The notes: generated by a model not told the origin, from the sequence alone. Numbered from the stretch's first letter, positions 1-64,000 are shown. The stretch: 64,000 nt of DNA from Flavobacteriales bacterium (GCA_028110365.1 JAOGVT010000002.1:19180-83179), one strand, 5' to 3'. Translations and numbers: made by a program.

Positions 1-837
1 GCCCTCATTCCCAATATCCACACGATTCGATTTCTCTTCTACCTTTTGTGTTATGAAGTAAGTTCCATTGTAGAGCCCATTGATGTAAACTTCAGCAAAC
101 TCTCCTAGAGGTGTCCAATTTAAGGTGGAGGCATAGCCCATTTCTAAGGCAATGGCGTTGCGAAGCATTGTCTTATCGGAATGCTCAGCCAAGAAGAGCC
201 ACTTTTTATCGTTTGGCATTCCTAAAAACTCAGCTTTATCATCCAATTTCATTTGATAAGGTTTTTTTGGATGTGTTACCCATGTGGAGTTCCCTCTACC
301 TCTAATTTTCATAGAAAGAGAATCAAGACCAGAGAGTAAAGAATCACCCTTTACGCTAAAGCCGCTCTCAACATTAACAGTACCCAATACATAAACATCT
401 GTGGAATTGATTAATTCTTGGTTTTCGGTATTGATGTACACAACAGGTAAATCAGTACTTACGGTACTTATTTGTTCACATACACTCCCATTACATACTT
501 CATTATAAGCACATGAATCGCACGGTAAAGCAACGAAACAAGGTGTTCCTCCGAAATTACTGCAGTCAGTTGGAGTAAACCATTCGTACCATGGAGAGTA
601 GGCCTCGGTATACATACAACCGTCGTAAGGGGCATCATTACAAGAGAAATAAGTACAGCGCGTATTACCCCACTCATCTTCTTCCTGAACAGTTGCCAGT
701 GGATTGTAGTTTATGGCATTCTGATCTAAACAACCCGAAATCATAGTTTCACCTTCATTAACCATCATAGAAGGTAATGCTAAGGTAAAGCCGTTCACTA
801 AAAAAAACAGTATTAAAGTATATTTAAGCTGTATCAT
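1..837 (-). CDS. CotH kinase family protein, secreted (N-terminal 279 codons; the 3' end lies beyond the left window edge)
   Basis: The minus-strand frame is open from the ATG at 837 to position 1 with no stop, which is why it is absent from the ORF track. My translation starts with a signal-like MIQLKYTLILFFLVNGFTLA. A Cys-rich stretch follows (GCLDQNAINYNPLATVQEEDEWGNTRCTYFSC...). Then comes MKIRGRGNSTWVTHPKKPYQMKLDDKAEFLGMPNDKKWLFLAEHSDKTMLRNAIALEMG, which matches the conserved N-terminal block of CotH as I remember it. Confidence 0.65.
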   Translation of the reverse strand, partial: MIQLKYTLILFFLVNGFTLALPSMMVNEGETMISGCLDQNAINYNPLATVQEEDEWGNTRCTYFSCNDAPYDGCMYTEAYSPWYEWFTPTDCSNFGGTPCFVALPCDSCAYNEVCNGSVCEQISTVSTDLPVVYINTENQELINSTDVYVLGTVNVESGFSVKGDSLLSGLDSLSMKIRGRGNSTWVTHPKKPYQMKLDDKAEFLGMPNDKKWLFLAEHSDKTMLRNAIALEMGYASTLNWTPLGEFAEVYINGLYNGTYFITQKVEEKSNRVDIGNEG

Positions 838-885
838 AATGAGTTGTATTTATAACATTGATCGTTATTAAAATTTTAAAAAAAA

Positions 886-916
886 CCGAAGAGCTGCATT
901 AGCATGAGATTTTCGG
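886..916 (-). terminator. Possible weak rho-independent terminator downstream of protease B
   Basis: ccgaa(886-890) pairs with ttcgg(912-916), with an inner tgc/gca pairing. An A-run at 876-885 gives a T-run on the minus strand. The stem is imperfect and the loop is large. Confidence 0.3.
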
Positions 917-950
917 AAATAGAGTCCGTTTTTTACTGAGCATAAAATGT

Positions 951-3900
951 TTACTGAACTCTTTTTTCTACGGTTCCATCGTTATAAACATGAAAAAGAA
1001 CTTTACCCTTACACGATTCACCATCAATTACTACCTGACCAAGTACATTGATCACTTTAACCAAAACTCTTGCGCCAGAAATTAATGGAGCGCTTCCAGC
1101 ATTTGTTACAATACTTGAGGCTACATTAATTTGATTGGTTGCGTAAAATGAAGATCCTTGCATCCAATCAGTTACTTCAACTATACTTTCTTGGTGGTTA
1201 GATACTATTTTAAATGAACTTACTTCGGTTACATCTAGCCCATCTTTTTTGGCTGTTAATGCATCGTCTCCCCAAACCGTTAATACGGTTACAGGACTTG
1301 TGTATTTTACAGACCCTACCCTAGTACCAAAAGAGTCGTAAGCAGTTATTTCTGCACCTTCTTTAGGGAGTGTATCCCAGCAAGCATCAGGCATTACAAT
1401 TACCATATTGTTATCTGTAATTGAGGTTTTTTTGAAGTAAGATGAGCTGTTTTTGGTAATGTCTACAGAAGATATTCGGTACGAGTCTTCGTTAGAAAGG
1501 TAATTTAAAACAGCATCATTATTGATTTTTAATTGATACCCTTGTCCCGGAACGAAATCTCCGATGCCATTAAAGTTAAACTCTGGTAAGTAGGTATTAC
1601 CGGCGTAATCTTTTGCAATTATTAAATTACCAGAAGCACTTATGTCTGCTAGAACGGCAGAAGCGTCTGCAGGTTCAAGCCTGAGGTATCCAATCAGATT
1701 CCAACCAGCATCTAGGGCAATTGGATTTAATTCAGGAGTCACATAAACGCCTTCTAAAGTAATATTAAAGGCGTTGTACGTCTTGATATAATAACCTTGC
1801 TCTGACTGTAAATCTCCAATATTATTAAAATTAAATTCTGGCAGATAAGTATCACCTGTATTATTTTTTACAATAATTACATCGGCACTAAATGGATTAA
1901 AAATATCCATGAGATCGGTTGGATTGGATTGGATATAACTTGAAAATAGAGACCAACCAGAAGGCAATTCAATTAATTGATTGGTTATTTGCTGAGGGTA
2001 CTCACAAGAGTTGTCATCTTGAGTAGCGGTAGGATTGAAGTTTAGAGCAGTTGTGTCTGTACAACCCAAAATTTCTACGATTGTAAAATCTATACAAACT
2101 TCTAATGTGGCTTGCAAACCAGAACTTAAAGTACCAGAAATGATTTCATTATTTTGTGCATCACTTATAGTGACAACTGCACCATTCCAACCATCGCCAT
2201 ACGAATCAATCATTGTAAATGTATGACAGCCAGAAGCCAAACATATTTGAGAGAAACCAACGGTTCCAGAATATTCATTAACCGACCAAGTGACTTCACT
2301 TGGGAATTCTCCCTGTGAAAGTTGAACAAACACAATATTAGATGAAGAACAATTTATAGCCTCTTGACATGTTCCGTTGTCTGAAACCGCGTCTGGATTA
2401 AAGTTAATAGCTAAAGAATCGGTACATCCAGACACTGGATAATTACAGCTATTATTTGATGCATTTGCATTGCTATCGTAATTGAGTGCTAAAGAGTCGG
2501 TGCAGCCGAATATAGGACCACATTCTCCCGAGTAATTAAGCGAATAAAAGCCGGTCTGATTTCCATCGCCAGAAATAACTGTGTTTTGATTTGCATCTAT
2601 AAGATCCCATGTGATTTCGTTAGCCCATTGGCCTCCAACTGTAAACACATTACAACCGTCGTTTAAACAAAAAGAAGCACTCGCTTGCGAAAGAGAACCT
2701 AAAAATAAATACGACAATACATCACCATTACTTTGAGAGATACTGAGCTCATTTGTATGTTCGCCGTAAGGCCAAGAATCAGTCATCATAAGAACATAAG
2801 GGGTCCCAAACTCACATTCAATTGGAACGATGCAAGAGCCATCATTTGCATTTGCATTTGCCTCATAATTAAAGGCCAATGGATTCGTACAGCCAGCGAT
2901 ACAAGAATCTAAAGTATTTAAAGCAAAATTATAAATGCCCGCATTATTCTCATTTATAGATTCATAAAACAAAACTTCATGAGCTGTATTGGTTATCTGT
3001 ACATCAACATCAAACCAGTTATCGGTTTGAATTCCATTTTCATCAAATGTATTGATGTTAAAAGCATGACAGCCGTCTTGTAAACAAACCGGAGAGGCTC
3101 CGGCCTCTCCGTAAAACCCACTCATAGACCAGGCTACATCGTCAATATAATCTCCTGTAATTTCGACTTGCAAGCGAGTCAATCCTTCACATTCTACTTT
3201 ACTACAAGAACCGTCGTCAGTATTCGCTTCTGGAGAAAAATTAAGCACAAGAGAGTCGGTACAACCTAAAATAGGGTAAATGCAACTTCCGTCTTCAGCT
3301 GTAGCAAGAATAATGTAATTAAGAGCTAATGAATCGGTACATCCAGAAGTAAAAGAGCAAGAGTCTTGATTTAATGAAAAAGTCAAAGAACCTACATTTG
3401 TATTCTCCAAAGTACCTAAGCCGAGTAACTGACCACCACTGGCAAGGATTGTAACTTCTGCCCCGCCCCAACCAAGTTGAGAAGAATCAAGCCAAGAAGG
3501 AGCTTGAGATGTATCGCTATACATATTGTAAATATAGCATCCATCGGCCAAACAAAATTGACCTTGTTGAAGATCAAATGGGTAAGAATCTCCTTCAATT
3601 CCATTCATTTCCCATGAAATTAGGTAATTGTAATCTCCACCAGTAAATTGCATAAATGCAGTGGTAGAGTCTCCACAATCTAGTATTGGCAAGTGGCAAA
3701 AGCCGTCGTCTTGATTGGCTAATACATTGTAATTAAATGCAATAGGATTTGTACAACCGTACACAAAATCGCAATCAGAAGCAACATCAACTTCAATTGT
3801 TCCATTAAAGCCATCGTCTAAGGTAGCGTAGAGCAATTGTTCGCCATCCACAGTCGTTATAGTTGCAGTTACGTCTCCTAACCAACCAGGTCCGGTAAAA

Positions 3901-5513
3901 GTGGACATCGTAAAGGTGTGACAGCCTGGCTGAACACAAATTAACTTTTCTTCTCCTGCATTTCCTTCAAACCCTTCAAACTCCCATGAAATAGACTGTG
4001 TAAGATATTCCGTGTAAGCCGCATTTACGTTTACTGATAACAGCGTGGCTCCAATACAATCGGTGTCATAAAAACAAGACCCGTCGCTAAGAACAGCTAA
4101 ACTATCAAAATTATATGCAGAAACATCTGTACAACCCTGAATTGGATAAATACAAGAGGCGTCGTAAGAGTTTACTAGCGCATCGTAATTAAGAGCCAAT
4201 GTATCGTAGCAGCCATAAATTGGAGCACATTCGGAATTAACATTAATAAGTAAGCTACCACCTTGGCCTTGATCAAGATACATTTGAGCTAAAATTGAAT
4301 CTTCTTGACTTATCGTGTAATTGTAACCCAGCCAAGGACCAGCTCCGTCTTTAATGATATAAAAAGTGTGACATCCCTCTTCTAAACAAACGTCATAGGA
4401 ACCTCTAATCCCTTCGTAATCTCCTAATTGCCATTGCGCAGGGGAAGCAGAAACAACATCTTCTACTTCTACGTGAATCTTTTCACCAGACAAACATTCA
4501 CCGTAACAATCGAATCCAAATAAAGGGGCAGGTTCGCAAGCACCACATTCATTCGTAGTGTAACAAAATCCATGATCAAATAATGCTTCAGCGTCAAAAT
4601 TACATGCTGTTTCGTCCATACATCCATAGTCAGATGTTACTTCTGCATTGTGAAAAATCCATTCTAAATAAAAAGATACCGTAGTATATCCCATCGGATA
4701 CTGAGGCATACCAGGGGTGTATCCGCCAGAGGTAACACCAACCAAAAGCCAATCTGTACTGTCGGCATTAGGCACGACTAATGGCCCTCCTGAATCTCCA
4801 GAAGCTGCAGATAAACCCCCATTTTCTAAATCTCCCGCATAAATAGTGGTACCATCGTATAACTCAAGCTCTAAGCCCAAAAGACAACCGTATTCTCCAG
4901 CAAACCCATTTGGATCTGTTGCAGCTCCACAAGCTACTTCATTAGAAACGATTGGCACTTCAATCATCTGTAATTGAGTTGCTTCTATGGTATCATTTAA
5001 ATAAGCAGAAGTCGAAACTCCCCAACCAGTGGATGTAGCTAGTACTCCAGGATCTTGAAGTCCGTTTAAAACATCTGAAGCTGAGATTAGACTAATAGGA
5101 GCTATATTTTCAGAAAAGTTAAACGATCCTTCAATTTGAATTAAAGCAATGTCGTTGTGTAGCCACTGATCGTCGTAATCTGGATGCGAAATAATTTGAA
5201 CCACATCATAAGATTCACCTGAATAAGACCAATTATCTGAGGATCCAGCATTTATGGTATAGGTACTAGCATCACCTGCTCCATCAACACAATGTGCGGC
5301 AGTTAAAACCCATGAATCTCCAATGATTGAACCGCCACACATGCTCCCAAAATCTGGCCCCTCGTAGGCAACAGCTACTTGCCATGGGTAGGAACTTATC
5401 TCTACATCTTCCCCACCCACAATTCTACTTTGTGCAACAGAATAAAAAGTTGATAGAAAAATAAAATAGCTAAATGATTGAATTACTAAATTAATCGGGA
5501 GGAGATTTTTCAT
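951..5513 (-). CDS. Giant secreted S1A (trypsin-fold) serine protease, paralogue B, with a Cys-rich module array and a T9SS-CTD-like C-terminus
   Basis: 1520-aa ORF with a signal peptide (...FYSVAQSR). The S1A motifs are IVGG (aa 31), WVLTAAHC (His74), HNDIAL (Asp121) and GDSGGP (Ser241, nt 4791-4793). It has 10 copies of the motif GC[TY][DN]xxAxN[YF]...D[GN]SC. The tail is conserved with the upstream paralogue and ends ...VLVKVINVLGQVV...VLFHVYNDGTVEKRVQ. Confidence 0.9.
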   Translation of the reverse strand: MKNLLPINLVIQSFSYFIFLSTFYSVAQSRIVGGEDVEISSYPWQVAVAYEGPDFGSMCGGSIIGDSWVLTAAHCVDGAGDASTYTINAGSSDNWSYSGESYDVVQIISHPDYDDQWLHNDIALIQIEGSFNFSENIAPISLISASDVLNGLQDPGVLATSTGWGVSTSAYLNDTIEATQLQMIEVPIVSNEVACGAATDPNGFAGEYGCLLGLELELYDGTTIYAGDLENGGLSAASGDSGGPLVVPNADSTDWLLVGVTSGGYTPGMPQYPMGYTTVSFYLEWIFHNAEVTSDYGCMDETACNFDAEALFDHGFCYTTNECGACEPAPLFGFDCYGECLSGEKIHVEVEDVVSASPAQWQLGDYEGIRGSYDVCLEEGCHTFYIIKDGAGPWLGYNYTISQEDSILAQMYLDQGQGGSLLINVNSECAPIYGCYDTLALNYDALVNSYDASCIYPIQGCTDVSAYNFDSLAVLSDGSCFYDTDCIGATLLSVNVNAAYTEYLTQSISWEFEGFEGNAGEEKLICVQPGCHTFTMSTFTGPGWLGDVTATITTVDGEQLLYATLDDGFNGTIEVDVASDCDFVYGCTNPIAFNYNVLANQDDGFCHLPILDCGDSTTAFMQFTGGDYNYLISWEMNGIEGDSYPFDLQQGQFCLADGCYIYNMYSDTSQAPSWLDSSQLGWGGAEVTILASGGQLLGLGTLENTNVGSLTFSLNQDSCSFTSGCTDSLALNYIILATAEDGSCIYPILGCTDSLVLNFSPEANTDDGSCSKVECEGLTRLQVEITGDYIDDVAWSMSGFYGEAGASPVCLQDGCHAFNINTFDENGIQTDNWFDVDVQITNTAHEVLFYESINENNAGIYNFALNTLDSCIAGCTNPLAFNYEANANANDGSCIVPIECEFGTPYVLMMTDSWPYGEHTNELSISQSNGDVLSYLFLGSLSQASASFCLNDGCNVFTVGGQWANEITWDLIDANQNTVISGDGNQTGFYSLNYSGECGPIFGCTDSLALNYDSNANASNNSCNYPVSGCTDSLAINFNPDAVSDNGTCQEAINCSSSNIVFVQLSQGEFPSEVTWSVNEYSGTVGFSQICLASGCHTFTMIDSYGDGWNGAVVTISDAQNNEIISGTLSSGLQATLEVCIDFTIVEILGCTDTTALNFNPTATQDDNSCEYPQQITNQLIELPSGWSLFSSYIQSNPTDLMDIFNPFSADVIIVKNNTGDTYLPEFNFNNIGDLQSEQGYYIKTYNAFNITLEGVYVTPELNPIALDAGWNLIGYLRLEPADASAVLADISASGNLIIAKDYAGNTYLPEFNFNGIGDFVPGQGYQLKINNDAVLNYLSNEDSYRISSVDITKNSSSYFKKTSITDNNMVIVMPDACWDTLPKEGAEITAYDSFGTRVGSVKYTSPVTVLTVWGDDALTAKKDGLDVTEVSSFKIVSNHQESIVEVTDWMQGSSFYATNQINVASSIVTNAGSAPLISGARVLVKVINVLGQVVIDGESCKGKVLFHVYNDGTVEKRVQ
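1995..4628 (-). repeat. In-frame module array of protease B: 10 two-Cys ~24-aa motifs alternating with degenerate W-rich ~45-aa units
   Basis: I counted the motifs in the translation, from YGCMDETACNFDAEALFDHGFC to LGCTDTTALNFNPTATQDDNSCEYP. Only the last intervening unit keeps the canonical DSYGDGWNG. Confidence 0.7.
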
Positions 5514-5534
5514 GTACTAATTTTAAATTTGTAG

Positions 5535-5542
5535 CAAATATA
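5535..5542 (-). promoter_or_regulatory. Bacteroidota-type -7 promoter box (TATATTTG on the minus strand) for protease B
   Basis: Plus-strand caaatata is TATATTTG in reverse complement and fits the TAnnTTTG consensus. It lies 22 nt upstream of the ATG at 5513 and downstream of the inter-paralogue hairpin. Confidence 0.4.
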
Positions 5543-5559
5543 CAAAACATAAATACCAT

Positions 5560-5594
5560 AAAAAAAGAGGCTCCATCGCTGAAAGCCTCTTTTT
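5560..5594 (-). terminator. Rho-independent terminator between the two giant protease genes
   Basis: The stem agaggct(5566-5572)/agcctct(5584-5590) has an 11-nt loop. It is flanked by an A-run on the left and a T-run on the right, so it can act in both directions. It sits 22 nt after the stop codon of protease A. Confidence 0.55.
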
Positions 5595-5615
5595 ATAATA
5601 CTATTATATGGTAAC

Positions 5616-8600
5616 TTATTTAACCATTTTTTCTACGGTTCCGTCGTTGTAAACATTAAAGAGAACTTCTCCAGTAAAAGAGTCATCAACAACTACTTCC
5701 TGACCAAGTACATTGATTACTTTAACCAAAACTCTTCCGCTTGAAATTAAAGCAACGCTTGAGGTATTTGTTACAATACTTGAAGCTACATTAATTTCAT
5801 TGGTTGTATAAGTTGAAGAACCTTCAACCCATTTGGTAACTTCAAATGTATTTGTTTGATTGTTAGACCATAGTTTAAATGAACTTACTTCAGTTGCATT
5901 TAGTCCATCTTTAGAGCTTGTTAAAGCATCGTCTCCCCAAACTGTTAATACGGTTACAGGACTGGTGTATTTAGCAGAACCTACAAGGGTACCATAAGCA
6001 TCGAAAGCAGCTATTTCAGCGCCATCTTTAGGAAGTACATCCCAACTTGCGTCGTCAATTACAACAGTCATATTGTTATCCGTACGCAGGGCTCTTTCAA
6101 AGTGAGATGAATAATTATTAGTTACACCTATTGAAGAAACTCGGTAAGACTCTTCGTTAGAAAGATAATTTAAAACATCATCGTTAGTTACTTTTAATTG
6201 ATATCCTTGCCCAGAAACAAAGTCTCCAATTCCGTTAAAGTTAAACTCAGGTAAATAAGCGTTACCCGCAAAGTCTTTTGCAATTACTAAATTACCCGAA
6301 GAATTGATGTCAGAGAGAACAGCAGAAGCATCTGCAGGCTCAAGTCTAATGTATCCAATCATATTCCAACCAGCAGTTAAGATTGTAGGGTTTTCCTCTG
6401 GAGCAAGATATTCCCCTTCTGCTGTAATGGTAATTTCATTACGCAATTTGATTTGGTATCCCTGACCTAATTCAACATCTCCAATTCCATTAAAACCATA
6501 TTCGGGAAGGTAAGCAGCGCCAGCATTGTTTTTACAAATTATAATCTGGTCAAAAATAGAGCTTAATAAAGTTACCAAGTCCATACTTTCAAAAGTCAAA
6601 TAGGTAGAGAATATGGACCATCCAAATGGCATATCCATAGTTTGATCGGAAACAGAAGAAATCGAAGTTAAAGTGGAAAGTGCAGAGATCCCGTTGGTAA
6701 TATAGTTCCCTTGGTTAGACATCATCGCCTCATATTCTGCATTGGCCATATAAGCTAATCCTTCTGATGTATCCCAAACCATCCAAACAAATGCTTCGTT
6801 TGATGAAAAGCCATCTATTTCATCTGTAGTTGTATCATCACCTTGAGCGGCAATAAGATTTGTGGAACCAGTCCAAGTTGCCATACCACCACACTGTAAA
6901 TCTCCATTTTCATCAGAATAGAACACACCAAGTACATCTCCGATCTCAATTTCTACATCCCCTAAATCAATCTGAGCAGCACCATCAATAACTAATGTGT
7001 GGTTAGATCCAGTTACCATTACTTCCCAAGGAATATCAACTCCAGGATTATCGCCATCACATGATGTTGTAAAATCAAATGTAGCTTCTTGTCCTTGTTC
7101 CATTCCTCCTGAGGCTAGTTCACATGAAAGGTCATCAGATAAAATTGAGAATGTTCCTCCATTCCATCCGTCACCATAGGAATCCGATAAAATAATTGAA
7201 TAAGAAGTATTTGATTCTAAACAAAGTTCAACGTCAACAACAGAATTGTCAGAGTACTGACCATCTGTGTACAACATCAAGCCACTTTCATCGGTAACTG
7301 ACCATGAGTGCTCGTCACCAAAAGAAGCATTGTTTACGACAAGTAAAGCAGGGTATCCCTCACAATTCACAGGGTACTCACAAGAACCATCATCTTGTGT
7401 AGCTGCTAAATTGTAATTCAAGGCTGAAATATCTGTACATCCAAGTATTGGATCAACAATAATTTCACATTCACCAGCGTATACTGATTCAACTCCAGCA
7501 CAACTTGCATGGCAAGAACTTGAGTAAGTTATCCCATCAAATCCACAAACAGGATCGTAAATTTCAGGGCATACACAGCCGTATTCACATGAGCCATCGT
7601 CTATAGTAGCCGTATTGTCAAAGTTTAAAGCTGAAGGGTCTGTACAGCCATAAACGTATCCACATTCGGCATTTAAAGAGAATAACATGTCCCCAGAATA
7701 CCCAGCTTGTAATGTACCCGTTAATAATTCCTCTCCTGTAGATGTCGTAATCGTTACTATTGAACCATTCCAACCGTCTCCATAAGAATCTATCATAATA
7801 AATGTATGACATCCATCCTCTAAGCAATATTGTGTTGCCCCAACTTCACCTGGGAAATCGTTTAACTGCCAGGAAACTTCTTGACTATAAAATCCAGCCG
7901 TAACATCAATTACAACAAGTGTTAATCCTTCACAATCAATAGGATATTCACATGAAGCATCATCTTGAACTGCATCTGGGTTATAATTTAAAGCAAGAGA
8001 ATCTGTACAACCAACAACAGGATAAGTACATGAATTATCGTCTGCTGTAGCTGCTGGGTTAAAGTTTAAGGCTAAAGAATCGGTACAACCGTATATCAAA
8101 CCACATTCACCTTCAAAATTTAAGGCTAGTGAAGATTCGTATGGAGCATTTCCAGACAACACAACGGCTCCGTCTTGATTAACAAGATCCCAAGAAACTT
8201 CACTTTGCCATGAACCACCATCTACAGTAATTACATAACACCCATCGTTTAAACAGAAGCTAGCAACTCCTTCGCTTTCCGAACCTAATAAGGTAGCAGA
8301 AGCGATCTCTTGTCCGTTTGAAGATGCAGTAAATGCATTTCCATTCCAACCATCACCATAAGAATCGTACATCATTAAAGTTAAAGAGTTTGCAGTGTCA
8401 CAATCTTGAGGGTAAACACAAGAACCATCGTCTCCAACAGCAAGCTCGTTGTAATTGAAGGCTAATGAATCCATACAACCTGAAACTGGATAAGTACAAG
8501 AACCATCATTTGAGGTTGCTTCGACATCAAAGTTTAAGGCTAATGTATCGGTACACCCTAAAACAGGCCCACATTGTTCATCTGTATTTAAGCCAAAGCT

Positions 8601-10403
8601 AAGCGTTCCTTCAGAAACGTAACCTTCGAGCGTTCCAGACAGTAAAACGTCTCCATAAGAATCAGTAATTGTAACTACAGCAGAATTCCATCCATCTCCG
8701 TAAGAATCATACATAGTAAAAGTTTGACAACCGTCTTCTAAACAGGCTTGAGTAGATTCAGCACTTCCAGAAAAACCACCGATACTCCATGTAATTTCTG
8801 AATCCCATGAACCACCACCTACTTGAATTGAAACAGAAGTTAAACCAGAACAGTCAATCGGATACTCACAAGAGCCATCGTCTTCTACAGCTGCAATATT
8901 ATAATTTAAAGCTAGCGTATCCATACATCCAGCAACTGGGTATAGGCAGGAGTAGTTGTCAGCCGTAGCTTCAGCATTAAAGTTCAAGGCAGTCGAATCT
9001 GTACATCCAAATACAGGGCCACAACCTTCGCCTCCAAAAGCACCTTCAAAAGGAGCACCACCAGAAATCAACACAACACCATTCACGTCAGTAATCTCCC
9101 ATGACACTTCTAGTGGCCATGAGCCAGCATCACAAGTTACATCGACACAACCTGCAGAGGAATCGTAACAAACGACTCCAGAACCAGAACTTCCTGATGC
9201 AATAGTTAATGAAACTCCATTTACAATTAAAGCAGCTCCATTCCAACCATCACCGTAAGAATCAGACATTGTTACGATAAGCGTTTCACCAGTCGTACAG
9301 TTTCCAGCACAATCGTAACCTGGAGCTGGGCCATCACCGCCACACTCACCACATTCATCAAATGCAGCACAAGTACCATCATCAAAAATCATTGATGAAT
9401 CAAAATTACACGCATTTTCATCAGTACAACCACTACACGAACTATTGTCTCCTCCACACTCACCACAATCGTCAAGTTCAGCACATGCACCATTATCGTA
9501 AATCGCTTCCGAATCGTAATTACAAGCAGTAATATCCATACATCCGTATTCACTATTCACATCAGCATTGTCATTAATCCAATCCAAAACATGAGAAACT
9601 TTAGACCATACACCAGGGTAAAGTACGTCTGCACAACCATAACCCCAACTAGTAGCACCAATTAGTAACCATCTAGAATTATCAGAACTTCGAACTACAA
9701 GAGGACCACCAGAATCACCCTGACAAGCATCTTCTCCACCATTTATAAGGTCACCCGCACATATCATTGAGGCATCAAGAGAAGTGCAAGGGTATTGTCC
9801 TGAATTACCATTCTCGTCATTTGCAGAACCACAAGCAACATCATTCTCTACAATAGGAGCTTCTACCATCTGTAAAACAGAAGCTAAACCACCACCAGAA
9901 GAGGTTGTACCCCAGCCAGTAATAACGGACATAACTCCACCGTCTTGAGCACCGGCAGCAATTTCATTTTCATCTATTAGATCTATTTTCTGAATAAATG
10001 CACTATACTCAAACTCACCATTGATTTCTACCAAAGCAAAGTCGTATGAATTTCCAGAATAATCTGGATGTACTATAATTTGATTTACAGAATAAGACTC
10101 TCCACCTGATGCAAATGATGCTGTTGCACCACAACGAATATACAAACCACTAGGGCTGTCTCCGTTTACACAGTGAGCTGCGGTTAAAACCCAAGAATCC
10201 CCAATAATAGAACCTCCACAAAACCCGCTTCCATTAGGACTAGAAGTTAAGGCTACTTGCCATGGATAATCTTTGATTTCAACATCTACACCTCCCACAA
10301 CTTTTTGCTGAGCAGAGACATTAAAAGATAAAATAAGAGTGAGCACAAAAGTTAAATTCCGGATGATTTGGAAACAATTAATTGGGGGAGTAAATATTGT
10401 CAT
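5616..10403 (-). CDS. Giant secreted S1A (trypsin-type) serine protease, paralogue A, with a Cys-rich module array, an embedded Kazal-type domain and a T9SS-CTD-like C-terminus
   Basis: 1595-aa ORF with a signal peptide (...SFNVSAQQK). The S1A motifs are VVGG (aa 35), WVLTAAHC (His77), DFALVEI (Asp121) and DACQGDSGGP (Ser231, nt 9711-9713; Asp at the position-189 equivalent). It has 10 two-Cys motifs and 5 canonical DSYGDGWN[GS] units. A Kazal-like segment spans aa 943-979. The C-terminus reads ...VLVKVINVLGQEVVV...VLFNVYNDGTVEKMVK. Confidence 0.9.
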   Translation of the reverse strand: MTIFTPPINCFQIIRNLTFVLTLILSFNVSAQQKVVGGVDVEIKDYPWQVALTSSPNGSGFCGGSIIGDSWVLTAAHCVNGDSPSGLYIRCGATASFASGGESYSVNQIIVHPDYSGNSYDFALVEINGEFEYSAFIQKIDLIDENEIAAGAQDGGVMSVITGWGTTSSGGGLASVLQMVEAPIVENDVACGSANDENGNSGQYPCTSLDASMICAGDLINGGEDACQGDSGGPLVVRSSDNSRWLLIGATSWGYGCADVLYPGVWSKVSHVLDWINDNADVNSEYGCMDITACNYDSEAIYDNGACAELDDCGECGGDNSSCSGCTDENACNFDSSMIFDDGTCAAFDECGECGGDGPAPGYDCAGNCTTGETLIVTMSDSYGDGWNGAALIVNGVSLTIASGSSGSGVVCYDSSAGCVDVTCDAGSWPLEVSWEITDVNGVVLISGGAPFEGAFGGEGCGPVFGCTDSTALNFNAEATADNYSCLYPVAGCMDTLALNYNIAAVEDDGSCEYPIDCSGLTSVSIQVGGGSWDSEITWSIGGFSGSAESTQACLEDGCQTFTMYDSYGDGWNSAVVTITDSYGDVLLSGTLEGYVSEGTLSFGLNTDEQCGPVLGCTDTLALNFDVEATSNDGSCTYPVSGCMDSLAFNYNELAVGDDGSCVYPQDCDTANSLTLMMYDSYGDGWNGNAFTASSNGQEIASATLLGSESEGVASFCLNDGCYVITVDGGSWQSEVSWDLVNQDGAVVLSGNAPYESSLALNFEGECGLIYGCTDSLALNFNPAATADDNSCTYPVVGCTDSLALNYNPDAVQDDASCEYPIDCEGLTLVVIDVTAGFYSQEVSWQLNDFPGEVGATQYCLEDGCHTFIMIDSYGDGWNGSIVTITTSTGEELLTGTLQAGYSGDMLFSLNAECGYVYGCTDPSALNFDNTATIDDGSCEYGCVCPEIYDPVCGFDGITYSSSCHASCAGVESVYAGECEIIVDPILGCTDISALNYNLAATQDDGSCEYPVNCEGYPALLVVNNASFGDEHSWSVTDESGLMLYTDGQYSDNSVVDVELCLESNTSYSIILSDSYGDGWNGGTFSILSDDLSCELASGGMEQGQEATFDFTTSCDGDNPGVDIPWEVMVTGSNHTLVIDGAAQIDLGDVEIEIGDVLGVFYSDENGDLQCGGMATWTGSTNLIAAQGDDTTTDEIDGFSSNEAFVWMVWDTSEGLAYMANAEYEAMMSNQGNYITNGISALSTLTSISSVSDQTMDMPFGWSIFSTYLTFESMDLVTLLSSIFDQIIICKNNAGAAYLPEYGFNGIGDVELGQGYQIKLRNEITITAEGEYLAPEENPTILTAGWNMIGYIRLEPADASAVLSDINSSGNLVIAKDFAGNAYLPEFNFNGIGDFVSGQGYQLKVTNDDVLNYLSNEESYRVSSIGVTNNYSSHFERALRTDNNMTVVIDDASWDVLPKDGAEIAAFDAYGTLVGSAKYTSPVTVLTVWGDDALTSSKDGLNATEVSSFKLWSNNQTNTFEVTKWVEGSSTYTTNEINVASSIVTNTSSVALISSGRVLVKVINVLGQEVVVDDSFTGEVLFNVYNDGTVEKMVK
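7059..9548 (-). repeat. In-frame module array of protease A: 10 two-Cys ~24-aa motifs (mostly in doublets) separating five blocks that each pair a DSYGDGWNG-type unit with an SW-x-SEVSW-type unit
   Basis: Read from the translation. Example motifs are FGCTDSTALNFNAEATADNYSCLYP and AGCMDTLALNYNIAAVEDDGSCEYP. Example units are TMYDSYGDGWNSAVVTITDSYGDVLLSGTL and TVDGGSWQSEVSWDLVNQDGAVVLSGNA. Confidence 0.75.
7467..7577 (-). other. Kazal-type (Kazal_2-like) serine protease inhibitor domain embedded in protease A
   Basis: aa 943-979 read CVCPEIYDPVCGFDGITYSSSCHASCAGVESVYAGEC. This has six Cys and the Y-x-P-V-C-G-x-D-G-x-T-Y core typical of Kazal domains. Confidence 0.75.
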
Positions 10404-10670
10404 GGTTTTTTTTTATTTATAATTTTAAAACTACGACAATTATCTTGCCAAAAAAAATCTCATAAAAAAACCAACCAGAGAATAAGAACTAATAACTCAA
10501 AAAATAAAGGGAAAATTAAGATTGAATTTGGTCAGATCAAAAGGTTGTGTACTTTTACGCTATTAGAATGAGAGGGGCTATTTTACATTAAAATTAGTTG
10601 CTAAATAAGTCATCTGGTTGTCGATATTCCTAAACCTGTAAAATTAAAGTTAACAATTGTGTAGCCATTT

Positions 10671-11642
10671 ATGAATTGGAAGGATAAAATTTTTGCCAAA
10701 CATACAGAAGAAGCATTTGAAATGTTAAGTTTGGAGGTATTTCGTTTTCAAGCACAAAACAATTCTATCTACAAAAAATACCTTACCTTTTTAAATATTG
10801 ACGTTGCGAGTATTAAAACACTAAACGCCATACCCTATTTACCCATAGCGCTTTTTAAGTCGCACGAAGTTATTTGCAAGCCCAACAAAAGAGCTGCAAC
10901 TTACACAAGTAGTGGAACAGGAGGAACGCAAAGCAAACATATTGTTCATGACCTAAGTATCTATGAAGAAAGTTTTATTAAAGGGTTTGAGTTTTTTTAC
11001 GGTTCAATAAAAGAGTATACCATTTTAGCACTTCTCCCTTCTTACCTGGAAAGAAAAGGTTCGTCTTTACTATATATGTGCGAAAAAATGATCGGAATTT
11101 CAGAAAAAAAAGAAAGTGGGTTTTATTTGAATGAGCATGAGTTGCTGTTTAAAACACTTAAAAAATTGGAAAGCAAAAATAGAAAAACACTTCTGATAGG
11201 TGTTAGTTTTGGTTTACTCGATTTTACAGATAATTATAAAATGAAATTGAAAAACACTCTTGTAATGGAAACAGGAGGTATGAAAGGACGAAGAAAAGAA
11301 TTAATTAGAGAAGAACTTCACCAAACTTTAGCTAGAGGATTTAACCAAAAAGAAATTCATTCAGAATACGGCATGACCGAGTTATTGTCTCAGGCCTATT
11401 CTAGAGGAAACAAACGATTTGAATGCCCACCTTGGATGCAGGTTTCTTGTAGGGATACCAGCGACCCATTATCGAATGGAAAAAAAAGCGGAGGGTTAAA
11501 TATTATTGATCTAGCAAACGTGTATTCTTGTAGTTTTATTGCCACCCAAGATCTCGGAAAAATTTACAGTAACGGGCAATTTGAAGTTTTGGGTAGATTT
11601 GATACAAGCGACATTAGAGGATGTAATTTAATGGTCTTGTAA
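10671..11642 (+). CDS. LuxE/PaaK-like acyl-protein synthetase family protein (annotated 'acyl transferase' in flavobacteria)
   Basis: 323 aa. The adenylate-forming motif YTSSGTGGTQSKH is present, together with METGGMKG and YGMTELLSQAY. The overall pattern resembles LuxE-family proteins. Confidence 0.6.
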   Translation: MNWKDKIFAKHTEEAFEMLSLEVFRFQAQNNSIYKKYLTFLNIDVASIKTLNAIPYLPIALFKSHEVICKPNKRAATYTSSGTGGTQSKHIVHDLSIYEESFIKGFEFFYGSIKEYTILALLPSYLERKGSSLLYMCEKMIGISEKKESGFYLNEHELLFKTLKKLESKNRKTLLIGVSFGLLDFTDNYKMKLKNTLVMETGGMKGRRKELIREELHQTLARGFNQKEIHSEYGMTELLSQAYSRGNKRFECPPWMQVSCRDTSDPLSNGKKSGGLNIIDLANVYSCSFIATQDLGKIYSNGQFEVLGRFDTSDIRGCNLMVL

Positions 11643-11667
11643 AACAGCTATACGCTCCAATTGCAAA

Positions 11668-12942
11668 TTACACGAATTTTAATAAATAGTAATTCTTTTT
11701 TCCTTTTTGAATAAGTACGTATTTGTCGTTTAGTAAATCGCTGTTGGTTAGGCGTTTTTCTTCAGAAACTTTTTCTTTGTTTACACTAACGGCATTTGAT
11801 TTAAGCATTCGTCTGGCCTCTCCGTTTGATGAGAAAACTTCAGATTTTTGAGCTAATAAATCAACAATATTTAAACCTGCTGTAAGTTCTTTCTTGTCAA
11901 CTTCAAACTGGGGTACACCCTCAAAAATATCGAGTAAATCTCGTTCCTCAATATTTTTCAACTTATCAGAAGTGTTTTTACCAAATAAAATTTCAGATGC
12001 ATCAACGGCTCTATTGTACGCTTCTTCACTATGCACTCTTATGGTAACATCTTTTCCCAAGGCTTTTTGTAAAACTCTTAAGTGTGGCGCCGCTTCGTGC
12101 TCGGCAATTAAAGTGTTTATTTGAGCTTCATCTAAAAGAGTAAATATTTTTATGTAGGTTTTAGCATCTGTGTCAGAAGAGTTTAACCAATATTGGTAAA
12201 ACTTGTAAGGAGAAGTACGTTTAGAATCTAACCATACGTTTCCACCTTCGGTTTTACCGAATTTAGTTCCGTCAGCTTTTTTGATTAAAGGCGTTGTTAT
12301 GGCAAAAGCTTCACCTCTAGCCTTCCTTCTAATAAGCTCTGTTCCAGTTACTATATTCCCCCATTGGTCTGAACCCCCTAGCTGAAGTTTGCAGTTTTTT
12401 GCGTTGTACAAATGTAAAAAATCATACCCTTGTACTAACTGATAGGTAAACTCGGTAAATGACATTCCTGTTTCCAATCGAGATTTAACCGAATCTTTAG
12501 CCATCATATAATTTACACTTATATGCTTACCAACATCTCTAATAAAATCAAGAAAATTAATTTCCTTAAACCAATCGAAGTTATTGACCATTTCAGCAGA
12601 ATTTGCGCCACAATCAAAATTTAAAAAACGAGCTAATTGTTCATGAACACAATTTACATTGTGATCTAGCACATCGGAAGAAAGCAAGTTTCGCTCTTTA
12701 GATTTTCCGGACGGATCGCCTACCATTCCTGTAGCACCACCAACTAGAGCAAAGGGTTTATGACCTGCTCTTTGCAAATGAACTAGGGTCATGATTTGAA
12801 CCAAAGACCCTATATGAAGAGAATCTGCTGTAGGATCAAATCCTATGTAAGCAGAAGTCATTTCTTTTTCCAATTGCTCTTGGGTTCCTGGCATGATATC
12901 GTGAATCATACCTCTCCATTTCATTTCATCTACAAAGTTCAT
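11668..12942 (-). CDS. tyrS: Tyrosine--tRNA ligase
   Basis: 424 aa. It has [14 protein letters not shown] (HIGH motif), KFGKTEGG (KMSKS-like motif) and a C-terminal S4-like domain. Confidence 0.95.
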
Positions 12943-13019
12943 AAAGGGTCCATTTTAGGAAGCGTAAAAATAGGTGTTTTATTCTATTTATAAAACTCTG
13001 TATTTATTATCTTTCGGAC

Positions 13020-14036
13020 ATGATATTAGTTACAGGAGGTACAGGTTTAGTTGGATCACATTTACTCTACAATCTTTGCAAAAAAGAAAGTAGCTTACGT
13101 GCAACAAAAAGAGAAAAATCAAATTTAGATTTGGTTAAAAAAGTCTTTGGCTATTATACCGATGACCCATTAAGTCTCTACAATAAAATAGAATGGGTAG
13201 AAGCAGATCTACTAGACCTTATTGGATTAGAAGAGGCTTTTAATGGTATTACAAAGGTATACCATTGCGCCGCTTGGGTAAGTTTTACGCCAAAACATAA
13301 AGCGAAAATGCTTCAAACTAACATAAGTTCTACAGCCAATATTGTGAACTTATGTTTGCACTATAACGTTGAAAAACTCTGCTATGTGTCTTCGGTTGCT
13401 GCCATTGGCAAACCCCAATCAAACAAAAGCATAGATGAAACATTAAATTGGAGCGATGGGCCTGAAAATAGCAACTATGCTTTAAGTAAATACAACGCTG
13501 AGCTTGAGGTATGGCGTGGTATTGAGGAAGGTCTAAACGCTGTAATTGTAAACCCCGCTATTATTTTAGGCCCTGGAGATTGGAATAAAGGAAGCTCCTT
13601 ATTGTTTGATCTAATTGCCAAGGGCATGCAATTTTACACCACCGGAACAAATGGCTTTGTAGATGTTAGAGATGTTAGTAATACAATGATCAATCTAATG
13701 GAGTCAAACATAAATGGAGAGCGATTCATTTTGTGTTCAGAAAGTATTCCATACAAACAAACCTTCGATTACATTGCTGACGCAATGGGTAAAAAAAGGC
13801 CTAGTATAAAAGTTGGTGCGTTTTTAAAAGCTGTTGGATGGAGGTTGGCTAAAATAGCAGCTCTTTTTACTGGAAAAACACCCCTAGTTACAAAAGAAAC
13901 AATGCAGTCTGGGAGTTCTGTATCCACTTATGAAAATATTAAAATAAAAGAAAAATTGAACTTAAAATTTATTCCTGTTGCGCAAAGCTGTAAAGATTTT
14001 TCTGAACTGTATATGAAAGAAGTAATAAACAAATAA
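13020..14036 (+). CDS. NAD-dependent epimerase/dehydratase family protein
   Basis: 338 aa. It has the N-terminal Rossmann motif ILVTGGTGLVGSHL and the YALSK catalytic Y-x3-K. Confidence 0.8.
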   Translation: MILVTGGTGLVGSHLLYNLCKKESSLRATKREKSNLDLVKKVFGYYTDDPLSLYNKIEWVEADLLDLIGLEEAFNGITKVYHCAAWVSFTPKHKAKMLQTNISSTANIVNLCLHYNVEKLCYVSSVAAIGKPQSNKSIDETLNWSDGPENSNYALSKYNAELEVWRGIEEGLNAVIVNPAIILGPGDWNKGSSLLFDLIAKGMQFYTTGTNGFVDVRDVSNTMINLMESNINGERFILCSESIPYKQTFDYIADAMGKKRPSIKVGAFLKAVGWRLAKIAALFTGKTPLVTKETMQSGSSVSTYENIKIKEKLNLKFIPVAQSCKDFSELYMKEVINK

Positions 14037-14042
14037 TAAGAA

Positions 14043-14372
14043 CTACTCCATCATTTGTATGCGAGTTAAAACAGAATCTAATAGGGATTCCATTTTACGA
14101 GGTTCTTTTGCGTAAAAAGTAAAGCTATCTTCAAAATCTTGGAGGCTAAATTCTTTGTCTAAAAATAAACCTGAGTAATAATTTCCCAAACTCAAACTAT
14201 CTTCACGAACGCCATCTAACATATTTAACTGTGCTGCAGACTCCAACAAATGTACCTGAACTAAAGCCTCAATCATTTGCCCCTCAGTCAAAAAAGTTGA
14301 AGGGATATTGGTGTTTTTGTCAGAACAAGAAAATATCGTTGTTAAAAGAACTAAAAAAACTGATTTCTTCAT
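14043..14372 (-). CDS. DUF4296-like lipoprotein
   Basis: 109 aa with a lipoprotein signal (LLTTIFSC). It overlaps the stop of the upstream dihydroorotase gene by 4 nt. The small protein resembles the DUF4296 partner found after pyrC in flavobacteria. Confidence 0.55.
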   Translation of the reverse strand: MKKSVFLVLLTTIFSCSDKNTNIPSTFLTEGQMIEALVQVHLLESAAQLNMLDGVREDSLSLGNYYSGLFLDKEFSLQDFEDSFTFYAKEPRKMESLLDSVLTRIQMME

Positions 14373-15703
14373 GAACGATCAAATTCTAAACGCATTCCTC
14401 TGGTCGTTTCATCAAACACTCCCTGATTGTAAACCAAATTACCATTAACAAAGGTCTTACTTACAGAGGATTTAAAAACGGTACCTTCAAAAGGAGACCA
14501 AGCGCATTGGTATAAAATATTTTGTTTTGTTACCGTCCATGGTTTGTTGGGGTCTACGACCACCAAATCGGCAAAAAATCCTTCCCGAATAAAACCCCGA
14601 TCTTTCAGCTGGAAACAATCTGCAGGAGCATGACACATTTTAGTAACAATCCACTCCAAACTCACTTTTCCTTGATGATAAAACTCAAGCATAGCAACCA
14701 ATGCATGCTGAACCAGTGGACCTCCCGAGGGCGCTTTAAAATAGGTGTTTTGTTTTTCTTCTAGCGTATGAGGTGCGTGGTCTGTTGCAATAATATCTAT
14801 TCTATCGTCCAATAAAGCAGACCAGATCGCTTCTTTGTCCTTCAGCGATTTTACGGCAGGATTCCACTTTATCAAAGTCCCCTTTTCGTCGTAACTGCGC
14901 TCATCAAACCAAAGGTGATGGATGCAAGCTTCGGCTGTAATTTTCTTTTTCTTTAATGGGATGTCATTACGGAATAAAGCTGTTTCCTTTGCTGTAGAAA
15001 TGTGTAAAATATGCAATCGAGTATCGTGTTTTTTGGCCAATTCAATAGCCATAGATGATGATTTATAGCAAGCCTCATCATTTCGTATCACAGGATGAAA
15101 TCGAATGGGTAAATCTTCACCGTACTCGGCTTTCATCTTCGCCGAATTTGTACGGATGGTTTGTTCGTCTTCGCAATGCACAGCAATAAGCATTTTGCAC
15201 TTAGAAAAAATTGAATTTAACACCTCTTTGTCATCTACCAACATATTCCCTGTAGAGGAGCCCATAAATATTTTAACCCCCGCAACACGTTTGGGATCCG
15301 TTTTTAAAACCTCCTCTAAATTCTCGTTTGAGGCGCCCATAAAAAAGGAGTAGTTGGCTAGAGAATCTTTAGCGCCAATAAGGTATTTATCTTCTAATAG
15401 TTCTTGACTTAATGCTTGGGGAACGGTGTTTGGCATCTCCATAAAAGAAGTAATTCCACCAGCAACAGCAGCTCGAGCTTCTGTGTAAATCCTACCTTTG
15501 TGAGTTAAGCCTGGCTCTCTAAAATGAACCTGATCATCAACAATTCCGGGTAGTAGAAATTTACCTTCTAAATCTATAACTTGTGCAGCAGCATCACTTA
15601 TAAAAGGAGCTATTTTTGAAATACGTTGACCTTCAATAAGTAAATCCGCCTTAATTATTGATCCTTCGTTTACAATTTGGGCGTTTTTAAGTAGCTTCTT
15701 CAT
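14369..15703 (-). CDS. pyrC: Dihydroorotase (amidohydrolase superfamily)
   Basis: 444 aa. The metal-binding motif DDQVHFREPG is present, with later HCED and ATDHAPH motifs. Confidence 0.85.
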   Translation of the reverse strand: MKKLLKNAQIVNEGSIIKADLLIEGQRISKIAPFISDAAAQVIDLEGKFLLPGIVDDQVHFREPGLTHKGRIYTEARAAVAGGITSFMEMPNTVPQALSQELLEDKYLIGAKDSLANYSFFMGASNENLEEVLKTDPKRVAGVKIFMGSSTGNMLVDDKEVLNSIFSKCKMLIAVHCEDEQTIRTNSAKMKAEYGEDLPIRFHPVIRNDEACYKSSSMAIELAKKHDTRLHILHISTAKETALFRNDIPLKKKKITAEACIHHLWFDERSYDEKGTLIKWNPAVKSLKDKEAIWSALLDDRIDIIATDHAPHTLEEKQNTYFKAPSGGPLVQHALVAMLEFYHQGKVSLEWIVTKMCHAPADCFQLKDRGFIREGFFADLVVVDPNKPWTVTKQNILYQCAWSPFEGTVFKSSVSKTFVNGNLVYNQGVFDETTRGMRLEFDRS

Positions 15704-15716
15704 TTGTTGTACTCGA

Positions 15717-16454
15717 CTATTCTTGTTTGTAGCTCACGAAAATACTTTTGAGTTTCATTTGAATAACGCCAAAAAATGCCTCGTAAAATATTGAAGAACT
15801 CATTTTAGACTCTCCTTCTGTTCGATCCGTAAAAATAACGGGAACTTCTTTTATCTTGTATCCAAACTTCCAGGCTTTAAACTTCATTTCTATTTGGAAA
15901 GCATAGCCTACAAATGTAACGTTAGAGCGTAATACATTTACAATTACATCTCTTCGGTAACATTTAAAACCAGCCGTGGCATCGTTTATTGGCAAACCTG
16001 TAATACCTTTTACATAGCGCGATGCAAAATAAGACATCATGACACGACCAATAGGCCAATTAATCACATTAACTAGACCACCTACGTAACGAGAACCGAT
16101 GGCCATATCATTGCCGTCTACAGCACATGCACTGTACAAGCGAATTAAGTCGTTTGGATTGTGAGAAAAATCACAATCCATTTCTATAAAATAACTGTAC
16201 TCTCTTTCCAATCCCCAATTAAAGCCATGAATATAGGCTGTACCCAGACCCATCTTACCCGTCCTTTCTTCGATGAAAAGCTGAGAGGGAAATTCCTTTT
16301 GCAAGTCTTTAACTATGGAAGCAGTTCCATCAGGAGAGCCATCGTCAACGATAAGTACGTGGTAGCTTTTAGGCAAAGAAAAAACGGTGCGAAGCATTTT
16401 TTCAACGTTTTCTTTTTCGTTGTAAGTAGGTATTATAACTAGAGAATCTGACAT
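15717..16454 (-). CDS. Polyprenol/dolichol-phosphate mannosyltransferase (GT2 family)
   Basis: The motifs VIIPTYNEKEN and LIVDDGSPDGT are present. The ORF track starts at a TTG at 16475. I prefer the ATG at 16454 (MSDSLVIIPTYNE), which gives the usual short N-terminus. Confidence 0.8.
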   Translation of the reverse strand: MSDSLVIIPTYNEKENVEKMLRTVFSLPKSYHVLIVDDGSPDGTASIVKDLQKEFPSQLFIEERTGKMGLGTAYIHGFNWGLEREYSYFIEMDCDFSHNPNDLIRLYSACAVDGNDMAIGSRYVGGLVNVINWPIGRVMMSYFASRYVKGITGLPINDATAGFKCYRRDVIVNVLRSNVTFVGYAFQIEMKFKAWKFGYKIKEVPVIFTDRTEGESKMSSSIFYEAFFGVIQMKLKSIFVSYKQE

Positions 16455-16568
16455 GTTTAGTAAGTTGAAGAGCAAATGTAACGGAATTTTTTTATTTTTT
16501 ATTTTTTTATGGTCGCGAAAATCATTTTCATTTGAATTAAATTTTCTTTGTAATTCCCTTATATTTAG

Positions 16569-16576
16569 TAAATTTG
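16569..16576 (+). promoter_or_regulatory. Bacteroidota-type -7 box (TAAATTTG)
   Basis: It matches TAnnTTTG and lies 23 nt upstream of the ATG at 16600. Confidence 0.4.
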
Positions 16577-16599
16577 CTAAACTTTAAAAACCCCTTCCC

Positions 16600-17568
16600 A
16601 TGAAAAAAATTTACCTTTTTAGCATCGCACTTATAGGTGCCTTTACGATGCAAGCACAAGACTGTTCTAACCTCTTTATTTCTGAGTACGTAGAAGGTTG
16701 GAGTAACAACAAAGCAATCGAATTGTACAACCCAACCAATGAAACCATAGATTTATCAAACTATGCGCTCTCAAGATGGAGTAATGGAGGAACTACGCCA
16801 CAGAGAACTGTACTAGAAGGTGCTGTAGCACCAGGTCAAACTTTTGTAGTTGCCATTGACAAAAGAGATCCAAATGGAGAAGGTTTTGAAGCTCCTTTAT
16901 GGGATGGATGGTACTATTACACAGATAGTGTTTCGGGCTTACCAGACAGTATTTACACTGCAGATGAAGACCTTTTAGGTAAAGTTGATTTGTATATTTG
17001 CCCAAATTATGAAGATGGTACCATGTACTATAACGGTAACGATGCTGTAACTTTAGAAGACCCAAGTGGAAATGTTTTTTACGATATGTTTGGAAAAATC
17101 GGAGAAGATCCAGGTGACGGATGGGGTGATGAAATGGGCTATATTTGGACTCAAAATAAAACGTTAGTTAGAAAACCATCTGTTAAATCTGGTTTTCTTT
17201 ACGACCCAATGCAACCTTATACGTTTGACCCTTCAGTTCAGTGGGATTCACTCCCAGCGAATACATTTGCAGGACTAGGTGAACACACTTGTGATTGTGA
17301 GTCTGTAGTATCTATTAAAGAAATTCAAAATTCTGTTTCAATGTATCCAAATCCGAATTCTTCGGGACAACTTACCATTGATGCTAACATCAATTTAACT
17401 TCTATTGCTATTTATAACATCCTAGGAGAAAAAGTATTTAGCAAAAATTACGACAATTCATCTATTACAGAAACACTAACCTTAGATGCGTCAATTAAAG
17501 GATTGTTCTTTGTTGAAGTTAGACTTCAAAACAAAAAAACCATTCTTAATAAGTTACTTATAAATTAA
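16600..17568 (+). CDS. Lamin tail domain (LTD)-containing secreted protein with a T9SS type A sorting domain
   Basis: 322 aa with a signal peptide (FTMQA|QD). The LTD-like core reads LFISEYVEGWSNNKAIELYNPTNETIDLSNYAL...GNDAVTLEDPSGNVFYDMFG. The C-terminus has YPNPNSSGQLTI...IYNILGEKV...GLFFVEV. Confidence 0.75.
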   Translation: MKKIYLFSIALIGAFTMQAQDCSNLFISEYVEGWSNNKAIELYNPTNETIDLSNYALSRWSNGGTTPQRTVLEGAVAPGQTFVVAIDKRDPNGEGFEAPLWDGWYYYTDSVSGLPDSIYTADEDLLGKVDLYICPNYEDGTMYYNGNDAVTLEDPSGNVFYDMFGKIGEDPGDGWGDEMGYIWTQNKTLVRKPSVKSGFLYDPMQPYTFDPSVQWDSLPANTFAGLGEHTCDCESVVSIKEIQNSVSMYPNPNSSGQLTIDANINLTSIAIYNILGEKVFSKNYDNSSITETLTLDASIKGLFFVEVRLQNKKTILNKLLIN

Positions 17569-17570
17569 TA

Positions 17571-17599
17571 AAAAGCCCCTTGTATGGGGCTTTTTTTTT
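17571..17599 (+). terminator. Rho-independent terminator or attenuator between the LTD gene and the TonB-dependent receptor gene
   Basis: The stem agcccc(17574-17579)/ggggct(17586-17591) has a 6-nt loop and is followed by a run of 9 T. Confidence 0.7.
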
Positions 17600-17607
17600 C
17601 CTCTCTC

Positions 17608-20370
17608 ATGAAAAAAACCCTCTTCTTGTTAGTCCTAATTTATGGGATCACTCTTCAGGCTCAAGTAACCCTTAAAGGGTATGTTTTTGATAATGCTACA
17701 AACGAAACCCTAATTGGAGCTACCATAGTTTCTTCTAATGGAGCTGGTACTGTTACAGACTTTAATGGGTTTTACCAAATCTCTTTACCTCAAGGAAAAA
17801 CAGAATTGAGTGTATCTTATGTTGGATACGAAGAGTTAAAAAAAACCATTACGCTTTACAGCGATACCGAATTAAACCTATCACTTTCAAGTCAAATTTT
17901 AAATGAAGTTGAACTGGTTTCTGACATTGCACGATCTAGAGAAACGCCGGTAGCATTTTCAAACATCAGCCCAAAACAGCTTCAAGAAGAGCTTGCCGGA
18001 CAAGACATTCCTTTAATTCTCAACAGTACACCAGGAGTTTATGCCACCCAAAGTGGTGGTGGTGACGGGGATGCAAGAATTTCTATTCGTGGTTTTAACC
18101 AACGTAACGTTGCTGTTATGGTGGATGGGATTCCCATGAACGATATGGAAAATGGTTGGGTCTACTGGTCAAACTGGTTTGGCTTGGATGTAATGACCAA
18201 AACCATACAAGTACAACGTGGCTTAGGAGCCTCTAAACTAGCTATACCAGCAGTTGGAGGTACCATGAATATACTTACCAAAGGAATAGATTCTAAAAAA
18301 GGTTTAAAATTTAGTCAAGACGTTGGAAATAACGGTTATCTAAAATCCACGATTGGCTACAACAGCGGAAAACTAAAAAATGGATGGGGCTATTCTTTAG
18401 CAGCATCTTACAAAGAAAACAACGGATGGGTCGACCAAACTTGGTCTCAAGGAACATTCTATTACCTCAAAATTCAGAAAAAAATTAAAAACCACCGATT
18501 GTCTTTTACCGCTTTCGGGGCACCACAAAGCCATGGGCAACGCTCTTACAAAAAAGCAATTACCTTATATGATAAAAGTTTTGCCGCAGATCTGGGTATA
18601 GATACTACAGGCGTAGTAGGTGACTTTGGGCTTCGATACAACGAACATTGGGGAAGATTAAACAGGTACACGGTTAACTTTGATGAGAATGGAAATCCGA
18701 CCGATACAACTTTTGCGGAAAACGAAATTGTAAATTCCAAAATGAATTACTACCACAAACCTCAAATAAGTTTAAACCATCTTTGGGCGGCTAGTGAAAA
18801 ACTTGTCGTTTCAAATGTGCTCTACGTTTCGCTGGGTAATGGAGGAGGAACTGGTGCAAATCCTAGTATTTCAGCTGATAATTTTGGTGCTGATAATCAA
18901 ATTGATTTCCAAAGTATTTACGATAATAATTCGGGTAATACCAGGCATCCTTTCTTAGGAGATCTGTCTATTGATATAAACTACAGCCCAACAGAGCATA
19001 AGGCCACTCAATTTATAAGAAGCTCCATAAACAACCACCGTTGGTTTGGTTTGCTGTCAACTTACAATCACGAAACTAGTGAAGAAATTACGCTTTCTGG
19101 TGGTATCGACTTAAGACATTATACAGGAGAGCACTATCGAGAAGCATACGACTTATTAGGTGGTGATTATTACGTTGCCAACGACAACGTTGCAGCATCA
19201 GATTCATCTGCTATAATTCGTAAAGGAGACAAATTTTCTTACCATAACGATGGTATCGTAAAATGGGCTGGCGTTTTTCAACAAATGGAATACAAAGCTG
19301 GAAATTGGACCGCTTTTGTTAATGTCTCCTTATCAAATACGGGTTACAAAAGAATTGACTATTTCAGACCTTTAGATCTTGTTTTAGAAGACACAACCTA
19401 TGTTCAAGCACTTTCCTATGGTGATACCATTTCCCGAGACGGAGTAAATTATACCGTAGACTCGAAAGAAGCTCGTGCAACTGAAAGCGATTGGAAATGG
19501 ATTCCGGGCTATACACTAAAAACTGGATTTAACTACAATATTGATGAATACAACAATGCGTTCATGAATATTGGTTATCTAGAAAAAGCACCAAAATTTG
19601 GTAATATTTTCGACTTTGACAATCAGCTTTTTGCAAATATTAAAAACGAAGAAGTTTCTGCAATAGAACTAGGACATAGTTATAACAGCCCGAGGTTTAG
19701 CACAAATCTTAATCTATACCACACGCAGTGGAAAAACAAACCACAATCGGGTAGTACAATTGTAGACGGAGACCCTGTAAAATACAACATCAACGGAATT
19801 AATGCATTGCACCAAGGAATAGAAATAGATGCATCTTTTAAAATAAGTAGAGATCTAACGATCCAGGTTTTAAGTAGTATTGGAAATTGGCGTTGGACTT
19901 CTGGAGATACCATTAGAAGTTATGATGACAACAACAATTTATTGGGTGTGGATTACTTTGACGCAACTGGGGTTCATGTAGGAGATGCTGCACAGCTTCA
20001 AATTGGATCAAGTATACGATACAGTCCGCTAAAAAATGGCTACATCACACTTAAAGCCATGCACTACGATAACCACTATGCAGATTTTAATCCTTTTGAT
20101 TTAAGAGGAGGAAACGAAGGAAGAGATTCTTGGAAAATACCCGCATACGAACTCTTTGATATTCATGCAGGATATCGCTTCCAATATCAAAAAGTATTTA
20201 TTGATCTGAAACTAAACGTACTCAATGTTTTAAATACAGGTTATATCTCAGATGCTTTAAACAACGATCCTTATATATCCGGTAATCAAAATAACTTTGA
20301 CGCAGGTTCCGCTTCTGTATTCTTCGGAATGGGTAGACGATTTACCACTTCATTTAAACTCTCTTTTTAA
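17608..20370 (+). CDS. TonB-dependent receptor (CarboxypepD_reg-like N-domain, plug and barrel)
   Basis: The signal peptide is MKKTLFLLVLIYGITLQA|Q. It also has VTLKGYVFDNATNETLIGATI, the plug motif ISIRGFNQRNVAVMVDGIPMND and a C-terminal ...TTSFKLSF. The track start at 17584 lies inside the upstream terminator hairpin, so I use the ATG at 17608. Confidence 0.9.
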   Translation: MKKTLFLLVLIYGITLQAQVTLKGYVFDNATNETLIGATIVSSNGAGTVTDFNGFYQISLPQGKTELSVSYVGYEELKKTITLYSDTELNLSLSSQILNEVELVSDIARSRETPVAFSNISPKQLQEELAGQDIPLILNSTPGVYATQSGGGDGDARISIRGFNQRNVAVMVDGIPMNDMENGWVYWSNWFGLDVMTKTIQVQRGLGASKLAIPAVGGTMNILTKGIDSKKGLKFSQDVGNNGYLKSTIGYNSGKLKNGWGYSLAASYKENNGWVDQTWSQGTFYYLKIQKKIKNHRLSFTAFGAPQSHGQRSYKKAITLYDKSFAADLGIDTTGVVGDFGLRYNEHWGRLNRYTVNFDENGNPTDTTFAENEIVNSKMNYYHKPQISLNHLWAASEKLVVSNVLYVSLGNGGGTGANPSISADNFGADNQIDFQSIYDNNSGNTRHPFLGDLSIDINYSPTEHKATQFIRSSINNHRWFGLLSTYNHETSEEITLSGGIDLRHYTGEHYREAYDLLGGDYYVANDNVAASDSSAIIRKGDKFSYHNDGIVKWAGVFQQMEYKAGNWTAFVNVSLSNTGYKRIDYFRPLDLVLEDTTYVQALSYGDTISRDGVNYTVDSKEARATESDWKWIPGYTLKTGFNYNIDEYNNAFMNIGYLEKAPKFGNIFDFDNQLFANIKNEEVSAIELGHSYNSPRFSTNLNLYHTQWKNKPQSGSTIVDGDPVKYNINGINALHQGIEIDASFKISRDLTIQVLSSIGNWRWTSGDTIRSYDDNNNLLGVDYFDATGVHVGDAAQLQIGSSIRYSPLKNGYITLKAMHYDNHYADFNPFDLRGGNEGRDSWKIPAYELFDIHAGYRFQYQKVFIDLKLNVLNVLNTGYISDALNNDPYISGNQNNFDAGSASVFFGMGRRFTTSFKLSF

Positions 20371-20379
20371 TAAAAACTC

Positions 20380-22530
20380 ATGAAAAAAACAATCTATTTA
20401 TTTGCGCTTTATTGTGGTACTTTATTAGCTCAAAGCCCAAGTTATTATGAAAACCTTCAACAATTAACAGGAGATGCGCTTGAAGATGCACTTCATGAGT
20501 TGATCAAAGATCACAGTGAGTTTTCATACAGTTCGGCAAAGCAAATTCTAAAAGACAGTGACCAAGATCCGAACAATACAGACAATGTAATATTGGTCTA
20601 CAAAGAAACCTCTATTCCTAAAAGTAATTTCGCCAGCAACAATCAATCTGATTACTGGAACAGGGAGCACGTTTGGGCAAAATCGCATGGGAATTTTACC
20701 AACTATGGCGATCTAGGCGCTTACAGTGATGCACACAACCTAAAACCTTGCGATGCAAGTATAAATTCTGCAAGAGGTTACAAAGATTTCGACAATGGAG
20801 GCTCTCAAAATAACGAGGCAACAAATTGTTACGCTACAAATACAACCTGGGAGCCAGGAGACAATGTAAAAGGAGATGTTGCACGAATTATTTTTTACAT
20901 GCATACGCGTTACAGTGGAAATGGAGAGCCGAACTTAAATATCGTTGACTTTACGCCTACCTTCCCGAACTCTCAAATGGGAAAATTATCTACGCTTTTA
21001 GCATGGAACGAGTTAGACCCTGTAGATGCATTTGAAAGAAGAAGAAATGACGTGATTTACGGATGGCAAAACAACAGAAACCCTTTTGTTGATTATCCAG
21101 AATTGGCAAACAGAATATGGGGAGAAGCGCAACCAAACAGTGTTCAATTTGTAGATGTAAACCTAGGAAATGCTGCGCCTAATGAAACCGATACACAAAC
21201 TGTAAATGCAGAAATAATGTACGGAACATCTATTGAATTAGATGTCGTATTGACCTGGGGAACCTCTTGGTACAATTTAGACAATGAAGTTCAAATGACC
21301 AATGTAGATAACTTATGGTCAGCTTCAATACCTACTCAAGTTGCAGGAGCAGATGTTAAATATAAAATAGTTGCACAAGCTGGAAGCTATGAAAATACTT
21401 TTTATGGAAACTATGAAGTAACCCTTAATCCTTTTCAAGGGCAAATCACAAGCATCCAATCCATACAAGGAACAACGAACGACTCACCATTTGCTGGACA
21501 AACAGTATCCACAACAGGAATAGTAACAGGAACTTTTGGGAATAGTTTTTACATTCAAAATGGTGCAGGAATGCGTTCTGGAATATACGTTTATAATTCT
21601 GCCATTTTCCCTGAACTAGGAGACAGTGTAATCGTAACAGGTGAAATAACAGAATACTACGAATTAACTGAATTTGCTTTCCCTGACGATGTCTATATTT
21701 TAACCTCTAATAACCCGATACCAGAACCTATAGAAATAAGTACTTCGGAGTTAGCAAACGAAGATTTGGAAGGTGTGTTGGTTAAGGTATCTGACGTTAC
21801 AGTTACCTACGCTACTTTTAACTTTGATGATTACGGTGCTTGGCGAGTAAATGATGGCTCTGGTGAATGTATTATTCACAACACAGAGGGAGCATTTGAA
21901 TACCCTGCTGTAGTTGGAGAAGAAATTAGCTCAGTTACCGGTATTTGTAGTTTCAATTACGATGAGTGGAAAATTGAACTTCGGATAGAGGATGATGTAC
22001 AAGGTGGTGAAGGTAGTAACGGTCTTAACATTACAAGTGTAGAGGCGATAAACCAATCAACAATTGTGGTCTTATTTTCCAATCCTGTAGGTAGTGAAAG
22101 TGCTGAAAACACAGCTAACTATAGCATCACTAACAATGCAGTAGTTACCAGTGCGGCAAGACACCCATTTCAATCGAACAAAGTTACATTGACGGTGGAG
22201 AATATGAATGCGGGTAATTATACGCTTACTATTGAGAATGTGCAAGATGAAGAGGGTAATGTGGTTAACGAAAATGAAAACCAATTTAATTATTTGTCTG
22301 TTAACGATTCTAAAAATACGCCTCTCACAATATATCCTAACCCATCAAACGGAATCATTAGCATTGATGGATTAGAAAAAGGGGCTACTTTTGAGGTTTG
22401 CAATACACTAGGAAAAGTCATTAGACGATACAACGCTTCGGGATCAGCAGAGCATATCAACTTAAATTTAACCAATGGATTGTATTTTATTAAATACAAA
22501 TCCAACGTCAAACAAATTGTTGTAAATTAA
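20380..22530 (+). CDS. Secreted multidomain endonuclease I family nuclease with a T9SS type A sorting domain
   Basis: 716 aa with a signal peptide (TLLA|QS). The Endonuclease_1-like motifs are WNREHVWAKSHG, DAHNLKPCDASINSARG, GDVARIIFYM and NNRNPFVDYPE. A middle region resembles the OB-like module of ExeM/NucH nucleases (IQGTTNDSPFAGQTVSTTGIVTG...FYIQN...GIYVY...GDSVIVTGEITEYYELTE). The C-terminus has YPNPSNGIISI...GLYFIKY. Confidence 0.85.
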   Translation: MKKTIYLFALYCGTLLAQSPSYYENLQQLTGDALEDALHELIKDHSEFSYSSAKQILKDSDQDPNNTDNVILVYKETSIPKSNFASNNQSDYWNREHVWAKSHGNFTNYGDLGAYSDAHNLKPCDASINSARGYKDFDNGGSQNNEATNCYATNTTWEPGDNVKGDVARIIFYMHTRYSGNGEPNLNIVDFTPTFPNSQMGKLSTLLAWNELDPVDAFERRRNDVIYGWQNNRNPFVDYPELANRIWGEAQPNSVQFVDVNLGNAAPNETDTQTVNAEIMYGTSIELDVVLTWGTSWYNLDNEVQMTNVDNLWSASIPTQVAGADVKYKIVAQAGSYENTFYGNYEVTLNPFQGQITSIQSIQGTTNDSPFAGQTVSTTGIVTGTFGNSFYIQNGAGMRSGIYVYNSAIFPELGDSVIVTGEITEYYELTEFAFPDDVYILTSNNPIPEPIEISTSELANEDLEGVLVKVSDVTVTYATFNFDDYGAWRVNDGSGECIIHNTEGAFEYPAVVGEEISSVTGICSFNYDEWKIELRIEDDVQGGEGSNGLNITSVEAINQSTIVVLFSNPVGSESAENTANYSITNNAVVTSAARHPFQSNKVTLTVENMNAGNYTLTIENVQDEEGNVVNENENQFNYLSVNDSKNTPLTIYPNPSNGIISIDGLEKGATFEVCNTLGKVIRRYNASGSAEHINLNLTNGLYFIKYKSNVKQIVVN

Positions 22531-22532
22531 TT

Positions 22533-22566
22533 AAAAAAAGCCTCTCAAACGAGAGGCTTTTTTTTT
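22533..22566 (+). terminator. Rho-independent terminator (can act in both directions)
   Basis: The stem aagcctctc(22538-22546)/gagaggctt(22551-22559) has the loop aaac. An A-run precedes it and a T-run follows. Confidence 0.85.
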
Positions 22567-22667
22567 GATAAAAATATCTGAGGGAGTAGATTATTCAAAG
22601 TTATAGTTAAATATAGTAAAATATATTTGTATATACAAATAATAACCCGTGTTTCAATCAGGGATAC

Positions 22668-23126
22668 TTAACCTAAAGAAGAACGAAGTACATCTAAAAG
22701 CAAGTTAAAATCTTCAAGTTTTGAAAAGGGAAGATCAAAAGATTTCTTTTGAAAATCAGTTACCTCCTTATCTAAATCAGTGACAAAACGAAAGCCAAGG
22801 TCGGTTATTGAGACCAGGATATTTCTTTTATCATTTACATTAACAACTCGAATTGCATAGCCCTTATCCAGGAGTTTGTCTACCAAACGAGATGCATTTG
22901 ACATTTTATGAATCATTCTTCTGTGGAGATCACCACTAGACATAGAATTTGGAAACTGGCCCCGAAGAATTCTTAACACATTGTATTGTTGAGAACTCAC
23001 ACCAAAGGGCTTTATAAATTTATTAAAATTGGCTTCAAATAAAGCAGCGGTATAAATAAGATTGACAAAAGACTTCTCCTGTTCTGAATGAAACCCTTTT
23101 GCTTGTATATCGTCTTTTAAACTCAA
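22668..23126 (-). CDS. MarR family transcriptional regulator
   Basis: 152 aa. The winged-helix region reads SSQQYNVLRILRG...SSGDLHRRMIHKMSNASRLVDKLLDKGYAIR. The gene starts 1 nt after the metG stop. Confidence 0.8.
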   Translation of the reverse strand: MSLKDDIQAKGFHSEQEKSFVNLIYTAALFEANFNKFIKPFGVSSQQYNVLRILRGQFPNSMSSGDLHRRMIHKMSNASRLVDKLLDKGYAIRVVNVNDKRNILVSITDLGFRFVTDLDKEVTDFQKKSFDLPFSKLEDFNLLLDVLRSSLG

Positions 23127-23127
23127 A

Positions 23128-25167
23128 TTATGCTATTATTGATCCGTTTGATGTGGTTACTGATGGGGTAACAAAAGTTAACGTTCCGTCTTTATCCTCA
23201 GCCATTAAAACCATGCCCTGAGACTCGATTCCTTTTATTGTTCTAGGAGCTAAATTTACCAAAATAGAAACCTGATGGCCAATGATATCCTCAGGCTTGT
23301 AATGCTCTGCTATTCCAGAAACTACTGTACGAATATCTAAACCAGTGTCAATTTCTAATTTCAACAATTTTTTAGTTTTCTTAACTTTTTCTGCAGAAAC
23401 AATGGAACCAACACGAATATCCATAGCACTAAAGTCTTCAAACTTAACGTTCTCTTTTTGAGATTGAACAACTTGATTTGCAAGTTTTGTCGCTTCTAAC
23501 TTTTCCAATTGTGCTTCCATCTCAGCGTCTTCTACTTTTCGGAAAAGTAATTCTGCCTTTCCTATTTTCATCTCTGGGGCTAACAATGAGTCTTCGCCAG
23601 CTTTATGCCAAGGCAAATGAGCTAAACAAAGCATCGTTCTTAATTTCGCTGAAGTAAAGGGTAAAAAAGGTTCAGAAACAATCGCTAAATTTGCAGCTAT
23701 TTGTAGCGCAATATTCATAATTGTTTTGGTGCGTATTTCATCTGTTTTCACCAATTTCCAAGGTTCCTCATCTGCTAAATACTTATTTCCTAATCTGGCC
23801 AAGTTCATCATTTCTGCCAAAGCTTCTCTAAATCGATAAGATTCAATCGATTTTGAAATCTTCGAAGGGAAGTCCTTTAATTGTGTTAACACATCCTTAT
23901 CTCTAGCAGTGAGCTCGGCTTTCTCTGGAATAGCACCCTCGTAATACTTATTGGTTAATACCACTACTCTATTAATAAAGTTCCCGTATATACCTACCAA
24001 TTCAGAATTATTTCGCGTTTGAAAATCCTTCCAAGTAAAATCATTGTCTTTTGTTTCTGGAGCTGTAGCACATAACACATAGCGCATTACATCTTGCATA
24101 CCTGGGAAGTCTTCTAAATACTCATGCAACCAAACAGCCCAATTTCTTGAAGTAGATATTTTGGCCCCTTCTAAATTTAAAAACTCATTGGCTGGAACAT
24201 TTTCTGGTACAATAAAATCGCCGTGAGCTTTTAACATCGTTGGAAATATAATACAATGAAAAACGATGTTGTCTTTGCCAATAAATTGCACCATCTTGGT
24301 ATCTTCAGATTTCCAATAAGGACGCCAATCTTTTCCATTATCTTCTGCCCATTGTTTGGTAGCAGAAATGTAGCCAATAGGAGCATCAAACCAAACGTAA
24401 AGTACTTTACCTTCAGCACCAGCTGCAGGAACGGGTATACCCCAATCTAGATCACGAGTGACCGCACGAGGTTGTAAACCTTGGTCAAGCCATGATTTAC
24501 ACTGCCCATAAACATTAGACTTCCAATCGGATTTATGCCCGTCTAAAATCCATTCTTTAAGCCAATTTTCGTATTTATCTAGAGGTAAAAACCAATGTTT
24601 GGTTTCCTTCATTATGGGTTTATTTCCACTCAAAGCAGATTTAGGTTCAATTAAATCTGTGGCATTTAAAGAAGTACCGCACTGCTCACATTGATCGCCA
24701 TAAGCACCATCACTTTTACAATGAGGACAAATTCCAGTGATGTATCTATCGGCTAAAAACGCTTGCTCTTTTTCATCAAAATATTGTGCACTGACCTTTT
24801 CTATAAACAAACCTTGGCTGTGCAGTTCTGTGAAAAATTCAGAAGCCGTTTGATGATGCATTTTAGAAGATGTTCTATGATAAATATCGAAACTGATGCC
24901 TAATTCTTTAAAAGAATCTCCAATGATTTTATGATATTTATCTACTACCTGCTGCGGAGAAACGCCTTCTTTTTTAGCAGAAATTGTAATCGGTACGCCG
25001 TGCTCATCTGAGCCGCAAACAAAGACTACATCCTTTTTATTAGAGCGTAAAAAACGAGCGTAAATATCACTTGGAATATAAACTCCTGCTAAATGCCCAA
25101 TATGTACTGGGCCGTTTGTATAGGGCAAAGCTGCCGTTATGGTGTATCTTTTTGCTTCTGCAGACAT
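23128..25167 (-). CDS. metG: Methionine--tRNA ligase
   Basis: 679 aa. It has [12 protein letters not shown], a Zn knuckle (CPHC...CEQC), KISTSRN (KMSKS motif) and a C-terminal tRNA-binding domain. Confidence 0.95.
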
Positions 25168-25370
25168 GGTTAAGTCATTTGTGTAACCAACAAATATAAG
25201 CTTTGATTTTGTAGAAAATGCAAAACAACAACACTCTTTAATTCATAACAAATAGAGGTATTAATGAGCTGTTTTACACACAACGCCAAAAAATAAAATT
25301 GAGTAATATAGGTACACAAAGCGAAATGTAATAGAAATGGCAAGAAACACTTATCTTTAAAACAAAAAGT

Positions 25371-26270
25371 TTGGAAACAAAACAAATACCTATTCTAAAA
25401 TCAAACGATCAAATCGTGTTAATTTCTACAGCACGAAAAGTGAGCATAGCAGAACTTAAGTATTCTATTCAACTTCTTAAGTCGTGGGGTTTAAAAGTAG
25501 TACTTGGTAAAAACCTCTACCAAGAAGAACATCAATTTGCAGGTTCTGTTACTCAAAGAACGCAAGATCTTCAGGAAGCCCTAAACAATACAGCTATAAA
25601 AGCTGTGTTTTTTGTTCGTGGAGGCTACGGCTCTATTCAGGTTCTTGATGCAATTGATTGGTCTTCTTTTGCAGCAAACCCAAAATGGCTTATTGGCTTT
25701 AGTGATGTAAGCGTTTTTCATGCTCATATACAAGAAAACTATAAAACACCCACCCTACACGCACCCATGCCAATTACCTTTGAAAGCAGTACAAAATCAT
25801 CATTAAATAATTTAAAAAAAATGCTTTTTGGGAAACATATTTCTTATGAATTTGAAACTCATGAGTATAATAGAAAAGGTAAAGTTGAAGCTGAAATTGT
25901 AGGTGGAAACTTGTCAATACTATTCAGTCTATTAGGCTCGAATAGTCAACTAAACACAACAGGAAAGATTTTATTTATTGAAGATTTAGACGAATACCTT
26001 TACCACATAGACAGAATGATGCATGCCCTTGAAAGAGCTGGCATGCTAACTAATTTAGCGGGTTTACTAGTTGGTGGTATGAGTGAAATGAATGATCATA
26101 AAATTCCGTTTGGAAAAAGTGCTGAGCAAATTATTCGTGATATTACATTGAAATACGACTTTCCAATTGCATTTAACTTTCCAGGTGGGCACATCAAAGA
26201 CAACCAGCCGCTTAAATTAGGTGAAAAAGTTATTTTAGAAATAAAAAGCACCACTACCCTAAAACAATAA
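25371..26270 (+). CDS. LD-carboxypeptidase (peptidase S66 family)
   Basis: 299 aa with a TTG start. It has RGGYGS, GFSDVSVFH and a C-terminal GGHIKDNQPLKLG. Confidence 0.8.
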   Translation: METKQIPILKSNDQIVLISTARKVSIAELKYSIQLLKSWGLKVVLGKNLYQEEHQFAGSVTQRTQDLQEALNNTAIKAVFFVRGGYGSIQVLDAIDWSSFAANPKWLIGFSDVSVFHAHIQENYKTPTLHAPMPITFESSTKSSLNNLKKMLFGKHISYEFETHEYNRKGKVEAEIVGGNLSILFSLLGSNSQLNTTGKILFIEDLDEYLYHIDRMMHALERAGMLTNLAGLLVGGMSEMNDHKIPFGKSAEQIIRDITLKYDFPIAFNFPGGHIKDNQPLKLGEKVILEIKSTTTLKQ

Positions 26271-26310
26271 TATTCGCTTATGTATACTTCAAATTCACAC
26301 ATATACAGTA

Positions 26311-26667
26311 ATGGCAGATCACAATGATTTAGGAAGACAAGGAGAAGCTATAGCAGAGAAGTTTCTGAAAAAAAAAGGCTTTTCGGTCTTAGTCTGTAAC
26401 TGGCAATTAAACCGACATGAAGTAGACATTATTGCACTTGATAAGGAATTTCTGGTCTTTATTGAAGTTAAAACTCGTTCTAACTTAAAATATGGCTATC
26501 CAGATGAGGCCGTCGACTTTAAAAAAGAAAAAATGCTGATTGAGGCCGCGGAAATGTATTTAGAAAAAGAAAATCTAACGTACGAAGTTCGTTTTGATAT
26601 TGTATCAGTAATAAAAAATGAAAGCGAAGAAAAGATATTCCATATAATCGATGCTTTTCAGGGATAA
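26311..26667 (+). CDS. YraN family protein (UPF0102, predicted endonuclease fold)
   Basis: 118 aa. The sequence reads GRQGEAIAEKFLKKKGF...EVDIIA...LVFIEVKTRS. Confidence 0.8.
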   Translation: MADHNDLGRQGEAIAEKFLKKKGFSVLVCNWQLNRHEVDIIALDKEFLVFIEVKTRSNLKYGYPDEAVDFKKEKMLIEAAEMYLEKENLTYEVRFDIVSVIKNESEEKIFHIIDAFQG

Positions 26668-26762
26668 AAATCGTTAAAAAATGGGAACCTTAATGAAAGC
26701 GATACATCTATCGGTCCGACGTCAACTGAATTGTTATCTTTGATAAATTTCAAAATATAAAG

Positions 26763-27467
26763 ATGATTCAAAAATTACTCGCCGTATTTCTATTACTCCT
26801 TATAGGCGCTTGCGACAATCCAAGTACATCTGTAAGCACACACAAAAAAGGCCCTAAAAACGGATTGGTTCATACCTACAATGAAGATGGAAGTATTTCG
26901 GCTTCCATAAACTATAAAAACAACCTACGCCACGGTTTAGCTTTAGACTTTTATAAAGATGGCAAGCTCAGAGCAGAAATAAACTACAAAGACAACCTAA
27001 AAGACGGATTGGCAAAATGGTACCATAAAAATGGAAACGTATACAGGACTACCTCATACAAAGACGACCAACGAAACGGTGAACAAAAAAAATATTACGA
27101 GGAAGGAGAGCTGATGTCTGAGGCGCTATTTTACCAAGATCATCCGGGAATTGGACTTAAGGAGTACAACAAATCTGGGCAAGAAAGAAAAGCCAAACCA
27201 ACATTTTCAACAAGTAACAAAGACCTGTTGGAAGATGGCACAATGCTTGTTAAAATTCAGTTATCCAACAAAGTAAAAGAGGTAAGTTTGTACCAAGGAG
27301 AACTCACAAATGAAATTTACCTGCATGAAAACCTAAAAGAAATTAACAAAACAGCCAATACTGGAATTGCAAAAATTCCACCAGGAACAAATGAAATTAC
27401 CGTGCTGGCAAAATACAAAACACGCTTCAAGAACTATCGAGTAGCAAAAGGAACTGTAAAAAGATAA
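26763..27467 (+). CDS. Lipoprotein with MORN-variant (YwqK-like) repeats
   Basis: 234 aa with the lipobox LLIGAC. The repeats are NYKNNLRHGLALDFYKDGKL, NYKDNLKDGLAKWYHKNGNV and SYKDDQRNGEQKKYYEEGEL. Confidence 0.7.
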   Translation: MIQKLLAVFLLLLIGACDNPSTSVSTHKKGPKNGLVHTYNEDGSISASINYKNNLRHGLALDFYKDGKLRAEINYKDNLKDGLAKWYHKNGNVYRTTSYKDDQRNGEQKKYYEEGELMSEALFYQDHPGIGLKEYNKSGQERKAKPTFSTSNKDLLEDGTMLVKIQLSNKVKEVSLYQGELTNEIYLHENLKEINKTANTGIAKIPPGTNEITVLAKYKTRFKNYRVAKGTVKR

Positions 27468-27470
27468 GCG

Positions 27471-28256
27471 ATGAATTTATCATTAGAAGGAAAAAGAGCC
27501 GTTGTATGCGGAAGTACGCAAGGAATAGGTAATGCAACAGCTACTGAACTAGCTTATTTGGGAGCCAGTATTACCTTGGTGGCACGTAACCAAGAAAAAT
27601 TAAAACAAGCCATGGCTGCATTAGATGTTTCAAAAGGCCAGCTGCATAATTTTATCGTAGTAGACTTTACGCAACCCGAAGATTTGAGAACAAAACTAAA
27701 AGCGTACAGCCAAGAATTTAAGGCTCATATACTCATAAATAACACGGGTGGTCCTTCAGGTGGTCCTGCCAATGCAGCACATACAGATGAATACATTCAG
27801 GCATTTACAAATCACTTAATCTGCAACCAAATACTGGTTCAGAACCTAATGGAAGGAATGAAAAGTGAAGGTTATGGCAGGATTATTAATATTATCTCTA
27901 CCTCAGTAAAACAGCCACTAAACGGTTTAGGCGTATCCAATACAATTAGAGGTGCGGTTGCAAATTGGGCAAAAACGTTATCCAATGAGCTTGGTGCTTT
28001 TAATATAACCGTAAATAATGTACTACCAGGAGCTACCAATACCGTTCGATTAAAATCGATTGTAGAAAATAAAGCTGCAAAAACAGGTCAAACGAAAGAA
28101 GCCGTTTTAGAAGCAATGAAAAATCAGGTACCGATGAAGCGTATTGCCGAAGCTCAAGAAGTCGCTAATGCAATTGCATTCTTAGCTTCACCGGCAGCCT
28201 CTTACATCAATGGAATAAATGTACCTGTAGATGGCGGTAGAACAGCTTGCCTATAG
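27471..28256 (+). CDS. SDR family oxidoreductase
   Basis: 261 aa. It has GSTQGIG (TGxxxGIG-like) and NNTG. The gaps to both neighbouring genes are 3 nt. Confidence 0.8.
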   Translation: MNLSLEGKRAVVCGSTQGIGNATATELAYLGASITLVARNQEKLKQAMAALDVSKGQLHNFIVVDFTQPEDLRTKLKAYSQEFKAHILINNTGGPSGGPANAAHTDEYIQAFTNHLICNQILVQNLMEGMKSEGYGRIINIISTSVKQPLNGLGVSNTIRGAVANWAKTLSNELGAFNITVNNVLPGATNTVRLKSIVENKAAKTGQTKEAVLEAMKNQVPMKRIAEAQEVANAIAFLASPAASYINGINVPVDGGRTACL

Positions 28257-28259
28257 ACC

Positions 28260-29702
28260 ATGGAAAAAATCGAAAATTACATTGGAGGAGAACTCCACAA
28301 ACCTTTATCCGGCAAATATTTAGACAACTACACCCCTGCCACCGGAAAAGTATATTCTCTACTTCCAGACAGTGATCAGAAAGATGTGCAAAAAGCTGTA
28401 AAAGCGGCAAAAGAAGCATTTCCGAAGTGGTCATCCCTTTCTGCGGAAAAACGTTTGGGCTATTTAATGGCAATATCACTTAAAATAGAAGAACAAATAG
28501 ACGAGCTAGCGCTTGCAGAAACAAAAGATAATGGAAAACCGCTTTGGCTCTCTAAAGCTGTAGACATACCAAGAGCAGCGTCCAATTTTAAGTTTTATGC
28601 AACTGCAATGATGCACGATAAAACAGACTGTTTTGAAATGGGAGATGAAGCACTAAATTATACGCTTCGAAAACCAATAGGAATAGCCGGCTGTATTTCG
28701 CCATGGAATTTACCCCTATACTTATTCACCTGGAAAATTGCTCCGGCATTGGCAAGCGGGAACTGCGTAGTGGCAAAACCCTCAGAAGTTACTCCAATGA
28801 CCGCTTATTTACTTTCTAAAATTTGCATAGAAGTTGGCTTACCAAAAGGCGTTTTAAACATTGTACACGGATTGGGACACAAAGTTGGCGCAGCCATAAC
28901 AGAGCATCCAGAAATTCCAGTAATCTCCTTTACAGGTGGAACAAGTACAGGCCAACAAATTGCTAAAGTAGCGGCGCCTATGTTCAAAAAACTATCGTTG
29001 GAATTAGGCGGTAAAAACCCAAATATTATATTTGCCGACTGCGACTTTGACGATGCGCTAGCTACAACAAAACGCTCCTCTTTTGCCAATCAAGGCCAAA
29101 TTTGTTTGTGTGGATCACGAATTTTTGTGCAAAGAGCCATCTATAAAAAATTTAGAGATGCATTTGTAGCTCAAACAAAAAAAATGGTAGTGGGTCATCC
29201 AATGGATGAAAAAGCAAAACTTGGAGCGGTTGTATCAAAAGAACACATGGAAAAAGTACTTTCCTATGTAGAACTAGCTCAACAAGAAGGTGGAACGATT
29301 TTGGCAGGAGGTAAAAGAGTTGTTTTAGAAGGAGCCTATACGGATGGATATTACCTAGAACCAACCATAATAGAGGGCTTACCTTACGATTGTAGAACTA
29401 ACCAAGAAGAAATTTTCGGCCCAGTAGTAACGCTCATGCCTTTTGATACCGAAGAAGAAGTTTTGGGCTACGCAAACAGCACTAAATATGGATTAGCTGC
29501 TACATTATGGACAAGTAATTTAAAAAGAGCCCACAGAATGGCTTCTAGTTTAGACACTGGAATTGTTTGGGTTAACACATGGTTGCTAAGAGATTTACGC
29601 ACGCCCTTTGGTGGTGTTAAACAATCTGGCGTTGGAAGAGAAGGTGGATTTGAAGCACTACACTTTTTTACGGAACCAAAAAATGTTTGCATTAAACTTT
29701 GA
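28260..29702 (+). CDS. NAD(P)-dependent aldehyde dehydrogenase (semialdehyde dehydrogenase-like)
   Basis: 480 aa. It has ELGGKNP, FANQGQICLCGSR (catalytic Cys) and EEIFGPV. Confidence 0.85.
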   Translation: MEKIENYIGGELHKPLSGKYLDNYTPATGKVYSLLPDSDQKDVQKAVKAAKEAFPKWSSLSAEKRLGYLMAISLKIEEQIDELALAETKDNGKPLWLSKAVDIPRAASNFKFYATAMMHDKTDCFEMGDEALNYTLRKPIGIAGCISPWNLPLYLFTWKIAPALASGNCVVAKPSEVTPMTAYLLSKICIEVGLPKGVLNIVHGLGHKVGAAITEHPEIPVISFTGGTSTGQQIAKVAAPMFKKLSLELGGKNPNIIFADCDFDDALATTKRSSFANQGQICLCGSRIFVQRAIYKKFRDAFVAQTKKMVVGHPMDEKAKLGAVVSKEHMEKVLSYVELAQQEGGTILAGGKRVVLEGAYTDGYYLEPTIIEGLPYDCRTNQEEIFGPVVTLMPFDTEEEVLGYANSTKYGLAATLWTSNLKRAHRMASSLDTGIVWVNTWLLRDLRTPFGGVKQSGVGREGGFEALHFFTEPKNVCIKL

Positions 29703-29749
29703 TGCCTAAATTGAACTAAAAAGAACCTAACTAGTGTCTTATAAATAGT

Positions 29750-30502
29750 ATGAATCTAAACCAACAACTTGATAAATTTCTACCGATCGATTTGAAACAA
29801 ATGGATCGGGTTAAGTTGTTAAAAAGAACCGACACAAAGTACCTCTTGTCTAAAACCACCTTAATCTCTTTATTGCCCGAACTTACGAAGTATTATTTCG
29901 CTTTAGAAATTCAAGGAAAAAGAGAGGCGTCTTACCAAACAGTATATTTAGATACCGAAAAAAAAGAGTATTATTTTCAGCATCATCAGGGAAAACCAAA
30001 AAGACACAAAGTCCGATTTAGAAAATACCTAGAATCTGACCTCTCTTTTTTAGAAGTAAAACTCAAAAGAAAAGGCAAAACAGACAAAAAAAGAATCGCA
30101 ACTGACTTTAGCTTTCCCTTAAAGACTAGCCACGCTTCTTTTCTACAAAAATGGGTTCCCGAAAAACCAACTGATCTAAAACAAGTATTGCAAAATACAT
30201 TTAGCCGAATCACCTTAGTACATAAAACAGATCAGGAAAGAGTGACCATAGACTTTAACCTTATATTTGCAGACACTAAAAATAAAATTGACTTGAAGGA
30301 GCCAATAATTATAGAGGTTAAACAAAGTGGTTTGAACCGAAACTCAAATATTAGTACCTTGCTTCGAGCAAATCAAATACGCCCGCAAAGGCTCAGTAAA
30401 TATTGCATTGGTTGTATTTTACTAGACAATACCCTCAAATACAACCGATTTAAAGAACGCTTACTTGAACTTAATAAGATTCAAAAAATATGGAATTCTT
30501 AG
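29750..30502 (+). CDS. VTC domain (polyphosphate polymerase-like, CYTH-type tunnel fold) protein
   Basis: 250 aa and soluble. Basic residues recur on alternating strand-like segments: RTDTKYLL, YQTVYLDTE, HKVRFRKY, FLEVKLKRKG, RITLVHKTDQERVTIDFNL and IIEVKQSG. This is the pattern of VTC/CYTH tunnels. Confidence 0.7.
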   Translation: MNLNQQLDKFLPIDLKQMDRVKLLKRTDTKYLLSKTTLISLLPELTKYYFALEIQGKREASYQTVYLDTEKKEYYFQHHQGKPKRHKVRFRKYLESDLSFLEVKLKRKGKTDKKRIATDFSFPLKTSHASFLQKWVPEKPTDLKQVLQNTFSRITLVHKTDQERVTIDFNLIFADTKNKIDLKEPIIIEVKQSGLNRNSNISTLLRANQIRPQRLSKYCIGCILLDNTLKYNRFKERLLELNKIQKIWNS

Positions 30503-31137
30503 ACGTAGAATTATTCAATCAAAAAGATTTATTTAAACTGTTTATTAGATTCCTAATAGACTTCTCGTTTACATTTGTAATTATTCGAGTTTTATATTTT
30601 GCCGCCAATAGACGAAAAGATTATTTATTTACCTTCTTCATCTTTAACGTACTTACATTCTTTATCTGCTTCTTACTCCGAAAAGTACCAATGGAACTTG
30701 GCTTTGCACTTGGTTTATTTGCGGTATTTGGTATTTTAAGATACCGTACAGAACCGATTCCCATAAAGGAGATGACGTATTTATTTATTGTGATTGGCCT
30801 GGCTATGATTAATGCGCTGGCTAATAAAAAAATATCTTGGGCAGAACTGGTTTTTGTAAATACTACTATTTTAATAGTAACATTAAGTTTCGAAAAACTC
30901 TGGTTTAACAATGAGGTACAGCAAAAAAATGTTTTATACGATCGAATAGATCTTATAAAAAGTGAAAAACGACTTGAAATGATTAGTGATTTAAGAGAAC
31001 GTTTAGGCCTAGATATTGTAAGAGTACAAATAGGTAAAATAGACTTTTTAAGAGACGTTGCCACGGTTACCATTTTCTACAAATCAACTAAAAATGAGGT
31101 TATTTGGGGTACAAATACTGTTAATGATGAAGAATAA
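30490..31137 (+). CDS. DUF4956-like integral membrane protein
   Basis: 215 aa. I read about 4 hydrophobic helices followed by a ~70-aa soluble tail. The gene overlaps the VTC gene by 13 nt. Confidence 0.65.
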   Translation: MEFLDVELFNQKDLFKLFIRFLIDFSFTFVIIRVLYFAANRRKDYLFTFFIFNVLTFFICFLLRKVPMELGFALGLFAVFGILRYRTEPIPIKEMTYLFIVIGLAMINALANKKISWAELVFVNTTILIVTLSFEKLWFNNEVQQKNVLYDRIDLIKSEKRLEMISDLRERLGLDIVRVQIGKIDFLRDVATVTIFYKSTKNEVIWGTNTVNDEE

Positions 31138-31762
31138 AATCCTTCTAGTACTGCTATGTTTAGTCCCCTTAACATCGTTTGCGCAAAACGATGATTTGGA
31201 GCTTTGGAGTTCTTTAAAATTTAGTAAAAAAATGAATTCTAAATTTAAATTTGAACTACAAGAACAAATTAGATGGGCAGACAGTCTTAGTCAATATCAA
31301 AAAAACTTCACCGAATTAGGCGTAAAATTTAAAGCACATAAATCGCATTATTTAGGTCTAAATGTTCGTTTTGTTAACGAATTTGAACAAGATAAATTCA
31401 TGCGAATAAATGCAGACCTAAACTCAGACTTTAAATTAAAAAATAGTCCTATTTCTTTTGAACAAAGACTTCGAATACAACAATCGTGGGATGCACTAGG
31501 AAAACTTGACAAAAAACAGCTGAGAGGAAAATGGGGTGTTGTTTTTAAAACAAAATTCCTTGAACCCTTTATAGCTCATGAAGTTTTTTGGAAATTAGCT
31601 GAAACAAATGAATTGAGTAAGCAAAGGTCTACCATTGGAATGGGTTGGGACATGATAGACAAACTTAAAATGAAATTATTTTTAAGAAGCCAAAAACAAT
31701 ACAATAGAAAAAATCCGGAGCAAGTAAAAATTATAGGCTTTGGGTTACACTATAAAATTTAA
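31124..31762 (+). CDS. DUF2490-like predicted outer-membrane beta-barrel protein
   Basis: The signal peptide is MMKNKILLVLLCLVPLTSFA|Q, followed by DDLELWSSLKFSKKM... and alternating amphipathic segments. The track start at 31058 has no signal peptide. The ATG at 31124 overlaps the DUF4956 stop by 14 nt. Confidence 0.55.
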   Translation: MMKNKILLVLLCLVPLTSFAQNDDLELWSSLKFSKKMNSKFKFELQEQIRWADSLSQYQKNFTELGVKFKAHKSHYLGLNVRFVNEFEQDKFMRINADLNSDFKLKNSPISFEQRLRIQQSWDALGKLDKKQLRGKWGVVFKTKFLEPFIAHEVFWKLAETNELSKQRSTIGMGWDMIDKLKMKLFLRSQKQYNRKNPEQVKIIGFGLHYKI

Positions 31763-31783
31763 GTTAAATTTAGATCGACAATT

Positions 31784-33061
31784 ATGAAAAATCTAAGCAC
31801 AATAATCCTACTTCTCGCCCCTCTACTTTTGGGTGCTCAATCTTGTGACTTACCCCAGTATTATAGCGGGTTGAATACGGGTTCAAACATGTCAATACTT
31901 CTTCATCAAGACTTTATTGCGGGTTTAGATCTTAACGCAAACGCACCCTATATAGTTGCGCTTTCAGAAAGTGGAGTTGTAGTTGGTTCTAAAAGTTTGG
32001 TGGACGAGAATGGGGCTGTTGTCTTTCAAGAAGCTATTGCGGTATGGGGAGATGATACCTCTACACAAGATGTGGTTGATGGAGCCCTATCAGGAGAAAC
32101 AATTGTACTAAAAGTAATAGACGGAGCTGAATTGTTCACCATAGATACCGATCAAATGGAAATTAGCTTTGCAGTTAACGGGTTAATTGTTGTATTAACT
32201 GGAACCATGAATTATGAGTGTACTGGAGTCGTATTGGGTTGTACTGAGTCGATTGCTTGCAACTTTAATTTAGACGCTACAGAAAATGACGGCTCGTGTG
32301 AATATGCAGTTGAATTCTATAACTGCCAAGGAATTTGCAATACAGATACGGATGAAGATGGCGTGTGTGACGAACTAGAAATTGCTGGATGTGTTGAGCC
32401 TATGGCGTGTAACTACAACGCGTTTGCTACCGATACAGTTGAAAACTGTGTGTATCCAGAACAATATCGAAACTGTGAGGGTGCGTGTGTAAGCGATCAA
32501 GATGGAGACGATATATGCGATCAAGAAGAAGTGGAAGGATGTACCAATTATTTTGCTTGTAACTACATAGCCGAGGCTACAAACGATGATGGTTCGTGTA
32601 TCGTAATTAACGCTACTATACAATACGATGCGCAAAATGGACTGCTAAGCTTAGACACAAATATAGACAGCCTTGACATTACCTGGCTTTATTACGATGC
32701 AGTGATCCCTTTTGAGCATAGCGACTCTATTTATGTATTAGAAGATGGCGTTTATGGAGTGTTGGTTTTTGACCCTGAAAATGATTGTGGTACTTCAGAT
32801 ACAATTCATATTAATGTGGTTGACTTGAATCAAATTAGCCAACCTAAAATACGTATTTACCCAAATCCTGCAATTTCTATTTTAAACATTGAATTAAATA
32901 AAGAAAGTGAGCTCGCGATATTTAATTCTAATGGAGCAGAAATGTATCGTACAAAAACACGAGAAACAGCTGTTAACGTAGCTTATTACCCATCGGGAAT
33001 CTACTTTATTAAACTAGTACAAAACAACAATCGAATTGTTTATCCGTGGGTAAAAGAATAA
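31784..33061 (+). CDS. Secreted T9SS cargo protein sharing modules with the giant proteases (VWGDD domain, 3 two-Cys motifs, 2 acidic Cys loops)
   Basis: 425 aa with a signal peptide (LLLGA|QS). The N-domain reads SNMSILL...VVVGSKS...IAVWGDDTSTQDVVDG. The two-Cys motifs are LGCTESIACNFNLDATENDGSCEY, AGCVEPMACNYNAFATDTVENCVYP and EGCTNYFACNYIAEATNDDGSCIV. The C-terminus has IYPNPAISILNI...GIYFIKL. Confidence 0.8.
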   Translation: MKNLSTIILLLAPLLLGAQSCDLPQYYSGLNTGSNMSILLHQDFIAGLDLNANAPYIVALSESGVVVGSKSLVDENGAVVFQEAIAVWGDDTSTQDVVDGALSGETIVLKVIDGAELFTIDTDQMEISFAVNGLIVVLTGTMNYECTGVVLGCTESIACNFNLDATENDGSCEYAVEFYNCQGICNTDTDEDGVCDELEIAGCVEPMACNYNAFATDTVENCVYPEQYRNCEGACVSDQDGDDICDQEEVEGCTNYFACNYIAEATNDDGSCIVINATIQYDAQNGLLSLDTNIDSLDITWLYYDAVIPFEHSDSIYVLEDGVYGVLVFDPENDCGTSDTIHINVVDLNQISQPKIRIYPNPAISILNIELNKESELAIFNSNGAEMYRTKTRETAVNVAYYPSGIYFIKLVQNNNRIVYPWVKE

Positions 33062-33215
33062 ATAGAGTACCTGTTTAACAGAGGCTTTAAATCACTTTAC
33101 ATCAACTACTCAAAACCCTGATTTTCCTTAAAATAAAACACCGCTATTGTAAATAGAATTTCGCATTGCATATCTGCGAGTATTGGTGTAGATTTGAGGC
33201 TTATAAAGCATTGTT

Positions 33216-33641
33216 ATGTCAGAAAATAAAGGAAGAATAAATTCAAAAACTGCACCAGAACCTGTTGGGGCATATCCACATGCGCGCAAGCATGGTAACT
33301 TATTATTTTTATCCGGTGTTGGTCCTCGTGAAAGAGGAACAAAAAAAATACCAGGAGTTGAACTAGACGCCAATGGAGAAATCCTATCCTATGATATTGC
33401 AGCTCAATGTCATTCTGTATTTAACAATATTAAAACCATTGTAGAAGACGCAGGCTCTTCTTGGGATAAAATTATCGATGTGACGGTTTTCTTAACCAAC
33501 ATGAAAGACGATTTTAAAACCTACAATAAAATTTACGCAGACTACTTCAAAGACAATCAACCTTGTCGAACTACAGTAGAAATATTAAGTCTACCTACGC
33601 CAATAGGCATTGAATTAAAAGTAATCGCAACAATCGACTAA
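33216..33641 (+). CDS. RidA family protein (YjgF/L-PSP)
   Basis: 141 aa. The sequence contains APEPVGAYPHARKHGNLLFLSG...IDVTVFL...RTTVE. Confidence 0.85.
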   Translation: MSENKGRINSKTAPEPVGAYPHARKHGNLLFLSGVGPRERGTKKIPGVELDANGEILSYDIAAQCHSVFNNIKTIVEDAGSSWDKIIDVTVFLTNMKDDFKTYNKIYADYFKDNQPCRTTVEILSLPTPIGIELKVIATID

Positions 33642-33649
33642 GTACAGCA

Positions 33650-36600
33650 ATGAAAAAATACCCAGAATACAAAGGACTCAACTTACCAAATGTTGCTGCG
33701 GAAGTTTTAGCAAATTGGCAAAACAATCAAATCTTTGAAAAAAGTATTGCAACACGCGAGGGCAATAAACCATTTGTTTTTTTTGAAGGCCCACCTTCAG
33801 CAAACGGAATGCCCGGTATTCATCATGTAATGGCGCGAAGTATAAAAGATATTTTCTGTCGATTCCAAACCTTAAAAGGATTTCAAGTAAAGCGTAAAGC
33901 AGGTTGGGATACTCATGGTTTACCAGTTGAATTGGGTGTAGAAAAAGAGTTGGGAATCTCTAAAGAAGACATTGGAACCAAAATCTCGGTAGAAGACTAC
34001 AATAAAGCCTGTAGAGAAACGGTAATGCGCTATACAGATGTATGGAATAAACTTACCGAAAAGATGGGTTATTGGGTTGATATGGAAGACCCATACATAA
34101 CCTATGAAAGCAAATATATGGAGTCGGTATGGTATTTATTATCCGAACTCTACAAAAAAGATTTAATTTACAAAGGCTACACTATTCAACCTTATTCGCC
34201 TGCTGCAGGTACAGGGTTGAGTTCGCACGAATTAAACCAACCTGGTTGTTACAAAGACGTTAAAGATACATCTGCAATTGCACTTTTTAAAGCTAAAAAA
34301 GAAAGCTTGAAGGCACATACTTTAAAGTCGGTTAAAGGCGATATTCATTTTATAGCCTGGACAACCACACCATGGACGCTTCCTTCAAATACAGCACTTT
34401 GTGTGGGGCCTAAAATAGACTATGTTCTTGTAAAAACCTACAATCAATATTCAGGCACTCCAATGAATATTGTTTTGGCTAAAAAATTAGTTGCTAAACA
34501 ACTTTCAGGAAAATACTTTAAAGCAGAAAATGAAGAAGAGCTTAGTGCTTTCGAATTTGGAGCTAAAAAAATACCTTACATAGTAACTCAAGAAATCAAA
34601 GGAACCGAACTCGTTGGAACTCGTTACGAACAGTTACTACCTTATACCCTACCTTATCAAAACTCGGAAAATGCGTTTCAAGTAATTTCAGGAGATTTTG
34701 TTACTACAGAAGATGGTACCGGAATCGTTCATATTGCTCCGACTTTTGGAGCAGATGATGCAATGGTTGCCAAAACATTTGACATTCCTGGGATGTTGGT
34801 ACTTGATGAAAATGACAACCCACGCCCGTTAGTTGATTTACAAGGTCGATTTGTACCTGAAATGGGAGAATTGGCTGGCATGTATGTGAAAAATGAATAC
34901 TATGCAGAAGGACATGCTCCAGAGCGCTCAGCTGATGTAGAAATAGCCATTAAACTTAAAGAAGAAGACAAAGCTTTTAAAGTTGAAAAATACGAGCACT
35001 CCTATCCGCATTGTTGGAGAACAGACAAACCCGTGCTGTATTACCCATTAGACTCCTGGTTTATTAAATCTACAGCGATGAAGGATCGTATGATAGAACT
35101 TAACAAAACCATTAATTGGAAGCCTGCATCTACAGGTACAGGAAGATTTGGAAACTGGCTTGAAAACCTAAACGACTGGAACCTTTCTCGATCCCGATAT
35201 TGGGGAATCCCAATTCCTATTTGGTCTACCGAAGAAGGTGACGAACGCATATGCATTGGCTCGGCAGAAGAATTGTTCAAGGAGTGTGAAAAAGCGGTTG
35301 CTGCTGGGTTAATGAAACAAAATCCAATTACCGATTTTGAACCTGGGAATATGTCTCAAGAAAACTACAACAAACTAGATCTTCATAAAAACTACGTTGA
35401 TGAAATCGTATTGGTTTCTCCAAGTGGAAAAGCAATGAACAGAGAATCAGACCTAATTGATGTTTGGTTCGATTCTGGAGCAATGCCTTATGCCCAATGG
35501 CACTACCCTTTTGAAAATAAAGACCTTATTGATGGCCAAGCTTCTTATCCTGCAGATTTTATTGCTGAAGGAGTCGACCAAACACGAGGATGGTTCTTCA
35601 CCCTACATGCAATTGCTACAATGTGTTTCGATTCTGTAGCGTATAAAAATGTTATTTCAAACGGTTTGGTTCTAGACAAAAATGGACAAAAAATGTCCAA
35701 ACGTCTAGGTAATGCAGCCGATCCTTTTGAAACCTTAGACAAATTTGGCCCAGATGCTACGCGATGGTATATGATAACCAATGCACAACCATGGGACAAT
35801 CTTAAATTTGACTTAGACGGTATTACCGAAGTACAAAGAAAATTCTTTGGAACACTTTACAATACCTACTCATTCTTCTGTTTGTATGCAAATATAGATG
35901 GATTTACCTACGCAGAAGCGGATATTGAACATGAGCAAAGACCAGAAATAGACCGTTGGATTTTATCAGAACTAAACACGCTTATGACAAGTGTTGATAA
36001 ATCTTACAGTGAATATGAACCTACTCGAGCGGGTCGTTTAATTCAAGAATTTGTTACCGAAAACTTAAGTAACTGGTATGTTCGCTTGTGCCGTCGTCGT
36101 TTTTGGAAAGGAGAATACGAGCAAGATAAAATTTCGGCTTACCAAACCCTATTTACTTGTTTGGTAAATGTTGCAAAAATGGCTTCTCCAATAGCGCCAT
36201 TTTTTACCGATCGGTTGTACAAAGATTTACTTAATGCAACTGAACTTCCAACAGAAGAATCCGTGCATTTAACTTTATTCCCACAAGCGAATCAGGCGCT
36301 GATCGACGGCGATTTAGAAAAGCGTATGCAAATGGCGCAAAACATTACCTCAATGGTTCTTTCCCTTCGTAAAAAAGAAAAACTGCGGGTACGTCAGCCA
36401 TTGCAAAAACTAATGATACCGGCTTCTGACGAAAAAATGAAGCTCCAAATTAATGCAATAAAAGATTTAGTTCTTTCCGAAGTAAATGTAAAAGAGCTAG
36501 ACTTTATGTCCGAAAACTCTAACATCCTTGTAAAAGAAATTAAAGCGAATTTTAAAACTTTAGGGCCTAAGCATGGAAGGCAAATGAAAGCTATTGCAGC

Positions 36601-37051
36601 AGCAATAAGTACATTTGAACAACAAGATATTAAAAAACTAGAACAAACAGGAGGCTATACGCTTACTATAGATGGAAAAGAACTTGGTATAACTACAGAT
36701 GATGTTATTATAAGTTCTCAAGACATACCCGGATTATTAGTTGCCAATAACAAAGGCATTACCGTTGCATTAGATATTACAATGGATGAAACACTAATTG
36801 AAGAGGGGATTGCAAGAGAATTGGTAAACAGAATCCAAAACATACGAAAAGATTCAGGTTTGGAGGTGACAGATAGAATCCGATTAAGCATAACAAAACA
36901 TCCTAAAATTAGTGCTGCCATTGCCACAAACAACAAATATATATGTGAGGAAACCCTTGCAGATGAGATTGTTATTGTGGATGATGAGCCGAAAAATGGA
37001 GTTGCGATTGAATTTGATGATATAAAGACTTATATTGCCTTAATAAAATAA
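33650..37051 (+). CDS. ileS: Isoleucine--tRNA ligase (type 2, long form)
   Basis: 1133 aa. It has PPSANGMPGIHHV and KMSKRLGN, plus an editing domain. Confidence 0.95.
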   Translation: MKKYPEYKGLNLPNVAAEVLANWQNNQIFEKSIATREGNKPFVFFEGPPSANGMPGIHHVMARSIKDIFCRFQTLKGFQVKRKAGWDTHGLPVELGVEKELGISKEDIGTKISVEDYNKACRETVMRYTDVWNKLTEKMGYWVDMEDPYITYESKYMESVWYLLSELYKKDLIYKGYTIQPYSPAAGTGLSSHELNQPGCYKDVKDTSAIALFKAKKESLKAHTLKSVKGDIHFIAWTTTPWTLPSNTALCVGPKIDYVLVKTYNQYSGTPMNIVLAKKLVAKQLSGKYFKAENEEELSAFEFGAKKIPYIVTQEIKGTELVGTRYEQLLPYTLPYQNSENAFQVISGDFVTTEDGTGIVHIAPTFGADDAMVAKTFDIPGMLVLDENDNPRPLVDLQGRFVPEMGELAGMYVKNEYYAEGHAPERSADVEIAIKLKEEDKAFKVEKYEHSYPHCWRTDKPVLYYPLDSWFIKSTAMKDRMIELNKTINWKPASTGTGRFGNWLENLNDWNLSRSRYWGIPIPIWSTEEGDERICIGSAEELFKECEKAVAAGLMKQNPITDFEPGNMSQENYNKLDLHKNYVDEIVLVSPSGKAMNRESDLIDVWFDSGAMPYAQWHYPFENKDLIDGQASYPADFIAEGVDQTRGWFFTLHAIATMCFDSVAYKNVISNGLVLDKNGQKMSKRLGNAADPFETLDKFGPDATRWYMITNAQPWDNLKFDLDGITEVQRKFFGTLYNTYSFFCLYANIDGFTYAEADIEHEQRPEIDRWILSELNTLMTSVDKSYSEYEPTRAGRLIQEFVTENLSNWYVRLCRRRFWKGEYEQDKISAYQTLFTCLVNVAKMASPIAPFFTDRLYKDLLNATELPTEESVHLTLFPQANQALIDGDLEKRMQMAQNITSMVLSLRKKEKLRVRQPLQKLMIPASDEKMKLQINAIKDLVLSEVNVKELDFMSENSNILVKEIKANFKTLGPKHGRQMKAIAAAISTFEQQDIKKLEQTGGYTLTIDGKELGITTDDVIISSQDIPGLLVANNKGITVALDITMDETLIEEGIARELVNRIQNIRKDSGLEVTDRIRLSITKHPKISAAIATNNKYICEETLADEIVIVDDEPKNGVAIEFDDIKTYIALIK

Positions 37052-37062
37052 AATAAAGGATT

Positions 37063-37449
37063 ATGTTAGAAATGAGTAAACGATATTCAGACAACGATTT
37101 AGATGATTTTAAAGTATTAATTCTTGACAAAATTGAGTCCGCAGAACGCGACTTAAAAAGATTAAGAGACTCTATAACGCAAAGTGCTGGTAATGGAACC
37201 AACGACACATATTCTGCCTTTAAGGCTTTTGAGGAAGGTTCTGAAACCCTTTCAAAAGAATCAAATTCAATACTAGCTCAGCGTCAAGATAAGTTTATAC
37301 GTGACTTAAAAAACGCCTTAATTCGTATTGAGAACAAAACGTACGGAATCTGCAGAGTTACAGGTAAGTTGATTCAAAAAGAACGTTTAAAGTTAGTGCC
37401 TCATGCAACACTTAGCATTGAAGCCAAGCAGATGCAAAATCGCAAATAA
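37063..37449 (+). CDS. TraR/DksA family regulator
   Basis: 128 aa. A coiled-coil N-part is followed by IENKTYGICRVTGKLIQKERL. The position between ileS and lspA is conserved. Confidence 0.7.
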   Translation: MLEMSKRYSDNDLDDFKVLILDKIESAERDLKRLRDSITQSAGNGTNDTYSAFKAFEEGSETLSKESNSILAQRQDKFIRDLKNALIRIENKTYGICRVTGKLIQKERLKLVPHATLSIEAKQMQNRK

Positions 37450-37456
37450 ATAAGCA

Positions 37457-38053
37457 TTGAAAAAACCCATCTGGATTATTCTAATCACCCTTTTTTTAGA
37501 TCAAACTCTAAAAATATGGGTGAAAACTCACATGTTTTTAGGTCAAGAATATAAAATTCTAGATTGGTTTTACATTCATTTTACCGAAAACAACGGCATG
37601 GCTTTCGGTATGGAACTAGGCGGCGATTGGGGTAAATTGACACTCAGCTTGTTCCGAATTATTTTTGTTGTGTTTATAGTGGTTTACCTCATTAAACTGG
37701 TAAACAAAAAAGCGGATCAAATTCTTATCTCATCACTTTCGTTGGTCTTAGCAGGTGCTATTGGAAACATTATAGACGGTGTTGCATACGGAGCTTTATT
37801 TTCTGATAGCTACCATCAAACTGCTTCTTTTTTACCTGAAAGTGGCGGTTACGCTCCCCTGTTCTTTGGAAAAGTAGTAGATATGTTTTACTTTCCTATG
37901 TTTAAAGGGTATTTGCCAGAGTGGCTTCCCTATTGGGGTGGAGAGTACGCTGTATTCTTTCGGCCTGTTTTTAACATTGCTGACGCAGCAATTTCTATTG
38001 GTGTTGGAATAATGATTCTATTCCAAAAAAGAATTATGAAAGAGATTGACTAA
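37457..38053 (+). CDS. lspA: Lipoprotein signal peptidase (signal peptidase II)
   Basis: 198 aa with a TTG start. It has NNGMAFG, GAIGNIIDG, VVDMFYF and FNIADAAI. Confidence 0.9.
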   Translation: MKKPIWIILITLFLDQTLKIWVKTHMFLGQEYKILDWFYIHFTENNGMAFGMELGGDWGKLTLSLFRIIFVVFIVVYLIKLVNKKADQILISSLSLVLAGAIGNIIDGVAYGALFSDSYHQTASFLPESGGYAPLFFGKVVDMFYFPMFKGYLPEWLPYWGGEYAVFFRPVFNIADAAISIGVGIMILFQKRIMKEID

Positions 38054-38288
38054 GATTAACTAAATACAATCTCATAAAACATTCAAAAAATTTATACTTC
38101 AAACAGAATATAAAATTTCATTCCCTACAGTAAAATTATACGAACCATCCCTATAATTACAGCAAAAAAAACTTGAAGAAAAAACTAGATAAATAACATT
38201 GATAGCTCTCTAGTTTACAGCATTTAAATAGAAAACTTTGAGGTGCAAATAAAGAAACAAGGGATGAGTATGAAAAAGCAATAGCGAA

Positions 38289-38807
38289 ATGATGGAGATA
38301 CCGTTATTTGAAAGCACTAAAAAGGGTGGGGTTTTATCAGAGTGTCAAAGTTATCGTTATAGGCTCTGGCGGATTTGGGATGAAGTAAAACCAAAAGTTA
38401 TGTTTATAATGCTTAACCCTTCAACAGCCGATGCAGATACAGATGACCCTACGATTAGGCGTTGCATTGGTTTTGCGAAATCATGGGGATTTGGTGGCTT
38501 GTATGTTGGAAATCTCTTTGCTTATCGCTCTACCCAACCTAATGGATTACTTGAGCCAAATGATGCAGTAGGTATTGATAATAATTATCATCTACAAGAA
38601 ATGAGTAAAGAGTGTGAAATTGCTATTTGTGCGTGGGGAAATTCACCAATTCTCAGTAAAATAAAACCGAAGCATGAGCCACTTAAATACGTAAGCATAC
38701 CGCTACATTACATTGAACTTTCAAAAGATGGCACACCAAAGCACCCTTTGTACTTAAAATCAGAACTAAAGCCCGTTAACCAAACCTTTTCTAAGCGACT
38801 TATTTAA
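38289..38807 (+). CDS. DUF1643 domain-containing protein
   Basis: 172 aa. The sequence reads YRYRLWRIWDEVKPKVMFIMLNPSTADADTDDPTIRRCIGFAKSWGFGGLYVGNLFAYRST...HPLY. Confidence 0.7.
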   Translation: MMEIPLFESTKKGGVLSECQSYRYRLWRIWDEVKPKVMFIMLNPSTADADTDDPTIRRCIGFAKSWGFGGLYVGNLFAYRSTQPNGLLEPNDAVGIDNNYHLQEMSKECEIAICAWGNSPILSKIKPKHEPLKYVSIPLHYIELSKDGTPKHPLYLKSELKPVNQTFSKRLI

Positions 38808-38881
38808 TTTACACAATGTTGTTGTGAGTAAAGCGAAAAAAGCATTTTAATGGCATACAACACCTACATCCGAAATATCAA

Positions 38882-40648
38882 CTAGGGGAAAGAAGTGATG
38901 CCGGGTAAAGAATTAATTAATCTTTTTGTATAAGCCGATTTAGAATTTGTGAGCAAATCATGAGCTAAAATTGACTCTTCAATTTTACCTTGATTGAGCA
39001 CAATAACTCGATCGCAAAAATGTTTAACAATCCCTAAATCATGAGAAATAAAGAGATAGCTTAATGAGTAGGTTTCCTTTAACTCGTTCAACAAATTTAA
39101 AATTTGGGCTTGAACTGAAACGTCTAGAGCAGAAACAGATTCGTCGCATATAATTATTTTAGGCTCTAAAGCTAATGCTCTGGCAATTCCAATACGCTGC
39201 TTTTGCCCCCCCGAAAGCTCATGCGGAAATCTATGGAAGTACGCTGGTTTTAAACCCACATTAGAAAGTAGCTCTTTTGCCTTTTGCTTTCTTTCTTTAT
39301 TTGAGATTCCAATACTGTGTACTCTCATCACCTCAACCAAAGCAACTCCTACTTTTAATCTAGGATTAAGTGCAGTTGCTGGGTCTTGAAAAACCATTTG
39401 AATTGCCTTACGGTAGGCTAATGCATCTAGCTCAAGTAATTTTTTTACAGAATCTCCATAAAATTTAATGGAACCACTAGATTGATTTTCTAACTGAATG
39501 ATGCATTTACCAAGTGTACTTTTCCCACTACCCGACTCGCCAACAATGCCTAAACTTTCTCCTTTGTACAAGGACATAGTCACCTTATTTAAAGCGACAA
39601 TATCATTGCTTTTTCTGAATAAACCAGAACCCGGATATACTTTACTAAGCGCATCTAATTCTAAAATTGGAGTTTTGGTGTAAAGCTCTTGGTGTTTGTC
39701 ATCAACCTGTTTTATACTCAGTTCATTTTGAGCGTAAAAATCTTTTATGTTAAACGATGGGTTTTCTAAAACATCGGATACAGTGGCTAATGTTTTTAAA
39801 TTTTTATGCATTGCAGGACGACAAGCTAACAATGCTTTTGTGTAGGGATGAGTAGGTTTAGCAAACAATTCGTTTGCAGGTTTACATTCTACAATTACGC
39901 CATTTTGCATCACTGCAATGTGGTCGGCTACCTCACGAACCAATTCTAAATCATGGCTAATAAACAAACAACCCATCTGGTGTTTTTGCTGGAGCGATTT
40001 AATTAAACCCAAGACCTCTTTTTGAACCGTAACATCTAGAGCAGTAGTGGGTTCATCTGCAATCAAAACTTTAGGATTACAAGACAAAGCCATTGCAATC
40101 ATTACCCTTTGCTTTTGCCCTCCAGACAATTGGTGTGGATAAGAATTGTAAATTCGATCTGGTTCTGGGAGTTCAACAGCGTCAAACAAGTTGATGCAAC
40201 GAGCTCTATTTTCGGATTTTGAGAGGTTTAAATGTTGTTGAATCACTTCACAAACTTGAGCTCCACAGGTCATCGATGGATTTAAAGCCGTCATGGGTTC
40301 TTGAAATATCATTGCAAGCTCTTTAGCTCGAAAAGTTTGCATCTGAGATTCTGTTAATTCATGAAGCGCTATTGTATCTTCAGCATGAGCATACCAAATT
40401 TCGCCCGAATCCATGTTCTCTAGGCCGTTCGTAATTAATTGCATGGCCATTAAACTGGTAACAGACTTACCAGAACCAGATTCGCCTACTAATGCTAAAA
40501 CTTCTCCTTTGAAAATTTGTAAGTCTACGCCTTTTAATACTTGAATACGTTCTTTACCTTGGCCAAAAGACAAAGATAAATTGGAAATATGTAGAATAGG
40601 TTTTTTGATAATAGGTGGTACTTTGAACTGATTTACGAGGCATCTCAA
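38882..40648 (-). CDS. ABC transporter ATP-binding protein with two fused ATPase domains (oligopeptide/nickel-type)
   Basis: 588 aa with a TTG start. It carries two Walker A motifs (GESGSGKS twice), two LSGGQKQR signature motifs and two Walker B motifs. There is no permease gene nearby. Confidence 0.85.
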
Positions 40649-40779
40649 AAATAAACAATAAATTAGAACTACTCATTTTAAAAACAAAATAGATTCAATT
40701 AAAAGGAGGTTTTCAAAAGACACAAAAGGCTCCAAATAAATATTCAGAACGCCACTCTTTTTCTTGTTCTCCAAAAGTG

Positions 40780-40787
40780 TATATTTG
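40780..40787 (+). promoter_or_regulatory. Bacteroidota-type -7 box (TATATTTG)
   Basis: It matches TAnnTTTG and lies 30 nt upstream of the TTG start at 40817. Confidence 0.35.
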
Positions 40788-40816
40788 AGGTTATAAATTT
40801 TAGTATAAAAAGTTAA

Positions 40817-41773
40817 TTGAAAAATAAAGATACCATACTATTAATTGGAGCCTCTGGTCAAATCGGTACCGATTTGACCATGAGCCTTAGGACTATTTAC
40901 GGAGCTTCTCATGTGGTGGCTTCTGATATAAAATCTGCATCTAGAGAAGTCATGGAATCTGGGCCATTTGAACAACTAGACATCATGGATCCAGTTCGAT
41001 TAAACGAGATTGTTCTTAAATACAAGGTTACACAAGTTTATTTATTGGCTGCTCTTTTATCTGCAACAGCAGAAAAAAACATCGAATTAGGTTGGGCCTT
41101 AAATATGAAATCTTTATCTCATGTACTAGATCTAGCCAGACATGGAAAGGTTAAAAAAGTTTATTGGCCAAGTTCAATTGCTGTTTTTGGACCTACAACA
41201 CCGTCAATAAATACGCCGCAACACACCATTATGGACCCCAACACTGTTTACGGAATTTCTAAACAAGCCGGAGAGCGATGGTGCGAATACTACTACCAAA
41301 AATTTGGAGTTGATGTAAGAAGCATTCGCTATCCGGGTTTAATAAGTTGGAAAGCTAAACCTGGTGGTGGAACCACAGATTATGCTGTTCATATTTTTCA
41401 TGAAGCAATAAAATACGGCAGGTACCAATCATTTCTTTCAGAAACAACTAGCCTACCAATGATGTATATGCCCGATGCAATTCGGGCTACACTTGAGTTA
41501 ATGGAGGCACCTGCGGATAGCATTAAAATTAGATCGTCTTACAACGTAGCAGGAACAAGTTTTAATCCAGCTGAAATTGCGGCTGTGGTAAAGCAATATA
41601 TTCCACATTTTGAAATAGCATACAAAACAGATGAGCGTCAAGCTATTGCTAACAGCTGGCCTCAATCTATAAACGATTCTTTAGCAAGAGAACACTGGAA
41701 TTGGAAACATGAATATGACTTAGGTAATATGGCAGAAGACATGATGCTGAACCTAAAGAAAAAATACAAATAA
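40817..41773 (+). CDS. Extended-SDR NAD-dependent epimerase/dehydratase family protein, likely L-threonine 3-dehydrogenase type
   Basis: 318 aa. It has ILLIGASGQIGTDL, YGISKQAGE and KPGGGTTDYAVHIF, which resemble the epimerase-like threonine dehydrogenases. Confidence 0.6.
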   Translation: MKNKDTILLIGASGQIGTDLTMSLRTIYGASHVVASDIKSASREVMESGPFEQLDIMDPVRLNEIVLKYKVTQVYLLAALLSATAEKNIELGWALNMKSLSHVLDLARHGKVKKVYWPSSIAVFGPTTPSINTPQHTIMDPNTVYGISKQAGERWCEYYYQKFGVDVRSIRYPGLISWKAKPGGGTTDYAVHIFHEAIKYGRYQSFLSETTSLPMMYMPDAIRATLELMEAPADSIKIRSSYNVAGTSFNPAEIAAVVKQYIPHFEIAYKTDERQAIANSWPQSINDSLAREHWNWKHEYDLGNMAEDMMLNLKKKYK

Positions 41774-41784
41774 AGCTGTAAACC

Positions 41785-43248
41785 ATGCAAGACTTAAATC
41801 TATACAATACTCTCACTAGAAAAAAAGAGGTCTTTAAACCTATTCATAAAAACAAAGTTGGTATGTACGTTTGCGGCCCAACAGTATACGGAGATGCGCA
41901 TTTAGGACATGCTAGGCCAGGTATTACTTTTGATGTAGTATTCAGATACATGCGACACCTTGGCTATAAGACTCGATATGTACGTAACATAACAGATGTA
42001 GGACATTTAGTGAACGATGCCGATGAAGGAGAAGACAAAATTGCAAAAAAAGCACTTTTGGATCAATTGGAGCCTATGGAAGTTGTTGCTCATTACACGC
42101 GCTCGTACCATAAAGACATGGCGCTCTTAAATACACTACCTCCAAGTATAGAACCAACAGCAACAGGACATATTATTGAGCAAATTCAAATGATCGAAAA
42201 AATCATTGCAAATGGATACGGCTATGAGGTAGAAGGTAATATTTATTTTGATGTAGTTAAATACGATAAAGACCACGCGTACGGGAAATTGTCAGGTAGA
42301 AATATTGAGGACATGATCTCCAATACACGAGAGCTGGATGGGCAATCTGACAAAAAAAACCCTGTTGATTTTGCGCTCTGGAAAAAAGCATCAGCGGAGC
42401 ATATCATGCGCTGGCCCTCGCCATGGTCTGAAGGTTTTCCTGGATGGCATCTGGAGTGTTCTGCTATGAGCACAAAATACTTAGGCGCTAAGTTTGATAT
42501 TCATGGAGGTGGAATGGACTTGGTTTTCCCGCATCACGAAGCAGAAATTGCACAATCTTGTGCCAGCGATGGTGCAGAAGCTGTAAACTACTGGATGCAC
42601 AACAATATGATTACCATTAACGGACAAAAAATGGGGAAATCATTGGGGAACTTTATCACACTCAGCGAATTTTTTAGTGGCGAGCACGAGAGCTTAGAAC
42701 AAGCCTACCAGCCCATGACGATCCGTTTCTTTATACTTCAAGCGCACTATCGTTCTACGGTTGATTTTTCTAACGAGGCACTTCAAGCTGCAGAAAAAGG
42801 AATGACTAAATTAATGAACGCACTAGATACCCTGGATGGAATTAAAGTTGACAGCGATTCAAGTATAAATGTTGAAGACTACAAAAATAAATTCTACCAA
42901 GCCATTAACGACGATTTTAACACCCCTATTTTAGTAGCACACTTGTTTGATGCTGTAAAGCAAATCAATTCAATAGCTGCGGGAAAAGGAACTTTAAATA
43001 AAACATCAAAAGAAGAACTCATTCAATTAATGTCAGATTTCTGCTACGATATTTTAGGCTTGCAAAAAACAGTAGCAGAGTCGCAAGATGGACTTGCAGA
43101 CGAAGTAATGGATGTAGTACTCGGTTTAAGAAAAATAGCAAAAGAAAATAAAGATTGGTCAACAGCCGATTTCATTCGTGATGAATTGGGAAAACTTAAT
43201 ATTACCGTAAAAGATTCAAAAGAAGGTGCCAGTTGGGCAAAAGAATAA
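41785..43248 (+). CDS. cysS: Cysteine--tRNA ligase
   Basis: 487 aa. It has [22 protein letters not shown] and KMGKSLGN. Confidence 0.95.
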
Positions 43249-43336
43249 AAGTACCTTTTCAAATTTACAGCCAAAACGACAGCGGGGCTTTTTAGTTTTC
43301 TAACAAATTCGATAAACGCACAACTTTAGTAATCAA

Positions 43337-44314
43337 ATGAAACACCTACTTATTGCACTGCTTACACTTATACTAATCGGCTGTACTTCGGAACCAAAAG
43401 TTAAAAAAGCGAAAAACCCAAAGAAAAAAGTGGAGGCTCCGATTTTTAACCAAGATTCGGCTTACAATTTTATAGCAAGCCAAGTTGCTTTTGGTCCTCG
43501 TGTTCCTAACACTAAGGGGCACATAGCCTGCGGCGATTACCTAATAGAAACACTAAAATCGTATTGCGATACTGTAATTGTTCAAGAAGCGCAACTAACC
43601 GCTTTTGATGGAAATGTATTAAATTCTAAAAATATCATTGCCTCTTTTAAGCCAAAAAGAGCCAAGCGAATTATGCTTTGTGCGCATTGGGATACCCGTC
43701 CTTTTGCAGATCAAGATACAGAAGACACAAATAAAGCGATTGATGGCGCAAATGATGGCGCTTCTGGAGTAGGTGTGCTTTTGGAAATAGCGAGACAATT
43801 TTCGTTAAAAAAACCCAACATTGGAGTAGATATTATTCTATTTGATGCAGAAGATTATGGCCAACCAGCTGTAAGTGATTACCCAAGAATGGAACACTCC
43901 TATTGCTTGGGATCCCAATACTGGGCTACCCACCTACACAAATCGAATTACTTTGCAAAATACGGAATCTTACTCGATATGGTTGGGGGTAAAAACGCGG
44001 TATTTACGCAAGAACTTGCCTCGCTTACCTTTGCGCCAAAGGTGCTTAAAAAGGTGTGGAATACTGCAGCAGAATTGGGCTACGGAAACACTTTTCAATT
44101 CAAAAAAACAAACCTAATCATCGACGACCATTTGTACATCAATAATTTGGCACAAGGAAGGGTTCCCACAATCGATATTATCGAATACAATGAGGTTACC
44201 GAAAGTCACTTTTACGAACATTGGCATACGCACAAAGACAAGTTAGAGAACATTGACAAGAACACGCTCAAAGCAGTGGGTCAAACTGTGCTTCAAGTTG
44301 TTTACAATGAATAA
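43337..44314 (+). CDS. M28-fold lipoprotein, glutaminyl-peptide cyclotransferase-like
   Basis: 325 aa with the lipobox LILIGC. It has FGPRVPNTKGH, LCAHWDTRPFADQD, DGANDGASGVGVLLEIARQF and ILFDAEDYG. The pattern resembles the animal-type glutaminyl cyclases of Bacteroidota. Confidence 0.65.
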   Translation: MKHLLIALLTLILIGCTSEPKVKKAKNPKKKVEAPIFNQDSAYNFIASQVAFGPRVPNTKGHIACGDYLIETLKSYCDTVIVQEAQLTAFDGNVLNSKNIIASFKPKRAKRIMLCAHWDTRPFADQDTEDTNKAIDGANDGASGVGVLLEIARQFSLKKPNIGVDIILFDAEDYGQPAVSDYPRMEHSYCLGSQYWATHLHKSNYFAKYGILLDMVGGKNAVFTQELASLTFAPKVLKKVWNTAAELGYGNTFQFKKTNLIIDDHLYINNLAQGRVPTIDIIEYNEVTESHFYEHWHTHKDKLENIDKNTLKAVGQTVLQVVYNE

Positions 44315-44374
44315 AATAGAACCGAAAATACTGTAAAGCTTTTGCTATATTAGTAGTCAATTGAATATTCGATT

Positions 44375-47197
44375 ATGACACCAGAAACCAATAAAAAACT
44401 ATTTCTATTTGATGCATTTGCACTTATATACAGAGCTTATTTTGCCTTTGCCAAAAACCCCAGAATAAACTCCAAAGGGCAAAATACATCTGCTGTATTA
44501 GGTTTGGTAAACACGCTTATGGAAGTTCAAATGAAAGAACAACCTACACATTGGGCTATTTGTTTCGACACATCCGAACCCACCGAAAGACATATAGAAT
44601 ACAAAGAGTATAAAGCGCAACGCGAAGCAATGCCCGAAGGTATTTCCACGGCGCTGCCCTATATTTTTAAACTAATGGAAGCGTTAAACATCCCGGTAAT
44701 TGCAAAACCCGGATTTGAAGCGGATGATGTGATTGGAACGCTCGCTAAAAAAGCAGAAAAAGAAGGTTTTACAACCTATATGATGACGCCCGATAAAGAT
44801 TTTGCTCAACTTGTATCCGATAATATTTACATGTACAAACCCCCAAGAATGGGAAATGGGGCTGAAATTTGGGGAATACCTCAAGTACTCAAGAAATTTG
44901 AAATTACGCGTATAGAACAAGTCATTGATTATTTAGGTATGATGGGTGACGCCTCTGATAATATTCCTGGAATACCAGGTGTAGGAGACAAAACTGCAAA
45001 AAAATTATTAGGCTTATACGGAAGTATGGAAGGCTTGTACGAAAATACACACGAGCTTAAAGGAAAACAAAAAGAAAAAGTTGAAGACAATAAAGAATTG
45101 GCTTTTTTATCTAAAAAATTAGCCACAATAAACTTAGCCGTTCCTGTTGATTTTGAAGCAGAAAACCTACAAAGAGTTCCTATGAACAAGGAGGCTGTAA
45201 AGGAGCTTTTCTTAGAGTTAGAATTTAGAAGGTTGGCCGAAAGATGGTTTGGAAAAGAGACCACAGAAACAACACCAACAGAAACAAACACCAAAACCAA
45301 AAGTTCAAAAAAAACAACAGATACGGCACAAACAGATCTATTTGGAAGCAATGATGCTGATGAACAAGACCTGTTCACATCAGCCTACAAAACTTTAGAA
45401 AGTGAAAAACCTACGTATAAATTAGTAGATAGCATAGAAGAGTGTAAGGTTTTGGCTGAAAAATTAGCCGTTTTAAAGTCCTTTGCTTTTGATACCGAAA
45501 CGACTTCTTTGAATGCGCTTAAAGCAGAAGTTGTTGGGATTTCATTTAGTTTTAAAAGCAAAGAAGCCTACTACGTTCCAATAAGTAATGATGAAAATAG
45601 TCGAAAAGAACGCTTGGCTCTTTTTAAACCGCTCTTTGAAAACGCTCGTATTGAAAAAGTAGGACAAAACATTAAATACGACCTTCACATTCTAGCGAAT
45701 TATGGCATTGAGTTGAAAGGGAAGTTTTTTGATACCATGATTGCGCATTATCTGCTAGAGGCAGACATGAGGCACAATATGAATGTACTGGCAGAAACAT
45801 ATTTAAACTACTCGCCGGTAAAAATTGAATCGATTATTGGAAAAGGGAAATCGCAAGTAAACATGCGCGATATCTCACCTTCAAAAGTTAAAGATTACGC
45901 TTGCGAGGACGCTGACATTACTTGGCAATTAAAAGAAGTATTTGCCCCTAGACTAAAGGAAGAAGAGGTATACGAACTCTTTACAAGTATGGAGATGCCA
46001 TTGGTTTCTGTACTCGCTAAAATGGAACGAGAAGGGATTAACTTAAACGTTCCGGGCTTGCAGGTTTTTTCAAAAGAATTAGAAAAAGAAGCTTTAAATA
46101 CGCAAACAAAAATATTTGATTTGGCTGGAATGGAGTTTAACATCGCATCTCCTAAACAGTTGGGCGAGGTACTTTTTGATCATTTAAAGTTAGACGATAA
46201 GGCAAAAAAAACAAAAACAGGGCAATACTCTACCGGCGAAGAAGTCCTTTCGAAATTAAAAGACAAACATGCTATTATTGAGCACATTTTAGATTTTCGC
46301 TCTTTGCAAAAACTAAGATCTACTTATGTAGAGGCACTACCAGAGTTAATTAACCCTTCTACAAATCACATACATACTTCCTTTAATCAGGCTGTTGCAG
46401 CTACAGGAAGATTGAGTTCTAACAACCCGAACTTGCAAAACATTCCTATTCGAACCGAAAAAGGAAAAGAAGTACGTAAAGCCTTTATTCCTCGAGACGA
46501 AAACCATGTTTTACTAGCAGCAGATTATTCTCAAGTAGAACTGCGTTTAATTGCCGAGATGAGTGAAGACCCCGTAATGATGGATGCTTTCCAAAAAGAA
46601 CTAGATATACACGCAGCTACTGCTTCCAAGGTTTTTGGAGTACCTTTAGATGAGGTTACAAGAGAAATGCGATCGAATGCCAAAACCGTAAACTTTGGAA
46701 TTATTTACGGCGTATCGGCCTTTGGCCTAAGTCAGCAGTCTACCCTTTCTCGTAAAGAAGCAGCCGAAATTATTAAAAATTATTTTGCTACGTATCCGAA
46801 ACTCAAAGCGTATATGGATGCAAATATTGCATTTGCTCGAGAACATGGTTATGTAAAAACGCTTATGAATAGAAAAAGGCGTTTAAAAGACATCAATTCT
46901 AGAAATGGAATAGTTAGAGGCCACGCTGAGAGAAACGCCATAAACGCTCCCGTACAAGGCTCTGCAGCCGATGTTATTAAACTTGCTATGATTAAGGTTC
47001 AAGCAGAAATTGAGGCGCAAGGCTTGCAATCAAAAATGATACTGCAAGTGCATGATGAATTGGTTTTTGACGCTCTTAAAACTGAAGTTCCTCAATTAAA
47101 AATACTGATTAAAGAAGCCATGGAAAATGTATTCGAATCCAAAGTACCACTTACCGTAGATATTGGAGAAGGTGCTACTTGGTTAGAAGCCCATTAA
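44375..47197 (+). CDS. polA: DNA polymerase I
   Basis: 940 aa. It has a 5'-nuclease domain, a 3'-5' exonuclease domain (FAFDTETTSL) and polymerase motifs (DYSQVELR, KTVNFGIIYG, QVHDELVF). Confidence 0.95.
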   Translation: MTPETNKKLFLFDAFALIYRAYFAFAKNPRINSKGQNTSAVLGLVNTLMEVQMKEQPTHWAICFDTSEPTERHIEYKEYKAQREAMPEGISTALPYIFKLMEALNIPVIAKPGFEADDVIGTLAKKAEKEGFTTYMMTPDKDFAQLVSDNIYMYKPPRMGNGAEIWGIPQVLKKFEITRIEQVIDYLGMMGDASDNIPGIPGVGDKTAKKLLGLYGSMEGLYENTHELKGKQKEKVEDNKELAFLSKKLATINLAVPVDFEAENLQRVPMNKEAVKELFLELEFRRLAERWFGKETTETTPTETNTKTKSSKKTTDTAQTDLFGSNDADEQDLFTSAYKTLESEKPTYKLVDSIEECKVLAEKLAVLKSFAFDTETTSLNALKAEVVGISFSFKSKEAYYVPISNDENSRKERLALFKPLFENARIEKVGQNIKYDLHILANYGIELKGKFFDTMIAHYLLEADMRHNMNVLAETYLNYSPVKIESIIGKGKSQVNMRDISPSKVKDYACEDADITWQLKEVFAPRLKEEEVYELFTSMEMPLVSVLAKMEREGINLNVPGLQVFSKELEKEALNTQTKIFDLAGMEFNIASPKQLGEVLFDHLKLDDKAKKTKTGQYSTGEEVLSKLKDKHAIIEHILDFRSLQKLRSTYVEALPELINPSTNHIHTSFNQAVAATGRLSSNNPNLQNIPIRTEKGKEVRKAFIPRDENHVLLAADYSQVELRLIAEMSEDPVMMDAFQKELDIHAATASKVFGVPLDEVTREMRSNAKTVNFGIIYGVSAFGLSQQSTLSRKEAAEIIKNYFATYPKLKAYMDANIAFAREHGYVKTLMNRKRRLKDINSRNGIVRGHAERNAINAPVQGSAADVIKLAMIKVQAEIEAQGLQSKMILQVHDELVFDALKTEVPQLKILIKEAMENVFESKVPLTVDIGEGATWLEAH

Positions 47198-47219
47198 AAA
47201 GTTTCGTATAAAAAAAGCC

Positions 47220-47251
47220 GCTCAATTGAGCGGCTTTTTTTGTTGAATAAA
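47220..47251. terminator. Bidirectional rho-independent terminator between convergent polA and the S46 peptidase gene
   Basis: The stem gccgctc(47227-47233)/gagcggc(47238-47244) has the loop aatt. An A-run precedes it and a T-run follows. Confidence 0.85.
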
Positions 47252-47264
47252 ATTCTGTTTGAAA

Positions 47265-49622
47265 TTACTTTTGTTCAGTCGAATACAAATTGCCAAACCA
47301 AGTAAAAGTCTTATCAACACCAACTCCTAAAGAAGTTTTTGCCGCTTTAAAAGCAGACTGAAAGTCTCCTTCAAAATTAGGCAATACATCTTCTACTTTC
47401 TCAATTTGTTCTACAACAGGTTTAATGACCTCTTCTACTTTATACACCAAATCCATCTCGTCAATTAAGTGAGTTGCACCAGCATATTTATCAACAATAA
47501 ACAATACGTAACGAATGTCGCAAGAAATAGTTCTTTGCAATTCTGGTTCAAAAGCTATGTCACCACTCATTGCTTCCCAATTCCCATCGAAGGCTGTACC
47601 AATAAGATGCCCTTTGGCGTTAATTACCGGTGACCCTGAGTTTCCTCCTGTAATGTCGGTGTTGTGAATAAAGTTGATGATAAGGTCTCCGTTTTCATCG
47701 GCGTACTGACCGTAGTCTTTTGCTTCGTAAAGGTCTATAAATCCTTGTGGTAAATCGAACTCATGATCACCAGGTACATATTTTTCAATAACACCTTCTA
47801 GTGTAGTTACGTAATCGTATTGAACCGCATCTGCAGGAACGTAATCTCCAACCGTACCAAAAGTAGTTCTCATGGTAGAGTTCGCATTCGGGTAGTAGTT
47901 CTTATCAGGATTCATTTTGCGAAGTCCGTCTACAAACAAACGATTCCCTTTACCCAGTTTTGCCTCGGCTTCTGCATTTACAGAACCCATCCCAAAGTAA
48001 GACTGAATAACAGAACCAGAAGCAACAATAGCCAAATCTTTTTCTAATTTCTTGGCATTTGGTGCGGCAATAAATGCAGCAAAACGAGCTGCGTCTGTAA
48101 AGTTAGATTTAGCATACATTTTAGCTGCATACTTTGTAAAATCTCCTTTGTATTTTTTGTTTACCATAGCAAAGAAACTAGGGTGTTGAGCAGCATCAAC
48201 ATCTGCTTGGTATTTGGCAAACAACTTGGCAAATTGCTCTTCATCTAGTGCAGCATCGTAATTTTTAAAATGCTCAGCAGCAAAACCTTCAAGACGAACA
48301 ATAAGCGCCGCTTTTTCTTCAGCATTTTCTGTTGCAATTAACTGATCAATCATACGCCTTGCTCTAAAAGCAAACAATACAACATCTGTACCTCTAATAC
48401 CAACTTCAGAAAGGTAGTTTGCCCCTTTTTCTGATCCATTCATTGCATCGTAAGCCTCAGCAATTAATGTAAGAGCTTCGCCGTACTTTGCTTTATTAGC
48501 TTCCGTAGAATTTGCAAAAGTGGTATAATCAGCTTCAATGGCTTGTTTCTTTCCATACACGTCTAGACGTTTCAATCCTTTTGATTGACCGATAAAGTAC
48601 TTCCAGTAATTGGCCGTTTGGGCATATTTGGCTGCGTACTGAATGCGAACTGCAGAGTTGGCATCCATATGCTTTTTCATTACTTTTAATTTCAAATCGC
48701 GAATGTCTACAATAGTAGGTGCTTTTATATCGAGCATTTGCTTAACACCCCATGAGGTTAAGAAACGATCTGTGGAACCTGGATAGCCCCAAACCATAGT
48801 ATAATCATCGTTTGCAACTCCTTCTAAAGAAACTGGTAAATGGTGGTAAAAGGCATTATTTTTTTCTCTTAAAGCCTTTGTTAAAGGCACATTTTCTTCT
48901 GCATAACCTGCTGGTGTTCCATCGGGAGCACAGTAAATACGGAACATGGAGAAATCACCCGTATGACGAGGCCACATCCAGTTGTCTGTATCTCCACCGT
49001 ACTTTCCTACTGACGATGGTGGTGCACCTACCAAACGTACATCGTTGAAACGTTCGTAAACGAACATATAATATTCATTTCCTTCAAAAAAAGATTTTAC
49101 TTGAGCAATGTAATCGTTGCCTTCGGAAACCTCTGCTTTAATCAATTTTATTTCAGCAGCTATGGCTTGCGCTCTTTCATCCTCGGTCATTTCGTTGTTT
49201 ACAACGGCCAAAACTCGTGTAGTCATATCTTCCATACGCAATAAATAATCAACGTATAAATCTGGGTTGTTTAACTCGGCTGCACGATCCATTGCCCAAA
49301 AACCATCTGTTAAATAATCGTTTTCTACGGTAGAGTGGTCTTGTATAGCTCCGTAACCACAGTGGTGGTTGGTTAAAACCAAGCCTTCGCCAGAGATCAC
49401 CTCTCCGGTACAAAAGCCACCAAAACTTACAATGGCATCTTTTAAACTCGAGTGGTTAATGCTGTACAATTCTTCTGCGGTTAACTGCAAACCTGCTGCT
49501 TGCATGTCTACTTCGTTTAATCGCTTAACGAACATTGGCAACCACATTCCTTCGTCTGCTTTCACTAAAGATGGCATAGCAAAAAGTACCGCCATCGTTA
49601 AAACTGCTATTTTCTTAAACAT
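47265..49622 (-). CDS. S46 family dipeptidyl-peptidase (DPP7/DPP11-like)
   Basis: 785 aa with a signal peptide. It has DEGMWLP, VLTNHHCG (His) and TGGNSGSPV (Ser). There is a ~65-aa C-terminal extension. Confidence 0.85.
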   Translation of the reverse strand: MFKKIAVLTMAVLFAMPSLVKADEGMWLPMFVKRLNEVDMQAAGLQLTAEELYSINHSSLKDAIVSFGGFCTGEVISGEGLVLTNHHCGYGAIQDHSTVENDYLTDGFWAMDRAAELNNPDLYVDYLLRMEDMTTRVLAVVNNEMTEDERAQAIAAEIKLIKAEVSEGNDYIAQVKSFFEGNEYYMFVYERFNDVRLVGAPPSSVGKYGGDTDNWMWPRHTGDFSMFRIYCAPDGTPAGYAEENVPLTKALREKNNAFYHHLPVSLEGVANDDYTMVWGYPGSTDRFLTSWGVKQMLDIKAPTIVDIRDLKLKVMKKHMDANSAVRIQYAAKYAQTANYWKYFIGQSKGLKRLDVYGKKQAIEADYTTFANSTEANKAKYGEALTLIAEAYDAMNGSEKGANYLSEVGIRGTDVVLFAFRARRMIDQLIATENAEEKAALIVRLEGFAAEHFKNYDAALDEEQFAKLFAKYQADVDAAQHPSFFAMVNKKYKGDFTKYAAKMYAKSNFTDAARFAAFIAAPNAKKLEKDLAIVASGSVIQSYFGMGSVNAEAEAKLGKGNRLFVDGLRKMNPDKNYYPNANSTMRTTFGTVGDYVPADAVQYDYVTTLEGVIEKYVPGDHEFDLPQGFIDLYEAKDYGQYADENGDLIINFIHNTDITGGNSGSPVINAKGHLIGTAFDGNWEAMSGDIAFEPELQRTISCDIRYVLFIVDKYAGATHLIDEMDLVYKVEEVIKPVVEQIEKVEDVLPNFEGDFQSAFKAAKTSLGVGVDKTFTWFGNLYSTEQK

Positions 49623-50239
49623 CTGATTGATTTTCTTATTAGTAAATATTTCTGCAAAGAAAAGAAATATTAAAGACTTGATGTCTAAATACTTTATGAA
49701 GTAATTATTTGATTTAGTAAAATGGGTTTTCAGGAATTCATTCCTATTTATGATTCACCTTAAAATCCATTCCCTCAATACAAAGTAATAATAACCCCAA
49801 ATGTTTTTATACTTATTTACTTAGGAGCTAAAAACCATAGCTAGTGGTAAAATTAGTCTTGATGAACCTGAAATTTTAGCTCTTTTTATATTTAGATTTT
49901 ATGCCGTATTTTTTTACAAAAACGTAAATAACTAAAAAAACTAGTATCCCTAACCAAAATAGCAGCTTAGTATTTTGTTGAATATCGAGTAGATTTTTAA
50001 AATAGTAATCTCTTGAAACTATAGCATCCCTTATGAGGTGATCTTTAAAAACATAATTGTCTTTAAAAAAGAATATTGCATCGAAAAGTAAATAAATAAT
50101 AAAGGTTGCAATAAATGCAAAAAATATTTTAAAGGTGTGTTTAATCGTTGGAGTATGTTTGCAATATGATCATGAAAAAAGCGTAAATAGATTCAAAGAA
50201 GAGGTTTGCTGCAAGTTGTATATCTAAAAATTAGCCCTA

Positions 50240-51460
50240 TTACTTGCACCCAAATTTAGACTCCAAAATACCGGCATAAAATAATTGGTTCGTTCCTCCG
50301 TATACTGAGGTAGGTAACATGCCCCCTTTAAACCGGTTAAAGTCGTTTCCAATAGGAATAACTGGACTGTGTTTTTTATTGTTTAAAATGAGGATGATTG
50401 AATTGTGAGTAAAGTCGATAAGAAAACACTTACCTGTCCATCCAGTATGACCTAATGCTGTTCCTGCCTCAGGAAGTAACATACCATAGATAAGTTCTGT
50501 GTGTATACTCGGTACTTGAAATCCTAATGTATACGACTTGTCTATGTTAAGTGAACAGGTAAATAAGTTTACAACTTCTTCAGAACATAAACGATAATCA
50601 CCGAACTGACCTTTGTTTAATATAAGCTGACATAAGACGGTTAAATCATTCACAGTAGAAAACAAGCCAGCATTGCCCGAAATTTGCTCCATACTGTAAA
50701 AAGCAGTTTCGTCTTGAACTTCTCCCTGAATTGTTTTTGTTCTTATGTTTGGAAAGGTGATGTGTCCATCTCTAGTATTTCCACAACGTTCGCTAGCTTC
50801 AAATCTGTTTTTAGGGAATCCTTTTTGCAACAAAGCATAGCCGGTATTTTTAAGACCTAATGGTTTGTAAATAACAGTTTCAACAAATTCATCTTGACGC
50901 ATGCTAGTTACCTTTTCAAGTATTATACCTAACATAACAAAATTCAAATCACTATAAACGGTTACCGTTCCTGGCTTATTAAGCAATGGTACTTTTGGTA
51001 ATAATTCAATTGTTTTACTTCTTGTTTGAGAATAAAAATTTGGTGAAACAAGTTTTGGATTGTAGAAATGAAAATCTGAAGCATAGCCTGAGTTATGCTG
51101 AAGCAGCTGTTTGATCGTAACCACATCCTTATCACTTCCACTAAATTCTGGAATGTATTTTTTTACTTTATCATCTACACAAATACGTTTTTCGTCTACC
51201 AATTTCATAAAACCAAGTGTAGTTGAGAATATCTTTGTCAGAGAAGCCAAATCAAAAATTGTATCGAGTTTAGCAGGCTCAGGATTTGGCATTAATTCAA
51301 GTTCGTTATACTTTCGCTGAAAACCATGAGCTTCTTGATAAATAATATCGTTATTTAAACTAAAAGATGCCACAACACCGGATAAACCATTATTAGTTGA
51401 AAATATAATCTCGTTCCTTACTCTTTGAATCCATTTACTAGGAAAATTTACTTCTGTCAT
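50240..51460 (-). CDS. Serine hydrolase of the beta-lactamase/transpeptidase-like family
   Basis: 406 aa. It has ASLTKIF (S-x-x-K), YSDLN (Y-x-N-like) and HTGWTG (KTG-like). I see no clear signal peptide. Confidence 0.75.
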   Translation of the reverse strand: MTEVNFPSKWIQRVRNEIIFSTNNGLSGVVASFSLNNDIIYQEAHGFQRKYNELELMPNPEPAKLDTIFDLASLTKIFSTTLGFMKLVDEKRICVDDKVKKYIPEFSGSDKDVVTIKQLLQHNSGYASDFHFYNPKLVSPNFYSQTRSKTIELLPKVPLLNKPGTVTVYSDLNFVMLGIILEKVTSMRQDEFVETVIYKPLGLKNTGYALLQKGFPKNRFEASERCGNTRDGHITFPNIRTKTIQGEVQDETAFYSMEQISGNAGLFSTVNDLTVLCQLILNKGQFGDYRLCSEEVVNLFTCSLNIDKSYTLGFQVPSIHTELIYGMLLPEAGTALGHTGWTGKCFLIDFTHNSIILILNNKKHSPVIPIGNDFNRFKGGMLPTSVYGGTNQLFYAGILESKFGCK

Positions 51461-51636
51461 AACTTTTTTTGTAATTCTATTTTTGTGTAATGATACGATC
51501 TGAATTCCTTGGTGATTTAATCCTTGAAATTATCTTATGCTTAGCTCATATAGTTTGAGTTAAAAAATATATGTTTTAACAAAATATTCTTTTAATACCA
51601 TGAAAAGTCTACAAAAGAATACAGCTCAATTATTTT

Positions 51637-52377
51637 TTAAGGATAATCTTTCAAATGAGCAAATTTATAATCTTTGTTGCTTTTTAAAATGTCCATTAAT
51701 TTCTTTAATTCAGATTCTTCATAACTGGTTTGAAACATTTCATCGTGACACAACAAAACAATATGCGATTTTGTAAATAGTTTGTTGTCATTCAATTTTT
51801 GTTCAATTTGCTTATATATTTCATTTGCTGTTCCTATGGGTTCAGCCGTATGTGGGTCATGACTCCATTCTATATCCCAACCAAAAAGGGAGAATCCGTT
51901 TTTACTTAGTAAATCGGCCGCTTGTGTTCCACTGTCTACGTCATTTCTACTTCTCTCATTAATTCTCCACATATTTCTACCGGGCAACCGAGCTATTTTA
52001 TTGTCTAATTTTAAAGTATCCATATTTTTAATAAAATCTTTTAAAACTCCAGTTGGATTTGAATAGTAAATCTTGTAATGATTATTCGCATGAGAGTAAC
52101 TATGATTACCAACTTGTATGTATGGATTTTCTTTATACAACGCTACATCTTTTGGTCTAACCAAACCATGCTCACCCACCAATAAAACCGTTATGGGTAT
52201 TTTCTCGTCATATACAACTTTATTTATTCGTTGACTCCCATTTAGAGGGCCATCGTCAAAAGTGAGATAAATACATTTCTGATTCTTTTGTTGATCACTG
52301 AGATTCATTTCCTTAAAAAAAGTGTTTGAGAAAAACACGAGGCATATAAATAATAAACCGATTATTTTTTTGATCAT
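51637..52377 (-). CDS. Polysaccharide deacetylase (NodB homology) family protein
   Basis: 246 aa with an N-terminal hydrophobic segment. It has LTFDDGP, GNHSYSH and a late LLCHD. Confidence 0.75.
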   Translation of the reverse strand: MIKKIIGLLFICLVFFSNTFFKEMNLSDQQKNQKCIYLTFDDGPLNGSQRINKVVYDEKIPITVLLVGEHGLVRPKDVALYKENPYIQVGNHSYSHANNHYKIYYSNPTGVLKDFIKNMDTLKLDNKIARLPGRNMWRINERSRNDVDSGTQAADLLSKNGFSLFGWDIEWSHDPHTAEPIGTANEIYKQIEQKLNDNKLFTKSHIVLLCHDEMFQTSYEESELKKLMDILKSNKDYKFAHLKDYP

Positions 52378-52567
52378 TTTAAACGCTTTTTAAATTAAAA
52401 AAAAATTAACTGAAACAAATTAAGGTTAAATATTTACATATGTCAATGGGTAATGTTACTCAGATTTGAGTCTTGTTGAATTTAAAGTCGCATTAATGAG
52501 CACCAAAAAATATAGTTTACACGCATGAAAAAATGAATTTATCTATTAAAAGTTTTAAATTTGCGCT

Positions 52568-53770
52568 ATGGATTCACTTACACAAATTGTATTAGGCGCA
52601 GCAGTTGGAGAGCTTGTTTTAGGTAAAAAAATTGGAAACAGAGCTATGGTTTGGGGAGCTGTTGGCGGTACCATTCCCGATTTAGATGTTTTAGGTAAAT
52701 TCTTTTTAACAAACATAGACAACCTAGCTTTCCATAGAGGCTTTAGCCACTCCATTCTATTTTCTTTATTGGGTGCCTGGATGTTTGGAAAATTGGTATA
52801 CCTTATTTACAAAAGCCCACACCACAAGTGGATTGCACTTATGCTTAGGTTTTTAGCCACTATTCTCATTGGTTTTTCTATTCATTTTGTATTGAATATT
52901 ATTGCACCTAAACCACTTATTCCAATGCTATTTGCAGGAGCTATATTGGCTTATATTCTCTACCGAACAACCTACAAAAAGTACTTTACTGGTTTGTGGG
53001 AATCCCCAAAGGCAAGCGAAAAAGAATGGCAGTGGTTATTCTTCTGGTCTTTACTTACCCACCCTATTCTCGATTGCTTTACCATGTACGGCACACAATT
53101 GTTTTCTCCATTTACAAACACGCGCGTAGCTTGGTCTACAATTTCTGTTGCAGACCCACTATACACAATGCCCTTTATTGTTTGTTTATTGATTGCCGCA
53201 ACTTATAAAAAAGAAGCAAATTTACGTAGAAAATGGAACCAATTGGGCATACTAGTAAGTTCGCTTTATTTAGGTGCAACTGTGATTAACAAGATTAATA
53301 TAGACGCTGTTTATAGGGAGGCTTTAAGTGCGCAGGAAATTGAGGTAAAGCGATTTGTAACCAATCCGGCTATTTTGAGTAATGTACTTTGGTCTTGTGT
53401 AGCTGAAACCGACACGAGCTTTTACCTCTCACAATACTCATTATTTGACCAAAGCGAAATAGTGTTTACAGAAGTAGCAAAAAACCACAATTTACTTAAA
53501 AACAAGCAAAATGATGAAACTCTAAAAACACTTGCTTGGTTTAGCGACAATTATTACAATGTAATTCCTCTGGAAAATAGTTTGCAGATGAACGATTTGC
53601 GTTTTGGTGTTTTCTTTAACGAAGAAAATACTATTGATGCTTACATATTTAGGTTTGAACTCTTGGAAGGTAAAAACGGATACGAGATGCAACAGGCTGA
53701 AGGTGGGCCACCAAAAGAAAAGCAAGCCGGCATGTTTAGTGCGTTATGGAAACGGATAAAGGGGGTTTAA
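52568..53770 (+). CDS. Membrane-bound metal-dependent hydrolase (YdjM/DUF457-like)
   Basis: 400 aa. It has MDSLTQIVLGAAVGE...GGTIPDLD...HRGFSHS, several transmembrane segments and a C-terminal soluble domain. Confidence 0.7.
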   Translation: MDSLTQIVLGAAVGELVLGKKIGNRAMVWGAVGGTIPDLDVLGKFFLTNIDNLAFHRGFSHSILFSLLGAWMFGKLVYLIYKSPHHKWIALMLRFLATILIGFSIHFVLNIIAPKPLIPMLFAGAILAYILYRTTYKKYFTGLWESPKASEKEWQWLFFWSLLTHPILDCFTMYGTQLFSPFTNTRVAWSTISVADPLYTMPFIVCLLIAATYKKEANLRRKWNQLGILVSSLYLGATVINKINIDAVYREALSAQEIEVKRFVTNPAILSNVLWSCVAETDTSFYLSQYSLFDQSEIVFTEVAKNHNLLKNKQNDETLKTLAWFSDNYYNVIPLENSLQMNDLRFGVFFNEENTIDAYIFRFELLEGKNGYEMQQAEGGPPKEKQAGMFSALWKRIKGV

Positions 53771-53804
53771 ACGACGTTTAGCTATTGAGAAAATATTTTA
53801 CAAA

Positions 53805-54461
53805 TCACAATTTTTGAACCAACAAACATTTACAAACCTCATACGTAAGAACAAGTGTTTTAGTAGGCGTTAATCCTATTTCAAAACTGTTATCAAAGCG
53901 CTCAATCTGTTGTACCTTAAATTCTGTTCCTAAGGTGATTTTTTTCTTATTTAGGTAAAGTAAAAATTCTCTGGAACTCTTTAACAAACCACACAATCTT
54001 ACCTTTTCTCCTGCTTTAATAGTGGTTAAATTAATATAGGTGGATTTTGGAATGGTTCCATTTTTATCTGGTATAGGAGAACCGTGAGGATCAATAGTTG
54101 GAAAACCCAATATCTCATCCATCCGATCAAAAAAAGAATGCGATTTTAAGTGCTCCATTTCTTCTGCTATTTCGTGTACTTCTTCCCAACCAAAACCCAT
54201 AACTTCGGCTAAAAACATTTCGGCCAACCTGTGTTTTCTTACAATTAAAGCACCCATTTTTTTTCCTGCTTGGGTTAGTTCTAAAGGTTTGTATTTTTCA
54301 TACAAAAGCCAATTATTCTGTTCCATTTTTTTTACCATATTATTGGCTGTTGGCTTACTAACCTTCATCTTGTTTGCCAATGCTGTAATGGATATTTGCT
54401 GGTTTTTCTGGCTCAGAAAAAAAACAGCTTTCAAGTAATTTTCTTTAGTTGGAGTGGGCAT
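53805..54461 (-). CDS. DtxR/MntR family metal-dependent transcriptional repressor with a FeoA/SH3-like C-domain
   Basis: 218 aa. It has TKENYLKAVFFL, RKHRLAEMFL, HEIAEEMEH and DPHGSPIP. Confidence 0.85.
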   Translation of the reverse strand: MPTPTKENYLKAVFFLSQKNQQISITALANKMKVSKPTANNMVKKMEQNNWLLYEKYKPLELTQAGKKMGALIVRKHRLAEMFLAEVMGFGWEEVHEIAEEMEHLKSHSFFDRMDEILGFPTIDPHGSPIPDKNGTIPKSTYINLTTIKAGEKVRLCGLLKSSREFLLYLNKKKITLGTEFKVQQIERFDNSFEIGLTPTKTLVLTYEVCKCLLVQKL

Positions 54462-54499
54462 AAAATAACTTTAATGTAACAAATATAGATAAAAAAATT

Positions 54500-54515
54500 G
54501 TTAGCCCAGTCTAAC
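54500..54515. promoter_or_regulatory. Candidate DtxR/MntR-type operator (inverted repeat GTTAG-n6-CTAAC)
   Basis: gttagcccagtctaac sits in the 79-bp divergent spacer between the repressor gene and the TonB-dependent receptor gene. It resembles the GTTAGCCTAAC core of DtxR boxes and ends 4 nt before a -7 box. Confidence 0.4.
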
Positions 54516-54519
54516 TTAT

Positions 54520-54527
54520 TATATTTG
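54520..54527 (+). promoter_or_regulatory. Bacteroidota-type -7 box (TATATTTG) for the TonB-dependent receptor gene
   Basis: It matches TAnnTTTG and lies 13 nt upstream of the ATG at 54541. Confidence 0.4.
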
Positions 54528-54540
54528 CACCATAAAACAA

Positions 54541-56871
54541 ATGAGTTATTTTATGCAAATAAATTTTATTTTAACCTTTTTTACCTATTTACTACTTTGT
54601 ACAAATATCTTGTATGGACAAAATGGAGCTATAACTGGACTTGTTAAGGTAGATGGAACTCTGCAAGAATTCGCAACAGTTAGCGTTTCAACAAAACCTG
54701 TAATTGGAGCGGTAAGTAATGCAAGAGGCTATTTTATTTTACAAGACCTGCCTAATGGCACTTATACATTAACCGCATCTTTTGTTGGCTACAAAAAACA
54801 AATCCAAACAATTACGCTTAACAAAAATGCTAAAACGATTGATGTTGTATTTAATTTGAATGAACCTATAAATACATTGAATGAAATTGTTGTTACAGGA
54901 ACTAAAACTTACAAAAGACAAACCGACTCACCTGTAATTGTTAATTTAATTAACAGCCAGACCTTAAATAATGTACAGGCTTGTAATTTGTCCGAAGGTT
55001 TAAAGTTTCAGCCTGGGCTTCGGGTAGAAACAAATTGTCAGACATGTAATTACACACAATTACGTATGAATGGTTTGGCAGGAGGGTATTCACAAATTCT
55101 GATTAATGGCAGACCTATATTTAGTCCTTTAACAGGTTTGTACGGTATAGAGCAGCTTCCAACAAATATGATAGACCGAATAGAAGTGGTTAGAGGTGGG
55201 GGTTCTTCTTTGTACGGATCGAGTGCAATTGGAGGTACTGTAAATGTAATTACCAAGGTGCCAAAAAAAAACGCTTACGAGCTTACTTCTTTTTACCAAA
55301 ATATTAATGGCAAAACAAATGATGTTGTGGTGAGCGGAAACAGCTCTTTGGTTTCTGAAAACAACAATTCGGGTGTGTCCTTCTTCTTTAACCATAGAGC
55401 GCGAGATTTATACGACCACAATAAAGATGGTTTCTCAGAAATCCCAAAAATTGAAAACAATTCTTTTGGAGCAAATGTGTTTTTTTTACCCAATGAAGAT
55501 CAAAAAATAGAATTCAACCTGAGTAATTTAAATGAATTTAGATCTGGAGGTGAACTTTCAGATAAGCCCGCCTATTTGACATCGCAAGCGGAAGAGCGAA
55601 CACACCAAGTTAGGATGGGAAGTGCCGACTATCAAATCACAAAAGAAAACACCTCTCTTATTACTTATGCCGCTTGGCAAAACACAAAACGAAAGCACTA
55701 CACCGGAATCTTTCCCGATGAAGAGCTGGCCCTACAATCTCATTTAGAAAACCCACCCTATGGAACCTCAAACACCACAACACTGCAAGGTGGTTTTCAG
55801 CTAAACCACAAAAAATACAACTTTCTAAAAGGAACCAATACATTTACGCTTGGAAGCGAATATGTTATAGACGATGTATTTGATGAAATTGAATCTTACA
55901 ACTACTCTATTGATCAAAGAACAACCGATCTTGGACTATTTGTTCAAAGTGATTGGAATTTATCTCGTTCAATAAATTTACTTTCAGGGGTGCGAATGGA
56001 TAAGCACAATTTAATAAACGGTCTGGTTTTTAGTCCGCGCTATTCTTTACTCTACAAACATAAAGTAAACACACAGTTTCGGATTAATTACGGAACCGGA
56101 TTTAGAGCACCACAAGCATTTGATACGGATCTGCACATGGCGTTTGCAGGCGGCGGTATATCGCGTGTTAACCTATCTCCAGAACTGAGACCAGAAAAAT
56201 CGCAAAGTTTTAGCACATCGGTAAACTACGATAAACCAAGCGAGCACTTTATTGCTGGTTTTACCATTGAGGCTTTTTACACGCGTTTAGAAGATGCTTT
56301 TTATTTACAACCCATTGGCCAAGATAATTTTGGCTCTTTATTTGAAAAACAAAACGGACAAGGCGCAACAGTTCAAGGAATTACTTTAGAACTTCGAGCG
56401 AATTACGATAAGAAAATTCAATTGGAAACAGGCTTTACACTACAGTCCAGTAAGTTTGATGAAAAAGTAAGTTATATAGATGGATTGGAGGGCTTAAAAG
56501 ATTTTGTAAGAACACCATCAAACTATGGTTTTGCTACTTTAACTATTACACCAAACAGCAAAATAAATGCAAACCTTAATTACATTTACACCGGCGAGAT
56601 GAAGGTGCCGCACTTTGCTGGTGCACCAAATCAAACGATAGACGAAATGAGTACCTCAAAGCCTTTTTCTGAGTTGAGTGCAAAAATTGCCTACACCTTT
56701 ACATACGTTAAAATGCAATCGGCTATTGAAATATGTGGTGGTGTAAAAAATCTATTTAATTCGTACCAAAGCAATTTTGATATTGGTAAAAACAGAGACA
56801 GTAATTATGTGTTTGGCCCATCACTGCCAAGAACTTTTTTTATAGGTGTTAAATTAAAAAAACAACCTTAG
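54541..56871 (+). CDS. TonB-dependent receptor (CarboxypepD_reg-like N-domain; plug with a CxxC motif)
   Basis: 776 aa. It has ITGLVKVDG...GTYTLTASFVGY, the plug motifs ETNCQTCNYTQLRMNGL and ILINGRPIF, and VVRGGGSSLYGSSAIGGTVN. Confidence 0.9.
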   Translation: MSYFMQINFILTFFTYLLLCTNILYGQNGAITGLVKVDGTLQEFATVSVSTKPVIGAVSNARGYFILQDLPNGTYTLTASFVGYKKQIQTITLNKNAKTIDVVFNLNEPINTLNEIVVTGTKTYKRQTDSPVIVNLINSQTLNNVQACNLSEGLKFQPGLRVETNCQTCNYTQLRMNGLAGGYSQILINGRPIFSPLTGLYGIEQLPTNMIDRIEVVRGGGSSLYGSSAIGGTVNVITKVPKKNAYELTSFYQNINGKTNDVVVSGNSSLVSENNNSGVSFFFNHRARDLYDHNKDGFSEIPKIENNSFGANVFFLPNEDQKIEFNLSNLNEFRSGGELSDKPAYLTSQAEERTHQVRMGSADYQITKENTSLITYAAWQNTKRKHYTGIFPDEELALQSHLENPPYGTSNTTTLQGGFQLNHKKYNFLKGTNTFTLGSEYVIDDVFDEIESYNYSIDQRTTDLGLFVQSDWNLSRSINLLSGVRMDKHNLINGLVFSPRYSLLYKHKVNTQFRINYGTGFRAPQAFDTDLHMAFAGGGISRVNLSPELRPEKSQSFSTSVNYDKPSEHFIAGFTIEAFYTRLEDAFYLQPIGQDNFGSLFEKQNGQGATVQGITLELRANYDKKIQLETGFTLQSSKFDEKVSYIDGLEGLKDFVRTPSNYGFATLTITPNSKINANLNYIYTGEMKVPHFAGAPNQTIDEMSTSKPFSELSAKIAYTFTYVKMQSAIEICGGVKNLFNSYQSNFDIGKNRDSNYVFGPSLPRTFFIGVKLKKQP

Positions 56872-57296
56872 TCTTCATCCCCAACATCGTAGGACCAATC
56901 TTCGTCCATCCACGCATCAATTTGCTTAAAATTCTCCAGCTCTCTTCGATCTCTTTTTGTAGGTCTTCCGAGTCCAATATCACGATCTTCTCCAGACAAT
57001 CTTCGGTGGTGAAAAGCTCTAAACTTTTCTCGTTCCTCTGGGGAAGTTAAATCTTCGTAACAATCTTTAGCAATAGAAAAACCAACTCTTGATTTTAAAA
57101 CTTCCAAAATTTTAAACTCTAATTTAAGCCCTTTTTTATCTACCGAAATCAAGTCGTTTACCAAAACCATACGAGCGGGTTTACACTTACTTCCACTCAC
57201 CTTAATTTTACCTGATTTACAGGCCTGTGTTGCAATACTTCTTGATTTGAATATGCGAACAGTCCACAACCATTTGTCAATTCTTACTTTCTCCAT
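56868..57296 (-). CDS. S4 domain RNA-binding protein (Hsp15/HslR-like)
   Basis: 142 aa. The sequence reads VRIDKWLWTVRIFKSRSIATQACKSGKIKV. The start overlaps the 3' end of uvrC by 20 nt. Confidence 0.8.
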   Translation of the reverse strand: MEKVRIDKWLWTVRIFKSRSIATQACKSGKIKVSGSKCKPARMVLVNDLISVDKKGLKLEFKILEVLKSRVGFSIAKDCYEDLTSPEEREKFRAFHHRRLSGEDRDIGLGRPTKRDRRELENFKQIDAWMDEDWSYDVGDED

Positions 57297-59094
57297 CTTT
57301 AAAATACTTCATCAATTTTTGAGCCTTACTTTGCCCCAACAATTCGGTTAACTCAGTTTTAGAGGCTTCTTTAATTCGTTTAATTGATTTAAATTTTTTC
57401 AATAAATCAATTTTGGACTTTGGTCCTATTCCAGAAATATCGTCTAATTCGGAATGTAAACCAGATTTAGACCTTCTATTTCTATGATGAGCTAAACTAA
57501 AACGATGTGCTTCATTTCGCAAATGCTGAATTAACTTTAAAGACTCAGATCTTTTGTCAATGTACAAAGGCACCGAGTCGCCAGGGAAATAAATTTCTTC
57601 CAAACGTTTTGCAATTCCTACTATGGCAATTACACCTCGAAGCGCTAATTTATCTAGGGCTTTTAAAGAAGAGCTCAGCTGGCCTTTACCTCCATCTATA
57701 ATAATCAATTGAGGAAAGGGTTGGTTTTCTTCTTTTAGTCTCTTATAACGGCGGTAAACCACCTCTTCCATAGAGGCAAAATCATCGGGACCCTCTACGG
57801 TTTTAATATTAAAATGGCGGTAGTCTTTTTTACTAGGTTTTGCATTTTTAAAAACCACACAGGCCGATGCCGGATTGGTTCCTTGAATATTTGAGTTATC
57901 GAAGCATTCTATTTGAACAGGCAATTCGGATAAGCGCAAGTCCTTTTGTAATTGCTCTAAAACCCTTTTGCTATGGCGTTCCGGATCTAAAATCTGAATT
58001 TTTTTAAGTTTCTCTTGACGCATGTATTGCGCATTACGAAGCGACAAATCTACCAATGCTTTCTTATCTCCACGTTGCGGAACATGAAAGCTAACTTCTT
58101 CCCAAGGGCTCGTAATTGATTTGTTTACAATGATTTCTTTGGTGTTAGAGTGAAACTTTTCTCTTATTTCAATAACGGCCATCGTCAATAAATCCTCATC
58201 TGCTTCAGCTAGTTTTTTCTTTATTTCTAAGTTATGAGATTGGATGATGGCTCCGTTAACTATTTTAAAATAATTGATGTATGCCGAATCGGTATCCGAT
58301 AAAATAGTAAACACATCAACATTGTGAATACTCGGACTTACTACAGTAGATTTAGATTGGTAATTTTCTAGAGCATCTAATTTTTCTTTTATCTCTTGAG
58401 CTTTTTCAAACTCTAAACTTGCTGCATACGTTTGCATTTGCTCTTTTAAAGGTTGAATAATCGTACGGGTATTTCCTTTTAAAATACTCCGTATCTCTGC
58501 AATAGATTGATTGTAATCTTCCTCAGACTGCTTAGATTCACAAGCACCCAAACATTTTTTAATATGGTAGTCTAAACAAACTTTAAACTTGCCATTTTCT
58601 ATATTCTCTTGGCTCAAATTGAAGGTGCATGAGCGCAAAGGATAGAGTTGTTTTATAAGCTCTAAAAGAACACGCATTGCTCTAGAGGAAGAATAAGGGC
58701 CAAAATATTCCGAACCATTTTTTACAACATTTCGAACAGAGAAAACTCTTGGAAATCGCTCTTTTTTAATACAAATCCATGGATAGGTTTTGTCGTCTTT
58801 TAACATTACGTTGTAACGTGGTTGGAGCTTTTTAATCAGATTATTCTCCAACAAAAGAGCATCCACTTCACTGGCAACTACAATGTAGGCTATACGCTCA
58901 ATTTTTGATACCAAAACACGGGTCTTTCCATAATCGGTATGCTCTTTATGAAAATAAGAAGAAACACGACGCTTTAAATTTTTTGCTTTTCCAACATAGA
59001 GTATTGTGTCCTCCTTATCGTAATACTGATAAACACCCGCACTATTGGGCAGTGTTTTTAAAAATTGAACTATATGTTCCTTAGTCTGGGGCAT
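57277..59094 (-). CDS. uvrC: Excinuclease ABC subunit C
   Basis: 605 aa. It has a GIY-YIG domain (GVYQYYDKEDTILYVGKAKNLKRR), a UVR domain and a C-terminal (HhH)2. Confidence 0.95.
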   Translation of the reverse strand: MPQTKEHIVQFLKTLPNSAGVYQYYDKEDTILYVGKAKNLKRRVSSYFHKEHTDYGKTRVLVSKIERIAYIVVASEVDALLLENNLIKKLQPRYNVMLKDDKTYPWICIKKERFPRVFSVRNVVKNGSEYFGPYSSSRAMRVLLELIKQLYPLRSCTFNLSQENIENGKFKVCLDYHIKKCLGACESKQSEEDYNQSIAEIRSILKGNTRTIIQPLKEQMQTYAASLEFEKAQEIKEKLDALENYQSKSTVVSPSIHNVDVFTILSDTDSAYINYFKIVNGAIIQSHNLEIKKKLAEADEDLLTMAVIEIREKFHSNTKEIIVNKSITSPWEEVSFHVPQRGDKKALVDLSLRNAQYMRQEKLKKIQILDPERHSKRVLEQLQKDLRLSELPVQIECFDNSNIQGTNPASACVVFKNAKPSKKDYRHFNIKTVEGPDDFASMEEVVYRRYKRLKEENQPFPQLIIIDGGKGQLSSSLKALDKLALRGVIAIVGIAKRLEEIYFPGDSVPLYIDKRSESLKLIQHLRNEAHRFSLAHHRNRRSKSGLHSELDDISGIGPKSKIDLLKKFKSIKRIKEASKTELTELLGQSKAQKLMKYFKDGESKN

Positions 59095-59252
59095 AGGTCA
59101 AATGTAAGTATTCAATATGGAGAATGGAATACTGCTCTCGTATTTTTAAATAAATTGCATTGTTATTTCTCAACACTATTTTACAAAACTGTAAATTGCA
59201 AAAGTATTTCGTTAAAAAAATACTTGCCAATTCTATAAATTTAAAAAATACT

Positions 59253-59486
59253 ATGAAAAACGTAAAAGTATACGGAGCAGACTGGTGCTCTGATTGTGTT
59301 ACAGCAAAGAAATTTTTAGAGTCTAAAAAAATTGACTTTGAATACATCGATATTACCAAAGATGAATTGGCTGTGCGTTTTGTAGAGAACGTAAACGATG
59401 GTAAAAGAATCATCCCAACCTTGGTGATAGATGGTAAAACACATACCAACCCTGGTATTGCCGGTTTAATACGTTTGTTTAACTAA
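59253..59486 (+). CDS. Glutaredoxin-like small redox protein (NrdH/YruB-like)
   Basis: 77 aa from MKNVKVYGADWCSDCVTAKKFL (CxxC motif), with IPTLVIDG further on. The track extension from 59160 has no support. Confidence 0.75.
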   Translation: MKNVKVYGADWCSDCVTAKKFLESKKIDFEYIDITKDELAVRFVENVNDGKRIIPTLVIDGKTHTNPGIAGLIRLFN

Positions 59487-59516
59487 AAAAGAGTGGCGCA
59501 AGGCCACTCTTTTTTG
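59485..59516. terminator. Bidirectional rho-independent terminator
   Basis: The stem agagtggc(59490-59497)/gccactct(59503-59510) has a 5-nt loop and is flanked by an A-run and a T-run. It lies between convergent genes. Confidence 0.85.
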
Positions 59517-59517
59517 T

Positions 59518-60321
59518 TTAGTTCCAAAACTCACGTTTTTTGTTGCGCTCTGTTTGTTGCTTTACGTACTCTTCTGTGCTTACTTTAATAAAAGAAGGAT
59601 GTTGTTCAATGGCGTATTCCAGCTGCTCAACTATTTTGTCTACAGAATCGTTTTCATAATCAATAACCAGTGGCTTCTTGATCACCATAGACTGTAAAAT
59701 TCCTTTTTTCTTAATAAGTAACCCGCGTTTGTCAAATGATCTTCTAAACCCATCTATAACAACAGGAACAACAATAGGTTTGTATTTTTTTATGATGTGA
59801 GCTGTTCCTTTACGTATTGGATTGAATGCTCTTGTGGTTCCTTGAGGAAAAGTAACAACCCATCCGTCTTCTAAGGCAGTTCCAATATTAGATATGTCTT
59901 TAAAATCAACCTGCCTATTAATTGCTTCGCCAGATTCTCGCCAGGTTCTTTTAATAGAAACAGCTCCTACATAAGCCATAACTTTTGGTAAAAACCCCGA
60001 TTGCATTGTTTCGGTTGCAGCTATGTAGTACAAGTTAGTTTTTGGTTTCCATAGGTAAGCAACATTCTTAATGCTGTCTATTCTTCCCTTTAAAGACGCA
60101 TTAAATACGTGGTGCATAGCAGTAACATCAGCAAAATAGGTTTGATGATTTGATACAAAAAGAATGTTTCGCTCAGGAAGTTCTCTAATAATTTCAGAAC
60201 CCTCAATTTGTAAGCTGTTAAACCCTTGGTATCTTCTATGCGATAGGGTCCCCAAAAATTGAATGAGCCAACGCTTTAAAATTATGTAGTGCCCAAAAGG
60301 GTCTTTTTTTAACAATCCCAT
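59518..60321 (-). CDS. 1-acyl-sn-glycerol-3-phosphate acyltransferase family protein
   Basis: 267 aa. It has the NHQTYFAD (H-x4-D) acyltransferase motif, with FPQGT further on. Confidence 0.75.
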   Translation of the reverse strand: MGLLKKDPFGHYIILKRWLIQFLGTLSHRRYQGFNSLQIEGSEIIRELPERNILFVSNHQTYFADVTAMHHVFNASLKGRIDSIKNVAYLWKPKTNLYYIAATETMQSGFLPKVMAYVGAVSIKRTWRESGEAINRQVDFKDISNIGTALEDGWVVTFPQGTTRAFNPIRKGTAHIIKKYKPIVVPVVIDGFRRSFDKRGLLIKKKGILQSMVIKKPLVIDYENDSVDKIVEQLEYAIEQHPSFIKVSTEEYVKQQTERNKKREFWN

Positions 60322-60400
60322 AAATAAATTAATGGTAAGCTGACAAAGCTAAACAATTTGATAGATTGAAAAAGAAATATTAAAAACATGTTTAAAAAAG

Positions 60401-61108
60401 CTACTCTACCAGTTTGATTTTAAACAGAGTCGTCAAATGTTTTTTTACCTTATCTTGAACTTCTAGCATATCAATCGGTCTTCCAAGTTCGTTTTGCAAA
60501 GACGTTACCGCCTTATCTGAAATACCACAAGGAATGATGTTCGCAAAATAATTGAGGTCTGAATTTACGTTGAACGCAAAACCATGCATGGTTACCCACC
60601 TACTGGAACGAACACCTAAGGCGCAAATCTTCCTTGCCTTTGCATTGTCCCAATCGAGCCAAACTCCAGTAGATCCCTCTATTCTTCCGGATACTATGCC
60701 GTATTCTGCTAAAGTTAAAATAACCGATTCTTCTAGATAACGAAGGTATTTATGGATATCCGTAAAAAAGCAATCGAGGTCAAAAATAGGATAAACAACC
60801 AATTGCCCTGGGCCGTGGTAGGTGATATCCCCACCACGGTTAATTTTATAAAAACGAGCGCCCTTGGCAGCTAATTGTTCTTCATTTACTAAAAGATGAG
60901 AAAGATGTCCACTCTTCCCTAGTGTAAAAACATGCGGATGTTGGCAAAAAATTAATTTACTCTGCGTTTTTTCAAGAGGATTTCCTTCTTTTTCGCGCAC
61001 TCTGTTTGCGCGTTTAACATCAATTACAGCCTGAAAAAGAGTTTCTTGATAATCCCAAGCTTCTTTATAGTCAATAAGGCCTAAATGAATGTATTTAACG
61101 TGTTGCAC
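60401..61108 (-). CDS. lipB: Lipoyl(octanoyl) transferase
   Basis: 235 aa. It has RGGDITYHGPGQLVVYPI and KICALGV. Confidence 0.9.
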   Translation of the reverse strand: MQHVKYIHLGLIDYKEAWDYQETLFQAVIDVKRANRVREKEGNPLEKTQSKLIFCQHPHVFTLGKSGHLSHLLVNEEQLAAKGARFYKINRGGDITYHGPGQLVVYPIFDLDCFFTDIHKYLRYLEESVILTLAEYGIVSGRIEGSTGVWLDWDNAKARKICALGVRSSRWVTMHGFAFNVNSDLNYFANIIPCGISDKAVTSLQNELGRPIDMLEVQDKVKKHLTTLFKIKLVE

Positions 61109-61135
61109 AATCTGAGTAAACTAGTTTAGTTTGAT

Positions 61136-62119
61136 CTAAAATTTTGCTAATGAACCTTTTAGAGCATTAATTACATCAATCTCTTCTGCTACTACTCCAT
61201 TTCTCTGTGAAATAATAAAAGATACATGATCGCAAACATTTACCAAGTAAAAGGTGTTTTCTATCATTGTATGCCCTTTAGACCAGTATTCCATAACAGA
61301 AGAAGTGTATTTAGAAACCACTTCTTTATTAATTTCCAAACGCTTTTGATTACGTGTGTAGTCTGATTCATTTCGGAAGAAAATAACAGCCAAACTTTCG
61401 TCTTTCTTTCTCCAACCAACCAATTCGTTATGGTTCATTTCTGGAACAATATTATGCCAACAAAGTCTTTTTGCATTTTCATTCATCTGCTGACGGAAAC
61501 GAACAACCATTCCTTCATAACCATCACAAGCATAAACAATTGGCGTTTTACCTTCAATATGATCTGCAAGTTTAACCGCATCAGCTTGAATTTCTGGCTG
61601 TAAATCGTCTATTAACTTGGCAGCACTAAACATATCTGACTTAAAAGAATCGCCAATTAAACCGTAGTGATTTAAGAAATATAACAACTGTGTAATCGAA
61701 TAGCCCATCATTGTTCTAGGCGATTCAGCAGTTGGTAACTGGATGTAATTTAAATTATTTTCCTTAGCTAATTCAGCCAATTTACCTCCAGAAGAAACAC
61801 AAGCAATTTCTGCACCTTTGGCTTTTGCTTTCGCAAAGGCTTCTATTGTTTCTTCTGTATTTCCAGAGAAAGAAGAACAGATAACAAGCGTGTTTTCATT
61901 TATATATTCGGGTAGATCATAGCCTTTATTGGTGCATATAGGAACAATACATTCTTTGGCAACCAATTCAGAAACAATAGTTCCACCAATACCAGAACCA
62001 CCTAAACCGGTAATCATTACATTTTTAATTTCTTTTGAATTGGCTTGTAGGTTTGCCTTAGCTCCAATTTCTAAAGCGTGACGTAATTGGTTTCCAAAAC
62101 CAGCTATTAAATCTATCAT
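61136..62119 (-). CDS. Bifunctional phosphoglucose/phosphomannose isomerase (SIS domain)
   Basis: 327 aa. It has [11 protein letters not shown] and SFSGNTEET, followed by a C-terminal PGI/PMI-type domain. Confidence 0.75.
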
Positions 62120-62189
62120 CTGAATTTACTCTTGTTTATAAATAGTTTTTACGAATTGCAAAGTAAGTCTTTATCTCTCAAAAGTTTGG

Positions 62190-62197
62190 TATATTTG
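62190..62197 (+). promoter_or_regulatory. Bacteroidota-type -7 box (TATATTTG) for lysS
   Basis: It matches TAnnTTTG and lies 16 nt upstream of the ATG at 62213. It lies inside the ORF-track N-terminal extension, which argues for the shorter gene model. Confidence 0.4.
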
Positions 62198-62212
62198 GGC
62201 AAATTTTTAGCT

Positions 62213-63922
62213 ATGGGCACTACATTATCAGAACAAGAAATAGGTCGTAGAGAATCTCTTCAAAATCTTAGGGATTTAGGAATTGATCCTTACCCGGCGG
62301 CGGCCTATGATGTGAGTATTTATTCTAAAGATTGTAAGGCGCATTATGAGGAAGGAAAAAAAGTTTGCCTTGCCGGAAGACTCATGAGTAGACGGATTAT
62401 GGGAAAGGCTTCTTTTGCTGAGATTCAAGATGCTGAAGGGCGCTTACAACTGTACTTTAACAGAGATGAAATTTGTACTGGAGAAGACAAAACCATGTAC
62501 AATGAGGTGTTTAAAAAACTGCTCGATATTGGCGATTTTATTGGCGTTGAAGGTTCGTTGTTTAAAACTCAAGTTGGCGAAACATCTGTATTGGTAACCA
62601 AACTAACCATGCTTTCAAAATCCTTAAAACCTTTACCTGTAGTTAAAACGGATGAAGAAGGTACCGTTCATGATGCTTTTACAGATCCTGAGCTACGTTA
62701 CCGTCAACGTTATGTTGATTTAGTCGTTAATCAAGGCGTTAAAGATACCTTTATTAAGCGTACTAAAATTATGAATAGTATGCGTTCGTTTTTCAACGAA
62801 CGAGAATATTTAGAGGTAGAAACGCCTATCCTACAACCAATCCCAGGTGGCGCATCAGCGCGTCCTTTTATATCGCATCACAATGCGCTGGATATTCCCT
62901 TGTATTTGAGGATTGCCAACGAGTTGTATTTAAAAAGATTGATTGTTGGAGGGTTTGATGGTGTTTATGAATTTGCCAAAGACTTCCGTAATGAAGGAAT
63001 GGACCGAACACATAATCCAGAATTTACAGTACTCGAAATATACGTTGCCTACAAAGACTACAATTGGATGATGGATTTTACCGAAAAAATGATTCAGCGT
63101 GTGGCAATGGACGTTAACGGTAAAACTGAAGTAACAATAGGAGCGAAAGAAATTAGTTTTAAAACGCCATTTGCTCGAGTAACGATGACGGATGCAATTA
63201 AACAACATACAGGAATAGACATTTCGGGTATGGACATTGCGCAACTTAAAGAAGCCTGTAAAAGTTTGGGTATTGAAACAGATAAAAGTATGGGTAAGGG
63301 TAAATTGATCGACGAGATTTTCGGAGAAAAATGTGAACCCCACTACATTCAACCAACCTTTATTACGGATTACCCAAAGGAAATGTCTCCTTTATGTAAA
63401 ATTCACCGCAACAACCCTGAGTTAACAGAGCGCTTTGAGCTCATGGTTAACGGAAAAGAAATTGCCAATGCTTATTCTGAATTAAACGACCCAATAGATC
63501 AAAGAGAACGTTTTGAAGAGCAATTGGCATTATCGGCAAAAGGAGATGATGAAGCCATGTTTATTGACCAAGATTTCTTGAGAGCTTTAGAGTATGGAAT
63601 GCCTCCTACATCGGGAATGGGAATAGGAATTGATCGACTAACGATGTTAATGACTAATCAATCCTCTATTCAGGAAGTTTTATTCTTCCCACAAATGAGG
63701 CCTGAGGAATTTGAAACTTCAAAAACGGATGAATTAAAAGAGAATGAAAAAGTAATTTACGAAATTTTACTTGAGCGGAAATCTATGAATATTGATGCTT
63801 TAAAATCTATGGCAGGCCTAAGTAACAAACAGTGGGACAAGAGCTTAAAAGCACTTGGAAAATTAGGGCTTACAAAAGCAACAAAAACAGACGCAGGTGT
63901 AAGTATTGATTTAGTTGAGTAA
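62213..63922 (+). CDS. lysS: Lysine--tRNA ligase (class II) with a C-terminal ~75-aa extension
   Basis: The protein starts [16 protein letters not shown]. It has an OB anticodon-binding domain, class II motifs (FRNEG, ELNDP, GIGIDRL) and a helical C-terminal tail. Confidence 0.93.
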
Positions 63923-63939
63923 GGAACTTACGTCTCATA

Positions 63940-63977
63940 AAAAAAAGCAGTTAACCTAAAGGATAACTGCTTTTTTT
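63940..63977 (+). terminator. Rho-independent terminator after lysS
   Basis: The stem agcagtta(63946-63953)/taactgct(63964-63971) is followed by a T-run and preceded by an A-run. Confidence 0.8.
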
Positions 63978-64000
63978 ATGGATTAAAATAAGGTGTTTAT

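Follow-up and report, generated by a model that had tools for sequence, protein, structure and literature searches.

A VTC-domain/DUF4956 gene pair with a putative outer-membrane barrel in a flavobacterial genome: a possible bacterial version of the VTC polyphosphate polymerase of eukaryotes

In a stretch of DNA of 64 kb from a marine flavobacterium, which was analysed as a whole and is here called the window, four genes follow one another on the + strand between positions 29750 and 33061. They and a further gene upstream are:

29750..30502, + strand: VTC-domain protein, 250 aa (Pfam VTC PF09359)
30490..31137, + strand: DUF4956 inner-membrane protein, 215 aa (Pfam DUF4956 PF16316)
31124..31762, + strand: predicted DUF2490 outer-membrane beta-barrel, 212 aa from ATG (Pfam DUF2490 PF10677)
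31784..33061, + strand: T9SS-secreted protein, 425 aa (Pfam Por_Secre_tail PF18962)
26763..27467, + strand: MORN_2-repeat lipoprotein, 234 aa (Pfam MORN_2, lipobox)

The VTC stop is overlapped by 13 nt by the start of the DUF4956 gene, the DUF4956 stop is overlapped by 14 nt by the start of the DUF2490 gene, and a gap of 21 nt separates the latter from the gene of the T9SS protein, in exact agreement with the layout given in an earlier note on this DNA. The identities which that note had assigned to the four products are confirmed by Pfam HMM searches, all four matches being above the curated cut-offs. Upstream, the genes for the MORN lipoprotein, an SDR and an ALDH are spaced by 3-nt gaps, the ALDH and VTC genes are 47 nt apart, and on the + strand from 29700 to 33100 zero terminator-like sites are predicted. 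The longest ORF of the DUF2490 gene opens with TTG at 31058, upstream of the ATG at 31124. The identical locus is found again on many seawater metagenome contigs.

The first gene product consists of the VTC domain alone, with neither an SPX domain nor a transmembrane domain, and matches the Pfam model with 93.2 bits (cut-off 23, E = 2.4e-26) over profile positions 1–232 of 235. In direct alignments with yeast Vtc4 the match is of low significance (E about 6e-4 and 4e-3), and the homology rests mainly on the Pfam model. In Vtc4 nine residues are known whose mutation lowers the amount of polyphosphate (polyP) (bioRxiv 10.1101/2023.01.27.525886), and by hhalign and hmmsearch against the verified Vtc4 they correspond to K30 (K200), R89 (R264), R91 (R266), K104 (K281), F151 (Y359), R153 (R361), E189 (E426), S216 (S457) and K217 (K458) of the window protein. 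At the triphosphate/Mn2+ site eight of the nine Vtc4 residues are identical, so the tunnel residues that the earlier note had expected withstand proper alignment, and the basic motifs it had listed are all found in the translation (TKYLL, KVRFRKY, EVKLKRKG and EVKQSG). The eight residues are invariant in Bacteroidota, Deinococcota and Alphaproteobacteria; the position of F151 varies, with Phe in Bacteroidota and Tyr in the alphaproteobacterial homologs. Judged from its sequence, the protein is a stand-alone cytoplasmic triphosphate-tunnel enzyme and a candidate polyphosphate polymerase of the Vtc4 type. In the literature no activity has been demonstrated for any bacterial VTC-domain protein and, as the earlier note had supposed, no experimentally defined function of the VTC-DUF4956 pair was found there.

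Many enzymes of the TTM family are tripolyphosphatases or polyphosphatases (PMC4641920), which favours a reading in which exogenous polyP is imported: DUF2490 would admit short-chain polyP or pyrophosphate, DUF4956 would carry it inward, and the VTC protein would be a polyphosphatase or a phosphotransferase. TTM hydrolases have an acidic patch of four glutamate positions (PMC4641920), one of which (Glu4) has its equivalent in residue 28; this is always Asp or Glu in bacterial VTCs and Thr (T198) in Vtc4. Also in favour of import are the Phe at the Y359 equivalent in Bacteroidota (in yeast, Y359F reduces polyP; bioRxiv 10.1101/2023.01.27.525886), the phosphorus-scavenging neighbours of the pair in other phyla, and an archaeon that grows on exogenous polyP via an unidentified enzyme (PMC13318637). 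The other three patch positions, however, are basic as in Vtc4 (R26, K113/R115 and K191), and the family falls in Pfam VTC rather than CYTH. Import is further opposed by the K458 equivalent, K217, which is invariant and is replaced by Ile or Leu in the inactive Vtc2/3; this Lys is essential for polymerisation, whereas its counterpart in AtTTM3 is dispensable for hydrolysis (bioRxiv 10.1101/2023.01.27.525886; PMC4641920). Import is therefore considered distinctly unlikely.

DUF4956, which matches its Pfam model with 175.9 bits (E = 7.5e-52), is predicted to have four to five hydrophobic helices (five in the low-confidence AF2 model, pLDDT 56) ahead of a beta-alpha-beta-beta domain at the C-terminus, in support of the earlier view of a multi-pass inner-membrane protein. 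Its core motif G..LGLFA.FGI.RYRT...KE.TYLF is near-invariant among 79 sequences. In all 80 related Flavobacteriales loci the VTC and DUF4956 genes are same-strand neighbours, and in 74 of these their reading frames overlap (from longest-ORF calls, which may inflate the overlap length). Outside the Flavobacteriales the two are adjacent in Deinococcus, Aminobacter, Shinella and Nitratireductor; in Aminobacter and Shinella, where they lie on alphaproteobacterial megaplasmids, the order is inverted and the overlap is kept. The two genes are thus the core pair, with DUF4956 as obligate partner of VTC. A parallel to the membrane subunits of the yeast VTC complex itself had been drawn, but as a matter of homology it fails: hhalign of the 79-sequence DUF4956 alignment against the verified Vtc1 (DUF202) gave no detectable similarity (probability 0.2%, E = 0.27). 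Because of this and of the poor AF2 model, a role of DUF4956 as channel is conjecture.

The outer genes of the locus are of much narrower distribution. The T9SS protein begins with the signal sequence MKNLSTIILLLAPLLLGAQS (read in the translation), continues with an orphan N-terminal domain, three Cys-rich repeats and Asp-rich spacers, and ends with the Por_Secre_tail (PF18962, E = 1.3e-10; TIGR04183, E = 6e-10), which is all that Pfam sees. Its repeats are common to the trypsin-domain giants encoded at 951-10403 and are generic surface-protein repeats. Homologs are found only in the two closest relatives (L001 and L002), and the protein, which had been proposed as a fourth member, is a lineage-specific neighbour whose membership in the system is doubtful. 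That it is itself a CotH kinase was ruled out, since phmmer with four CotH proteins hits only the shared T9SS tail. The MORN lipoprotein (MORN_2, E = 2.6e-17; lipobox LIGAC in the translation) is likewise conserved only in L001 and L002; in L002 its gene immediately precedes VTC, and in L001, as in the window, the SDR and ALDH genes intervene. The lipoprotein is possibly a peripheral companion of the module. The SDR and ALDH genes, which had been thought possibly to belong to the same transcript, are shared only with L001 and missing from the otherwise syntenic L002, and are therefore not functionally part of the module but a lineage-specific insertion unrelated to it.

The third gene product matches DUF2490 with 61.6 bits (cut-off 29.8, E = 1.1e-16) and has a Sec signal peptide with a hydrophobic N-terminal helix (residues 2–19) that ends in SFA, followed by QN. 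Its AF2 model shows the signal helix and 11 antiparallel strands (pLDDT 79.5, pTM 0.72), and Foldseek returned membrane barrels only (FapF, TM 0.51–0.55; PcoB, 0.48; the KdgM-family VhGalP, 0.47). The strands alternate hydrophobic and polar faces, with 22 K/R versus 11 D/E facing the lumen, and the C-terminus reads HYKI where the family consensus ends in HYKF. The model is thus that of a small beta-barrel of the outer membrane whose lumen is net basic, in line with the earlier prediction. DUF2490 is a broad putative porin family (TCDB 1.B.81), no member of which has an established function (PMC4827864).

A DUF2490 gene is found near the pair in 11 of the 80 loci, adjoining DUF4956 in 10 and two genes off in L071. 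These loci cover five deep VTC lineages with different flanking genes and are spread over most deep branches of the VTC tree, and in the BT3498-99 locus of B. thetaiotaomicron DUF2490 again adjoins the pair (PMC10434189). In Pseudoalteromonas an OprO/P-family phosphate-selective porin (Porin_O_P, E = 2.4e-47), unrelated to DUF2490, begins 1 nt after DUF4956 and thus occupies the DUF2490 slot. Of the trio once proposed, the VTC-DUF4956 part stands, whereas DUF2490 is not a fixed member; it is an accessory third component that recurs in several deep lineages. Since about 85% of the loci sampled lack it near the pair, passage through the outer membrane cannot be an obligatory step.

It could then be argued that the gene order is an accident, the pair being the sole functional unit and DUF2490, the T9SS protein and the upstream genes sharing no function with it. 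The restriction of the T9SS and MORN genes to L001/L002 and of SDR and ALDH to L001 fits this, as does the breadth of the DUF2490 porin family, and in 42 loci it is lpxK that directly follows DUF4956. An accident would, however, have to account for DUF2490 after DUF4956 in five deep lineages with differing flanks and again in Bacteroides, for the overlap of its start with the DUF4956 stop in the window, and for a non-homologous phosphate porin in the same slot in Pseudoalteromonas, and we regard it as very improbable.

Yeast VTC genes are phosphate-regulated. In other genomes the pair is flanked by phosphorus genes, namely PiT, PhnDCE, an acid phosphatase and phytase-like esterases. Together with the OprO/P porin these uptake and scavenging neighbours are in keeping with acquisition and storage without export: polyP would stay in the cytoplasm, DUF4956 would be an anchor or a regulator acting via an ACT-like C-terminal domain, and DUF2490 would be an inward phosphate/anion porin like OprP/OprO of Pseudomonas. 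For the homolog from the Gram-positive S. intermedius a preprint indeed argues that polyP stays cytoplasmic, and it reports an ACT-like C-terminal domain on DUF4956 (bioRxiv 10.1101/2024.04.20.589940). DUF2490 is dispensable in most loci, as storage would allow, and the VTC catalytic residues fit storage equally well. On the other hand, the near-invariant multi-helix core of DUF4956 is more than a simple anchor needs, and strict translational coupling across phyla would be unneeded for one; the recurrence of secreted CotH kinases and outer-membrane barrels in the same operons points to an extracytoplasmic end point; and the homologous enzyme of yeast requires coupled translocation (bioRxiv 10.1101/2023.01.27.525886; PMC4641920). 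Storage is considered rather unlikely.

The CotH kinases suggest a further possibility. A secreted CotH kinase is the recurrent fourth partner elsewhere: in L041, L064, L046 and L071 the operon of the pair also encodes CotH, which bears either a T9SS tail or the signal of a lipoprotein, and Deinococcus has CotH there too. Gram-positive pel operons, too, carry cotH, VTC and DUF4956 (PMC7112168). Exported polyP could accordingly serve partners outside the cytoplasm, supplying secreted CotH kinases, or matrix polymers such as Pel, with phosphoryl groups or with a scaffold; CotH would then have been lost or be encoded elsewhere in the organism studied here. Most sampled VTC-DUF4956 loci, however, have no CotH nearby, and phmmer with four CotH queries found none in the whole 64-kb window. 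Moreover, we know of no CotH that uses polyP. This use of the exported polymer is improbable for the locus.

Our tentatively favoured reading, at somewhat less than an even chance, is that the locus encodes a bacterial equivalent of the VTC polyphosphate polymerase known from eukaryotes, in which non-homologous envelope parts couple synthesis to outward passage. Docked on DUF4956 on the cytoplasmic side of the inner membrane, the soluble VTC enzyme would polymerise polyP from the gamma-phosphate of ATP; E189 would bind Mn2+, and K30, R89, R91, K104, R153, S216 and K217 would bind the triphosphate. The growing chain would exit via a basic path (R26, K113/R115, R164 and K191) and be taken to the periplasm by a DUF4956 conduit, which is probably oligomeric, and through the basic lumen of DUF2490 the polyanion, or phosphate derived from it, may cross the outer membrane. 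Of this scheme, the enzymatic activity of VTC, its physical coupling to DUF4956, the channel function of the latter and the outward flux are inferred. The conserved Vtc4 residues, the basic patch positions, the pairing of the genes across phyla, the linkage to DUF2490, the Pseudoalteromonas porin and the phosphorus neighbours speak for the scheme as a whole. Phe in place of Y359, the acidic residue 28, the dissimilarity of DUF4956 to Vtc1, the absence of DUF2490 from most loci and the preprint on cytoplasmic polyP speak against it. We consider it hardly probable that the route spans the whole envelope and delivers a product for use beyond the cytoplasm, for instance as a source of phosphoryl groups or energy for secreted CotH kinases, which would otherwise lack ATP, or as released polyP entering the marine phosphorus cycle.

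In current accounts bacterial polyP is made by PPK1 and PPK2, and VTC is seen as a eukaryotic invention (e.g., PMC13318637). A working bacterial VTC-type polymerase, if coupled to an unrelated membrane partner of its own and to a channel in the outer membrane, would be a third bacterial route to polyP, would mean that the coupling of synthesis to translocation arose with different membrane components, and would provide a simple two- or three-protein model of this coupling. It would also make periplasmic, surface or released polyP genetically accessible in the abundant marine Flavobacteriales and in gut Bacteroides, and would provide a testable context for the unexplained secreted CotH kinases. 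If the pair serves cytoplasmic storage or uptake instead, it would still be a widespread uncharacterised phosphate system, although a less surprising one.

With PPK1 and PPK2 the system would share the presumed product, polyP formed from a nucleoside triphosphate; these enzymes, however, have unrelated folds, act in the cytoplasm and are coupled to no membrane or outer-membrane component. The TTM/CYTH tripolyphosphatases (E. coli YgiF, AtTTM3 and the C. thermocellum TTM) have the same tunnel fold and the acidic Glu4-equivalent, but of the acidic-patch residues the other three are missing from the window protein, which keeps the polymerase-specific Lys and belongs to Pfam VTC, not CYTH.

The phosphate- and pyrophosphate/polyphosphate-selective porins OprP and OprO (Porin_O_P) are likewise outer-membrane barrels with a basic interior; the putative porin DUF2490 is unrelated to them and much smaller (about 11–12 strands and about 190 mature residues), and OprP/O serve uptake. 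The KdgM family passes anionic oligomers through a basic pore. Its members and other small 12-stranded outer-membrane channels, whose substrates are acidic polymers or secreted molecules (KdgM/NanC such as VhGalP; FapF; the PelB barrel), come structurally closest to the DUF2490 model, with TM-scores of 0.46–0.55 that reflect shared architecture rather than family membership, there being no sequence similarity (8–12% identity).

The same VTC-DUF4956 pair is found among the accessory genes of Gram-positive pel clusters (PMC7112168; bioRxiv 10.1101/2024.04.20.589940), where AF2 models show a catalytically competent tunnel enzyme and a 4-TM protein that carries an ACT-like domain at its C-terminus (bioRxiv 10.1101/2024.04.20.589940). 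Unlike these clusters, the window has no CotH, pel or DUF4832 genes, and DUF2490 is a diderm-specific addition; related Bacteroidota loci, however, do carry CotH, there exported by T9SS. From the yeast VTC complex (Vtc4/Vtc3/Vtc1; PDB 3G3Q, 7YTJ, 8I6V) the system differs in that its VTC protein lacks SPX and the fused C-terminal DUF202 transmembrane domain, that DUF4956 is not homologous to Vtc1/DUF202, that an outer-membrane barrel is added, that Phe takes the place of Y359 in Bacteroidota and Asp/Glu that of T198, and that the product would end up in the periplasm or outside the cell instead of in a vacuole. Common to both are the VTC tunnel domain with eight of nine site residues including the K458 equivalent, the basic exit path, the combination of a catalytic subunit with a membrane protein, and the genomic tie to phosphate metabolism.

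The four genes follow one another on the same strand, as the earlier note had described, and Pfam confirms every assignment, all four above the curated thresholds:

29750–30502 (+), VTC protein (PF09359), 250 aa, E = 2.4e-26
30490–31137 (+), DUF4956 protein (PF16316), 215 aa, E = 7.5e-52
31124–31762 (+), DUF2490 protein (PF10677), 212 aa from an ATG that agrees with the homolog starts, E = 1.1e-16
31784–33061 (+), T9SS protein with Por_Secre_tail (PF18962), 425 aa, E = 1.3e-10

By ORF calls the first gene overlaps the second by 13 nt, the second overlaps the third by 14 nt, and 21 nt separate the third from the fourth; prediction places no + strand hairpin resembling a terminator within the cluster. 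The upstream genes for a MORN lipoprotein, an SDR and an ALDH are spaced by 3 nt, likewise as claimed, and the distance from ALDH to VTC is 47 nt. The ATG at 29750, giving 250 aa, is the real VTC start in the window, since in-frame stops at 29717–29719 and 29732–29734 bar a longer form; in the related loci L087–L090 (8609–9409) metagenome gene callers have a 266-aa VTC starting at the ALDH stop codon. NCBI names the window enzyme "polyphosphate polymerase domain-containing protein", the families being already annotated, and NCBIfam adds nothing for VTC, DUF4956 or DUF2490. A scan of the window against Rfam for regulatory RNA found no family, and a sigma-70 promoter scan is uninformative for Bacteroidota.

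The VTC protein finds no match in the PDB by phmmer, and a narrow Flavobacteriales VTC profile does not reach Vtc4, the polyphosphate (polyP) polymerase subunit of yeast. The top two PDB matches of a cross-phylum VTC profile are Vtc4 (E = 0.0043) and Vtc2 (E = 0.0075), in the same residue register. The sequence used for the Vtc4 catalytic domain matches residues 191–481 of PDB 3G3Q_A and 8I6V_E at 100% identity; the bacterial family was aligned to it by hhalign, whose global mode gave a meaningless alignment. Nine residues of Vtc4 bind triphosphate and Mn2+, and their mutation lowers polyP (cryo-EM study, bioRxiv 10.1101/2023.01.27.525886). Under this alignment and the cross-phylum profile, eight of the nine are identical in the window and invariant among the Bacteroidota, Deinococcota and Alphaproteobacteria sequences.

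Triphosphate/Mn2+-binding residues of Vtc4 and their equivalents in the window VTC protein
Vtc4 K200, window K30: identical, invariant
Vtc4 R264, window R89: identical, invariant
Vtc4 R266, window R91: identical, invariant
Vtc4 K281, window K104: identical, invariant
Vtc4 Y359, window F151: Phe in Bacteroidota, Cys in Deinococcus, Tyr in alphaproteobacteria
Vtc4 R361, window R153: identical, invariant
Vtc4 E426, window E189: identical, invariant
Vtc4 S457, window S216: identical, invariant
Vtc4 K458, window K217: identical, invariant

Ile or Leu stands in place of K458 in Vtc2/3, which are inactive (bioRxiv 10.1101/2023.01.27.525886). In TTM hydrolases, glutamates take the place of four basic exit-path residues of Vtc4 and form a second metal site (PMC4641920); the window protein shares the basic character of Vtc4 at R26, K113/R115 and K191. 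At position 28, the counterpart of Glu4 in the acidic patch of TTM hydrolases, each bacterial VTC examined carries Asp or Glu (Thr198 in yeast Vtc4; the D28 codon of the window is 29831–29833). Since the catalytic and exit-path residues are as in Vtc4 except at position 28 and at the Y359 equivalent, the window VTC is polymerase-like in sequence, with these two departures, and a candidate polymerase.

Scanning one genome per species yielded 590 VTC relatives, and in every one of the best 80 loci, nearly all from Flavobacteriales, VTC and DUF4956 adjoin on the same strand; by longest-ORF calls they overlap in 74. The window locus itself is seen again on many seawater metagenome contigs, the closest genome being the Flavobacteriales MAG UBA6772. 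The DUF4956 core is near-invariant (G..LGLFA.FGI.RYRT...KE.TYLF). In the window lineage DUF4956 is better conserved than VTC, with 88% and 85% identity in the two nearest loci, L001 and L002, versus 79% and 61%; at larger distances the two are conserved alike. The AF2 model of DUF4956 is poor (pLDDT 56, shallow alignment), and only its secondary structure was used: with low confidence, five helices and then a beta-alpha-beta-beta domain. As far as the model goes, this fits a Gram-positive homolog that has been described as having four TM segments and an ACT-like domain (bioRxiv 10.1101/2024.04.20.589940). That DUF4956 is a divergent Vtc1, the membrane subunit of yeast, was rejected, there being no similarity to verified Vtc1. 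It is the genomic context that suggests a channel role for DUF4956.

DUF2490 follows DUF4956 immediately in 10 of the best 80 loci and stands two genes further on in one more (L071). The gene after DUF4956 is lpxK in 42 of these 80; the common ~340-aa downstream gene, considered as an alternative partner, was rejected, being LpxK in clade synteny. In a neighbour-joining VTC tree the DUF2490-bearing loci, which form the groups window/L001/L002, L022/L071, L046, L050/L054/L072 and L027/L041/L064 with differing flanking genes, take up most deep branches, and one large Crocinitomicaceae clade is without DUF2490. The barrel therefore appears, from gene content, to be an old, recurrent but dispensable partner. 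In Bacteroides thetaiotaomicron, adjacent DUF4956 and DUF2490 genes (BT3498-99) are found in an iron-stimulon table (PMC10434189). That the DUF2490-like protein is an outer-membrane barrel, as the earlier note proposed, is borne out by prediction: the model (pLDDT 79.5, pTM 0.72) consists of 11 antiparallel strands besides the signal helix, and Foldseek returns solely membrane barrels, the best superpositions being with FapF, PcoB, the KdgM-family porin VhGalP and the PelB barrel (TM-scores 0.46–0.55). In this model the outer face of the alternating strands is hydrophobic and the lumen holds 22 Lys/Arg versus 11 Asp/Glu, many of the lumenal basic residues being invariant. Published family-level analyses describe outer-membrane barrels with signal peptides, the family being listed in TCDB as a putative porin (PMC4827864). 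Tentatively, and at somewhat less than even probability, we favour a reading in which a VTC-type polyP polymerase docks on DUF4956, the product would cross the inner membrane via DUF4956, and DUF2490, where present, would supply the outer-membrane route.

A tblastn search of plasmids for the pair in distant phyla recovered the following arrangements; DUF2490 had no plasmid match by tblastn.

Deinococcus taeanensis: CotH, VTC, DUF4956
Deinococcus sp. QL22: VTC, DUF4956, adjoining acid phosphatase and phnDCE
Aminobacter and Shinella: DUF4956, VTC (inverted order, overlap kept), phytase-like esterase
Nitratireductor: DUF4956, VTC, PiT phosphate transporter, phytase-like esterase
Pseudoalteromonas: DUF4956, then after 1 nt a phosphate-selective OprO/P-family porin (E = 2.4e-47)

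The Pseudoalteromonas case needs caution, because in this locus (L081, 5147–7525, megaplasmid of Pseudoalteromonas sp. CuT4-3) all that is left of VTC is a C-terminal ORF of 104 aa, behind a lamin-tail-domain gene, with DUF4956 and the porin intact and closely spaced. Since the VTC genes of yeast also belong to the phosphate-starvation genes, phosphate-scavenging neighbours cannot decide the direction of flux. With such neighbours polyP might also be stored in the cytoplasm, DUF4956 serving as anchor or regulator and the basic DUF2490 barrel as an uptake porin, which we consider unlikely. Import and degradation of exogenous polyP would likewise suit a phosphate-related context, and the polymerase-like residues of VTC make it improbable; for a polyP-degrading enzyme of Haloferax the paper identifies no gene (PMC13318637).

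CotH, a secreted kinase, is encoded in the operon of four DUF2490-bearing loci (L041, L064, L046 and L071), where a T9SS tail or lipoprotein signal predicts it to be clearly extracytoplasmic, and cotH, VTC and DUF4956 are all present in Gram-positive pel operons (PMC7112168; bioRxiv 10.1101/2024.04.20.589940). Exported polyP could thus be meant for secreted CotH kinases or for the matrix; the 64 kb of the window hold no CotH, and we regard this purpose as quite improbable. Lamin-tail domains occur on the CotH proteins adjoining the VTC modules of L046 and L071 and beside DUF4956 in Pseudoalteromonas; in the window, 16600–22530 (+) encodes, in three consecutive genes, a lamin-tail-domain protein and an Endonuclease I, both with T9SS tail, on either side of a TonB-dependent receptor; the cluster may scavenge nucleic acids outside the cell. 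Another recurrent extracytoplasmic companion, which the window is without, is a small prealbumin/CarboxypepD_reg-like lipoprotein immediately 5' of VTC (L027, L046, L050, L054, L071, L072); a DUF4907 protein often lies ahead of it, as do four tandem T9SS proteins in L050. In L027, L050, L054 and L072, the VTC-DUF4956-DUF2490 operon meets, at its end, convergent genes on the opposite strand: ispF and two large ones resembling by eye the T9SS components PorV and PorU.

L001 has full synteny with the window, SDR and ALDH between MORN and VTC included (window 27471–29702, +); in L002 the order is MORN-VTC-DUF4956-DUF2490-T9SS homolog-IleRS, MORN directly preceding VTC (6178–7738). SDR and ALDH, which the earlier note had suggested may share the transcript, were rejected as parts of the module on this synteny and are a lineage-specific pair inserted into the cluster; MORN, kept in L002, may be a companion. 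For the ALDH the best-scoring family is 2-hydroxymuconic semialdehyde dehydrogenase, with a score under that family's cut-off. The T9SS protein does not hold up as a general fourth component, its homologs among the best 80 loci being confined to L001 and L002. Its N-terminal domain has no Pfam match, and that it is a hidden CotH was rejected. Its Cys-rich repeat (C..ACN[YF]N..A..DGSC), which is without a Pfam model, is common to two giants of ~1500 aa each with N-terminal trypsin domains at 951–5510 (−) and 5616–10403 (−), both with many copies and one also with a Kazal-like motif. With such neighbours the gene order might in part be coincidence, a reading that we consider very improbable.

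The literature search found no report of a function for the VTC-DUF4956 pair, in keeping with the earlier note's statement that none is experimentally defined. Gram-positive pel loci were already known to carry the pairing. The new points are the residue-level case for a polymerase, the obligate pairing across phyla and the non-homology of DUF4956 to Vtc1; new as well are the recurrent outer-membrane barrel, to which the OprO/P porin is analogous by position, and the link to CotH in Bacteroidota and Deinococcus.
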